A stretch of DNA of 63,725 nucleotides, counting the filler, from Folioceros fuciformis (lineage: Eukaryota), in NCBI GenBank assembly GCA_049999805.1. It is 19 parts of 19 records of this genome, joined end to end, with 100 filler letters (N's around TTAATTAATTAA, not from the genome) between each part and the next. Parts side by side here need not be neighbours in the genome. Positions count along the whole stretch, not along the records: positions 41,767 to 48,945 come from JBNGIO010006568.1; 18 more parts are not named here. One strand, 5' to 3'. Of this stretch, positions 1-63,725 are shown piece by piece. A model generated the notes under the pieces. That model searched no databases, was not told the origin of the DNA, and saw nothing but the letters and a program-made list of their open reading frames with translations. Each line of letters starts with the position of its first letter. Position 1 is the first letter of the stretch. The translations under genes and the position numbers were made by a program.

Positions 1-36
1 GACAAGCATATGACTACTGGCAGGATCAACCAGGTA
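1..36 (-). rRNA. 18S rRNA: 18S rRNA gene, 5' end (truncated by window edge)
   Basis: Reverse complement of 1-36 is TACCTGGTTGATCCTGCCAGTAGTCATATGCTTGTC, the conserved eukaryotic 18S 5' terminus. Confidence 0.97.
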
Positions 37-969
37 GCATTCCTTTGCCAACGCTGGCACCGCGCAGGGAGACCCTACAACGAGCACAGCAGTCGTACAT
101 GTCTAGCGACAAAACGCTGGAAATCGGGCGTTAAGGGTGCGAAGACCCCATGCCCACCGAATGTTCTGTATCCGAGACATCAAGCAGCAACCTGGGAACC
201 GTTGCAAGGTGCACACCTAAAGGCATGCCAATGCAAGGGGCACAGGCTCTACTACGATGTCCTTCCCCTAACCGGATGGCTCAGGGAAGGAAAGGGTCAA
301 CAAGAGGCACCATTCCTTTACAATAGGTAGCTAATACAGGAATCCGTTCAAAAGCACAAGAAATTCTTGATGCATCACTGACGTGGAGCATGCGCTGACA
401 GTTCAATGCCTAAGCAATGAGCCCGCCAACCCACATAACCAATTCACCACTCACACACCGCTACGTTAGCAAAACCCAACAACACTAAACAAACCACAGC
501 CCTAGCTTGCACAAATGCTAGCTAGCAATGCAGACAATCAAGTGAAGCCAAGCCAAGCACTGCCCGGTATGACAAAAAACAAACGCCAACAAGCTCCCAG
601 CGACACTCACTCATTTGCAACGAGAGGTCACAACCCCTCCCGCTGCGCACAAGCTTTCATCACTGAAAACTCAACCATCACATCCCACACAAGCTCCCCG
701 CGACGCTCACTCATTTGCAACGAGAGGTCACAACCCCTCCCGCTGCGCACAAGCTTTCATCACTGAAAACTCAACCATTCAGCTAATCCAAAACAACCCC
801 GTCCACCACGACAGCCCTCCGCCCCTCCACATGCAATGTGCTCACAATTTCATCTAAGACAACATGTTGTGAGCAAAAAGCATGTGGGGGGGCAGAAGGG
901 GGTCTGCAGGGGGTGTTGGAAGGGTCTTGCCTGCTTGGGGTTCAAAAGTCAAGCAAACACCACTCCCCT
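37..969 (-). other. 5' external transcribed spacer (ETS) of 45S rDNA
   Basis: Lies directly upstream of the 18S 5' end and extends to the putative Pol I start motif at ~969. Confidence 0.8.
591..778. repeat. ETS subrepeat, 100-bp period, ~2 copies
   Basis: aagctccc...tcatttgcaacgagaggtcacaacccctcccgctgcgcacaagctttcatcactgaaaactcaaccat starts at 591 and again at 691. Confidence 0.95.
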
Positions 970-975
970 ATAGAG
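963..975 (-). promoter_or_regulatory. Putative RNA polymerase I transcription initiation site
   Basis: Minus strand reads CTCTATAGGGGAG, resembling the plant TATATAGGG initiator, with an AT-rich domain upstream. Confidence 0.6.
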
Positions 976-2499
976 CATATCAGCCTTACATGGCCAAGGC
1001 AGGGGGGAACATCAATATATCCGAGGAGACTAATTGGCCATAACTAATTCAACATAAGTTATAAAATCGGGATTGTATGAAGATACACTAAGAATAATGT
1101 CAGTAATATTGAGAAAAAAATTCAGAGTTTTTTTCAACCAGAAAGTATATATTTTTATTTTCCCAATTGGCAAAAATAAGGAAAATCGTAAAAATTCAAC
1201 ATAAGTTATAAAATCGGGATTTTTTGCAGAGACACTAAGAATAATGTCAGTAACATTGAGAAAAATTTTCAGAATTTTTTTCAACCCGGAAGTATATATT
1301 TTTATTTTCCCAATTGGCAAAAATAGGGAAAATCGTAAAAAAGAAACCGTTTGATATTTTTGAGTTCCGTCACTTGGAGCAGGTCCTAAAAATCATGTTT
1401 TATGTGTGGTGAAATTATGGCACAGAAATTTTGAAGAAAAAGTGGTCTTGACATGGTTTGGCATTCTTTTGGCGCACGGCATGCCAACGAGTGCCAAACC
1501 TTGTCAACTCTATTTTTTTTATTGAAAATCATGCTCTTTATTATGATGGGAACTCGTAGATAATGATTTTTAGGACATTTTGGAAGCAATCTCTCGTAAT
1601 TTCATCGAGTTTTCTATTTTTTACGATTTTCCAAAGTTCAAAACTGAAAAAAAATCATAAAAAATAGAAAACTAGATTAATTCATGATCTCTTGCTTTGA
1701 AAATGTCCTAAAATTCATCCTCTACAATTTCGGTAGGGCTTGTGAGGGGATTTTTGATAACAATTGGTGTTGACAGGGTTTGGCATTCGTGGCATGCTAT
1801 TTTGGCACTGCCAGCCTTGCCTGCCATGCAGCGCGTTAGCCTCGCCATGACGCGCCTTGGCATTGCATTTGACTCGCTAGGAAGCCTTGGCATTGCATTT
1901 GACTCGCTAGTTAGCCTTGGCACTCTGTCACTGGCCGGCTTACTACGCAGCGAAATTATAGCCCGTCAGGCGCCTAGGTTCCTCTGAACCGAGGCCAGTC
2001 CTTGATACTCCATTTTCTTTCCCTCTATGTTCTTCTCTTGTCAATCTGACCCCTTACTTGTTGGGGTTTACTCATGAGTCTCACACCTTGTGACTAACCG
2101 ATCGTTTCCGTGTGTCATGGTTGTCTTCCAAGACACTCGCCCAACCGATAGGCTTCCGTGTCATCCTGGCTTGTGTCAACCCATTGCTGACCCGCGTGCA
2201 TCTCGCACATCTATAGCAAGTAGCATGACAGTGCGCCGAGACCTAGCTGCACTTCACATTCCCTCGTTGGGTCATTCCTTAGTAGCTTGCACAACTCATT
2301 CGCCTTGTGGGCACCACTCAGACAACCCACTCGGCTCATGGGCAACATCTTGGCCATGTGGCCTTTCCCTTCTAACGAGGCTAACCATGTTCTCTTCTTG
2401 ATGACTGTCATGGCACTGAGGGCTGTTCCTGCCCGTAGGCCAAACCTCAAGCGGCCGTGCAGTCTTACATGTTGGCACGCCGCTCGCGAGCTTTGCTTT
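970..2499 (-). other. rDNA intergenic spacer with AT-rich domain and subrepeats
   Basis: A 147-bp AT-rich duplication (aattcaacataagttataaaatcgggatt at ~1046 and ~1193) and a 30-bp duplication (gccttggcattgcatttgactcgctag at ~1854 and ~1884), upstream of the TIS. Confidence 0.7.
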
Positions 2500-2599
2500 N
2501 NNNNNNNNNNNNNNNNNNNNNNNNNNNNNNNNNNNNNNNNNNNTTAATTAATTAANNNNNNNNNNNNNNNNNNNNNNNNNNNNNNNNNNNNNNNNNNNN

Positions 2600-3115
2600 T
2601 CCCCTATCCCTCTCCTCTTCTCCTGGTCTATGATCTTGCAAATTATCCTCCTGCCAGTAATTCGGCTGCCAATTTCCCCCTTGCCCATAATCTGGCTGCC
2701 AATAATGTTGATCATACCAACTCCTGTGCCAATCCCCTGTCTCATTGTCTTGCTCATCTTCGTCCTCACAATTGTCTTGCTCGTCCTCATCGTCCCAATT
2801 GTCTTGGTCATTCGCATCCTCCCAGTTGTCTTGGTCACTCACATCCTCCCTATCCTCATCCTCCTCTTCCTGCGCATCCTCCTCCTCCAAATCGTCAATC
2901 GAAGCCACTGCAGCGAGGAATTTTTGAAGAATTCTCACAACTTCCAGCTGCACGACAAGGACAGACGCCAGAGTCCTTTTCATATCCTCCAGCTCCTTCT
3001 TCTCTTCTTCCCCAGCCTCGTTCGAAATCGTCGGGAAAGGAAATAAACGTGGAATGATACGTAACAAATATCCCAACACTATCCCAAATGATGTGAAAAT
3101 AATTTTAAGATCCAT
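2600..3115 (-). CDS. Hypothetical protein: N-terminal hydrophobic segment, acidic 9-aa repeats, 3' truncated
   Basis: ATG-initiated ORF open to the gap, with DQDNWEDAN/DQDNWDDED/EQDNCEDED repeats and WQP[DN]Y repeats; GC-richer than the AT-rich flank. No family recognised. Confidence 0.45.
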
Positions 3116-4399
3116 ATTGGAGCTCTAAAATTCTACCAAACTCTTAGCTGCTCTCCCTAACTTGAGCGATGCCCTTGACAAGCCTCCGATTTGCTTGAAG
3201 AGTTTGATTCGCTCTTCTTTCGCTTCTTCCACTTGCTGGAAGAGCTCTTGATAGTCAACAACTTTGAGCTTGCATGAAATTTGCTCCCGTGGATAAACTG
3301 AAGCTTAAACTATTTAGCCTTCACTTCCTTGGACCATTTAAGTATAAAAATACTCTTAAAAATACCTCACTAGCTCATCTCATTCTTATCTGAGTAGTTA
3401 CTTTGTTTAGAATTCATTGGAGGTGTACATTTCTAGGCTGTTTTAAGGAAACATAAACATGAACCTTATTTCCATTACAATATATCATTAACTCATCTAT
3501 CTAATCAATTATTTTTCATAAGATCCACTGTAACCTTATATTGTAGGTTTTTTTAAAAGGAAGGATACTCATACGTTATAGTCTCATTAAAACAACTTGT
3601 TAGATCATCTCATTTAAGGAGTTATTTCTCATAGGATGTATTACAACAACACATTATAGGTTTCTTTCCCAAGAAAAAAATCAAATTTATTAAGATGATA
3701 ACTTTCACATATAGTATTTACACTTATTTTCACCTTCTTTTTTAACTTCTGAAAAAAACTATTTAATTAGCAAGTATTTATTAAACACTAAACGGATAAA
3801 GGATGAAAAAACTAATTCTGTTTGAATAACATGATGTGCAATGTAATATTAGAACTATATTTTTTATCTCATAATAATAATAATAATTTTATTCAGTTTC
3901 ATTTCATCATTTGATAAACAAGTATTTTATAAAACATAAAATGAGTTTAGAGTTTAGGGTTAAACCCTAAACCCTACTCGCTAAACCCAAAAAGTGGGTT
4001 TATAAAATATTTTAACACCCCCAAAAGGATCTATGATTTTTTATTAGATTTGATTCTACCATATAATAAATAAATATTTTATTCATATATATTATATTAA
4101 TATTATATTAAATATTATGAATATTATATTAAATAAATTGAAATTTATTCAAGAATGAGAAGAGGAAACAACCAAACGAGGGTGATACGTGCTATTTTCA
4201 TCCAATTTCATTTCACCCTCTAATNNNNNNNNNNNNNNNNNNNNNNNNNNNNNNNNNNNNNNNNNNNNTTAATTAATTAANNNNNNNNNNNNNNNNNNNN
4301 NNNNNNNNNNNNNNNNNNNNNNNNCTTCATGCCCTTCACCTAGAACTTTATAACACTATACCACAAGGTCTTCTTGACCACATAGTTGAGGAGCCTTTT

Positions 4400-5045
4400 T
4401 GCTTAGCTAAGGTTGTGTTTGGTCATGCACTCTCTTCTGCGCCGCGACTTTCTTTCAGAGGATGCTCTAAGTGGATTTTTTCGAAGCTTTATTCACTAGG
4501 GGCGAAGTTCTAAATTGAATCTCTCAGGTTTTGGCGGCTAGTAGGATGCTAGCATTGAAAAAACCCAACTCAAGAGTGTGTCCTATTGCCATGGGGAAGG
4601 TGTTTCTACGCCTTATCAGCCAAAGTATCACAATTCAACTTCTGGAGCGCTTCCAGCCGCATCTTTGCTTATCACCCCCTCACAAGGATTTTGAGTCTTA
4701 GGTGTTCTCATGGGACCTCCTGATTTTGTTTATCGGTTTGTGAATGTAGCATTGGATGAAGATTTAGCTCATATCATGGACCTTTTACAAATTGGTAACC
4801 CTTAAATTGTGTTTGCTATTCTTTCTTCCTGTTTTGCGCGGCGACCATGTTACTTTACTAGAACTGTTGCACCTTCTTTAGCTTGCTTATCAAGTCTCAT
4901 GAAGTTTGGCAATCAAGTTATGCAAGCTCTTGGGGACATCATATGTCTCGACACCTTTGAGTGTGCCGTTGGTGATTTGGCTCGGAACCAAGCTTTCTTG
5001 CAAATCAACTGCCTTTGGAGGGGTTGGCCTTTTGGACATTGAGGC
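4400..5045 (+). mobile_element. Degenerate non-LTR retrotransposon RT fragment (CRE/SLACS-like)
   Basis: Broken frames give MLALKKPNSRVCPIAMGKVFLRLIS, VLGVLMGPPDFV and RRPCYFTRTVAP...ARNQAFL, the motif order of CRE-clade RTs. The RT core between them appears deleted. Confidence 0.6.
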
Positions 5046-5546
5046 CTCTGCCCTTTATATATAGATATTGATCATGGAAAAAAAATTTATTTAAATCTTT
5101 ATTTGCTGTTGAGAAAAGTAAAATTTTATTTCCATATACTTTCTTTAGATCATCTAGACAAAATTAATTTGATCTTTATTTCCTATCGAGAGGAGTTTAA
5201 AATTTTATTTTAATATATTTTCTTTAAATCATCGAAACAAAATTAGATCAAACTTTATTTCCTTTCGAGAGGGGAGTGAAGTTTTATTGCAATATTTGTT
5301 TCACATGATCGATATAGAAGGATTTTCATCCATACTTCTTGGGAATAGAAGAGTATATATGTAGAAGCATACGCAATGTTTTTGCCGTGGAAAGCGGATC
5401 TCAATAGTGGCACAATGATTGTAAGTCTTCTTTATTCTTCTTGTTTNNNNNNNNNNNNNNNNNNNNNNNNNNNNNNNNNNNNNNNNNNNNTTAATTAATT
5501 AANNNNNNNNNNNNNNNNNNNNNNNNNNNNNNNNNNNNNNNNNNNN

Positions 5547-6808
5547 GTGCTCGATGCAGTACATTTGATAGTCTCCATGTCCCTATCCACGGTTGACCTG
5601 ATCTTGTCCATTTTTCACTCCACGATGGATAGAGTGACCTCGTAGCCCTTTACTCAGTGGTGGATTTCCAACGTTCCACCCCTTCTCTACTTATCTTAAG
5701 TACCACATTCTAATCTACGACAAGTGATCATAAAGCCTGGCATGTTTACTTGACACTAGACCACAGCCTTCCTCTTCAAACCAAAGTAAGTTTGGTCTGG
5801 AGAATCAAAGTGCTCAATGGAGGACTTGATTTATAACATAAATGCTTTCTCCACTCAATTCAGCACATTACTCACAATACTCTTTGCAGTTATCGTATGC
5901 GGCCTTCGAAATTGTGGAGCTGCAAGCTGCAGCATCTATGGGATCAGATCCTGCACAGCTGGTTTGTTGAGAAGTGGAGATGCACGTGCACTGGCAGCTA
6001 CCAGTCCGCGACATTGGATGCTATTCACTGCACACTGCCAGGCCATGCATCGGTTTTGAACGTCGGCAGATGTGTTTCATAGTAATCCAACGGAAGTGAG
6101 GATAAAATAATGTTCCCGAATCATGCCNNNNNNNNNNNNNNNNNNNNNNNNNNNNNNNNNNNNNNNNNNNNNNNNNNNNNNNNNNNNNNNNNNNNNNNNN
6201 NNNNNNNNNNNNNNNNNNNNNNNNNNNGTGCTCGATGCAGTACATTTGATAGTCTCCATGTCCCTATCCACGGTTGACCTGATCTTGTCCATTTTTCACT
6301 CCACGATGGATAGAGTGACCTCGTAGCCCTTTACTCAGTGGTGGATTTCCAACGTTCCACCCCTTCTCTACTTATCTTAAGTACCACATTCTAATCTACG
6401 ACAAGTGATCATAAAGCCTGGCATGTTTACTTGACACTAGACCACAGCCTTCCTCTTCAAACCAAAGTAAGTTTGGTCTGGAGAATCAAAGTGCTCAATG
6501 GAGGACTTGATTTATAACATAAATGCTTTCTCCACTCAATTCAGCACATTACTCACAATACTCTTTGCAGTTATCGTATGCGGCCTTCGAAATTGTGGAG
6601 CTGCAAGCTGCAGCATCTATGGGATCAGATCCTGCACAGCTGGTTTGTTGAGAAGTGGAGATGCACGTGCACTGGCAGCTACCAGTCCGCGACATTGGAT
6701 GCTATTCACTGCACACTGCCAGGCCATGCATCGGTTTTGAACGTCGGCAGATGTGTTTCATAGTAATCCAACGGAAGTGAGGATAAAATAATGTTCCCGA
6801 ATCATGCC
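5547..6808. repeat. Identical 581-bp segment duplicated across a 100-N gap (probable assembly artefact)
   Basis: 5547-6127 matches 6228-6808. Confidence 0.9.
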
Positions 6809-7246
6809 NNNNNNNNNNNNNNNNNNNNNNNNNNNNNNNNNNNNNNNNNNNNTTAATTAATTAANNNNNNNNNNNNNNNNNNNNNNNNNNNNNNNNNNNN
6901 NNNNNNNNTTCTTGCCTACGCCTATCGGCCTTCCGCGCGTACTCGACACTTGTCATGGTATCAGAGCAGGAATCACCTCGATTCCTGGTCTGACTTAATC
7001 GATCACAGTCATGCAACACGGCGCTGGGATTTTCTCCATCCCTTGGTGAATTTTTCCAGTCACGCTGCGTTGTGTCTGCATTTTAGATCTGGTCCGAAGC
7101 CATGGCCACTTCTCTGGTGGCAGGCTTGCACGGCGTCTTCACTTCGTCAGCCTGAGCGTTGCTATCTCGGTTGCGCTGCTGTCACAAATGCATCTGGAGA
7201 ATTCTCTCTGGAGAATGTCGATGGCAGCAAGCATGGGTTAGTGACA

Positions 7247-7486
7247 ATGCCTGGTTTGCGAAAACAGCAGCGCCTTGCAAGGAGGGCCAGCAGACAACAA
7301 GCACTGCGAGACTGGGAACGAAGGCAGGAGGAGGCTTACATGCGTTCTCTTGCACCCACGCGCTGGCAGCAGGTTTGGATCAAAATTTGCATCATTTGTG
7401 AACTAATGGCCACGAACATTGTACAAGGTTATCCAGCCCTGGACGGTTACGACTGGAGTAACATAGATGTGTCGGATCTACTCTGA
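7247..7486 (+). CDS. Small accessory ORF in copia-1 leader (Arg-rich, CxxC)
   Basis: ATG-initiated MPGLRKQQRLARRASRQQ...KICIICEL..., located between PBS and gag. Confidence 0.3.
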   Translation: MPGLRKQQRLARRASRQQALRDWERRQEEAYMRSLAPTRWQQVWIKICIICELMATNIVQGYPALDGYDWSNIDVSDLL

Positions 7487-7491
7487 ATGCG

Positions 7492-7773
7492 ATGTTGCTC
7501 CTTTCCAGCAAAGAGATCCTGGACCTGCACCTCCCAATAACAGCAGATGAAGCCTTTGTGCATCTGCATTATCATGTGACGTGCCTGTTTTACAAAGCAC
7601 AAGTTTATCAGCCACTTTATGTCATCAAGCAGTTTGCCTCTCATATCCTGTACAACATACGCCTGGAACATGCATTGACTGAGGCCAATACCTTGAGAGT
7701 TAAACTGCATATTTGCAAGGAGACAGGGAAAGAAGCTTCCCTCAAGGCCGACTGGCTGAGCCTGAAGCCCTAA
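7492..7773 (+). CDS. Second small accessory ORF in copia-1 leader (93 aa)
   Basis: Starts 5 nt after the previous ORF and ends 16 nt before the gag ATG. Confidence 0.3.
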   Translation: MLLLSSKEILDLHLPITADEAFVHLHYHVTCLFYKAQVYQPLYVIKQFASHILYNIRLEHALTEANTLRVKLHICKETGKEASLKADWLSLKP

Positions 7774-7789
7774 GGGGCAGTCCAAGAAC

Positions 7790-10700
7790 ATGGCCCAGCA
7801 GCAGACTCCTCAACATCCTGCAATCAACATACCAAAGGAGGATAAGTTTGATGGATCTAATTATCATGTATGGCAGAAAAGCATGGAGGAGATTCTCAAA
7901 TCGAGAAAACTGTGGGCACACGTCTATGGTGTGGGTAAACCTCCCGTACCCACACCCAAGCCAGGAGTTGGAGCCACACCAGAAGAAGTGGTTGCATGGG
8001 AGGAGGCTGACCAGTTGGCGCGTACCTTGCTGCACTTCAGTGTAAAGAGCAGCCATACCGGAGTGTTTCAAGGTGCAGAAGAGAGTGCTGCTGCCTGGTG
8101 GAGACAAATCAAGGCATTGTACGATTCAAGGGATCTCATGCTGCAAACATTTGTACTTAGGCAATTTATGAGCCTGAAAATGAAGGAGTCAGACTCCGTG
8201 GATCAGCATGTACTCGAGTTCCGTAACTCAAGAGCAAGAGTGGTATCAGCAGGCTTCAATATTGAGGAGGAGCTCCTGGCGGTCATCCTCCTCACCACCT
8301 TGCCCGAGACATGGTCAAGTGTGGTTCAGGGCCTGCAAGGCATACAAGCTATTTCAGTCAATCGTGTGATAGCAGCCATGCTCACAGAAGAATCTCGAAG
8401 GAAAATTGCAAGTTCGTCTCTCTCTGGAGGAGGAGACAAGGCCCTGTGGACTGGCAAACCTGGCAGAGGTCGAGGTCGAGGTCGTCCATTTGGTAGAGGC
8501 CGAGGCAGAGGCCGAGGCACTAGCTCTAGGCCTCAAAATTCTGGTAGTGGCAGAGGAAGGCCCCCATGTGGGCACTACGGCATGACAAATCACACCTGGG
8601 AAGTCTGCCGCAAGAGACTGGCTGGAGAAGGTGGACCTTCAGGGCACCTGGCAGTGACCATGCAGAAGTACAGCAGAGCATTTTGTACAAGTGTTATTTA
8701 TGACACCTCAGTGACCTCACCTCGAGATCACTCTTCTAAACAATGCAATGTAGTCACCTGTTTCGCCAGCCAACCTGCACACACCTGGTATATCGACAGC
8801 GGAGCCTCTCAGCATATGACACCGTATGCTGCATACTTTACAGAGTTGAACGAGAGCACACCTGCCAAGTTTGTGTGCCTAGGAGACAACTCCCAGCATG
8901 CGATTGCTGGACAGGGGACTGTACAGCTCGACCTGAAGCCTGATCAGCACCTGGAAATTTCGGATGTGCTGTATGTACCTGGACTAGCGAAGAATCTTGT
9001 TTCAGTTCGGAAAATTGACCAGTCGGGCTGCTATGTGTGTTTTGGAGATGGTAGATGTGTCGTCGAGAACAAGGATGGCACCCTCTTGGCCACTGGACAC
9101 CTGCAGCAGGACGACCTATATCATTTAGATGTGACGGAAGAGCAGGCCCTCTCCGCTTCTGATCACTCGCATTATGCAAAGCCATCTCTCACGTACCTTT
9201 GGCACCTTCGCCTGGGTCATATTAATTTTCAGAAGCTTGTGAGCATGTACAAAGATAAGCTGGTGGACGGTATCACACTTGACAACCTCCAGAATTTTGG
9301 AGTGTGTGAGGCTTGTGTGTTGGGCAAACACAAGCGCACATCCTTCCCTGTTGGACAAGCAACAAGAGCCACAGAAATCTTAGGGCTCGTACACAGTGAT
9401 GTATGCGGAAAGCTACCAGTATCTCTTGGAGGGAAGGAGTATTTTACCACTTTCATCGATGACTACACCCGTTTTTGTGTAGTATATTTCCTGAAGCAGA
9501 AGTCAGAAACTTTCGCATGCTTTGTGGAGTACAAGGCTTGGGCTGAGACCCAAACTGGTCATCGTCTGAAAATCCTGAGGTCCGACAACGGCGGTGAGTA
9601 CACATCCAAGGAATTCGATGCTTTTTGCACCCAGCATGGCATCGCTAGGCAGCTGACGAACGCCTATACCCCACAACAGAATGGGGTTTCTGAACACAAG
9701 AATCAGTCCTTGGAGACTTCGGCTTCCAGCATGCTCCAGTACGCAAATCTGCCAAAAGCTTACTGGGCAGAGGCAGTAGGGTATGCTACCTACATTCAAA
9801 ACCGGGTAGCCCACAAATCTGTGAAGGGAAAAACACCTTATGAAATGTGGACAGGCAGGAAGCCCAACCTTGCTCACCTCCGTGTCTTTGGCTCGTCGGT
9901 GTACACCCAAATCCACAAGGACCTGCGTAGAAAGTTCGAACCCAAGTCCAACCATTGTATTTTTATCGGGTTCACTGACGGCATCAAAGGGTATAAGGTG
10001 CTCAATCGGCGAACGAAGGTCGTCACCCATTCCAGGGACGTGGTGTTCGTCGAAGGAGTGGAGTCCCAACAGCCAGTGGGAGCAACTCCTCCTGACTATT
10101 CCAGCTCGGATGATGGCTCAGCAGAAGAGGAGGAGGAGATGATGGTTGGCGATATACGCGTTCCTCTTCCTGCTGCGCCAGCAGTACCTGCAGCACAACC
10201 ACAGGCGTCACCAGTCAGACCTCCAGCACCACAGTCACCCATTATGCAGACACCTATGCGCACACCTGGACGCATAATTAGCAGCCGGAATCTGCAAGAC
10301 ACACCTTCAGCTGGGTCTTTGACCTTTGAAGAGCCCGAGACAGTGATTCCGTCAGCTTCTCCAGTTGAGCAGCACAGAAGGAAGCCTCGGCAGTCTCAGA
10401 GAACACGCCGACCACCAGATATGTTTGCACCCGAAGATTTTCGGCATCCTAAATCAAACCTGTCCTACTGCCTAGCTGCCAACACCGTTCTGTACGAACC
10501 TCCTACGTATGAAGCAGCACTCAGCTGCCCTGATGCTGAACATTGGCATAACGCCATCCAGTCTGAACTAGCTTCTCTGTATGAGAACCAAACCTGGACT
10601 ATAGCTAGTCTCCCTGCAGACAGGAAACCAGTGGGCAGTAAGTGGGTGTTCAAGATTAAACTAAAAGCTGATGGAAGCATCGCGAGGTATAAAGCAAGGT

Positions 10701-12121
10701 TAGTAGCAAAAGGGTATTCACAAATACCTGGGGTGGACTATGATGACACGTTCAGCCCTGTTGTTAAGCTCACTACCTTGCGAATGTTTGTGGCACTTGC
10801 CGCGGTGAACAATCTCGAGCTGGAGCAGCTCGATGTCACCACAGCATTTCTTTATGGGAACCTGCAGGAGGAGATATATATGCAAGTGCCTGCAGGAGTA
10901 TCAGTGCCTACGAATTTGTCTCGTCCCGTATGCAAACTTAGAAAGACTTTGTATGGGCTTAAGCAAAGCCCCCGAGCATGGTACGAAAGAATCCACACGT
11001 ACCTGACAGAGCTCGGATATGGAAGCTTGCACGCTGACAGTAACGTCTATGTGAAAAGAGAAGGGACAAGCTTCCTGGCACTCGCCATTTATGTGGATGA
11101 TATCATCATCCTCAGTAACTCTCTACGCATGATATCTGACTTGAAGGAAAACCTGAGAAGAGCATTTAAGACTACAGAGGCTGGTGCTCTCTCCTACTGC
11201 TTGGGCATGCAGCTACTTCGAAATCGGGGTGCGGGCACCATTTTCCTGCACCAGCACAAGTATGCTCAGTAGATTTTGGCCAGATATGGCATGACTGGCT
11301 GCAAGCCTGTAGCTACTTCAGTAGAGCAGAATGTAAAGTACACTCAGCAGCAGGGAGAGATACCTGAGGAGGACGCACACTATGTCGAGTTGTATTCATC
11401 GGAGAACGGAAGCATAATGCATTTGATGATAGGCAGCAGGCCTGATCTGGCGTTCACCTCTGGACTGACCTCACGGTTTGTCTCAAATCCCAATCGAGCA
11501 CATCAAGACCTGATGACAAGGGTCTATAGGTATATTGCTGGGACAGCTGAGTGGGGGATCTTGTACAGCTCGAAGGCAAAGAATGCACTGCGTCTTACAG
11601 TCTACAGCGACGCTGACTGGGGTGGAGACCCAGACAGCCGCAAGAGCATTAGTAGTTATGTGACAATCCTAGCAGGCGGGGCAATCTCATGGAGCAGCAA
11701 GAAGCAGTCAACCATTGCCCTGTCCTCTACGGAAGCGGAATACAAGAGCCTCACGGAGGCGTGCAAAGAAATCACCTGGTCAGTGGGAGCATTGAGAGAG
11801 CTGGGCATACCGCAGGAACTGCCAATAGATTTGCTGTGTGACAACCAGAGCGCAATCGCGCTAACGATGAATCCTCGCTTCCACGCCAGGACCAAGCATA
11901 TTGGAATTGAGCATCACTACATCCGCGAATCTGTAGCTCAAGGCCTGGTAAAGATCTCCTACTGCCCCACAGAAGCAATGACCGCAGACATACTGACGAA
12001 GGCCTTGGGGCGCATCAAGCATTATGAGCATGCGGCGGCCATGGGGCTGAGATCAGCAGGCAATCCCTTGAGGTGGAGCACAGCGGCGGACCGGAGAGCA
12101 AGCACGGAGCGTGAAGATTGA
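7790..12121 (+). pseudogene. Copia gag-PR-IN-RT-RNaseH polyprotein with one in-frame stop (11270-11272)
   Basis: FDGSNYHVW (gag), degenerate knuckle CGHYGMTNHTWEVC, WYIDSGAS (protease), WHLRLGH..CEAC, HSDVCG, LRSDNGGEY, PQQNGVSE (integrase), YKARLVAKG, YVDD (RT), YSDADW, ADILTKAL (RNaseH). Confidence 0.95.
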
Positions 12122-12786
12122 AGTCTGAAGGGGCGGCGATTCCTGCTTAGGGCTGACGAGTTTCTTTGCAGGATAATTAAGTTTCTTTAGCTAGGTTTGT
12201 TTGCGTTTCGTAGCAGTTAAGTAGTGAACAAAACATACATATATATTTCTATATCTATAAACACAAACTATAAATAGTACACATCCTAACTCTAAGACCT
12301 GAGTGGGAGTGTTAGTATAGGCGTGTCTAACCCTAACATAGGTTAGACATACAGGTNNNNNNNNNNNNNNNNNNNNNNNNNNNNNNNNNNNNNNNNNNNN
12401 TTAATTAATTAANNNNNNNNNNNNNNNNNNNNNNNNNNNNNNNNNNNNNNNNNNNNAGCTGTGAAATTTGACGTCCGCAGAGCTAGGCGTTGTTTTTTTC
12501 TTGATCTTGCTACCCCCGGGGGTTGGCTGCCGGATCCGACCTGCGGACTCTAGCCCGGCTCTCAGGTGAGGCTCGCATGCAGCCGCACATTGCGAGTGCG
12601 TGGAGGCTGTTTGAGAATTGTCTTTGGCTTTCTGCGCTTGCTGTGACTGCGTTAATTGTGCTCTGAGTGCGTTATAGTATGTGTGGTTGCTTGAAGCGGT
12701 GGAGCTCCTATTTTTGCGGCTTTTTCACTGACAACTCGTGATTAATTATGGTGGCGGTGGTGTTTGGCGCTGTTTTCCCAGCCAAG

Positions 12787-13882
12787 ATGAAGGACGCCAA
12801 GGGAAAGAAAGGTGCCGCTGCCGCGAAGAAAGAAACAAAGAAGGAGCCGAAGAAGGTCGAGGAGAAGTAAGTTCCTTCATTTGTTTCGCTTATGTCTTCC
12901 CTGGTTCGAGCGTGCACGGTATGTCTTATCTCATGACTTTGTGGTCCGCTGCTGCAGAGAGGTTCGCAAAAGGAAAACCACAACCAAGGAGCCTGCCAAG
13001 CCGAAGAAGAGGGTTAGGAAGGTCACCAAGGCCAAGAAAGATCCCAACCAGCCTAAGCGGCCGCAGGGTGCATTTTTTATCTTCCTGTAAGTATTGCGGT
13101 GGTTGAAAGGTACATGAGAAAGAGGTGTTTTTCCGTGCAATTCAGCATCTGACCTGTTATCGAGTTGCCGGCTTTCATTGTTTCCGTCAGAGACGAGTTC
13201 AGGAAGTCTTTCAAGGAGGATCATCCGGATGTGAAAGGCGTGACTGTCGTAAGTATTTTTTGCATTACCGCAGCTGATGTGGTTGTTTGTTTTGAATTTG
13301 TGTAGAAACGCGAGTCCTTATTTTTGCTTGTATTTTTTGGTGTCATCTGTTACAGGTTGTGAAAGCTGGTGGAGAGAAATGGAAGGAAATGTCTGAGTCG
13401 GTACGTCCCGAGGACTCTTTCAACGCAACACTGGTTTCCGGGTCTCCTCCGAAAACATCTTTGTGTGGCCTCCAAATTTCTGCATGACATATCTCGGTGG
13501 GTTTTGTGTTCACGCAGGAGAAAGTCCCATATCATACCAAGGCCGCTCAAAAGAAGTCTGAATATGAGAAGTCTCTAGCTGCCTACAAACAGAAGCAGGT
13601 AAAGTGGAGTGGATATCAGCATCCACCCCGAACCTCTTGGTATCTATTTTGTGGCTGCCTGTTTACTCCTTGGTGTTGTTGTACTCACAGGATGAGGAGG
13701 AGGATGAAGGCACTCCTGAGGAGTCTGACAAGTCAAAGTCAGAAATCAATGATGAGGAGGAAAGCGGTGATGTAAGTTCTCGTTTCTGTGTTTGCAGGGG
13801 GTGTTGGTCATGATGTGGTTCTCAAGTGAAATGTACATGTGTTCCTCTCTGGCAGGAGGAGGAGGAGGAACAGGAAGACTAG
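12787..13882 (+). CDS. HMGB: HMG-box protein of the HMGB class; exons 12787-12866, 12958-13086, 13191-13248, 13356-13400, 13518-13598, 13691-13771, 13856-13882
   Basis: Spliced in frame via GT-AG introns: basic N-terminus, KDPNQPKRPQGAFFIFLDEFRKSFKEDHP..GGEKWKEMSESEKVPY HMG box, acidic tail with SDKSKSEIND. Confidence 0.95.
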
Positions 13883-14252
13883 AGAAGTTCGTCCCTTTAC
13901 CCAGGAAAGTAGGGTTAGATTCCTGAGTTTAGAATGCAACGACTTCTGGAACTCAGATGTGCTTCTCTTGGCTTGAGCTTCTGCAGTTGTGTGTTAGATG
14001 TCCCTTGGGCCTGGATCGGTGCCTACATTGACGGTGGAGGGCTGGAAGGGGGTACGCTTTCCATTTGTGGTCTGGTAGTGTCGGGGCAAATTGTTTTGTA
14101 AATGTTATTCACTCACTGTCTAGGCGTGGTTAGGGGTTGTGACAGACGTCTGCGTCGCTCTGAGCCAATGGCTTTGTACATTAGAACTAGTTTTGGACCC
14201 GATGGTATCAAGTGTATCTTGATAATTGTATCATGCCTTCACGACTAGGTAC

Positions 14253-14566
14253 TGTTGAGCTGACGGCTTATTGGGGCACCGGGTGTGGTGTAGGGGTGCC
14301 AGGATAGGGCTTGGGGATCGCGGAGGTGGATATTCGTCTTGTGTGCACGTAGCTAAGCTAGGACGGTAGCCTGGGTGCGTGCGGTTACCGGTGGAAGCGT
14401 GTGGTACGCAGCGAGCCCGTTAGAGAGGCGTGGAGCACGCTGCTAGGAGGGCGCAACTGAAGGGCTTGCGTTCGTGGCGAGGATATGTGTGGCAAGCAGT
14501 AACCCGGCTTTGATTAGGGTGTGTCACCTTTTGCGCTTACTTACTTACTTACCGTAGGCACTGACA
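14253..14566. mobile_element. Possible solo-LTR-like insertion
   Basis: 314 bp bounded by TGTTGAG..CTGACA with an internal (CTTA)4. The 5-bp flanks (GGTAC/GTGAC) do not form a perfect TSD. Confidence 0.25.
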
Positions 14567-14839
14567 GTGACTAGGGTTGCAGCACACGGCGCCGCCGCAA
14601 GCCACTCGTTGTGAAGCAAGTCTATCAGCTCCAAAGGAGAGNNNNNNNNNNNNNNNNNNNNNNNNNNNNNNNNNNNNNNNNNNNNTTAATTAATTAANNN
14701 NNNNNNNNNNNNNNNNNNNNNNNNNNNNNNNNNNNNNNNNNCCCAGGCGAGTGGTTCCATATTTTACAGCATATTCTTGTAGAGCCTTTCTGGGCAATGG
14801 GAGGCCCTCCAGCCAGTCCTGTGACCGTGATGGCAGGGC

Positions 14840-17800
14840 ATGGAATTGCTGGCACGTCTCAGGCTCATTGCTATCGGCTCTGGCACAAGCGGAAGAAGAA
14901 TATGTCATGTAGTAGGTATGTTAAGCTTCTTCGTAGGGTAACGACCGACGCACATGGCCCAGCTTATTCTGCCAAGCCTACCTTCACGAGCCTCCGGTAA
15001 CTAATTGGATCCTGCGTGTAGAAAGAACATTGCGCTGGGTGATGTCAGAAAAGTGGTCTAATTTTCCAGGACTATTGCTGAAATGGTTATCTGCCAGGGC
15101 AGATGGGAAGGCTCAAAATGTGAAGCTTATGTGTGAGGAGGGAAGTCTAGAAGAGGTTTTGAAGGTGCTGCAGCTCAAGGACCGAGAAGGTGTGGTGGCT
15201 TCTGTCGAAATTTATGGATGGCTGCTGCAGGGGTGCATGAAGAGGAAAGCTTTGGCTCAGGCCAGGAAGGTGCATGCTCTGATTTGCAAGGACGGGCTGG
15301 AGTCGAACAGATCACTTGGCAATACTCTGGTGAACGTGTTTGTGCATTGTGGAAGCCTTTCAGATGCCATCCAAGTTTTCAACAGATTGCTCAGACGGAA
15401 TGCTCATTCATGGACTGCTCTCATTCTGGGGCACATCAAGAGGGGGCAATTCAAGGAGGCTCTCAGAATGTACCATCAAATGCAAGAGGAAGGTTTCAAG
15501 CCAAATAAGTTTACTTTGGTGGGGGTCCTGAAGGCTTGCGCAAGCTTGTTAGACCTGAAAGAGGGCAGGCTCATCCATGCTGAGGTTACTAGAAGCAAGC
15601 TGGAGTCTGATTTGTATGTGGGCACCACACTCGTGGACATGTATGCAACATGTGGGAGCATGGTGGATGCACGGCATGCGTTTGACACGTTGCCTAGCCG
15701 CGATGTGGTGACATGGAATGCCATGATAATTGGTTATGCGCAACAAGAACAAGGCGAGGAGGCTTTGCAACTCTTTGCCAAGATGCAGCAGGAACGGGTA
15801 CAGCCAAATGATCGCACCTTTGTAAGTTTGCTCAGAGCATGTGGTAGTCTAGCATCCGCTGAGAAGGAGACACTGATTGACGCCCAACTAGTCAAAGTGA
15901 AGGCTCTCCAAAAGGGCAAGGACATTCACTGTCAACTTGCTGCAATGGGCTATATTTCAGATCCTTTTGTGGGCAATACTTTGGTTGACATGTATGCAAA
16001 GTGTGGAGATCTGCTTGAAGCTCGTGCAGTCTTTGATAGTCTGCCCCAGCGTAATGCCGTAACATGGAATGCTATGCTTACAGGATATGCTCAGCAGCAA
16101 CAGGGCAAGGATGTCCTGCAACTCTTCGAAAAGATGAAGAAGGAAGGGTTCAAGGCAAATGATCGAACATTTGTGAGTGTTCTGAATGCATGTGGTAGCC
16201 TTGCTGCTATGGAGTTGGAGACCACTGTAGAGGGGCAATCGATCAAAGTCAATGCACTGGCGCAGGGAAAGCAGATTCATGAAGAAGTTTATGAAGCAGG
16301 CTACCTTTCAGACCCATTTGTTGGTAACACGCTTGTGGACATGTATGCGAAATGTGGAGACATGGTGGAAGCACGACGCGTGTTTGACAGTCTGCCTCAT
16401 CGTGACGTAGTATCATGGACAGCAATGATAATTGGATATGCACAACAAGAACAGGGAACGAAGGCTTTGCAGCTGTATGATGAGATGCAAAAAGATAATG
16501 ATATTCAGCCGAACAAACGCACGTTCGTAGGTGTGCTGAAAGCCTGTTGCAGCCTGGCAACAGTGGAAGGAGATACGCTCGTGGATGGACAACCTAATGC
16601 TCTGCAGCGGGGAAGGGCAATTCATGCTGAAATTATGACACAAGGTTATCAGACAGATACATTTGTGGGCAACACACTGGTTGCCATGTATGCCAAATGT
16701 GGAGACCTTATCAAAGCAACGCAAGTGTTTGACACTTTACTGCACCACGATGTCGTGTCTTGGAGTGCAATGATCACAGGTTACACCAAATGCGAGCATG
16801 GTGAGATGGCTTTCCAGTTATATGCCGAGATGCAGCAAGAGGGAGTGAAGCCAAACGATATTACTTTCATCTCGTTGTTGAAAGTTTGTGGGAGCATGGC
16901 GTCATTCGAGGAGGAGGCAACGGTGAATGGCCAGTTCTTAAAAGCAGGTTCCCTTGAAAAATGCCGGTTGATTCATTCAGATCTTCAAAGACATGGTTAT
17001 CAGTCTTCCCTGTTTGTATGCAGTACGCTCATTGACACGTATGCAAAGTGTGGAGACCTCATGAAAGCACGGGAGGTTTTTGACACAGTACCCTCCAGGG
17101 ATATAGTGTGCTGGAATGCGATGATTGCCTCATATGCTCAGCAGAAGCAGGCTGAAAAGGGCATGCAGCTGTATGTTACGATGCAAGACAAGGGCGTGAG
17201 GCGAGACGAGGCTACTTTCCTGTGCATCCTGAGGTTATGCAGCAGCGTGGGATCTCTGGAAATGTGCAGGAAGATCCATCAAGATATTTTGGGGAGTGGA
17301 ACAGAGAAGAGATCTATTGTAGCAACCACTCTGATACACGCTTACGGCAAGTGTGGAAGTATGGTAGATGCACGGCAAGTATTCGACACTTTGGCTCCGC
17401 ATGACGTGTGGACGTGGACTGCACTGATCACGGGCTATGCCCGACAAGGTCAAGGGGAACTGAGCTTACAGTGCTTTGAGGAGATGCAGCGGGCAGGTGT
17501 CAAACCAGACGCAGTCACATTTGTTTCTGTTCTTGCAGCTTGCAGTCATGCTGGGGCTGTCGTCAAAGGTTTTCACTACTTCACATCCATGGCGAGAGAT
17601 CACCACATCGCTCCAACGCTCGAACACTATGCTGGCCTGGTTGATCTCGTAGGCCGTGCCGGATTGTTCAAGGAGGCTGAAGACATCCTCTCCTCAATGC
17701 CAATGCAGCCAAATGTCGCAATGTGGCTGGGTTTGTTGGGGGCATGCAGGATGCATAACAACGTTGAACTTGGCAAACGTGCCTTCCAGGGGGCGGTGGA

Positions 17801-18050
17801 TTTGGAGCCAAAACAACGAGCGGCGTACTTGTTGCTGTCCCAAATCTATGCCCAAGCTGGCATGTGGGAGCAGGCTAGGCTTATTGAGCTGGCGGCAGGC
17901 AGCGCAGGTGCGTGGAAGAGACCTGGCAGAAGTTGGATCGAGAAGGCAGGACGCGTACATGCCTTCTCGGTTGGAGATAGAACCCATAAACAGAGCCAAC
18001 AGCTATATGCACTACTACAGGACCTGAGCTCGCAAATGGAGGAGGAATGA
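14840..18050 (+). CDS. PLS-class PPR protein with E/E+ C-terminus, no DYW (organellar RNA-editing factor); probable exons 14840-14915 and 15022-18050
   Basis: Repeated P-L-S triplets (GNTLVDMYAKCG, DVVSWTAMI), E motifs, and a PG box WKRPGRSWIE..VHAFSVGDRTH. A 106-bp GT-AG intron adds an in-frame Arg-rich N-terminus (MELLARLRLIAIG..). Confidence 0.93.
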
Positions 18051-18390
18051 CCTGTCGGTTCCCGTGACTGGGAAGTCTTGCCGGAAGCTCGTCTGATGAC
18101 GTGCCCCTGTGAAAACTGAGAATGGGACACTACGAAAATCGACGAAACAATGCATCCGTCTTTGCCAAACGTGTCACTTGCCCTTGGTGATGACACGCTG
18201 TGGTTCTAAGGGCTGGGAGGACAGGCCACACAGAATATTAAAGCTGCCTTATACCACGGCGAGATATTGGAGGCTTGTCTTAGTGATGTGTCTGCTCCGA
18301 CGCCAGTCACGTAAAGTTGAATAAGTCGGGGAGAAAGGAAAGGACGTGTGCTTCCTTTCTGCAGGGCGTTCGTGGAGCGTGAAGAAGAAG

Positions 18391-19170
18391 ATGGCGCACA
18401 GAGTGAGTCTGTTGGCTTGGGCGTCGTTGTGCCTGCTCGTGCTGGCGGGTGTGTACGTTCCAGTGGCTGCCGCTCCAGGAGCCGAGCTTCCCTCTTGTCC
18501 GTTCCGTGCTCTGGTGAGCCGCATTCTAGAGAGGGTGTACAGGGCGTGGGAGGCTGCTGGGCATCGGTCGTGGGGAGGATCTGTCTCCGAGCAGCAGCCG
18601 CAAGCTCAGCCATGGCCGGAAGAGTTCACCATCAGCTTCACCACAGATGGCGGGATCGCCGACGGGAAGATCTTCTACGACTGGGCGAACAAGAGGCAGC
18701 TCATATGGCACGGTCCTGGTTCCACAACCTGCAAGGGCTATGGCCTGCCGTCGGATCAGTCTTGCTGGATTCTGTTCAACCAAACCGGGATCTTCGTCGA
18801 CCTGCCGTACTTTGAGCGGTGCTGGCTGGAAACGCCTGGAGTTGGAACTGTCCCTCCTGATTGGACTGTGCAAGGGGAGTACGAGAGGGTCGACCTGGTG
18901 AATGGAGTCGGCCTCTGTCGCACATACTTGTTTCCGCCCACAGTGCATTATTACTCGGAGACAGTCGATGGGCTTCCCTGTGTCTTTGGGTTCGCTTTGC
19001 CTGAAATGTCGTACTATTTCCAGCCTGAGACAATCATCCTCGAGGCCCCCACAGACGATGCCTTTGAACTGCCTTCCTACTGCGTAGGAGCAGACGGCCC
19101 TGAGTTTCGAGGTATGTCGCTGTCTATCATGCGTTCCTTCATCCCGAGAACGTTTCGCCCTGTCCTGTGA
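18391..19170 (+). CDS. Secreted At4g14100-like (ependymin-related-type) protein, intronless
   Basis: Signal peptide MAHRVSLLAWASLCLLVLAG.., motifs PWPEEF..GKIFYDW..C..C..GVGTVPPDW..F.LPSYC. Confidence 0.65.
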   Translation: MAHRVSLLAWASLCLLVLAGVYVPVAAAPGAELPSCPFRALVSRILERVYRAWEAAGHRSWGGSVSEQQPQAQPWPEEFTISFTTDGGIADGKIFYDWANKRQLIWHGPGSTTCKGYGLPSDQSCWILFNQTGIFVDLPYFERCWLETPGVGTVPPDWTVQGEYERVDLVNGVGLCRTYLFPPTVHYYSETVDGLPCVFGFALPEMSYYFQPETIILEAPTDDAFELPSYCVGADGPEFRGMSLSIMRSFIPRTFRPVL

Positions 19171-19329
19171 TGGGCTTACTGTATCCTGCCATGCGCATCT
19201 TGTTCACAAGAAAAACAAGTGCAAAATGGAACTTTACGGCTCCCACGCTAGTGTTGTAATAGCTTGTACACACAACTACAGACTGCCTCTTCTGGGAAAT
19301 TCATGTGAATCGCTTTGGGCCAGAATTGA

Positions 19330-20240
19330 TCACGCAGAAGCTGGTAGCAAAGCAGCTGCCACTAGTCTGCCCTCTTCGTTGAGAAAATTGAAAGTTGATG
19401 CCGCATTTCTCTGCATGAGCAGTTGGTAGTTAGTAAGGAGCCAACCCTTGTTCAAATGCTTGTCGTGGAATCCCAGGACCATACCGAATCTACTGCCTCC
19501 AGTTTGATGCCATTAGTACGCATCAAAGCCTTCACATCTTCCCCAACCCTTTGAACAGATTTCCCGCACCCGAGGACAAGGATTTCTGCAACGTATCCAC
19601 ACACCGTGAGAACCTTATCGTCTGGAGACGGGAGCAACGTAAATATGAGAAGCATAAAAGATACCCCACCTGGTGCAGGCCGCAATAGCTGGAACAAGGA
19701 GAAGCTGTGGCAGAAAGCGAGCCATTAAAGTGCAGCCTAATTGCAACAGAGACTGGAGGAAGCATGAGCTACAATTCACCTCTCAGGCGTGAGGTCCCGA
19801 ACCGACTTGGGACTCCACTCAAGAACCAAGCTGGGCAGACACACCACAGCCCCTTCGTACACGATCCCATTCACCTGAAAGCCTGTCTCATCGTACCTGC
19901 ATCAGCGACGAAAATATGAACAATCCACAGCTTGAGCGAATCCAGCTGCGAGACGACTCACGGATACCAGACACTCACAAGGGTGAGGCATTGGTACCCC
20001 TGTATCATCACACGTTGCGCAGCTTCTGCAGTTCCCTGAAACACATCCACGTCTTCATAGAAAGACGAGGCAGCTCTGCACGCAACCCGCCATCGTCAAC
20101 CCCGTTTCCCAAGATCAGGACATCACCCGCTCAACACGAAACGAATCCGGCACACACCTGAGCGGCACAAACATCTGGCCCGGCAAGAGCGCTCGCCTCA
20201 GTGCGCTGCCCACCAGCGCCTTTGCCATGGTCTGCATCAT
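19330..20240 (-). CDS. NDUFAF3: Mitochondrial complex I assembly factor 3 (Mth938 domain), 6 exons
   Basis: Spliced product reads ..IQGYDETGFQVNGIVYEGAVVCLPSLVLEWSPKS..FSLFQLLRPAPEILVLGCG..GIKLEAVDSRNAASTFNFLNEEGRLVAAALLP; all introns GT-AG. Confidence 0.92.
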
Positions 20241-20617
20241 ATGGTCCCACAACCGCTTCCTTGTGCCTTCGCCTTTCCAAATGAAGGATCACAAACCGCC
20301 TTAACGCAAAAGCCCTACAAGATCCAACAGCATCCCTTTCCTCGCGAAAACTACGCTGTCAGTCTTCCTCGCCCAGTCCAGAATCTGGATCTTGCAAGGC
20401 CAGTCGTTCTGGGTTCTGAATAACCAGGCTTGTTCATAATGGTAAAACTGGGTCCGACGGAAGAAAAACCTGCCATCTCCAACAGCCATGTCTCTTGCGG
20501 AGGGTGACAATTCCAAGGGCTCAGATGGCCGCAGGCTACATAAAGGCGTTAGCCATGTGAGCTCTGTTCTGCTGCTACGTCTTCTGCTGCTGGTCTGGAC
20601 GCAGAGCTGCACCCACC

Positions 20618-21728
20618 ATGGCTGCCGCCCTCGTTCCCCCTGTCGGGCCACTGGTGGATGCTCGGGCACTCTCTCCTTGCTCGTCCTGCCCGAGATGCAG
20701 CTGGGCGCCATTGAGGGTGCTCCGGCACCGCTTAGGGCGGGTCCGTGGCGCCATCAGCAGCTACGAGCAGGAGCCAGCAGCCCTGGATTCCCGCGCACCA
20801 TCCCAGCAAGGAAGGTGGCGGATGGATAACATGCTGGCTGCGGGAGAGACAGTAATCGTTGTCCTCGGGGCAGCTTCCCAGTTGACGTCCCATTTTCGTC
20901 TCCACACATCCCCGGCCTCCACCTTAGAGCCCGCAGTGTGCGCCAGGCATCAAAGGTTTTCCTCGCTGCAGATTCTGCTACTCTGGGCTGCGGTTTTGGT
21001 GAACGCGATTGCGAGAGTGAGAGCACAGCAGGGAAGCAGCAGCTCGGGAGTGGCGGAGGCGGGTCCCGAAGAGTCTCGGGGCCCCGAGGGCTCGTTGCAG
21101 CTTGCCAAGAGGGTGGCGAGCCTTGAGCAGGACCTGCGGGGGTCCTTGGTCCTGACTCGCGGGGTGTCTCGGCAGCTGGCAAAGCTTGGGATTCGCGTAC
21201 GGGCGACGCGGCAGACGTTACGGGATCCGATTCAGGCGGTGAGTTCATGTTGTGGGCTCGCATTGTTTTGGAGGAGACGTGACACCGTTGTTTGCCTGCT
21301 CAGAGTGCAGCAGTGGCCAGGATCACTTCTGAAGCTGTGACTGCTGTGGCGTCTCGGCAAGACTTGTTGGAGGCCCAACTCCGGGGAGTGGAGGAAGTTC
21401 TGGTAGCCATGCAGGTAGTTGTGTTTTTGGGATTGGGGTGCTTCAGTCCTTGACCAGCCCATCAGCTGACAGGTTCCCCGTCATCGCTCTTGACGGCAGG
21501 AACAGCAAGGGAAGCTGTTTCAGCTGCTGGGCTTCGCCCTCAAAAGAAAGATTGCTACTGAGCAGGAACATTTGAAGACAGGTAACGTTTCCTTCTAAAG
21601 TGGCACAGGCAAAGTCGAGACATGGGACGTGCAGGAGCTTCAGTTTCGCTGCTGAGACGTGTGTGGTCCGCCTTCCTGTCTTCACAGCGTCAACGAGGCC
21701 GAAGGTCTCCATCACGTTGCCTAACTGA
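20618..21728 (+). CDS. Conserved plant membrane/coiled-coil protein, probably plastid-targeted; exons 20618-21238, 21304-21414, 21500-(21581 or stop 21598), possible last exon to 21728
   Basis: Transit-like N-terminus, hydrophobic segments, LEQDLRGS..SRQLAKLGIRVRATRQTLRDPI..EEVLVAMQEQQ coiled coil; GT-AG introns keep the frame. Confidence 0.7.
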
Positions 21729-22256
21729 CAATCGAAGGGATCGTGATCGTCACCTTGAGAGTTATAATCGCTTCTTCGTGATTCGAAAGTTTGTCCGATT
21801 CGGTGCACTGTGATTGCGGTAAGGGATCATCTTTGCAGTGGATCTCAGAAAGAGCCATCCATCTCGGTAAACGTTTTTGGTGCTTGGTGATTGATGATGT
21901 CTTTTTTCCCGGCCAAATTGCAGGATTCAGCCGTGTTTACCCTGGAAAATGATATTCACAACGAAAGGCCGTCAACGACCCACCCGCGCTAAGCGCGCTA
22001 CCAACCCACCCTAGTCGGAGTGTGCCACTGACCTGAATCGCACACATTAGACATTGCGTTTAGCGCAGACGCCATTGACATTGCTGATTATGGTGTCATG
22101 AATATTTACACAGTTGACGTCCTTCACATTGAAGATACTGGGCCTCGTTTACCTCCTCGACAGAACCACCTCTGGAACCTCATACGTCCAAGTCATCCAC
22201 CTTCCACAACAATCAGCACCGGCTAGAACAACTCCAGGAGGAAAGCTTGGTAAGGG

Positions 22257-24402
<2,146 letters not shown>

Positions 24403-24502
24403 NNNNNNNNNNNNNNNNNNNNNNNNNNNNNNNNNNNNNNNNNNNNTTAATTAATTAANNNNNNNNNNNNNNNNNNNNNNNNNNNNNNNNNNNNNNNNNN
24501 NN

Positions 24503-24855
24503 TGGCGCAAGCGGCGTCAGGAAGCGGACCCGGGACGCGCACGATCACGCTTCAGGCTTCGGCGGCGAGCGCATCGATTCCGCCGGCCGTGCAACCGAGG
24601 GAAGAGGTTGTATCGTTGAGGCTGGCTCCGCGCCGGAGCAAGAAGGTGTCGTGGAAGGCAGGCACAGTGGATAACGAGCTCATGAACAAGAAGAGCTCCA
24701 AGAAATGCTGCGTGTTTCACAAAGAACACGGATTCGACAGCGATGACAGCGACGACGAGCGGGAGGATGCGGGGAAGGGGAAGAAACCAGAGAGCTGTGA
24801 TTCCCACGGGGGCCACCAGTGTAGCTACGACGCAGGCGCAAGCACCAGCGCATAA
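24503..24855 (+). CDS. INH3: Protein phosphatase 1 inhibitor-3 (Ypi1/PPP1R11 family); first base of ATG probably lost in the gap
   Basis: KKVSW (RVxF-type) followed by TVDNELMNKKSSKKCCVFHK and an acidic DSDDSDDE stretch; frame open back to (A)TG at 24502-24504. Confidence 0.92.
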
Positions 24856-26022
24856 CAGGATCAGTTTGGTCTACCAGCGTCATCATCGTCCTAGTAATCG
24901 TGGAGCCGCTGGCCGTTTGTCTGTCTGCTAGGTTTCCGCCATCGTCTTTCGCGCTGAGGCCTTGTCATCGCGGGGTTTCCAACACGTCCCAGGTATGCAT
25001 TTCGCGCCTCCGACTTCCGTGATGCGTCCCTATTCTTATGCTCCTGGTTGATCGACGGGATGGTGTGGCATAGGGTTTTGATGCAGATCGCCATGGAATC
25101 TGCCCGGCTGTGGGAGGGGGGAGCTGGTGACATCCTTCTGGAAAACAAGCGGACTCGCTTCAAGACCATGAGCCAGCCAACCAGTTGGTGATTTTGTGGA
25201 GCCCTTCACTCCCACGTCAGAAACACAGTGGTCCTCTTTGGTGTCTCTTGAACGTTTTTTTAGGATAGAGGATCACTTCTTGGGACCTGTATCTTCAGGA
25301 ATACAACTGCATCTTTTGAGGCAGATCTTTGTGCAATCAGGTTTTACTCATGAAACGCATGTGTCTTCGCCACAATGAATTCCAGAATACATACACACTT
25401 CTGTTTGCTACCAAGCGGTTAAGCGGAGTTGTGGGGCCTGCCACAGATAGTCGTCAACATCCCTGCGGAAGTGGAGTAGATTTCAAGCCGCCAGTGGCCA
25501 CTATCAAGAACCCATCGTGTTTGTATCGCACGCAAAGAAAGTACATATGTGCGTATGGAGCGTGATGCTGCCTAAGTAAGGACACTTTTCCGCGGTGCGC
25601 ATGTGGTCCGGCTGCGAATTCGTAAACGACAACCAAGAGAAGAAAGGCCGGTTCTAGCTGGAAACATATATACACATCACGCTTTTGGGGGAAAAGGCAC
25701 CAATTCTAGCTAGAATAATATGTACATATTTTGAAACGTTGGTGGTCTGGCTTGGGACTGTCAGGTACTAGCTGTTAAGTTTGTCGTCTAAATGCCATGC
25801 AATTTAACGTCTCCCACTCATCCAAGGATGCCATTACATGTCCCATGGCCATGAACCCATGTCCATGTATACATATACTCCATTTCTTCCAAACTCTTTG
25901 TTTCGCACAAGCTGGAATAGCACAAGCTGCCTTCCTTCTGCGACGGATATTACCACGGACGTAGGTACACACAACATACTATATGGACTGAAGACAACGC
26001 TCGCACGCTTGCTGGGTCTCAC

Positions 26023-27285
26023 TCAACCAGAAGGAGCAGTAGCAGCACCAAGCAGCTTCAAATCATCCTCAAGCTGGCCCTTGGAGTTGAGCGGCAAGGG
26101 CCGGTCGGGCAGGGTGCGCGGCAACGGTGCGTCTCCCTCCAGCAGCCTGAGAGCCTGGTGCATGGTGGGCCGGTTGCTCATGTGCGGGTGAGCGCACAAC
26201 AAGCCTATCTGAATGAATCTCTCCACCTCCGCCACCTCCTCCGGGCTCAGGTCTGCCCGAATCCGCGGATCCACGACCTCCAACAAGTTTCCCCGCTTCA
26301 TCATGGCCCAAACCCAGTCGGGGAGCAAGCAGGGCGGAGCTAGACACAGACACGGGTGCGGCGTCCTGGCCGCAGCCGTGCTCTTCCCAACCAGGACAAG
26401 CATACCTGTAATCAGCTCCAGCAAAACCACCCCGAAACTGTACACGTCCGATCTCTCCGTCAGCCGGCCGTACATGGCGTACTCCGGCGCAACGTAGCCA
26501 TGCGTTCCCGCAACCCTAGTTGTGACATGCGAGGCCCCCTCGGGCGTCACCTTGGCCAGCCCGAAGTCTGCCAGCTTAGGGCAGAACTGCTCGTCCAGGA
26601 GGATGTTGCTCCCCTTGACGTCGCGGTGGATGATGGCGGGCTTGGCCCCTCTGTGGAGATAGCAGATGGCACGGCCCGTGCCGATGGTGATCCGCCGCCT
26701 CTGCTCCCAAGATAGTGCCGGCCGGGACTTGTCCGTCAACACGTCGTCCAGGCTCCCGTTCGCCATGTAGTCGTAGACCAGGAAGCGCTGGTGGCCATGA
26801 CCGCTGGAGTCCACTTCCCGAGCCACGCACGATCCTCGAAGAACCACCAGGTTCCTGTGCCGCACCGAGCTGATCATGTGCGCCTCGTTCACGAACTCCG
26901 CGTCCCCGTCCGGAGAGCAGTTCTTGAATCGCTTCACGGCAATGAGCGAGCCGTCCTGCAGCCGCCCGCGATAGACGCATCCGAAGGCGCCGACGCCGAC
27001 GATGTGGTCGGCCGCGAAGTTGTTGGTGGCCGCCTTGATGTCCTCGAAGCTGAAGGCGTTGAGCGTGTAGGATCTGAAGGATCTCGGAGAGTCGTATTCG
27101 AAGGTACGGGAGGCTTCCGACTGCACCTTCTTGCGTCGGCGGTGATATTTGCCGGCGAACTGCTTGAAAGCATCCCAGCAGCACCAGCAGCAGATCCCGG
27201 CCGCGATGGCGGCTCCGAGCACCATGGTCGCCGTCGCCGTGATTATTAATGTCACGGCGCTAACGCACACTGTATGGTCCTGTCC
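26023..27285 (-). CDS. Receptor-like Ser/Thr kinase, RKF3-like; ectodomain truncated by the gap
   Basis: TM helix, GVGAFGCVY, AVKRFKNCS, GHQRFLVYDYM insert typical of RKF3, HRDVKGSN, DFG, GTHGYVAPE. Confidence 0.9.
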   Translation of the reverse strand, partial: GQDHTVCVSAVTLIITATATMVLGAAIAAGICCWCCWDAFKQFAGKYHRRRKKVQSEASRTFEYDSPRSFRSYTLNAFSFEDIKAATNNFAADHIVGVGAFGCVYRGRLQDGSLIAVKRFKNCSPDGDAEFVNEAHMISSVRHRNLVVLRGSCVAREVDSSGHGHQRFLVYDYMANGSLDDVLTDKSRPALSWEQRRRITIGTGRAICYLHRGAKPAIIHRDVKGSNILLDEQFCPKLADFGLAKVTPEGASHVTTRVAGTHGYVAPEYAMYGRLTERSDVYSFGVVLLELITGMLVLVGKSTAAARTPHPCLCLAPPCLLPDWVWAMMKRGNLLEVVDPRIRADLSPEEVAEVERFIQIGLLCAHPHMSNRPTMHQALRLLEGDAPLPRTLPDRPLPLNSKGQLEDDLKLLGAATAPSG

Positions 27286-27385
27286 NNNNNNNNNNNNNNN
27301 NNNNNNNNNNNNNNNNNNNNNNNNNNNNNTTAATTAATTAANNNNNNNNNNNNNNNNNNNNNNNNNNNNNNNNNNNNNNNNNNNN

Positions 27386-30089
27386 AACGAGCAAGCCGCA
27401 TAGCTTCCTTGCATGCCTCAGTCGCTGCAATATACTCGGCCTCTTTGGTAGATAGCATTATGCACGATTGCAAACGCGATCATCATGAGACTGCCCCTCC
27501 AGTGCACATGAAGACATAACCGGATGTGGACCTCCTTTTGTCCATCTCCCATGCATAATCAACATCCGTATATCCCACGACAGATGCATCTTCACTACCA
27601 AAACATATGCACAAAGCTTTTGTACCATTCAACTACCTCATAACTCCTTTCACTGCCTCCCCTTGCTTCTTGCCAGGGTTTGACATGAACCTGCTAACCA
27701 TTCCCACTGCAAAAGCAATGTCAGGACGTGTAGCAATCATTGCATACATCAAACTCCCTACAGCTGATGAGTATGGAACCTTCTCCATTTCAGCTTTATC
27801 CTCCGCAGAACTTGGGCAATCCTTGCTCGAAAGTTTCACATATGGAGGCAACGGAGTACTTAAGACCTTCCCCTTCTCCATATTGAAACGTTGAAGCACC
27901 TTGTTACTGTATTCAGTCTGAGACAAGAACAACAAACGTTTTTGTCTGTCTCGACAAACACGCATGCCAAGAATATGGCTTGCCTCTCCCAAGTTTGTCA
28001 TGTCAAAGCGACCGTTCAACTTTAACTTCAACGCTGAAATTTCATCACTGTTAGTCCCAGCAATTAGCATATCATCCACATAGAGAACCAGAATGAGCAA
28101 GCTTCCATCCTTAGCTTACTTCGTATAGAGGCAATGATCCTCATCGCTACGCTTGTAGCCTTGAGAAAGCATAAATGAGTGGAACTTGAAATACCACTCC
28201 TTGGGTGCCTGCTTCAAACCATAAAGGCTCTTCTTTAACTTGCACACCAGATTCTCTTTGCCCTTCTCAATGAAACCCTCTGGTTGCTGCATGTATACCT
28301 CTTCCTGGAGATCACCATGCAAAAATGCCGACTTCACATCCATCTGGACAAGTTCCATGTCGAGCCTCGCAACCAGAGCAAGAACACATCGCAAGGTGGT
28401 CATTTTGACAACTGGTGAGAAAAACTCATCAAAGTCAATACCTTGCTGTTGCTTAAAACCCTTCGCAACCAATCGTGCCTTGTACTTGGGTTTGCCATAA
28501 TGGGGTATGTCCTTCATCTTATACACCCATTTGCATGGCAACGCCTTCTTGCCCTTAGGCAACCGAACCAACTCCCAAGTTTGGTTCTTGTGGAGCGAAT
28601 CCATTTGTGACTGCATCGCCTTCTCCCACTTGTCCTTGTCAGTCATTGACATGGCCTCTTGGTAACAAGAGGGCTCCCCACAATCCGTCAGGATGACATA
28701 ATCAAGAGATGCAACATACCTCTCAAGAGGACGTGAGATCCTTCCTGACCTACGAAGCACTGGCGCCTCGGCTGGAGCTGGTTGCACTCTCTCCTCTTGT
28801 ACAAGTGGAGGAACTTGTTCCTGCACATCACGTCGTTCAACCTGCGCAGGACGATCAAGTCCATCTTCTTGGAAGACCACCCGTCGCACCTCCACAGTTG
28901 GAGTAGGCTTCTTGTGCATCTTGGTCTCATTGAAGAACACGTCATTGCTGCGAACCATCCTCTTGGTCTCTGGATTCCCACAGACTTCTTGTTCACCTCC
29001 TCTGTTAACAAGCTACCTTCTACATTTGCAGCGGTAAGACCACTGGCAGGAGCGCAATTACTCAGAGCTGTACGAAAGGTGTCCCAGCTCTCTGGTAATG
29101 TGACCAACAGAAACATAGCTCTTACGAAATCTGGAAACGAGATACCTTGAGATGAGAGCTGGCTGGAAATGGTATTGAACTTGTTCAAATGATCGGACAT
29201 CCTCGTCCCTTCCTTTATCTTCAAGTCCACCAATTGTTTCAACCAGTACACCTGAGAAGGCGCACTTTGCTTCTCGTACTGGTCACACAACTTCTGCCAT
29301 AGCTCGTAGCTTGTGGTCTTGTCTTTCACGTTGAAGTAGACCGACTTCGACAATGCAAGCTCATCTAGATCCTGCCACTCATCCTAAGTCATGCTAATGG
29401 GTTTCACTCCTAGCAACTTTGTCGGCTTTATCTGCTTCTTCTGACTAGAACATTATACACTTGTTCTTTCCAGAATGGGAAGTTAGTACCATCTAACTTC
29501 TCGATATTGAACATGATGTTTTCTGAGGACGTCATGATTCAAAAATCGATGCAAATCAACTAGAAGGCTAGTTAGAAAACAATCGGAATGTAATGTAGAT
29601 TTTGATAGTTACCCTCACACCTCGTTCCGAATCGGTTGTCCACAATTCAGGCCTCGGTCGCTCACGACTATATTCCTATCGTCCGATTCAAGATTCTGAC
29701 GCCTCGCGGCCGAGATCGTTTCAGCGTTCGTACCCTTGCTCTTTGCGTCGGAGCCCCAGCGACCGTGATTCAATGTCCGCGACGTCACTCTTGCCTGCGC
29801 CTTGGCATCCGCGCTATGGCGCTCCGACGCCCCTGGTCCTAGAGCCTGTGTCGTCCACGTGGCACCTGCGCTATGCTTACGCGACGCTCGCGTCCGCGTG
29901 GCCAAGGCGGTGGCCCGTGTGGCTCGGGCAACCTGAGCGGGCCTCGCGACCGGGGCTTGGTGCCCCCGGCTGGGGCCTAGCTCTGATACCACTTGAAGGA
30001 ACGCTCTAGGAGCTACATGGTGAAGGAGAAGAGAGGAGCAGGCAAGGAGGAAGAGAAACAAAGGTCACACCCTCACAATAGAGTCACAC
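27386..30089 (-). mobile_element. Internally deleted Ty1/copia element (Tnt1/Tork-like)
   Basis: LTR stub 29994-30089, PBS at 29980-29991, gag from ATG 29535 (IEKLDGTNFPFWKEQ), joined at ~28980 directly to the integrase C-terminus (RSNDVFFNE), then RT (YKARLVAKG, LYVDD, VPYSSAVGSLMYAM) with stops. Confidence 0.9.
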
Positions 30090-30189
30090 NNNNNNNNNNN
30101 NNNNNNNNNNNNNNNNNNNNNNNNNNNNNNNNNTTAATTAATTAANNNNNNNNNNNNNNNNNNNNNNNNNNNNNNNNNNNNNNNNNNNN

Positions 30190-31583
30190 GCACAGAGCGG
30201 AAGAGCGTTTGCAATACACTGGGCTCCCTCCTCATCCATGCCGATCCCAAGCAGACACAGGGCATGGAGACGCGGAGCGGTGGCCAGCATGCGAGCCAGG
30301 TGCTGTGCCCCTTCACCATCTCCCACTCTGTTGTAGCTTATGTTCAAATACTCCAGGACACAATCCTGGTTGAGGCCATCCACCATGGCACCAAGTCCAG
30401 CGGCATCAAGCCCAATCTTTTCTGCCTGCAGCTGTCGCAAGCTGCGACTGGAAGCAATAAGCTGACCTAGGGCCTTGCAACCCGCCAGCCTTCCAAAACC
30501 TTTGCACTTATACAGATGAAGATATTCCAGGGAAGGGTTGGATGCCAGGCCCCCCAACAGAACCGCGCATTCATCCTCCCGAGCGAGGCCGATTTCCCAC
30601 CCTTCAGATATCCTCAGGCCGCCGCGGAGACTGCGGCACTGGCCAATAGCTGCCAATACCCGCTTGCGCACTCGCCAGTGTCTCCTACAACGACCAAGCT
30701 CTCCCAAGTAGTGGCCATCCATACACACTCCGTCTGTGAAGTAATCGCCGTACTCCTCTGTGTCCAAGTGGGGGAGTTGGGACAAGGCATCACCTTCCAG
30801 ATCTTTCAGCAGCTGTTGCAGCTTAGCCGGCATCGCGCTCCAGTCATTCTCCTCCTTATCCTCCTCCTCCGCAATGCTCCGCGAGTGGTCGCTTTGAAGA
30901 ACGTTTCGTGCCAACGTTGCCCGGATGATGGCCACATTACCCTTCCAAGCCCACTTTGTACCCTGCATGTTGATCTTCCATAACGTGGTGCTGGCTCGGA
31001 CAGACTGCATCAAGTCTCCGGAGAGGTCATCATTGAGTTCAGCACAATCCAGAATGTTGAGCTCATTCAAAGACATACTCTTCTCCAAAGACTGCACCAA
31101 CGCTTTCATGAAAGAGGGCCACTTTATCGAGTACAAAGTCAGGATGCGTAATGATTTGCACTCCAGAAACGACATCGAGAATTCACTTAAACACTCGTCA
31201 CCCTCGTAGCAGAAAAACTCAAGATCAGAGAGGGTGGAGTTGTGGCGCCAGACGTCCAGGCCAAAGTTAACAGCAAAACCGTTGATGGCCAGATTCGTGA
31301 TACAATCGTTGGTGCCCAACATTCCCGCCAGCGCGTCGGCTAGGCCTGGCTCCTCACTGTTCCCGATATCCAACACCAGCTTGGTGACCCCAGACATGGC
31401 GGCATCAGCATCAGCACGGGTGAAAGCAAGTTTGCACACAGTGCTCATGGGCCCCAGGTTGCCGTGTATTTCGGAACCCCTAACTGAATTACGCCCACCC
31501 GGATATTCACCATCCAAAACAAGCACCCGGAGCGATGCACAGAGCGGAAGAGCGTTTGCAATACACTGGGCTCCCTCCTCATC
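30190..31583 (-). CDS. RNI-like leucine-rich-repeat protein segment (resembles TORNADO1-like LRR N-terminal region); open at both ends
   Basis: Stop-free frame across the whole contig with LRR motifs (SLEYLHL, SLRQLQA, LEYLNISYNRVGD, RLHALCL, SLNELNI). Confidence 0.75.
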
Positions 31584-33419
31584 NNNNNNNNNNNNNNNNN
31601 NNNNNNNNNNNNNNNNNNNNNNNNNNNTTAATTAATTAANNNNNNNNNNNNNNNNNNNNNNNNNNNNNNNNNNNNNNNNNNNNACTATTGGATAGTGCCC
31701 AAGGTTGCTTTTTTTTTTTTTAATCTATTAGAATATGAGTAGAGAAGGAGGTGGTCATAATTGTGGTTGAAAGAAAAAGCTTGTTAGATTTTTGGGGATA
31801 TGTAATATCTGGCTTTTAAAATATTGATTGGAGAGTATTTAGAGTTTTGTGTAGACTTTGTAGCACAGTGAATTGGCTTAGATGTTCAGAAGCTAACACT
31901 TCTCACTTTCTTTTAGACTACATTCAAGAGATATTACTCTTTGACAAGAAGATAATCAAGGGGTCGAAGGTATAAATGAGCTTCAATATAGGGATTGGAG
32001 AGGGATTAGGAGTAAAATCTTAATATGCTTTGAGGCATAAGAAATAACTTGGATAAGGTTAAAAGTAGATTCTAAATATGTTTATAAAGATAAGACAAAT
32101 TGGATAAGATTAGGAATAGATTTTAGATGCATCCAAAGGAATAAGAGACATATTAGGTTGGTTTGGTTGTTTATGTCTTTTGTCTACCCAAATGCTCAAT
32201 CAAAACCATTGCACACCACAACCCTCGAATTGCAACTTCAGCATCCTTATAACCAATAAATAAACTCTAATAATTTCCCTAGCTAATTATCATTGGTGAA
32301 TAAACTCTAAACATTTGCCTAGTTAATTTTAAGGCTCATTAACCTCCAACTATCTTTGAGGATGGACAATTCATGCTGAGGTTCCAATAAAGCTTCAATG
32401 ACCATTTGGTCAAGCCTAAGTTAGTTGGGGTTTGAGACTTCAGGACTTGGATTAGAATTCAATTCGCTTATTTAGCACATGCATGGTTTGACATGTGTGT
32501 GGGTTTTGTATGTAAAATATCATCTAGAAATTTTGAGTGTTTTTTGAGTAAATGTATCATTTCATAAAGGAGTATGATATGAGTAAGAATCATGGTAGAA
32601 AGTATGTAGTCTGAGATGTAGTTTAATAAGTTAAGTGATTAGTGGGAGTTAGACTTAACCTAGGGTTTAAGCAAGATGTTAGGCTTTAGGCAATCATTCT
32701 TTGAGAATGACTTAAGCTGAAAGGGAATGAGGCCAACCTTAAAGACGAGGATGCTAGTATCTTGGAATTGAGAAAAAGTCATAAACCATGGCTTATGGGT
32801 TAGGATTTGGGTGACTACAAGCTCTAACAACCTAGAGTATCAATGAGCTAGAGGAGAGTATACAATATCAGCATGATTGTGCTAGAGGAGTGTTTAAAGT
32901 GTGAGTGTACTAGGGGAGAGTTGTTGAGAAGGAGATGAAGAGAGCTGAGCTATGGTTCTAGCTTAAGCAAAGATAGGAGCTCGGTATGATGTATGACAAA
33001 TTCGTGTGAACTCTTGTTCGTATAAAGATTAAGGGCAAAATTTTGCGGATAGAGCCTTTCCACAGAAGAGCTCCATATTCCTTACAAATCCAGAGTTGGT
33101 ATTCTTGGCAAGGGATGACCCCTACTCTCCATGAGATGGATGACACCCCATCTAATTATGTATTGCACCTCATCTAAGTACTATCCTTTCTTGAAGTATG
33201 AGGTCTAATGAACTCATATGTAGAGTTAATCTTCTCACCATTTTGTCAATGGAAAGAAAGCATGCTGGTTCTCTGTCCTAAGAACTAGTAACTATGGAAA
33301 GACTATTTCATAATATGTAAAATATATTCTATATTTTTTTTCTTTTTTATGATCACTACATTCTCCCTTAACCTGAATCTTATTTAGTTTGCAACAAGGA
33401 GGTATCTGTCCATAAAAAT

Positions 33420-33709
33420 GCCAAGCAAGTACTTGGTAATGTGCCAAGCAAGCACTTGGTAATGTGCGTAGTAAGCACTTGGTAAGACACAAGCCTTTGT
33501 GTCCAGCAATCATGACTTTTATGAGTTGTCTCTTCCTTATAAAATCTATCCCATTTTATTATCTCTTTGAACACGATGACCTGGAAGCTTGGTTTTTTTT
33601 TACTTTCTTTTAACGATATGGTATCCAGCTTCGAGTGGATCATCACATATTTACTCTTGAGTGGATCCATCACACATTTACTCTTGAACGGGTTCATCAC
33701 ACATTTACG
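33420..33709. repeat. Two short minisatellites (23 bp x3 at ~33420-33486; ~26 bp x3 at ~33636-33709)
   Basis: Repeats of ccaagcaagYacttggtaatgtg and catcacaYatttactcttga. Confidence 0.75.
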
Positions 33710-33984
33710 TTTGGTGAGTGATTACCTTTGGTGAGTGAGCTGAGGTGTCCAACCCACATGACCAGTGCATGTGATAAAATGTTAGTGTTTGAACTCTTGG
33801 AGGCTTCAATGCCTCTCAGAAGGTTAACAGAAACTGAGCCTCGGCCGGCCAGTTTCAATCTCAGTGCCCCGAATTGTTGGACAACCCACATTCGGAGTCG
33901 CATACTGCGCGAGTAGCTAATAAATAAGTGTCTAGAGTTATGCTAAGCTTTAGGTCAAGGAAGGAAAGCATCATGGTGCAAGGG

Positions 33985-36900
33985 TTAGCAACGAGACTTT
34001 CTTACATCTCCTCGAGCACATGATTTGTTGTAGTGGGAAGGCTGCTTTTGAGATGTTGCCACCACCTGGTGTCCTTCCTTAGCAACTGAACAAGGGCTTC
34101 TCCTCATAGCAGAAAAACGGGTGTCATGGACTGGAACATTCTGGGCACTCTCAGTGGGTCTGTTCACGATGTCATGCTTGGATGACCCTGATCTCCTCCT
34201 AAACAGCAGATCACCTTGAGTGGAATGATCGGCTAACTTGCTGCCACCCATGGTCCCAAAGCAGGGCCTCTTGCACGGCGGAGTTAACTCTGAGTCTTCC
34301 AACTCCCTTCCAATGCCCAATGTGCGCCGTCGTCTTAGCTTTGTAGAACTTGTTGAGTCCCTTGAACACGCGTGCGTGGGTGACACCTGTGATGCCTTCG
34401 ATGAAGGATTCTCGAGCAGCAACTCTTCTTCCAAGTCTAAAGGACATAATGCAAAAGCCTTTTGCCTTACGCTCATGTGCCTTTTGCTCCTTTTGCCCTT
34501 GATTGGGATATTATCCTTCGCCTCTGGCCCTGGACTATCAGCTGCAATCTTCGAAATGTCTTTGATATCCTCAGCCGGCGGCAAAGGAGAACGACTTAAG
34601 AGATGTACAAAATCTACCATCAACTGTTGTGAAGCTAGTGAGATCACATCATCCGAGTTACTGGCTGAGCTCTCTGATTTCCTCAGAACAGCTTCCTCTG
34701 GACTGCCCCGGGCCTCACTCGAAACCCTTGAGCCACTAAAATGAAGCTCCTGGAAGCACCTCTTTGTCGAGAACTTGTCAGGAGTAAGACTACAACAACT
34801 GAACAAAGGCCCGTTTGATGGTTGAACATCTATTCTCTGTCTCTTGCAAGCCCTCACGAGTTCCTCTGGCTCCTCGAGTTTCACCTCAGCCATATCATGG
34901 TTGTAAGCACCGCAAAGGACTTGAGCACCTCTTAGCAGCTCCACCATGTAATTACCCACTTCATCTGGTACCATAGGTTCCCTCTTAACTGACTCATAGT
35001 CAGGTGCATTATGCTTTAAAGATAGCTGAGATGTGGGGCCTAGCTTCCCACACAAAGCTTGAGACGAGGAGCCTTGAACTGTTACAGAGGTCAGCTTGGA
35101 AAGTGTGCTGGGTTTTCCATCATCAGGCAAGCAAGATCCTAGCTTAGCTGACTCACAGGAAACTCCGACAGTACACTCTCGGTATAAAGATAGCATGCTG
35201 CTGAAAATGCCTCCCGCTTGACACCAGCTTGCAGAAGGTCTCTGAAGGGCCCGCTGTGGTGAGGCCAACGACCTCAGAAGAGACTGACTGGCCTTCTGCC
35301 CCAAATTCATAATGGCTTGCGTGTAAACTTCATCCAGAGGCTCGTCCTTTCCATCCACAGGCTTACGGCCGCAATACAGAAGAAGGTTTTGGCATGAAAC
35401 CTGCTGGTCAGAAAGCGAGCTACTAACCTCACCTGAAACCTGCTCATGACCTGCTGCAGCTACCCGACCCTCACATGTATCCTTGTCTTCCCTTCGACAA
35501 TCTTTATCTTGGCCTTCCAATGCTGGATCTGGCGAAATGTTCGTCGTTTCACTGTCAGTTATCTCATCATGGCAGCTAGCAGATAATTCCTGTTGAGACA
35601 GTGAGCCTGTTGTTCCTGCCAGAGTTGAGTCGACGGAAACTATACCTGGATTTTCCAGCCATTCGGGAGTTTTGGCAACAAGATTTAGAACCTCACTAAC
35701 CGAAGTGAAATAATCAACACCTTTCACGGAAGAGCCCTGGGAAAATTTATGATTCGGTACCAAGAAGAGCGAGGTAGATCTACGTCTAGAAGATACAACC
35801 TTTCTCTCCATCTCCTCAGACTGCCATCCCCTAGCTAGCAACCGTGGCCATACAGCTTCTAGGAACAGGTTCTGTGCCCGAGCCTTACTCATTCTACAAT
35901 CACCAGTGAGGAAAGCCACGACTTCCTCCTTTGTAAGGTTCGAGCAAGCTTTTCCTGCAGGTATTTCCAGCCGTGAGGGTGTTGGATCCATGTGTCCACC
36001 AGTCAGGTCCTGCTTTCCGGAACCAAGCCCAATCGCAAGGACCAAATTTCCTAATCCTGCAGTAGCCTTCAGGCGAAAGACGAAGTCCTCAAATGACATT
36101 CTTCCACTGTTGAAAGATTGGACATCCTGCACAGCAAGAAGTTCAGATAGTTAGCAGGACCCTACGACAGGCAATAACTACAAAGCATATCCTCTCCAAT
36201 GCGGCAACAAACAAAGCCATCTACATCTAGGTAGCAACTGATAAGCCTTGCATCAACAATTAAGAGCTTCCTGGACAGCTCAGTACGAACCTCAGCAAGT
36301 GCAGATTTTGCAGTGTCTAGAACAGAAGGAGACAGCCGGTCAAGAAGCTGTTCTTGCCGCCAACCTGTAACCAAGCTTGACCCGTTTACACACCTGCCCC
36401 TGTTTCTCCTTGCTCCCAACCATCGCCTGTAGCTCGCTGATCCATGGAACTTGCTGTAGTAAAAGTGCAGAACATCCTGCATGTCCTTCTGCCCAACAAA
36501 TGTCTTTACCATATAGAAGTCCTTGCCAAAGAGATACAGGCCCACTGTAAAAGCCTTGACGTCATTCTCATCCCAGGGGCAAGTCATGGTACCGGGCACC
36601 AGAATCTGGTTGCTCCCAGATGTTTCCTCGCTTGCCTGATTCAATTTGCTCATACTAGTCTCCCTTTTAGCCTTGACCTTCTTTACCCTCTTCCACCCAG
36701 CCCGTCTCCTCCTCCTTTTCTTCACCGTTTCTACCCTTTTGTCATTGCCCGAACCACAAATGGCAGCTCCCACCTTTTCGGTGCCTCCCACATGAGTCCC
36801 ATCCCTTTGATCAGTCGAGGGCTCAGAAACTTGTTGAGCATTCTCATCTGAAAGACAGCTCTGCAATGTGTCGGACCTACCTTCCGGAAATTCAACTTTA

Positions 36901-37313
36901 ACCTGAACTGGAACTGGGCATGGTACCTCTTCAGTGGTCGGCATTGTGTCAACACTACAGGCGCTACTCCTTGAACTAGACACTACAGCGGTTCTAGATT
37001 TTGCTGCGTCCGCTTGCTGTGTTGTCTGAATTAGCATCAAGGGCACTGATAACCCATACGCGAAGGCACGCTCCTCAACATCCATAGAATCTGTCTCACC
37101 TTCATCCTCTCCATCCTCGTTCGCGTAACAGCTGATGTTGAGATCAAACTTTGCCACAATTGGCTTGTACGGCAGAACTTGGCATTGATGCCTAGCTCCT
37201 ATCGCAGGGCGGAGTCTCTGCTGAGCGTTGCTTGAGACGCAACAGGCGCTGGATGAGTTCCTCAGCAGGGATGGATTAAGCGCTTCCCTGGAGTTGTTGG
37301 TATCCTCCATCAT
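33985..37313 (-). CDS. SANT-domain protein (At2g47820/At1g55050-like); exons 37313-36291 and 36126-33985
   Basis: RPAIGARHQCQV (ELM2-like), WDENDVKAFTVGLYLFGKDF..FYYSKF..YRRW (SANT), LFLEAVWPRLLARGWQSE and GVDYFTSVSEVL family motifs; a GT-AG intron joins the frames. Confidence 0.85.
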
Positions 37314-39114
37314 CTTGTCAATACCAAGGTCACGTGACTTGTCCTGACGCAGAGGCTGATGCGAACGCTTACATTCTTAGCCAATCGTCCATCCAGTGGA
37401 TTTCTCCTGACACCTACATGGAGCAGCATTGGAAGGAACAAAGTGAGCCCACTGCACAGGGATCGGAACACAAGACCGTCCTACTTGTCCCCAGCTTACA
37501 CTCGCATCACCTAACATGAACGGTAAAAGCAGTGTCTCCCCCACAGAAAAAGGACAGATTGCGGAAGTCCAACTTGAGCACCAATTTCCAACCGCAGGAT
37601 TTCCAGCAAGCTACGCAACCCAAGACGTTCTTTGACAGTGCAGTGAGCCATCCCGTTTTCTTGCGTGATCGCAAGTGACAGATCCAGCATTTTCAGGTTC
37701 CTACAGCAGTAGCGCCTCCTCCATGAGTCCATGACTGCCCGAAACCAAGGAAGGACCACGAGAATTGATTCCGCTCTGTCGTACCGGACAGCCCGGATTG
37801 GATTGCGACACTAAACCAACCCACCGCAAGGCTATCATCCAGGCCCCGACGGATTCACATACAATGACACAGAGAGGTAGAGAAAATGAAAGAAGCGTCC
37901 TGGAGGCTGAGCACCCACTAGACAACAAGCTCAGCAGCGATTGCTTCCCCCGAGGTAATCCATATTCCATCCAACAGATCTTGCAAAATTTGGCAAAGCT
38001 ACAGGCAGTCAGGCAGGCAAGCGTTGCAGCGCATTCCAAATGCATAAGTGGCCGGATGTGGTGCACTGGGCACCCAATTGGCAATCGCAGCCCCCAAGTT
38101 CCAGGATCTGCAGCAGCTAGCAGCAAGCAGCAAAGCAGCAATTCCACACTCCCCTCATGCCATTGGCGGATGAATTGGCACATCTGCAGCCGAATTACCT
38201 GCGGGCAGCAGGCTTGCAGCAAGCAGGCGCTGCGGCTGTCATTCCCCAGCTGCTGCAGGGGACAGCGACTGGCTGTGCAGCGTGATATCCCTGGAGCAGA
38301 AATAAAATTAGGCGGCAGAGGAATTGCAGCCTGCTCCCGCCTGGCCAGCCTGCCCCAATGGTGCACGCGGCTAGCGCATCCGGAGATGCTTCATGTGCCT
38401 GGTTTGTGGTCCGTCAAAGGTGGACTGTCTCGTCCCTTCCCCGTCTCGTCCTCGTCTCGCTCGCTCTCGCTCGCTCTCGCTCTCGCTCTCTCCTCTCCTC
38501 TGGGCTCACACTGGCTCTCTCTTTTCTTCTTTGTCTCGCCTGCTGTTTCTCTCTCTCCCGAGTCGCTCCTCGTGGCCAGGCCTGTCGTCTGGGTCGCGGC
38601 AAGGCAATTTAGCTGGGCATTCCATGCTATGAGCCGGCGCTGTATCATGGGCATCACAGATCATGCTACCACTGGTAACGTGTTTCGTCACTCATCCCCT
38701 CGCATATTCAACCGACATACGCCGCTGTCCGTGTCCGTTCCAAATGGAGCCAATATTATCGACGCCACAAAATTGCCAGGAAGTTGACATCGGGAACCCC
38801 GTTCCAACCCCCTTCAATGTCAAATACCTGTTCACCAATGCAAGTACACTACATATGTACATACACTATGTGCTTTAAGTTGTTATTATTCATATCTAAA
38901 TGGTTTTTGAGGTTTCCAGATTTTTATGTCGTGCCTCTTATTGGGTAGGTTCTCATAGAAAAATTTGTCAACATAAATAAGTTAAGTGATTATGGTATGT
39001 AGACCCTTCTTTCTTTGAACACCATGATATCGCGGGTGCTATAGGTAGCTTTCAGGTTGTGCACGTAGCTTGGGTGTTAGGCTTGCGGTCACGTATGGTG
39101 GTTTAGGGTTTAGG

Positions 39115-40297
39115 GCATGTCAGTCCATGAAGGTTGTAGGGAGCTAGAAATTGTTGAACTCCACAATCATGGGTTCAGCATCTGAACCAGCTGCCTCCAT
39201 GATGTGGGATTGAACACCAATTCCCTCAAGATTAAGATTAAGGGAAATTACGTTGTGGGTGGAAACGAGTATACCTTAATTCAGAAATCTTGGATAGCCT
39301 CCGATTGACAAAAACATGTGTATGTTGTCACGGTTGCGGAATGAATTTGGGACAAGGGAAGGGCGCCCTCTATTGCCGTATGGCCTGTTTTCTGAAGATT
39401 GAGGAGCCTACCAGCCCCTGAGATGATTAGGTCAATAGTGGTTAATGTTGTTTATGAATTTAGAGACTGTCTTATGTCATCAGGTTAGGTTTGTTACTGA
39501 TCCTGAGTAGCACTATCATTGCCAAGCTACTAAACGCCATGGGTGTGTTTGTAATGTTTGCAGAGCCTTATGCCTTCACCTAGTCTCCCATGATCTCTCT
39601 TCATGTCAAGCACGGGGAAGACAAGAAGTCCATAGATCTATATCATCTGATGTGGTGGGCAAGGGTGAAGTCGAATGGGCATGTGTTTGTAGCAGCCATT
39701 TTGGTTTGTGCAAGGAGAGGAGACTTAAAGTCGAGGCAGGAGGTGCATGCTCGTGTATTGGCCGATGGGGTGCAGCATAACTTGTTCGTCTTGAACTGCT
39801 TGGTGGAGTGTGTATGGTAGATACGATAGCATTTAAGACTTAGTGAAAAGCCTATTGTGACATGGAGTCACAACATGGATACCACTCAAGAATCAAGGGT
39901 GGAACTGTAAGAAATTACTATAGTTCACTCTTAAGGAAAACGGAGGCATGATACTTGCCACGTCCACAGCATGAATCTTTGTAAAATATACTGCATAGAA
40001 TCTTTGTAAAATATACTGCATAGAGTATTAGGAAGTGATGTGCGAGGATTGCTTCATGTCAGTCCATCAGGGTTGTAGGGAGTTGGAAATTGTTGAACTC
40101 CATAATCGTGGGTTCGACATCTTTAACCAGCTAGCTGCCTCCATGATGTCCATCAGGGTTGTAGGGAGCTGGAAATTGTTGAACTCCACAATCATGGGTT
40201 CGATATCTTAACTAGCTAGCTGCCTCCATGATGAAGGACTTATCACCAACTCCCTCAAGATTAAGGGAAATTACGTAGGTGGAAAGGAATATACCTT
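39115..40297. repeat. Direct repeats (39115-39277 and 40055-40297, the latter with an internal ~87-bp tandem duplication)
   Basis: ggttgtagggagYtRgaaattgttgaactccaYaatcRtgggttc..gctgcctccatgatg occurs three times; two copies continue into ccctcaagattaag..ggaaattacg..atacctt. Confidence 0.85.
39540..39830 (+). pseudogene. PPR (PLS-type) gene fragment
   Basis: MISLHVKHGEDKKSIDLYHLM..VKSNGHVFVAAILVCARRGDLKSRQEVHARVLADGVQHNLFVLNCLVE matches P-L-S motif spacing but is short and degenerate. Confidence 0.65.
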
Positions 40298-40769
40298 GGA
40301 AGGAACTTGGTATTAGCCATATTATACTAACTTGCAAAACAAGTATACACTTTCCATGGTCAGATCACAGTACTAGGCAATCATTTGATGGAACCTATCA
40401 TTTTGATTGCCTCCTAGACATTGTAGGAGGCACATGGCCAACAACAATCGAGCTTATGATAGGCTTCCTAGGTATTGACACATACTAATGAACCAGCACC
40501 CTCGGAGTGTGTTCTTCTTAAAGAGCACATGTTTTCAACATGTTTTGCTTATATATGTCCCTTTTAAAAAATATTAACTAAAGGACTCTAATATATTGAC
40601 GACCCCCACTCATTTACGGATAGGTACTAATAAGATAGTGCTCACATATTAGTGACCCTTACCTGTCTATGCCCATGGAGATTAATAATGAGAGTTGAAG
40701 GCATAAGCTCTAACAATATTATTGGAATTAATTCCTATCATCCTTCTCTCCCAAAGATACTTGATGATG

Positions 40770-41666
40770 CTATTATGCTTGAACCCACATACAATGAAGT
40801 TAATGACGTCAATGAAAAGCCTTTTCACTTTCTTCATTGTTCTACTAGACATTATGCTCCTAGGTCAGAGTAGAAAGAACCTCCATATATTATATCCATT
40901 ATCATTACGGAGCTATTTCTTCCACCTCCTCTTGCGTTTTGAGTTTGTTGAATAATTGAACGAACTTTTTGCTTGTAAAAAAGCTATTGAAGGTCCTAAA
41001 TGTTTCTTGTGGTAGAAAGTTATTGAATCTAAATATTACTTCCTAATTTCTGATAAGACTTGGATTCTTGTAGATCTTCCTCTTGGTCACAAACCAATTG
41101 CTTGCAAAATCAATCTTCAACAATAAACTCAACACTAATAATAATGTAGGTAGCTATAAAGCTTGTCTTGTGGCAAAAGGATATAATAAAGCAATTGGGC
41201 TAGATTCCAATGAGACATTTGTCCAAGTTGTCAAGTCTACATGAAATAGGATACTCCTAGCATACTCCTAGCCCTAGCTGCTCACTATAATCTTCTAGTA
41301 CATCATATAAATGTCAAAACTACTTCTTCAATGACACCTTAGATGAGGGTATCTATATGGCTTAACTAAAAGGGTTCATCAAAAAACCTAATAAAATATG
41401 TACACTTAAAAACAATTATGGTCTTAAAAAATCTTTCCTTGAGTAGAATGAAGCATTTTATGCCTTACCTATAAGATTGGGTTTCACAATCCTAGAAGTT
41501 TGACATAGTTCATCTAGGGTAATTATCATTTTGTCTTGTTGTTCAATTTCATTTTAATATATCATGATAATACTATTTATAATCATCAAGAACATTTCAT
41601 GCATAAATTACTAAAGAGCTTTAAGATGAAGGATGCAAGATCAATGTGCATACCTATGTCTAGAGA
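40770..41666 (+). mobile_element. Highly decayed copia RT relic
   Basis: EPTYNE, WILVDLPLGHKPIACK, YKACLVAKG, INVKT.. and YGLKKS remnants with many stops and frameshifts. Confidence 0.75.
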
Positions 41667-42174
41667 NNNNNNNNNNNNNNNNNNNNNNNNNNNNNNNNNN
41701 NNNNNNNNNNTTAATTAATTAANNNNNNNNNNNNNNNNNNNNNNNNNNNNNNNNNNNNNNNNNNNNTAATTGTTTTATAGCAATTGGTCTACACCAATTT
41801 CCATATTTTCTCATGGTATCAGAGCAAGGTTTAGGTGTAGATTACACTTGTGATAATGCACATTAAAATCTGCACATTCTGATGTGCAGAACAATATATT
41901 TTGTTTATATGTTTTATTGTTGTTTTCTTTTAAAGAAACTATTTTAAAACATACTTCAAGAAATAGGTTTATAGCTTTCTTGATTTTATATTTAGAAGAT
42001 TTGCACTTCTAGTAGATTGTTCTAGTGTATCCATTGTTAGATTGCACTCTAGTAATCTGGCACTAGGCACGCTAGAACAACTGCAAGAATTGGCAAATAT
42101 TTATTTATAGAATCATTCACAAAGTTACAAATGTTTCTTGAAAAATAACAAAATACAAAAGCTTGGCCAAATGA

Positions 42175-42882
42175 ATGGCCAATTTGGTGGACGGGCAGCA
42201 ATGGTGGCCACGCCCTGCTGAGCGCATCCAACAGAGGAATGCCCACAAAGGACAACGAATTCAAGAGGGCAGGCTGACTTTTGCAGAATCACTTCACCAT
42301 CAAACCCTGGATTGGATTCTTCAAACACAAGACCAGCCTGAACAATCCCGGCTTGTGAGAGATTCCTTCAACAATCTGCTTGAGGCTATCTTCCCACAAC
42401 AGCGCCATTTGTTGCTTCATCCACCACCCAGGAATCAAATTAATCTTCCACCTATTGTAAATGGTAACCCTAGGGGTTTCCTGACAACACATACATCACC
42501 ACATGTTAGTGTGTCACAATTAAATGCAAGAATAGAAACACTTCAACAGCATGTTGACAAGCGTTTCCATAGCATTCGTCACAAGATAGCTGAAGTCAGT
42601 GTTGACTTGCAAGATTTGAAGGAACGTTTAGGACATTTGGACTTCAAGTTGCTTACCTTGCTTAAGCCCGTTTTGCTAACAAATCCTGCATTCAGAGGTG
42701 TTGCTTGCAAACGTGCTAACAAGAATTATAAGCAACACACCTTTGACGTTCCAAATTCCTGTCCTTCATGCTCTGTTTATGCATTTAACAGATGGGAGAT
42801 TAGACATCAAAGGATAGAAAATAGATTAGCAAATCAACAGGCCAATTTACCTCAAGTTGGTAGATTTGCTCACCCCTTGTAG
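42175..42882 (+). CDS. Accessory ORF upstream of gag (235 aa; coiled coil plus C..H..CxxC)
   Basis: Intact ATG-to-stop ORF between PBS and gag, with heptads LNARIETLQQHVDKRF..LQDLKERLGHL followed by ACK..H..CPSC. Confidence 0.6.
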   Translation: MANLVDGQQWWPRPAERIQQRNAHKGQRIQEGRLTFAESLHHQTLDWILQTQDQPEQSRLVRDSFNNLLEAIFPQQRHLLLHPPPRNQINLPPIVNGNPRGFLTTHTSPHVSVSQLNARIETLQQHVDKRFHSIRHKIAEVSVDLQDLKERLGHLDFKLLTLLKPVLLTNPAFRGVACKRANKNYKQHTFDVPNSCPSCSVYAFNRWEIRHQRIENRLANQQANLPQVGRFAHPL

Positions 42883-43036
42883 ATAGGGCTGCTCCTGCAG
42901 TTTATCTAAGATGCAACAGTAGCATCTTACCTCTTCCCAATCTTTCTCTTCAGTTTGTACCTTGTCTAGATAGGCTACAAAGCTGCATACAGCCATTTCT
43001 CCTAACAGTTAGGATAGAATTACTACATTCTAATAA

Positions 43037-46000
43037 ATGGTAGACACCACTACTGTAGTTGGTGATATTTTTAAGGAGAAAGATAGATTTGGGGGGACTG
43101 ACTATGACATCTGGGTCATGCGTATGAAAGGAGCCTTACAAAGTAAGAAGCTATGGAAGATAGCAACAGGAAATGAATCACTTCCAACACCTACTGCATC
43201 TTCTGAATCTTCTCCTTCTTCTGCTAAAAAAAAGATACCAAGAAGCTTGGTATACAAAGGATGAAGCTGCAATGCACCTGTTGAGAAGTGGACTAACCTC
43301 TGACATGCTGCGACAGACTTCTGGCTGCAATACATCTTTTGAGATATGGACCAGATTACATGAGCTGTACGCAGGTGTTAATACCACAAGTCAGATGATA
43401 GCCCTTCGCAACATTTAAAATTGCAAAATGAGAGAAGGGGAGACAGTTGAAAAACATGTTGGGCATTTTAGATCACTTGTTTCTAAGTTAGAAAGTGCTT
43501 CACAGGAGGCTCTATTTGATGAGCTGCTTACCTTGTATTTCATGATGTCTCTCCCTGACTCATGGTCACACTTTGTGACACCTTACAATGCTTCTCAGCT
43601 ACAGGCTTCAAAGATAGCTAAGGCTGCAGGTGTCACAATACCACAGACAACATTTTTTGAGTTAGTGGGAGCTCTTCTTCAGGAAGAAGCTACAAGAGGA
43701 CAAAACAGGCGTGCTGGCAAGCAGCAGGATCTTTACACCACAAATAAAAACAAGGGCGCGAGGCCCAACTTCAAAGGTAAACAGAATACCTTTCAAGGTG
43801 CTGGTGCCTCACGGCGAGGGACAACACAGAAGAAACCCAAGAAGTCTGGAAAATGCCACTGGTGCTAGATTCTAAGACATTGGGAAAATGAATGTCGAAA
43901 GAAGCAGGCCGGAGTACCTCGCAAGGAGGGCAACTCTACTTCTGAGACACATGTTGTGGTGAAAACGCAAGGCTCACCTTCTGCCCTTACAGTAGGGATT
44001 AGGAAGTTTGCATATCCTCTTGTTAACCCCACCTGTTTGTCTGCAAACACACAAGGTAAACCAGTCAGCGAGTGGTACCTTGATACAGGTGCAACAGTGC
44101 ACATATGCTTTGACAAAAATGCCTTTGTCACATACGAGTTAGTAGACAATCAGTTTGTTTACTTAGGTGATGACAGATCACTAGTGTCTCCAGGCAGAGG
44201 CACTGTAGAAATTCCAGTCCCTTCTGGAGTTACACTCATATTGAAAGATGTGTACTATGTTCCAGAAATGACTAGGAATCTCATCTCTGTTAGGAGACTC
44301 AACATGGATAGTAATACTTACATCCTGTTTACTCCTACAGAGTGTAGGATCATTGATGCCTTTGACCATGGTAAGATCCTAGCTTATGGGTCATCCTCAC
44401 ATGACCTCTTCCGTCTGCATACAGACAGCTATACAGCACAAACACATTTAGCTTCTAAGTCTACAGAATCTACTAGTAAGTTAGAAGACAAAGCTAAATT
44501 ATGGCATGCTCGCCTAGGTCACCCACATAGTGCTAAGTTACAGAAACTTGCACATAGTGACCTGTATGCTGATGGAAAAATTGGCACATTGCCACCCTTA
44601 CCTCTTTGTGAAGCCTGTGNNNNNNNNNNNNNNNNNNNNNNNNNNNNNNNNNNNNNNNNNNNNNNNNNNNNNNNNNNNNNNNNNNNNNNNNNNNNNNNNN
44701 NNNNNNNNNNNNNNNNNNNTACCTCTTTGTGAAGCCTGTGTTTTCTCCAAACGTCATCAAGCAACTTTTAAGAATAAAGCTCCCTACAGGGCTTCAGAAG
44801 TTCTTGAGCTGGTTCACACAGACATCTGTGGACCTCTCCCACAGCCTTCAATTGGTGGAGGCAAATATTTCCTGACATTCACAGATGACAAAACGAGGTT
44901 TGTCATTGCTTATATCCTCAAAGCCAAAAGTGAATGCTTTTCTCTCTTTAAAGGATATATGAAGTACACAGAACGCTAGACTGGCAAGCAGTTAAAAACC
45001 CTCAAATCAGATAATGGAGGTGAATTTACTTCTAGTGAATTCCAATCTTTTTGTATAGCAGAGGGAATAGGAAGGCAACTCACAGTTGTGTATACACCAC
45101 AGCAAAATGGTGTGGCAGAACACTTGAATATGACCTTGCAGGAAATGACTTCCTCTATGCTTCATCAAGCTTCTCTGCCCCTTCGCTATTGGGCTGAAGC
45201 CCTCATGACAGCAGTATACTTGCATAACAGGCTGTCTACCAATGCCCTTGTAGGACAGACCCCCTATGAAGCATTCTTTGGCAGAAAACCAGCTATCTTA
45301 CACCTTAGAACCTTTGGATGCATAGCTTATGCATTTATCCCAAATAAGAAACGTCCTAAGTTAGCTGCTAAAGCCAAGAAATATCTTATGATAGGCTACA
45401 CTGAAGGTATTAAAGCATATAAATTATATGATGTACCTGAGAACACTGTGGTTTATGCCCGCAGTGTTACTTTCGATGAACAACAAGTTTGGCAGCCAGT
45501 GGGAGCTTCTCCCACTTCTTCAGATAACTTTGATTTATCTGCTCTTCCTAACATCACTGTTTTCCCTGATTACCCTAATGAGGAGTTTGCTCCTGAAAGG
45601 GGGGAAGACAACGAGCATAGTGATAATGAGGATAATCAGCAGAAAGCTGCAGATGCTAAACTTGATTTTGCTGCTGATATTCAGGACCAACCTCCTCATG
45701 CCTTTTCGGATCCTGAACCCATTGTTCCAGCAGATGTTGACCTTGATCCTAATCCTGCTGTTCTTGTGGATAGTGATCCTGAGAATATTCCAGTTCCTAT
45801 TGAAGAGCCAGCTCCTATCCCTGTGCGTTGTTATCCTGCAAGAGACAGACGTGCACCAGATTATTATCAATCAGAAGACTTTAGGGGACCTTCCATACAT
45901 GCAGTTGATCTTGATCCTGTGGAACCTCAGACTTATGAAGAAGCCTTAAGTCGCCCTGACGCTGCTGAATGGAAGAAGGCCATTCAATTTGAATATGATT

Positions 46001-47520
46001 CTTTGATAAAAAATGGAACATGGGAGTTAACTAAACTACCTCCATGACGCAAGCCAATATCTTGCAAATGGGTGTTTAAGCTAAAGGTCAAGGCAGATGG
46101 TGCCTTTGATCGTTATAAAGCCAGGCTTGTAGCCAGAGGCTTTTCTCAAATACCGGGCCTTGACTACCTTGAAACTTATGCTCCTATTGTTAAGCTGGCC
46201 ACATTTTGCACTATCTGTGCATTGGCAGCACACAATGATTATGATTTGGACATGTTTGATGTAAAGACAGCTTTCTTACATGGAAAGCTGGATACAGAAA
46301 TTTACATGCAACAGCCACAAGGATACGAGGTGAAAGGGAAAGAAGATTATGTCTTACGTTTAATCAAGACCCTGTATGGTCTAAAACAATCAGCTCTTGA
46401 ATGGAATGTTGTCTTGGATGAAGAGCTGCGAGCATTAGGCTTTGTCAGATGTGTCTCAGATGGGAGCCTATATGTATACAAGACAAATGAAGTGGTTTGT
46501 TACCTGGCAGTATACGTTGATGACCTCATATTGGCTTGTAACAGTCCCACCTTCATCAAAGACATGAACAAGCTATTATCAACCAAATTTGAAATGACAC
46601 ACTTAGGTGCCTTACAGAGCTGTCTTGGTATTCTAATTCAGCGTGACAGAAAGAAGAGAACTATCTCATTAACACAGCCACGTTACCTTCTTAGTAGTGC
46701 GGAACAACTTGGATTGAAGGATGCTAAACCTTCTGCAACTCCTTTGCCTTGTGGACTGAAGATGAGTAAAACCATGTGTCCTGATACACAATTAGAAAAA
46801 ATGAAGATGAGTTTAGTCCCTTACAGACAAGCTGTAGGCAAACTCAGATATGCAGCTAACACCACTAGGCCAGAAGTAGCTTATGCTACTAGTGTCTTAT
46901 TACAGTATCTGGAAAACCCAGGGCAAACACACTGGACAGGTGTTAAGAGAGTTTTCAGGTATCTGAAAGGAACTCACAGCATTGGTGTAAAATACAAGCA
47001 CATACCTAGAGTGCCCTTACATCTTGATGTCTATACTGATTCAGACTATGCTAGAGATATAGACACAAGGAAATCAATTTCTGGTTATGTTGTTATGTTG
47101 GTTGGAGGACCCATTTGCTGGTCCAGCAAGAAATAGCCTACTGTAGCCCTATCTAGCATTGAAGCAGAATATTGGGTACTTACAGCTACTGCAAAGGAGA
47201 TAGCTTGGTGCAAGCTGATGTTCAAGGAACTTGGAATTCCCCTTCCAGCCTGCACCACAATCCACACAGATAACCAAGGGTCAATGAGCTTGGCACATAA
47301 TCCTGTTTTTCACTCCAGGACTAAACATGTGGAAGTTGAGTATCACTTTATACGTGACCTTATCAAGTCTGGAGATATCAGCCTTGAATATGTGCCTACG
47401 TCTGAAAATCCAGCAGACATTTTAACCAAGCCCCTAAGAAGGGAGGTACATGAAAAACACATGAGAGTACTTGGCATGGGAAGACATGAAGGCAATCCCA
47501 CTGCCATGTCTAAGCCCTAG
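43037..47520 (+). pseudogene. Copia gag-pol with several stops and a gag frameshift
   Basis: FGGTDYDIW, CHWC*ILRHWENEC, WYLDTGAT, WHARLGH, HTDICG, SDNGGEF, YKARLVARG, YVDD, YTDSDY, ADILTKPL. The N-gap at 44620-44719 is flanked by a duplicated 21-mer, so it is probably spurious. Confidence 0.95.
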
Positions 47521-47529
47521 CCTACCAGG

Positions 47530-48602
47530 CTATTCATAACCCCAATCAGGGCTATCATCATTGTCTAAATCTCCATGAAGAGATTTAAAAGAACCCCTAC
47601 TCTCTGAGGTGGTGGAATCACCAAGCTTCTCCCATGAAGAATATTCCACAGTGTCAGAGGAAAAGACTTCATTCTCCGAACGAGGAGACTGTCTCTTCTT
47701 CCTCTCCTTGTAGGAGATTCTGTCCTTAGATTCCAAGCTTTGCTCCTCCTCCAGTCGCTCTTTAGACCCTGTGAGGAGACAATGGGAGCAAAGTCAGACA
47801 AGTGATGATAATCAGCAGGGGGTTAGGAAACAATTATGCCACAAGCTACCATCAGCAAGAGGCTTACTGTAGAAGCTGATCATGTGGCCTGTACACTCCA
47901 AAAACATTTCAACCCTCACTCTCTTCATGGTGATGCTAGAAACTTGGCACTTGCACCACAGCGGGCTGCCCGACACTTCCCAAGTACCAGGTGTGATCAC
48001 CTTGGTCTCTGACATGACGTTGCTTGGAACTGGAAATCTGGGTGGAACTGGAGGACGTTGGTCAGCACCTTTGTACTCGAACTCACCTCGATTGAAGCGC
48101 CTCTGTTCCACAACAGCCCGTGAGTACACGAGCTCATGAATGCGGCTCCTGGATAGGCCGCCCATAGCCCCGGCTCTCGAAGATTCAGCAGTCCTAGCCG
48201 CCGTCCTCCCTTGTGCTGTGCCTGAACCTTTGCCCGCATCCACAGCGCCTGAAGAACGTGTTGCTGGAGTTGGTGTAATCTGGCCAGCAGTCTTCCCACC
48301 TCTAATGCTGGAAAGACGAAAGCTTGGAGGGGAGACGGAGAGTCCGGATGTCGCGATGTCGCGCCGCTGGCTCAAGCTTGCTCTGGTAGTGCCTCGCGGC
48401 CGCCCCCGCGGTCTCCTTACGCCGGTAGCTCCTCCTCCTCGTGTGTGTGTGTCTCTAGCTGCTGTGCAGGTTGATGCTCTTCCGCCCGTGCTCCGATGGC
48501 AGTTGTTCTAGCCACATGCGATGTGATGAACCTTCCTGTAGATTCCCGCTGGTATGTGCGCCGCTTGGCTGCTAGAGCATCATCAGACCCTGAAGACGCC
48601 AT
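47530..48602 (-). pseudogene. Antisense accessory ORF of copia-2 (AT-hook-like plus Cys/His cluster), disrupted by one frameshift and two stops
   Basis: ATG at 48602, frameshift reparable at (GT)6 48441-48452, RRPRGRPRG, WCKC..ECTGH..WHNC..PC*..*LCSHC, final stop at 47530-47532. Confidence 0.55.
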
Positions 48603-49047
48603 CGTTACTTTCCTCAGCCTTCGCTCAACGAGCTTTATTGCCAAAAGGCATGGGACGTAAATAGCAGCTACAAGAAGTGCGAACCTGTAGACGGTCGCCT
48701 TCACACATAGCAGCTCCACCTTGAGCCTACGCCCCAAAGTACACACAAGGATCGCGAGGTTCTCAGCTGGAGTCACAGTCTCCACAACTCTAAACGTAGT
48801 GGAGGGGAGGCAAACCGACCCCATAATGATTAACAAGTGGGAGTGATGAGAATAGGGTGTTAATACATTAGGTTTCGTTTAGTGAATGCGTTCATAGTTA
48901 CTATAAGTCTAGGTGCCCGTTCATTTGGGTTACGTCCTTTATGAANNNNNNNNNNNNNNNNNNNNNNNNNNNNNNNNNNNNNNNNNNNNTTAATTAATTA
49001 ANNNNNNNNNNNNNNNNNNNNNNNNNNNNNNNNNNNNNNNNNNNNGG

Positions 49048-49191
49048 ATCAGTGAAGTCGACGGTGGCACGCGGGTGTCCATACACAACCAGAGGAACTG
49101 TGAAGGCTCCAGCAGTGTTGCACAGATTTACGGACCAGGGTGTGTGGTACAAGGTGCAACCAAGCTGCGCGCCGTCTGGATTCAGGGTTGA
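49048..49191 (+). CDS. C-terminal fragment of a possible MiAMP1-like small Cys peptide
   Basis: ISEVDGGTRVSIHNQRNCEGSSSVAQIYGPGCVVQGATKLRAVWIQG*, whose NQxxCxG..C..IQ pattern resembles MiAMP1; 5' part lost in the gap. Confidence 0.35.
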   Translation: MSEVDGGTRVSIHNQRNCEGSSSVAQIYGPGCVVQGATKLRAVWIQG

Positions 49192-51033
49192 ACGTGGCAG
49201 CATGGTGCGTCTTCCTAAGAATGCATTATTAAGGTATTCCTATTCGTAGCTCTTCTATCCGACAGAGTTGCACTTACTTGCTCGCTTGAAGCTCCGTCCG
49301 TCGTCTTTTCTTTCTTTCTGCTTTTCTCTCGGGGCTGTTGATGTTAACCTACGCACTGTTAAGGCTGAGCCCCTTACGCTTTTGTGCAGGCACGACTCGA
49401 ATGGGCACACACCAGTCTGGTCACACATGCGTGAGATGAACACAGATGGGATTAGCAGCCAGATCAAGCATTTGGCATAGCATTAATGTGTAGGGATAAA
49501 AACAAATGTACCATCCCAAGAGGCGCTTTTTCTTAATGGATGAATACCTTTTTCTTGAAATCCCACCTCTATCTAGTATTCATTTATTTGTTCAATGAGG
49601 TGCTCGCTTGGCCATGTTGGAGGCAGCTCGCGATCCAAGTTCAGTGGGAACAATGGTGGAGGCATAGGTAACTTGATGGCTGTGAAATACTCGGAAACTC
49701 TAGCTAGTGTCTTGGCCTGCTGCAAGCGCAAGCTTGGGCTTGCAGCAGACCATATTCATGGTCTTGTGCCTCGCCTCCTAGCTGATCATGAGTTTGTTGT
49801 ACACAAGAGTATGTCCATGGTAAGTGGCTGATTGCAGCGGCCATTACGAAAGCAGTCCAGAGATAGGAGCGTCTGCAGGGCTCGGTTTGGCCGTGATCAA
49901 CCAGGTAGAGGTTCCATCGTTAAATAATCTGGCTGTTTCGCACGGCCGGGGAGGGTTGCTATTGATTATGAATCGTTTGCAAAGTGGATGTGCCCATGGC
50001 CAGCGGCGGGGCTGAATACATGATTTCGTACAAGGTTGAGCATGGTCAATCCATTCCAAGATGGCTCTGCCCATGGCCAGCTGGGCGGCTGCTTTGTGCG
50101 AGGTTGATTATAGAAACCGTTAATCCTTCTGGATATGGCTGTGCCCATGGGCCAGCAGGGGTGCTGCATTGTGCGCAAGCCTGTTGATACTGGTGAATAG
50201 GGTCCTGTCGCAATGGTTGTTTTCTAGGTCTGTCAATTGCCAGCAGCATCAGGCTACGCCGGCCTGGGTTGCTCAATGGTGCAAGCTTAAGATTGGGTCT
50301 TTGTGAATCGTTCTGCATGCGCACTTGTGACTGGCCAGGACGTACAAGCTTGCTAAGCAGTATATGAATGGTTGTCATGCGACTGATAGCGCAGCGCTGG
50401 CTGAACCAAGCATTGCTTCGCGATCGGGATCTCCAGCAGGAACAGGAACAGGAACAGCAAAGAGTGCCTCGCTGAGGCCCTGTGTGTCAAGTCAAGTCCG
50501 TGACGCGCGTAGACACAGTCTACGTTGGATGGATGTGACCCATTTGGGTTACAAGCGGGCTAACAGTAGGACAAGTAATACCACGTAACGAATACGCGCA
50601 GAATGGAATAAGAATAGGGTCTAAAATGAAAAGCGTAAAATTGGTCCCGAAAAAGATTCGGTTGAGGTGTTAATACCGTGTCTCCATATCACCGGAATGA
50701 CTTAGCCACAGTCTTCAGACGACGATTGGAAGTCCGAGTGTGTCGGTCCGTCTACCAAAAAGGACGACGGCAGCCCAAGAATGTGCTGACCAGTTTCCGC
50801 CGTAACCAGAGTCGTGAAATGTTTCCATGCCAAGGCTTTGCAAAGCCGACAGGATGCCGACAGGTGCCCACTCGGTGTCAAGTCATCGGCAGAGCACGAC
50901 CGGCAATGCCGTTCAGGCTCGTGACGTGCCATGGGCAGACTGCAGAAGCAGACCGACCCCACTTCTACCACGAATCAGTTGAAAAACGTCCACACGCCTC
51001 CTCCCTTCGCAGACCCTTCCTTCCGCTATCGCC

Positions 51034-51298
51034 CCTATAATAAGTCCGGGACCAGCAAGCTTTCCCCACAACTGCATTCCAGACTGGAAAGCTCTCTGCT
51101 TCTGTTTCTGCTTCTGCTCTCAGCTTACAAGCTTGCACAGCTCACCAGCTCCAATTGCCTTCCCTTGGTGTTTCTGTTTTCACCTTACTTGCGTGTGCTG
51201 CACAGCGCCACTCACCATTCAAATTTGGCAGTCATTCAGAGCTCGCGCGTTAGCGACCATGGCCGGCATGGCGAAGCTCGTCCTCGTCCGCAACGTTC
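51034..51298 (+). promoter_or_regulatory. Probable TATA box, 5' UTR and start of a truncated gene (ATG 51259, MAGMAKLVLVRNV)
   Basis: CCTATAATAA at ~51034, CT-rich leader, and ATG in strong ACCATGG context at the contig end. Confidence 0.4.
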
Positions 51299-51398
51299 NN
51301 NNNNNNNNNNNNNNNNNNNNNNNNNNNNNNNNNNNNNNNNNNTTAATTAATTAANNNNNNNNNNNNNNNNNNNNNNNNNNNNNNNNNNNNNNNNNNNN

Positions 51399-52775
51399 GT
51401 GCATGGCAAGGGTAGTGTGAGAGTTGACTTCACATGTACGATACGATTGCTAATAAACAAATTTAAAGCTTTGCATTGGAATTGGGGCACGCGCACGTGC
51501 ATGTTCTTCTCCCTTCCCTTTGATTTGACGCCCTCGGCCAACCTGCGAGTGCGCCGCTTGACCATGCTGCCGACGCGGCACCCGCGACTCGACCATGAGT
51601 GCGGCGGCAGCTGCGTCCCCCTTGCACCGACGCCGCCGCGTCCCACATACGCGCCGTCACGGTGGATTGAGCAAAGCTCCAGCCGTGAAGGTCATAGCCA
51701 ATTGCTAGGCTACGGTGGACAAAGCAATGAGCCAGCTGATCTTTGGCCAGAGGGCCGTGGCGGCATGAATGGCAGCCGTAGCACGAGGGGCATGCGCAGG
51801 TAGCTAGAAGATTAGGTTAGCTAGAGTCAGCGACTAACCTAGGGATAACTAACAATAGTTAGTCGAACTCTAGTCCTAGTCAGCTGAACCCTAGTAGGGA
51901 ACAACGTTGGACCACGTGCTCGAGCAGGGGCACGGACTACTTGAGCCCGTTCCCAAGATCCAAGGAGGACCGTCTCCTAGCTTTTCAGCGCTCCTAGTGC
52001 CCTTGGTCGCCCACCTCGCACAATGCCGCTTACTTACACCTTGGTATCGGAGCCGGACGATCGGATCAGTGGGGTCACTCCAGTAGAGTGCATCGTCTCG
52101 GTCCAGGAGTGGATTAGGAGGCCGCGGTATGGGAGCTCGGGGCGGACCATCGAGGAGTGGGGAGAAGTGACCGGAGCGGGAGCTTTGGAGGCATGGCGTG
52201 ATGTTTGGATGCAAATTGTTTGCACCTTGTATTGCCCCTACATATGGCGCATAACACATGAAAGTTCCGAAGGCGCACAAGAGCTTGTGGGGCGGAAGGT
52301 GTGGGAAAGGAGCCGTGGACTTTGAAGACGGGAGCTAGAGCAAGGTGTAAGAAGGGATGAAAAGTCAAAGTCGCGGGAGAAAGAGGAGCGACGAGATGAG
52401 GAATGAGGCGAGCTCGAAAGCGTTCTTGGCACTAAATGTGCAGGAGGCACGATCGATGGCTGCCAATGAGTGATTGGAGAGCACCCACGCGAACGACTTA
52501 GTTCAGGTTGGCATTTTTGTCCTGCGTGGCATGAGGGCACAAGACGGATGAACGACTCATAATCGTTCCTTGGCTCTCGATATCGCATGTTCGAGCTCTC
52601 CCAACTTTCGTGCGCGCGAGCCACCCCGGGTGTGTCGTTGCAACGCAAACTTCCTTGGCCTTTGGTTCCTTCCATCTCCTCCAATGGCTCTATAAAAGCC
52701 GGCATGCATACGTGAGATATCAAGACAAGTGAGAGCGCGAGGCTGCCCACGTGTCCGTGGCCGCACCTACACCCA
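51399..52775 (+). mobile_element. LTR retrotransposon LTR/leader fragment
   Basis: ..TTACA (52038) followed after 3 nt by a PBS-like TGGTATCGGAGC (52042-52053); no intact ORF. Confidence 0.5.
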
Positions 52776-52875
52776 NNNNNNNNNNNNNNNNNNNNNNNNN
52801 NNNNNNNNNNNNNNNNNNNTTAATTAATTAANNNNNNNNNNNNNNNNNNNNNNNNNNNNNNNNNNNNNNNNNNNN

Positions 52876-54459
52876 GTGTTGCCGGCTGTACAGTGTCTGG
52901 TAGGATCGCGGGCAGCGTGTTGCCGGTTGTATAGTGTCTGGTAGGATCACAAGGTGTAATGACCAGGGTGTAGGGGCTTGCCCCTAGCTCTTGATTGTAA
53001 AGGGTGTGTCTTTCTCTCAACCTGTCCACTCTTGTTCCTTGCTTGGTCAAGTGTTGTAGGCCGGCCATGTCTCATGGTGTCTGGTAAGGTTGTGGGGAGG
53101 AGATACCCAAGAGGGGAGTGTGTTCCCTTCGTCCTTTTGTTTGGAGTTAGTCTAGTGACTCTTGCCGGGTAGGAGGAGTCCGTAGGGAAGTGTAGAAGGT
53201 AGTGGTGTCGTTGCTGGTTGCTCGTAGTTGTTGGTGTTGGTGCTGGAGTAAGAGAGTGAGTGAAGTGAGTGAGGGAAGTCACAGATCTGAGAGGTTAGGG
53301 TCGTTGTAGTGACTGGAGTGAGTTTGTGGGCACCGAGAGAGGTGCAGCTGACCGCCGGACAGCGAGGCCTGTCCTACGCCTGATCGGAGCTGGAGGGGAG
53401 CCCTCGAATCCATCATCGAGTTGATCAAGTCCGACCCTCCATCTACAGCAGCAAGGAACCCCATCGCTCCTTCGTGGGAACGAAACCCAATGTCTCAACG
53501 ACAGTGGGATAAGTGTGGCCACTAAAGGTGGAACCTGTCGGCAATCAGTGCCCGGGGTTTTGCCTCCACATCTTCGCTCAGAGTACCATATAAAAAGGCG
53601 GTTTTGACGTCGACTTGNNNNNNNNNNNNNNNNNNNNNNNNNNNNNNNNNNNNNNNNNNNNNNNNNNNNNNNNNNNNNNNNNNNNNNNNNNNNNNNNNNN
53701 NNNNNNNNNNNNNNNNNGTGTTGCCGGCTGTACAGTGTCTGGTAGGATCGCGGGCAGCGTGTTGCCGGTTGTATAGTGTCTGGTAGGATCACAAGGTGTA
53801 ATGACCAGGGTGTAGGGGCTTGCCCCTAGCTCTTGATTGTAAAGGGTGTGTCTTTCTCTCAACCTGTCCACTCTTGTTCCTTGCTTGGTCAAGTGTTGTA
53901 GGCCGGCCATGTCTCATGGTGTCTGGTAAGGTTGTGGGGAGGAGATACCCAAGAGGGGAGTGTGTTCCCTTCGTCCTTTTGTTTGGAGTTAGTCTAGTGA
54001 CTCTTGCCGGGTAGGAGGAGTCCGTAGGGAAGTGTAGAAGGTAGTGGTGTCGTTGCTGGTTGCTCGTAGTTGTTGGTGTTGGTGCTGGAGTAAGAGAGTG
54101 AGTGAAGTGAGTGAGGGAAGTCACAGATCTGAGAGGTTAGGGTCGTTGTAGTGACTGGAGTGAGTTTGTGGGCACCGAGAGAGGTGCAGCTGACCGCCGG
54201 ACAGCGAGGCCTGTCCTACGCCTGATCGGAGCTGGAGGGGAGCCCTCGAATCCATCATCGAGTTGATCAAGTCCGACCCTCCATCTACAGCAGCAAGGAA
54301 CCCCATCGCTCCTTCGTGGGAACGAAACCCAATGTCTCAACGACAGTGGGATAAGTGTGGCCACTAAAGGTGGAACCTGTCGGCAATCAGTGCCCGGGGT
54401 TTTGCCTCCACATCTTCGCTCAGAGTACCATATAAAAAGGCGGTTTTGACGTCGACTTG
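52876..54459. repeat. 742-bp segment duplicated across a 100-N gap; contains a 41-bp tandem unit and a copia RT motif on the minus strand
   Basis: 52876-53617 matches 53718-54459. gtgttgccggYtgtaYagtgtctggtaggatc occurs at 52876 and 52917; the minus strand from 53617 reads QVDVKTAFLYGTLSE. Confidence 0.85.
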
Positions 54460-54559
54460 NNNNNNNNNNNNNNNNNNNNNNNNNNNNNNNNNNNNNNNNN
54501 NNNTTAATTAATTAANNNNNNNNNNNNNNNNNNNNNNNNNNNNNNNNNNNNNNNNNNNN

Positions 54560-56873
54560 TTCCGAGCAGCTGATGGCTTCCTTATATGATAGAGGCTCCC
54601 CTAGGTTATCTGGTGTGCCATCCGTTTGTACCAAGAACGAACCGTACGTCAGAGGTGGTGTCTCCCATTTTGCAGGTGAAGAGGTATGTCTTCTCCCACT
54701 CCTACGAGGCTGTTCAGTTTCTGTAGGAGCTGATTGGGTGCTCTCACCTGCATCCAGTTCTAACGCTTGCTGATAATTGCCATCAGGAACCCCAGTGTAA
54801 CTATTGCCACTCCCACTGCTACCGGCACGACTGCTGCTTGCACCATTACTGTCAACCTCACTTTGTTCTTGCACCGGTACCTCGTCATCATCGTCATCAT
54901 GGAACATGCTTGGTATAGTGTCATGTGTTAATGGTGGCACATAAGGAGCAGGAGGAGGAAGACTCAGTGATTGGTACGTACCCTCATTGTTGTTTTCATA
55001 GTTCTCATAATCATAGGGTTCAATTGCTGCAACTTCTTCCAGTGAAAGTGGTTTGTAGGGTTCAGGTGGGAAGGTCAGCAGCGACTGCTCATCGAAGATC
55101 ACGCTTCGGCAGTGTGTAGTTGTTCTGGCATCTGGATCGAACAGCTTGTACCCCTTGATGCCCTCCGTATAGCCTACAAAGACGTATTTCCTTGCCTTGT
55201 AGTCCAATTTGACTCTTTGGTCCTCAGCCAGGTCAGCATATGCTGAAGATCCAAACACTCTAAGATGATTTATTCTGGGTTTGTGTGAAGTCCAGCACTC
55301 GAAAGGGGTAGAGCCTGTGTAGGCACTTGTTGGGATCCGATTTCGGATGTATACAGCTGTTGCAACTGCCTCACCCCAGTAGCCACGTGACGTCTTGCTT
55401 GCTGCAGCATTGTTTCTGCTATTTCCTGCACGTGTTTGTTATTAACCTCAGCTATGGGGTTCTGCGCAGATGTATACGGGGTAGTAAGCTGCCTACCAAT
55501 TCCTTGGCTTTTGCAAAAATCATCGAAGGAATCAGAGGTATATTCACCCCCATTGTCACTTCTCAGAACCTTTAGCAGCTCTCCAGTTTGCCTCTGGGCA
55601 TAGTTTACATATTCTGTGAAACATCCAAGTGTCTGACTCTTCTGCTTGATAAGATAGACCACCGTATGTCTGATCCAGTCATTGATAAAGGACAAGAAGT
55701 ATTTTGCCCTGCCAAATGAAGATGTTGACATGGGCCCGCAGATATCTGAGTGCACAAGCTCTAGAAGCTTTGTGGCACGTGTTGGATTGCTGTCCTTGAA
55801 TGGAGCACGATGGTGTTTGCCAAAAACACATGCGTCACAAAATGGCTTGTCTGCTGCAATTTTCACCTCGAACTTCTCCCTGTACAGTGACGGATTGTTC
55901 ACCATGTACTTGATCTTGTCGAAGTTGGCATGTCCCAGCCGACAGTGCCAAAGAATGGTGTCTCTTTCTGCTTGTTTGGCTTGGCTGAGGTTGACTACTA
56001 GACCTCCCAGCTTGTACTGGATGTCAAGCTGATACAGGTTATGGATAGGTGTCCCTATTGCCACGACCTTGCCCTTTGACTGCTGGTCTGTTATATGACA
56101 TTCACCTCTAGCAAAAGTTATGCTAAGCATGTGCTGTGTGTCAAACAGATATAAAGAGACCAGGTTCTTCACCATGGCTGGCACATGAAGAACATCAATC
56201 AGGTCTATTGTTGCACCACTTGTGAGTAGGACTGGAACCTTTCCTACACCAGCAATGGGTAACCCACGATCATCCCCTAGCAGGACGACCTGACCTCTTG
56301 GTATTTTGCGATACTCAGAAAAGGCTGCAAAAGTATGGCATACATGTGTAGATGCACCCGAGTCTAGATACCATGCGTGCTTAAACTGAGGTGTAGACAC
56401 CGTGTAAACTGCAAGTAGGGTTGGAGATTTCCTGAGCACAGTGTTTGCCTCAGGTGGAGCAGTACGGCGAGGCTCTCCTGCCTTTTTCTTGCGGCAGTCA
56501 GCCTCCTAGTGTCCAGGAATGAGGCACCAGTTGCATGGGCCTTTCTTTTTTGCTGCAGGAGCTGTAGGGCGCCGTTTGTAGTTTGCATTGCTTGCATTGT
56601 TTTGATGTTGAGAAGCTTGCCGGGGTGGCTGCCTTCGAGGGCCTCTGTTAGTGTAGAGTACCCTACTTGAGGTCTCTCCCCTGGAGGAGGTACCACCTTT
56701 GCTGGCGTTTCTCGTGGACTCCTCCTCCAGGAGGGCTCCAATGAGATCAGAAAGTGTCACTGTAGGAGTCTAACCTGCAGGTGTGGCCTGAGCCACATTC
56801 TGAGATGCGTACAATGATTACTCACAAACACCCTGTAGCTGTCTGGCAACGACAAGAGAAGAGCAACTGCTGC
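54560..56873 (-). mobile_element. Copia family 3 fragment: gag C-terminus, protease, integrase (disrupted)
   Basis: CNWCLIPGH*EADC, WYLDSGAS, WHCRLGH..CDAC, HSDICG, LRSDNGGEY. Confidence 0.92.
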
Positions 56874-56973
56874 NNNNNNNNNNNNNNNNNNNNNNNNNNN
56901 NNNNNNNNNNNNNNNNNTTAATTAATTAANNNNNNNNNNNNNNNNNNNNNNNNNNNNNNNNNNNNNNNNNNNN

Positions 56974-58877
56974 TCTCTTAAGGTACGTGTCGATTCGATT
57001 ATACCAGGCTCGAGGTGATTACTTCAAGCAGATTGTCTTTATTAATCTGCAGACCTTGTTAGGATGAACTGGATCCTGGAAGCCCTCCGGCTGTCTCATG
57101 TAAATCGTCTCTTCTAGGTTCCCGTTCAAGAACACAGTTTTAACGTCCATATGTTCCATGACATAATCCCGCTGGGCTGCAATAGCAAACAATGTACGTA
57201 CAGACGTAACCCTTACTACAGGGGAAAAAGTTTCAGTATAGTCAAGTCCTTCGACCTGATTGTATCCCCTTGCAACAAGCCTTGCCTTGAAGCATGCGAC
57301 GCTTCCATCTGCAGCAAGTTTCTTCTTGAAGACCCACTTGTAGGTCACTGCCTTCCTATCCTTTGGTAAGTCCACCAGTTCCCACATGCCATTGTCAATC
57401 AATGACTGATATTCAGAATCAATGGCATCCTTCCATTTAGCTGCTTCCGAGCAGCTGATGGCTTCCTCAAATGATAGAGGCTCCCCTAGGTTATCTGGTG
57501 TGCCATCCGTTTGTACCAAGAATGAACTGTACGTCAGAGGTGGTGTCTCCCATTCTGCAAGTGAAGAGGTATGTCTTCTCCCACTCCTATGAGGCTGTTC
57601 AGTTTCTGCAGGAGCTGATTGGGTGCTCTCACCTACATCCAGTTCTAACGCTTGCTAATAATTGCCATCAGGAACCCCAGTGTAACTATTGCCACTTCCA
57701 CTGCTACCGGCACCACTGCTGCTCGCACCATTACTATCAACCTCACTTTGTTCTTGCACCGGTACCTCGTCATCATCGTTATCAGGGAACATGCTTGGTA
57801 TAGTGTCATGTGTTGATGGTGGCACATAAGGAGCAGGAGGAGGAAGACTCAGTGACTGGTACGTACCCTCATTGTTGTTTTCATAGTTCTCATAATCATA
57901 GGGTTCAATTGCTGCAACTTCTTCCACTGAAAGTGGTTTGTAGGGTTCAGGTGGGAAGGTTAGCAGCAACTGCTCGTCGAAGATCACGCTTCGGCAGTGT
58001 GTAGTTGTTTTGGCATCTGGATCGAACAGCTTGTACCCCTTGATGCCCTCCGTATAGCCTACAAAGATGTATTTCCTTGCCTTGTAGTCCAATTTGACTC
58101 TTTGGTCCTCAGCCAGGTGAGCATATGCTGAAGATCCAAACACTCTAAGATGATTCATTCTGGGTTTGTGTGAAGTCCAGCGCTCGAAAGGGGTAGAGCC
58201 TGTGTAGGCACTTGTTGGGATCCGATTTCGGATGTATACAGTTGTGGCAACTGCCTCACCCCAGTAGCCACGTGACAGTCTTGCTTGCTGCAACATTGTT
58301 TTTTGCTATTTCCTGCACGTGTTTGTTATTAACCTCAGCTATGGGGTTCTGCGCAGATGTATATGGGGTAGTAAGCTGCCTGCCAATTCCTTGGCTTTTG
58401 CAAAAATCATCGAAGGAATCAGAGGTATATTCACCCCTATTGTCACTTCTCAAAACCTTTAGCAACTCTCCAGTTTGCCTCTGGGCATAGTTTACATATT
58501 CTGTGAAACATCCAAGTGTCTGACTCTTCTGCTTGATAAGATAGACCACCATATATCTGCTCCAGTCATCGATAAAGGACAAGAAGTATTTTGCCCCGCC
58601 AAATGCAGATGTTGACATGGGACCGCAGATATCTGAGTGCACAAGCTCCAGAAGCTTTGTGGCACGTGTTGGATTGCTGTCCTTGAATGGAGCACGATGG
58701 TGTTTGCCAAAAACACATGCCTCACATAATGGCTTGTCTGCTGCAATTTTCACCTCGAACTTCTCCCTGTATAGTGACGGATTGTTCACCATGTACTTGA
58801 TCTTGTTGAAGTTGGCATGTCCCAGCCAATAGTGCCAAAGAATGGTGTCTCTTTCTGCTTGTTTGGCTTGGCTGAGG
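56974..58877 (-). mobile_element. Copia family 3 fragment: integrase and RT (second, slightly diverged copy)
   Basis: Nearly identical to 54560-55990 and 59625-60144, with scattered substitutions and different frameshifts. Confidence 0.92.
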
Positions 58878-58977
58878 NNNNNNNNNNNNNNNNNNNNNNN
58901 NNNNNNNNNNNNNNNNNNNNNTTAATTAATTAANNNNNNNNNNNNNNNNNNNNNNNNNNNNNNNNNNNNNNNNNNNN

Positions 58978-60144
58978 CAGATGTGGACTTCCTTGTGTCA
59001 GTGTCCGACGCCCAGTCGGCATCAAAAAACCAGGTCAACAGTAAGTTTTCATGACGCTTCTTGTGCAGCAAACCCAGTTTTGGTGTGCCCTTTAAGTAAC
59101 GCATGACCCTCTGAACTGCTGTCCAGTGAGATGTGCCATAGCAAGTCAGAAACTGTGTAGTTACTCCCACTGCGTGCGATAGGTCTGGATGTGTCCAGTT
59201 CCTACAGTAAATCAAAGAGCAGACAACTGATCTATAGGGTACTTTCTCCATTTGCAATCGTTCGTCCTCAGTCTTAGGAGACTGTTCCATGCTTAACTTC
59301 TCTCCCACAGCCATCGGGGTAAGAGCTGGCTTACAGTCTGTCATTCTGTATCTTGCAAGGATTTGACTAACATACTGCGCTTGGTGAATTAGCACAGTAT
59401 GTGCTGCAAGATCTTGCTGAATTTCAATGCCTAGGAACCAGGTGTGCCTGCCCAGATTTGACATGGAGAATTCAGAGGTGAGAATACCTTTCACCTTGGC
59501 TGTTGACTTTGGGCTGCTGGATATGATAACTGCATCATCCACGTACAGGGCTAGGAACACAATACCATCCTTGTCCTCCAGCTTATAGACATTCGAGTCT
59601 GCTTCACTTTGATTGAAGCCAGATCTCTTAAGGTACGTGTCGATTCGATTATACGAGGCTCGAGGTGATTGCTTCAAGCCATAGATTGTCTTTATTAATC
59701 TGCAGACCTTGTTAGGATGAACTGGATCCTGGAATCCCTCAGGCTGTCTCATGTAAATCGTCTCTTCCAGGTTCCCGTTCAAGAACGCAGTTTTAATGTC
59801 CATATGTTCCATGACATAATCCCATTGAGGTGCAATAGCAAACAATGTACGTACAGACGTAACCCTTACTACAGGGGAAAAAGTTTCAGTGTAGTCAAGT
59901 CCTTCGACCTGACTGTATCCCCTCGCAACAAGCCTTGCCTTGAAGCGTGCGACGCTTCCATCTGCAGCAAGTTTCTTCTTGAAGACCCACTTGCAGGTCA
60001 CTGCCTTCCTATCCTTTGGTAAGTCCACCAGTTCCCACGTGCCATTGTCAATCAATGACTGATATTCAGAATCAATGGCATCCTTCCATTTAGCTGCTTC
60101 CGAGCAGCTGATGGCTTCCTTATATGATAGAGGCTCCCCTAGGT
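58978..60144 (-). mobile_element. Copia family 3 fragment: RT and RNaseH start
   Basis: FKARLVARG, MDIKTAFLNG, YGLKQSPR, LYVDD, FDADWASD. Confidence 0.93.
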
Positions 60145-60244
60145 NNNNNNNNNNNNNNNNNNNNNNNNNNNNNNNNNNNNNNNNNNNNTTAATTAATTAA
60201 NNNNNNNNNNNNNNNNNNNNNNNNNNNNNNNNNNNNNNNNNNNN

Positions 60245-62251
60245 ACGGAGGCTACGCTGTAGACGTCGAGTCCGTTGTGCCTTCACAGAAAGATAGCGAA
60301 GGTGAGAATCTGTGAGACAAGGAGAAACGTCTAGTTGAAAGGTGGAGCCGATACCTTATAGTGAAGGGGTCTGGAAAGATGGAGACTGCGCTGCCCTCAA
60401 GCCCACGGGGATCCAGGCGTGTAGGGAGGGGCTCTCGCTTGAATCTAGAGCCGCCCAGATTGACAGTTACTTTAGCACCCGGTCTTCGGAGGCCGATTGT
60501 GGGGACGAGGCCCTCCCCATTGATGTCCACGGGATTGGATGCCACAAGCTCCCCGTTCCTGGTAAAGAAGACTTGGTGCATCCCGAAATGGAGGCCAGCA
60601 CCAATTGTGTCTCCGGATACGAAGCCCTGAACTCTCTCGTTACGTGATGTCATGAAAACCCCACCATCGCCATGGTAGCCGTAGGAATCTGGATACAACC
60701 CTGGCAGCATATTGTTCCTGAAGCTGGAAACTCGTGTGAAGCCCACTGCGATGTCACGGCCATGCCCAGTCATCACCTCCACCTCGAAGTAGTAGAAAGG
60801 GATACGTTCGGAACAAGCCCGGTTGGCTTGCACGGCCAGAGCACCGGGTGTGACCGAGACCAGTTCCAGGTACTCCGCTGTCAGGCAGGCGTTGGAGAGC
60901 CTCAAGACATTGAGTCTGGACATTTTCAGACGCCTGGGCTGCTCTTCCTCATCCGAGTACTCGTCTATGTCATCCTCGTCTGTGTCGTCGGATTGCTCCT
61001 CTAGGTTGCCAGATCCTGCAAGGTTACCTCCCATGTGCCAGTCCCCAAGAATCTCTCCCAAGGAAGCTAGCATGGGGTCACTAGTTGTTCTTGTTGTTCG
61101 ATTCGATCTGCCCACTGTCATCACAGTGAATGAATTCACTCCTTCTGAAACATCAGCAAAGTCACAACTTTGATGAGAAACAGGATACGGGGAATTCGTT
61201 TTACACGTACATGAGCCTTCATCTCTTCTTGGCACATCACGATGAGCAGGGTGCCTCGGAGTGGAGTGCTCTAGCTCCGGCTAGGTTCATGATGACGACA
61301 GAGAGCAAAAGAAAGTCACTACTAGTACAAGACAACGAAACATATGGAACTCGTCCACGTCGTCAGGAGAATCCTAGGAGCAGCCTTGAGCATGAAGTCT
61401 TACTTCAGGTGGTCGCCAAGCGCGGTGATCTCTCTGCAGCCACTGCAACAGGTCCTTGTACATGTGATTCTCCATCTCCAGTTTCTTTACTTTGTCTATG
61501 AGAGCTCTATTCTCCCTTTCACTTTTGTCGTTGAGTACTGCTTCAAGTTTCGCGTCGCTGCTCGTGCTTAGCTGTAAACTCCAACCAGAAATGATCATCA
61601 GCGGACACAACGTTCCTAGTCTAACAGCGTACTGCGACAGAATAATTGACCTCTGCTGGTTCAGGGCGAGCTAGGCAGAAACAAGCTAGTAGAGAAAACG
61701 GGTAGCAAAGAAAGTCATACATGGAGATTCGCCATGAGTAAATTCGTCTGGAATGAATCTCTAACGCGTTGCTGCAGTGACTGCAGAGAAAATTGAATGC
61801 GTTTTGACTTCCACATGGACTTCCAGCGGCTAAGTTTTAGAAGGAGATTGGCAGCTTCCTCCTGAGCTTTCTGGAGGTCCTTGCCCAATTCATCTACAAG
61901 TAGGAATCAAACAGTCAAAGAAGCTTCCAGTTGGTATGAGCAGCAAAATACCCTAGGCCAGCATACATTCACGAAATCCTTTCACATTCCAGGCTGCAAA
62001 ACATCTAGGGTTAGGAGCCTGGGATTTGAAGCAAGCCTTTCTGTACCAATAGCAGAAGCAGCTGCCGGGTTGTCGATGCGCGAAAACTTGTCATCTTGAA
62101 GCATCCGGACACTGGTCCGCAAGTTGTCCAGGAAGGATCCCACCTGCTCTGCCTCCGCGAGATTTTCCTTCCTCTTGTCGTAGCATTCCTTCACCGTAGA
62201 TATAATCCCCACCAGTCCTTGAGCGACGGAAAGGACCGTGACGACATCCAT
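60245..62251 (-). CDS. N-terminal helical-bundle (MLKL/MCAfunc/RPW8-like) plus coiled coil plus SPRY protein; exons 62251-62047, 61893-61721, 61571-61404, 61280-~60350; 3' end uncertain
   Basis: GT-AG introns join in frame. SPRY motifs YYFEVEV, IAVGF, LPG..DSYGYHGDG, GDTIGAG, VFFTRNG, LVPTIGL, VTVNLG; amphipathic helical N-terminus MDVVTVLSVAQGLVGIISTVKECYDKRKEN. Confidence 0.75.
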
Positions 62252-63204
62252 CCTCCTCCACGACGATTGTTCCACGAAATCAGGACAAATGAAGTGTGCC
62301 TTGCGCTCACGAACTCCGCCGTGCACTTCGCCACAGATTTGACGAACCCGCTTACCAAGTCAGGCCAAAGCCGCGGAAGAGTGCAGGTACTGCAGCGATG
62401 ACCACTTGCGTGCGACGCGGACGCCACTTCCCTTCACCAGACCCGGGGGGAACGGAGGAAAAGGGCCCACATGACGGAAAACAACCACCAACTAGACATG
62501 TCTTTCTTCTCACTCTTTGCCACTACTCTACAGGCGTTTGCGATCCTCATTCACTCACGGATATGAGTGTCAGATTGAAGCAGCAAGCCACCACGCAATG
62601 CGAGGCAGGCCGAAGAACACAGGACAGTATCCCCAGTGAAACTTGCTGAGAATGTTCTAAATGAACGAACTCGCTCTCCGTGCATTAGCCACAAAGGTAG
62701 AGCACTAGACAGAGCACGGAGTTCTAAATCCTCTGTGTTACAACAGAAGATGAGCAACTGAAACTCGAAGCGGGTGGCTGTTATTCCTGTGCATACTGTA
62801 GAGTATTCTAATCTGACTGATCCATGTGCAACTTTTCCCGTCTGACGTCGGGAGAAGGAAGCATAAAGGCATTGAGAAAGGTCCCGAGAAGCGCAGCGCG
62901 TGAAAGATAGTCACTTGCCAAGTTGTGTGCATAGACCTCGTGTGCACTGTTCAGCTGCTTTCCTTGCATCCCGGAGCCAAAGCCTCCAGAATCTCTAATT
63001 ACAGAGCGGGCATGGGTGCACGCCCACTCTCCAGTGCTGTCCTCCTCGTCAGTCATTGGCACCTCTCCACTACACGAGCACAGTCCAGTAGCAACTTGCA
63101 CCGACGAACAGCGTTCCGGACAGGGAGGGTTTTTGAGCAGTGCAAAAAACATGGAAGCCACACGCTGGCTGTGCTTGGGAAAGTACGAGTGATCCAGAGT
63201 GTGA

Positions 63205-63725
63205 TCAGGAGTGCTCGAATCCAATGATGTCGTGGAGTTGGATGATCTCAGAGCGGTCGCCGAAATTGGTGCGCTGCGCCTTCACGTCAACGCAGGACAG
63301 TCCAAAAAACATGGACACCACAACATGGCGAGCCAAGCCTAGTCCCTCCGCATCGTCAGCAATATCGATGACGAATTCTCCTTCCATCTCCACACCAGGA
63401 TCAGTGACGTAACGCACTTGCGCGGCACTTGAGCTGTAAATCCGCACAGCTAGGCTTTTCTGCCCCCTATGCTGAGGGTACAGATTGTGCTTGACACACT
63501 GATGAATCGCGATGGTTTCCCCTTTCCGAGCCAAGGCAGTGAAGCGAGTGCCGCATCTCTTTCCTCCCGCCGTGCTCACAGCGGCATCCTCAGGATCCCC
63601 AGGCTCGAACGGCAGCAGCTCCTGGATGCCATACGTCTTGCGGGAAACCCTAGAAACCACTGTTTGGGGGAAGAATCCGAACAGGACAGCGCCATGGCAC
63701 ACGGCGCGGCCGGGCTCAGGCGGCA
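63205..63725 (-). CDS. HSPA12-like (atypical Hsp70) protein, C-terminal part
   Basis: PEPGRAVCHGAVLFG..P..VVSRVSRKTYGI..F.PGDP..RF..LARKGE..IYSS..VSMFFG matches the HSPA12A/B-type C-terminus. Confidence 0.75.
   Translation of the reverse strand, partial: PPEPGRAVCHGAVLFGFFPQTVVSRVSRKTYGIQELLPFEPGDPEDAAVSTAGGKRCGTRFTALARKGETIAIHQCVKHNLYPQHRGQKSLAVRIYSSSAAQVRYVTDPGVEMEGEFVIDIADDAEGLGLARHVVVSMFFGLSCVDVKAQRTNFGDRSEIIQLHDIIGFEHS

Follow-up and report, generated by a model that had tools for sequence, protein, structure and literature searches.

A probable lineage-specific antisense accessory reading frame between pol and the 3′ LTR of a plant Ty1/copia retrotransposon family

Does the 1.3 kb that separates the end of pol from the polypurine tract (PPT) of a Ty1/copia retrotransposon in Folioceros fuciformis hold a gene on the strand opposite gag-pol? 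The element lies at positions 41767-48945 (JBNGIO010006568.1) of the window, by which is meant the whole stretch of 63,725 nucleotides that was analysed, and a preliminary description had proposed a cryptic antisense gene there. The reading favoured here, at a probability of roughly 0.5, is that the region probably carries an antisense accessory ORF peculiar to this lineage, a family of plant Ty1/copia elements. The observations establish an ORF whose length exceeds chance, its presence and single frame in other copies, and its absence of relatives. What is new is probably the setting: the kind of antisense gene known mainly from Ty3/gypsy elements of the Tat/Retand type would occur here in Ty1/copia.

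The contig at 41767-48945 is a single decayed member of a land-plant Ty1/copia retrotransposon family with multiple copies. Within gag-pol, Pfam recognises Retrotran_gag_2 (E 9.1e-8), rve, SH3_retrovirus (7.6e-25) and RVT_2 (1.7e-56), in the domain order of Ty1/copia, with rve and SH3_retrovirus (ORF 44980-46047) upstream of RVT_2 (ORF 46048-47136) in the same frame. Likewise, the protein-atlas clusters nearest to the reverse transcriptase are Streptophyta RVT_2 proteins (score 0.96). The primer binding site (PBS) is presumably complementary to the 3′ end of initiator tRNA-Met. A complete tRNA-Met PBS is used by most plant copia elements, according to passages of Neumann et al. 2019 (PMC6317226). 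At the opposite end, TGAGAA... at 48847, after the PPT, mirrors the ...TTCTCA at the end of the 5′ LTR (41813). The LTR remains, 47 nt at the 5′ end and 99 nt at the 3′ end of the element, do not overlap, so the pair is not comparable, and a direct-repeat search for LTRs returned N-linker artefacts only. Contigs of the DNA runs described below have loose ends at 48820 and at 48849, near the 3′ LTR boundary, where a depth of 53.7 gives way to one of 313. Damage to gag-pol in the window copy comprises one frame change (43264-43419) and in-frame stops at 43866, 46045 and 47134; an N100 gap (44620-44719) also falls within it. With stops in pol and the antisense frame broken at its AC tract, this copy is dead. 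Neither self-BLAST nor tblastn found a second copy of the region within the window, and the two chance-level matches returned by Rfam both fall outside the pol-to-PPT region.

Table 1. Features of the element and of the antisense reading frame, in window coordinates.
Feature	Position	Strand	Remarks
5′ LTR end, last 47 nt	41767..41813	+	ends ...TTTTCTCA; contig begins here, after N linker
Primer binding site (PBS) TGGTATCAGAGC	41814..41825	+	directly after ...CA at 41813
ORF0, 235 codons	42175..42882	+	in 1.2-kb leader between PBS and gag
gag-pol, Ty1/copia	43037..47520	+	Pfam domains; stop TAG 47518-47520
Candidate exon 2, charged tail (SKERLEEEQ...RKKRQ...DDSPDWGYE)	47530..47768	-	stop TAG 47532-47530
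Candidate intron	47769..47867	-	predicted; acceptor ...TTTGCTCCCATTGTCTCCTCACAG/GG at 47769; encloses both TGAs
Antisense ORF, main part	47850..48440	-	frame open from 48507; R/G/A/S/T-rich, hydrophobic stretch near end
Sense ORF after pol, 88 + 123 codons	47873..48511	+	overlaps antisense ORF; sole internal stop TGA 48137
AT-hook-like motif RRPRGRPRG	48391..48417	-	one occurrence; near-palindromic DNA, + strand also reads PRGRPRG
(AC)6 tract, site of frame change in window copy	48441..48452	-	two letters shorter in abundant form
N-terminal part of antisense ORF	48453..48602	-	ATG 48602-48600, context acgATGGcg
Polypurine tract (PPT)-like AAGTGGGAGTGA	48834-48846	+	abuts 3′ LTR start
3′ LTR start (TGAGAATAGGG...)	48847..48945	+	cut off by contig end

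All that the preliminary description had reported of the sequence itself, namely the pol stop at 47520, the ATG at 48602, the (AC)6 tract, the ORF, the TGAs and the tail, is borne out. The antisense ORF, on the strand opposite gag-pol, has the pol stop (47520) on one side and the PPT (from 48834) on the other. Its ATG stands 245 nt inside the PPT, with A at -3 and G at +4, and begins a frame of 61 codons (MASSGSDD...) that enters the (AC)6 tract and stops at 48417 on the minus strand. The main frame is open for 231 codons, from 48507 to a TGA at 47814-47812 on the same strand. Past a second TGA in the same frame (47796-47794), a further 87 codons are open to the final TAG, which lies 9 nt from the pol stop. 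Only one tandem repeat, of 17 nt, occurs in the region, and a tandem-repeat origin of the ORF is rejected on that ground.

Whether this broken frame was once whole can be judged from other copies of the family. Of six runs, two DNA runs (X1 and X2) from one sample of the same organism cover the stretch, and one presumed to be RNA (X4) gave no contig on it. X1 and X2 were compared with the window copy as contigs, not reads; 40 of the 97 differences are listed, 21 of those listed lying inside 47530-48602. Contig 4 of X1 (1057 nt, depth 53.7) spans 47477-48535 with 19 substitutions and an AC tract shorter by two letters. The shorter tract accounts for all of the depth in X1 (53.7/53.7) and for 6.14 + 17.1 = 23.2 of 34.8 in X2. 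A shorter tract, fusing the ATG frame with the main frame, had been predicted, and the abundant form carries it in both runs. As derived from contig differences, not read from a sequence, the abundant form would have 263 codons open to the first TGA. None of the 21 listed differences inside 47530-48602 creates a new stop in the antisense frame. Similarly, the in-frame pol stop at 47134 is a sense codon in 2/2 contigs of X1 and 4/4 of X2; the pattern of decay in the window copy against intactness elsewhere is common to pol and the antisense frame. The contig over the antisense region has a depth of 53.7 vs 71.8 for that over the pol end, although contig depths are not copy counts, and up to nine variant contigs cover one place in the region. 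Between the window copy and the abundant form, non-synonymous and synonymous changes in the antisense ORF stand at 13:3, a ratio that is uninformative rather than negative on selection, given that 8:0 (8/8 non-synonymous) is counted at the pol end of this copy.

The two TGAs require a separate account. They had been taken for decay, with sense codons expected in other copies, and this expectation fails, as the abundant form can differ at no more than one of them. Neither is among the 40 listed differences (97 in total). Given that 9 of the 10 differences in the X2 contig over both TGAs (47477-47953) are accounted for elsewhere, the abundant form must retain at least one TGA. The view that both are decay mutations is accordingly rejected, since at least one persists and both lie inside a candidate GT..AG intron. 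Two donors are available, A/GTAAGC at 47867 (99 nt) and G/GTAGCT at 47849 (81 nt), and either would join in frame. Pyrimidines make up 80% of the 20 nt before the CAG/G acceptor, CTGAC stands 27 nt upstream of it, and the candidate intron has 37% T and 30% C, its flanks having 23-27% T. Frame-keeping pairs are not rare, as 70/368 GT..AG pairs around the TGAs leave at least 60 codons open. On the DNA pattern, the TGAs seem better read as intronic than as decay.

An AT-hook consists of an R-G-R-P core with basic residues on both sides. One AT-hook-like element had been claimed for the antisense protein, and the claim holds at the level of the motif: RRPRGRPRG is present, while Pfam gives no AT_hook match in the antisense ORF, short motifs seldom passing Pfam filters. 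The proposed zinc-finger-like cluster fares worse. Its Cys and His letters are present as described, but most of the cluster lies in the candidate intron (WHNC..PC..CSHC) or behind stops, and at 47954 every other contig covering the site has Tyr in place of the first Cys of WCKC (1/1 in X1, 9/9 in X2). Together with the lack of any Pfam zinc-finger family and of any AlphaFold fold at this place, that substitution leads to rejection of a zinc-finger protein.

Searches for relatives were uniformly negative. At E values up to 10, Pfam assigns neither the main ORF nor the tail to any family, TRP28/Transposase_28 included. A search of 5.8 billion protein clusters gave no match among 2050 word-sharing candidates, the PDB held nothing below E 0.05 for the antisense protein, and metagenome contigs gave no match, an exact 26-mer scan returning 0. 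The single HMMER match among 1.84 billion representatives (E 1e-6), to a bacterial MBG-repeat protein, falls in the low-complexity part and is rejected as spurious. The protein-atlas recognition value is 1835, short of the 2300 reached by 91/100 proteins of known families. A fold check had been suggested, and it gave no confident fold: AlphaFold2 without an alignment modelled the 231-residue ORF at a mean pLDDT of 39.9 with 0 residues at or above 70, a single-sequence model that is uninformative and too poor for a fold search. The encoded protein looks, on prediction, largely disordered and basic, with an RKKR patch and an acidic tail ending in Trp and Tyr. The "chromatin-binding accessory protein" of the preliminary description comes down to one AT-hook-like motif and the basic RKKR stretch, with no family, homologue or fold behind it.

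The absence of relatives and of a fold, and the low atlas recognition, would fit a region that does not code at all. It might instead be a GC-rich spacer or a cis-acting RNA region, in which an antisense promoter may give rise to a transcript that works as RNA, and the frames would be by-products of composition and sequence history. This alternative is possible, if rather unlikely. The GC content of the 3′ internal region is 0.50-0.60 vs 0.38-0.48 in gag-pol, which lowers stop density, and both strands hold long open ORFs over the same 600 nt: the internal stop of the overlapping sense ORF, TGA 48137, is a sense codon in the abundant form, leaving about 200 codons open. Further, antisense transcripts of LTR elements may work as RNA via dsRNA, as a passage of PMC7264820 has it. 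Codon usage points the same way. A first scoring was driven largely by the absence of stops, and its repetition with stops excluded gave no support for the main part, at about 0 (-0.004) vs 0.04-0.11 for real genes of the window; the candidate exon 2 tail has the best codon score among six frames, partly from the absence of stops. Composition alone, however, does not readily produce such a frame. In 2000 dinucleotide-preserving shuffles of 47521-48835, scored by their longest ORF, 231 codons were reached in 0.25% and 263 codons in 0/2000. The 87-codon tail is weak by itself (reached in 6.5% of shuffles of its 291-nt region), but its frame runs on almost to pol, and the ATG frame is joined to the main frame in the abundant form. 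An excess of purines at codon position 1 is particular to the antisense frame as well (0.64, the top of six frames; 0.58-0.63 in real window genes). Against the antisense gene stands GC at codon position 2, also 0.64, which is atypical.

Alternatively, an ancestor of the family may have captured a fragment, in reverse and with an intron, from a host gene or a different element, the fragment being copied along ever since without serving the element. The jump in GC relative to the rest of the element and the intron-like segment would suit such an origin, and gene capture by plant LTR elements is documented in passages of PMC7264820. According to the same source, however, captured genes usually occur in one or few copies. 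Here the segment seems to be constitutive in a multi-copy Ty1/copia family, being carried by the abundant form (the 1057-nt contig) and several variant contigs, which disposes of the one-off capture that the preliminary description had set against its own proposal. No plant or other protein match emerged in any search, and the frame, which starts at an ATG of its own, occupies precisely the interval that extends from close to the PPT as far as the pol stop. Capture without function is improbable, and an origin by capture would not exclude a present function. Least probable is that the sense strand codes and the antisense frame is its shadow: although the sense ORF loses its sole internal stop in the abundant form and post-pol sense ORFs are characteristic of the copia lineage SIRE (passages of PMC6317226), this small SIRE-like ORF is shorter than the antisense frame, begins 350 nt past pol, from which stops separate it, is enclosed by stops that have not changed (47870 and, past the AC tract, 48472), has a codon score of -0.036 vs -0.004 and no position-1 purine excess (0.52), and shows no homologues or Pfam family when searched with X at its stop.

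An antisense accessory ORF of the element, the preferred reading, has its closest counterparts in plant gypsy elements. Antisense ORFs between pol and the 3′ LTR, devoid of database relatives and in one case with a nuclear product, are established there in passages of PMC7264820 and PMC11963269. The aORF-3R of the Ty3/gypsy Tat clade (maize Grande gene23, rice RIRE2, Silene Retand, bean pvRetro13; passages of PMC7264820, PMC11963269, PMC4093653) is alike in position and opposite orientation, in its lack of cellular-protein relatives and perhaps in its occurrence in most copies of a family; in both cases a nuclear or DNA-binding product is suspected and an own promoter assumed. The host is Ty3/gypsy there and Ty1/copia here, and the pol-to-LTR region of the Tat clade measures 2.9-6.6 kb in those accounts, against 1.3 kb. 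The TRP28/Transposase_28 or SMC-like domain of the Tat-clade products is absent here by Pfam, a candidate intron is present, and the putative gene is described from DNA.

Within copia the precedent is less direct. The statement that canonical copia elements lack such a gene needs qualifying: what can be kept is that literature searches returned no paper describing an antisense coding ORF in a copia element, although the lineage tables of PMC6317226 may hold reverse 3′ eORFs, and extra ORFs as such are on record. The REXdb survey (Neumann et al. 2019, PMC6317226) counts, in its passages on the subject, 582 plant Ty1/copia elements with eORFs of at least 250 codons. These ORFs fall into 45 groups by similarity, for the most part lacking any known domain, and they resemble the present case as extra ORFs outside gag-pol in a copia element. 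Its cut-off of 250 codons (without tandem repeats) compares with 231 in the window copy and 263 derived for the abundant form. Among copia lineages, those passages single out only SIRE, with a sense ORF after pol. The env-like ORF of SIRE/Sirevirus (eORF-3′F) is likewise an extra ORF that follows pol in a copia lineage of plants; it evolves fast and has no conserved domains (passages of PMC6317226). It lies on the sense strand, whereas here only the short rival ORF on the plus strand would resemble it.

Outside plants, HTLV-1 HBZ is a minus-strand gene with a spliced message and a basic nuclear protein product. By analogy, the antisense ORF may be compared with it as a minus-strand gene at the 3′ end of a reverse-transcribing element, splicing being only a candidate here; the two are related neither in sequence nor in domains, a bZIP is absent here, and the host is a plant. 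PMC7264820 refers to an antisense promoter located in the HTLV 3′ LTR.

How such a gene would most likely work can be sketched. Besides gag-pol, the element would carry an antisense gene filling about 80% of the 1.3 kb between pol and the PPT, with its ATG at 48602, one short intron (ending at 47769, starting at 47867 or 47849) and its stop at 47530, for a product of about 325-330 residues. Transcription might start at a promoter belonging to the gene itself, either within the 245 nt upstream or within the 3′ LTR, and the antisense transcript would be spliced. An antisense intron would survive retrotransposition, because genomic RNA never presents it to the spliceosome. The product might enter the nucleus and there bind the element or its targets, as DNA or as chromatin, in the manner of antisense accessory proteins from Tat/Retand/Grande gypsy elements and from some retroviruses. 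Suppositions in this model are the intron, the expression of the gene, an activity of its product in the nucleus or on DNA, and a role in transposition.

What extra genes do in plant LTR retrotransposons is not known, even in the familiar gypsy examples. If the reading is true, a copia element that is compact and has both a pre-gag ORF and a short antisense gene with an intron would offer a small, tractable system in which to test whether extra genes serve transposition, targeting or escape from silencing, and antisense accessory genes would have arisen independently in both superfamilies. If instead the frame is not expressed, it stands as a warning that GC-rich spacers of transposable elements can hold long ORFs on two strands.

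A more elaborate version of the preferred reading takes in the second extra ORF, ORF0. The lineage would then have two accessory genes, the helical, coiled-coil-like sense ORF0 and the intron-bearing antisense gene, whose disordered AT-hook protein would enter the nucleus and tether or shield the chromatin of the element (targeting or anti-silencing); the latter, arisen de novo or by capture and kept because an antisense intron is immune to loss in retrotransposition, would be for copia what the Tat/Retand antisense genes are for gypsy and antisense proteins for retroviruses. Taken whole, this version is doubtful. ORF0 matches no Pfam family and no homologue, its 235 codons are reached in 0/2000 shuffles, and it is predicted to form long helices (pLDDT 54.5).

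The 1.3 kb of internal sequence between the pol stop and the purine tract of this Ty1/copia retrotransposon carries a long minus-strand reading frame, and we put at about 0.5 the probability that the region encodes an antisense gene of the element. The coordinates of the frame in the preliminary description were all correct on re-reading of the sequence, so that its observation is confirmed, whereas its interpretation of the product was only partly borne out. In 2000 dinucleotide-preserving shuffles of 47521-48835, 231 codons were reached in 0.25% and 263 codons in none; the tail alone is a weak signal, since its 87 codons were reached in 6.5%. Neither tandem repeats that would explain the frame (repeat search) nor Rfam families were found over the region. 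GC content is 0.50-0.60 over this stretch versus 0.38-0.48 in gag-pol, a difference that favours long ORFs by chance. That the region is a non-coding, GC-rich spacer whose frames arose by chance is possible but less likely, and the roughly 200-codon sense ORF overlapping the antisense ORF keeps such a composition artefact alive.

Features of the copia element, its antisense region and other contigs of the window
Feature	Position	Strand	Basis or remark
5' LTR end, last 47 nt, ...TTTTCTCA	41767-41813	+	contig start
Presumed primer binding site TGGTATCAGAGC	from 41814	+	directly after 5' LTR end
ORF0, 235 codons	42175-42882	+	sense ORF in 1.2-kb leader
gag-pol	43037-47520	+	Retrotran_gag_2, rve, SH3_retrovirus, RVT_2, in copia order
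Antisense ORF, ATG	48602	-	sequence
(AC)6 tract	48452-48441	-	sequence
Main frame, open	48507 to TGA at 47814-47812	-	sequence
RRPRGRPRG, single occurrence	48417-48391	-	sequence
Candidate donor A/GTAAGC	47867	-	99-nt intron
Candidate donor G/GTAGCT	47849	-	81-nt intron
Second TGA	47796-47794	-	sequence; same frame as main ORF
Candidate acceptor TTTGCTCCCATTGTCTCCTCACAG/GG	47769	-	80% pyrimidines in preceding 20 nt
Tail, same frame, 87 further codons	ends TAG 47532-47530	-	9 nt from pol stop
Overlapping sense ORF	47873-48511	+	one stop, TGA at 48137
Purine tract	48834-48846	+	just before 3' LTR
3' LTR start TGAGAA...	48847-48945 (contig cut)	+	mirrors 5' LTR end
Two more Ty1/copia elements	7766-12121; 54512-60196	+; -	domain annotation, other contigs
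PLS-class PPR gene, E and E+ motifs, intronless, 1037 codons	14937-18050	+	ORF/domain annotation, other contig
Two adjoining long ORFs with DUF7952 and DUF7650	33985-37376	-	domain annotation

The element's reverse transcriptase groups with Streptophyta copia clusters among its protein-atlas neighbours, and this, with the PPR gene, identifies the host as a land plant. The motif at 41814 is, we assume, the primer binding site for initiator tRNA-Met. The survey text describes complete tRNA-Met as the primer of most plant copia lineages (PMC6317226). The leader between this site and gag is unusually long at 1.2 kb, and the two LTR pieces in the contig cover different parts of the LTR, with no overlap to compare. 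The window copy is dead: its gag-pol changes frame within 43264-43419 and is interrupted by in-frame stops at 43866, 46045 and 47134.

The comparison set consisted of two DNA runs (X1 and X2), both made from a single sample of this organism and taken as contigs, which share about half of the stretch's words; their contigs were aligned to 47000-48945, and 40 of 97 differences were listed. X1 gives a single 1057-nt contig spanning 47477-48535, which has 19 substitutions and whose AC tract is shorter by two letters; its depth is 53.7, and in X2 two contigs with 23.2 of 34.8 depth have the shorter tract, although contigs lose rare variants and their depth is not copy number. The shorter tract fuses the ATG frame to the main frame, exactly as had been predicted. 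Among the 21 listed differences that fall inside the antisense ORF, none introduces a stop, and at 47134, where pol is stopped in the window copy, every other contig covering the site has a sense codon. The antisense frame, broken in the window copy and unbroken in the commoner, abundant form of the element, thus behaves like pol. Of 17 listed differences in the X1 contig, 11 are transitions, nine of them A/T in the window and G/C in the abundant form, the direction that would be expected if the window copy had decayed by deamination. Single places in the alignment are covered by several different contig variants (nine at 47954 in X2), so the region is part of a multi-copy family rather than an isolated case; that it is an old captured fragment seems to us improbable. 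One low-depth X2 contig (7.74) lacks 360 letters within the antisense ORF, 48129-48490, and represents a deletion variant of the family. In a third run, X3, differences over 47000-48945 are nearly all C>T and G>A, with loose ends lacking C or lacking G, a pattern that suggests a bisulfite-converted library made from the sample of X1 and X2.

The two TGAs had been taken for broken sense codons. Both are absent from the 40 of 97 differences listed, and of the 10 differences in an X2 contig spanning both (47477-47953), nine are placed elsewhere; at least one TGA is therefore kept in the abundant form, which excludes decay as the origin of both. It is plausible, from comparison with the splice-site consensus, that both lie inside an intron. 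The candidate intron is T-rich (37% T versus 23-27% in the flanks), CTGAC stands 27 nt upstream of the acceptor, and either donor joined to it keeps the frame with 79 codons open. Frame-keeping alone proves little, since 70 of the 368 GT..AG pairs around the stops leave at least 60 codons open. An intron on the antisense strand would never be spliced from the genomic RNA and so would be inherited through retrotransposition.

Coding tests of the antisense frame give a mixed picture. When codon usage is scored with the window's genes as training set, the proposed frame comes out best in each of its three parts, chiefly owing to its lack of stops; with stops excluded, the main part scores -0.004 versus 0.04-0.11 for real genes. 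The purine share at codon position 1, 0.64, exceeds that of the five other frames (real genes 0.58-0.63), whereas the GC share of 0.64 at position 2 of the main part is atypical. Non-synonymous to synonymous differences from the abundant form number 13:3 in the antisense ORF, a count made uninformative on selection by the 8:0 at the end of pol; the differences behind both counts are private decay changes. The sense ORF on the opposite strand is very improbable as the coding frame: its sole stop reads as sense in the abundant form, but it is shorter, is bounded by unchanged stops, lacks the purine signal and relatives (protein and Pfam searches), has a lower codon score and with the shorter AC tract would end at 48472, and we read it as a shadow of the antisense frame.

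The antisense protein would be rich in R, G, A, S and T, with an RKKR patch and then an acidic end in its tail. No Pfam family was found at E up to 10, no relative among 2050 candidates of a word-indexed protein search, and none in the PDB, the protein atlas or metagenome contigs; the sole match in a HMMER search of 1.84 billion representatives, a bacterial MBG-repeat protein, was confined to a low-complexity part and is spurious. AlphaFold2 without an alignment gave a pLDDT of 39.9, the sole structure predicted being a weak hairpin (residues 208-230). RRPRGRPRG fits the AT-hook core, and the proposed AT-hook-like element stands as a motif only: the DNA beneath it is near-palindromic, the opposite strand encoding the same letters, which makes it a lead, not a test. 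The proposed zinc-finger-like cluster is rejected, as WHNC..PC..CSHC sits either within the candidate intron or beyond the stops, every other contig has Tyr in place of the first Cys of WCKC, and no fold is predicted for this part.

The literature passages considered establish antisense ORFs at this place, between pol and 3' LTR, for the plant gypsy Tat clade (Grande, RIRE2, Retand and pvRetro13, which is also a gypsy element), where they are described as lacking database relatives; the Grande product is nuclear, and 97% of Retand clusters have a TRP28 domain (PMC7264820; PMC11963269). The present ORF resembles them in place, orientation and orphan nature and differs in its copia host and lack of TRP28. 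The survey counts extra ORFs of at least 250 codons in 582 copia elements, the ORFs falling into 45 groups, and its text singles out only the SIRE sense ORF (PMC6317226); within the literature covered, in which that survey is represented by its text, no coding antisense ORF was found described for a copia element. The ORF is therefore filed as a variant of the known Tat-clade type, here in a copia host.

ORF0, the sense ORF in the leader, could be another accessory gene of this copia family. Its length was matched in none of 2000 shuffles, and it is statistically stronger than the antisense ORF. Pfam and protein searches found no family or homologue for it, and a low-confidence structure prediction (pLDDT 54.5) gives it long helices.

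The window chains 22 short contigs through N44-TTAATTAATTAA-N44 linkers or N100 gaps (e.g., 41667-41766 and 48946-49045), so no linkage can be read from neighbouring features on different contigs; one N100 gap lies inside the element's own contig, 41767-48945. A protein kinase gene lies on another contig. Both further copia elements are truncated after pol by contig ends and are thus unusable as comparators for the antisense ORF. Some adjacent contigs of equal length look duplicated: two of 742 nt each are 100% identical over 300 nt (52832-53131 versus 53674-53973), and 5547-6127 and 6228-6808, 581 nt each, have equal GC. These pairs probably reflect assembly redundancy.
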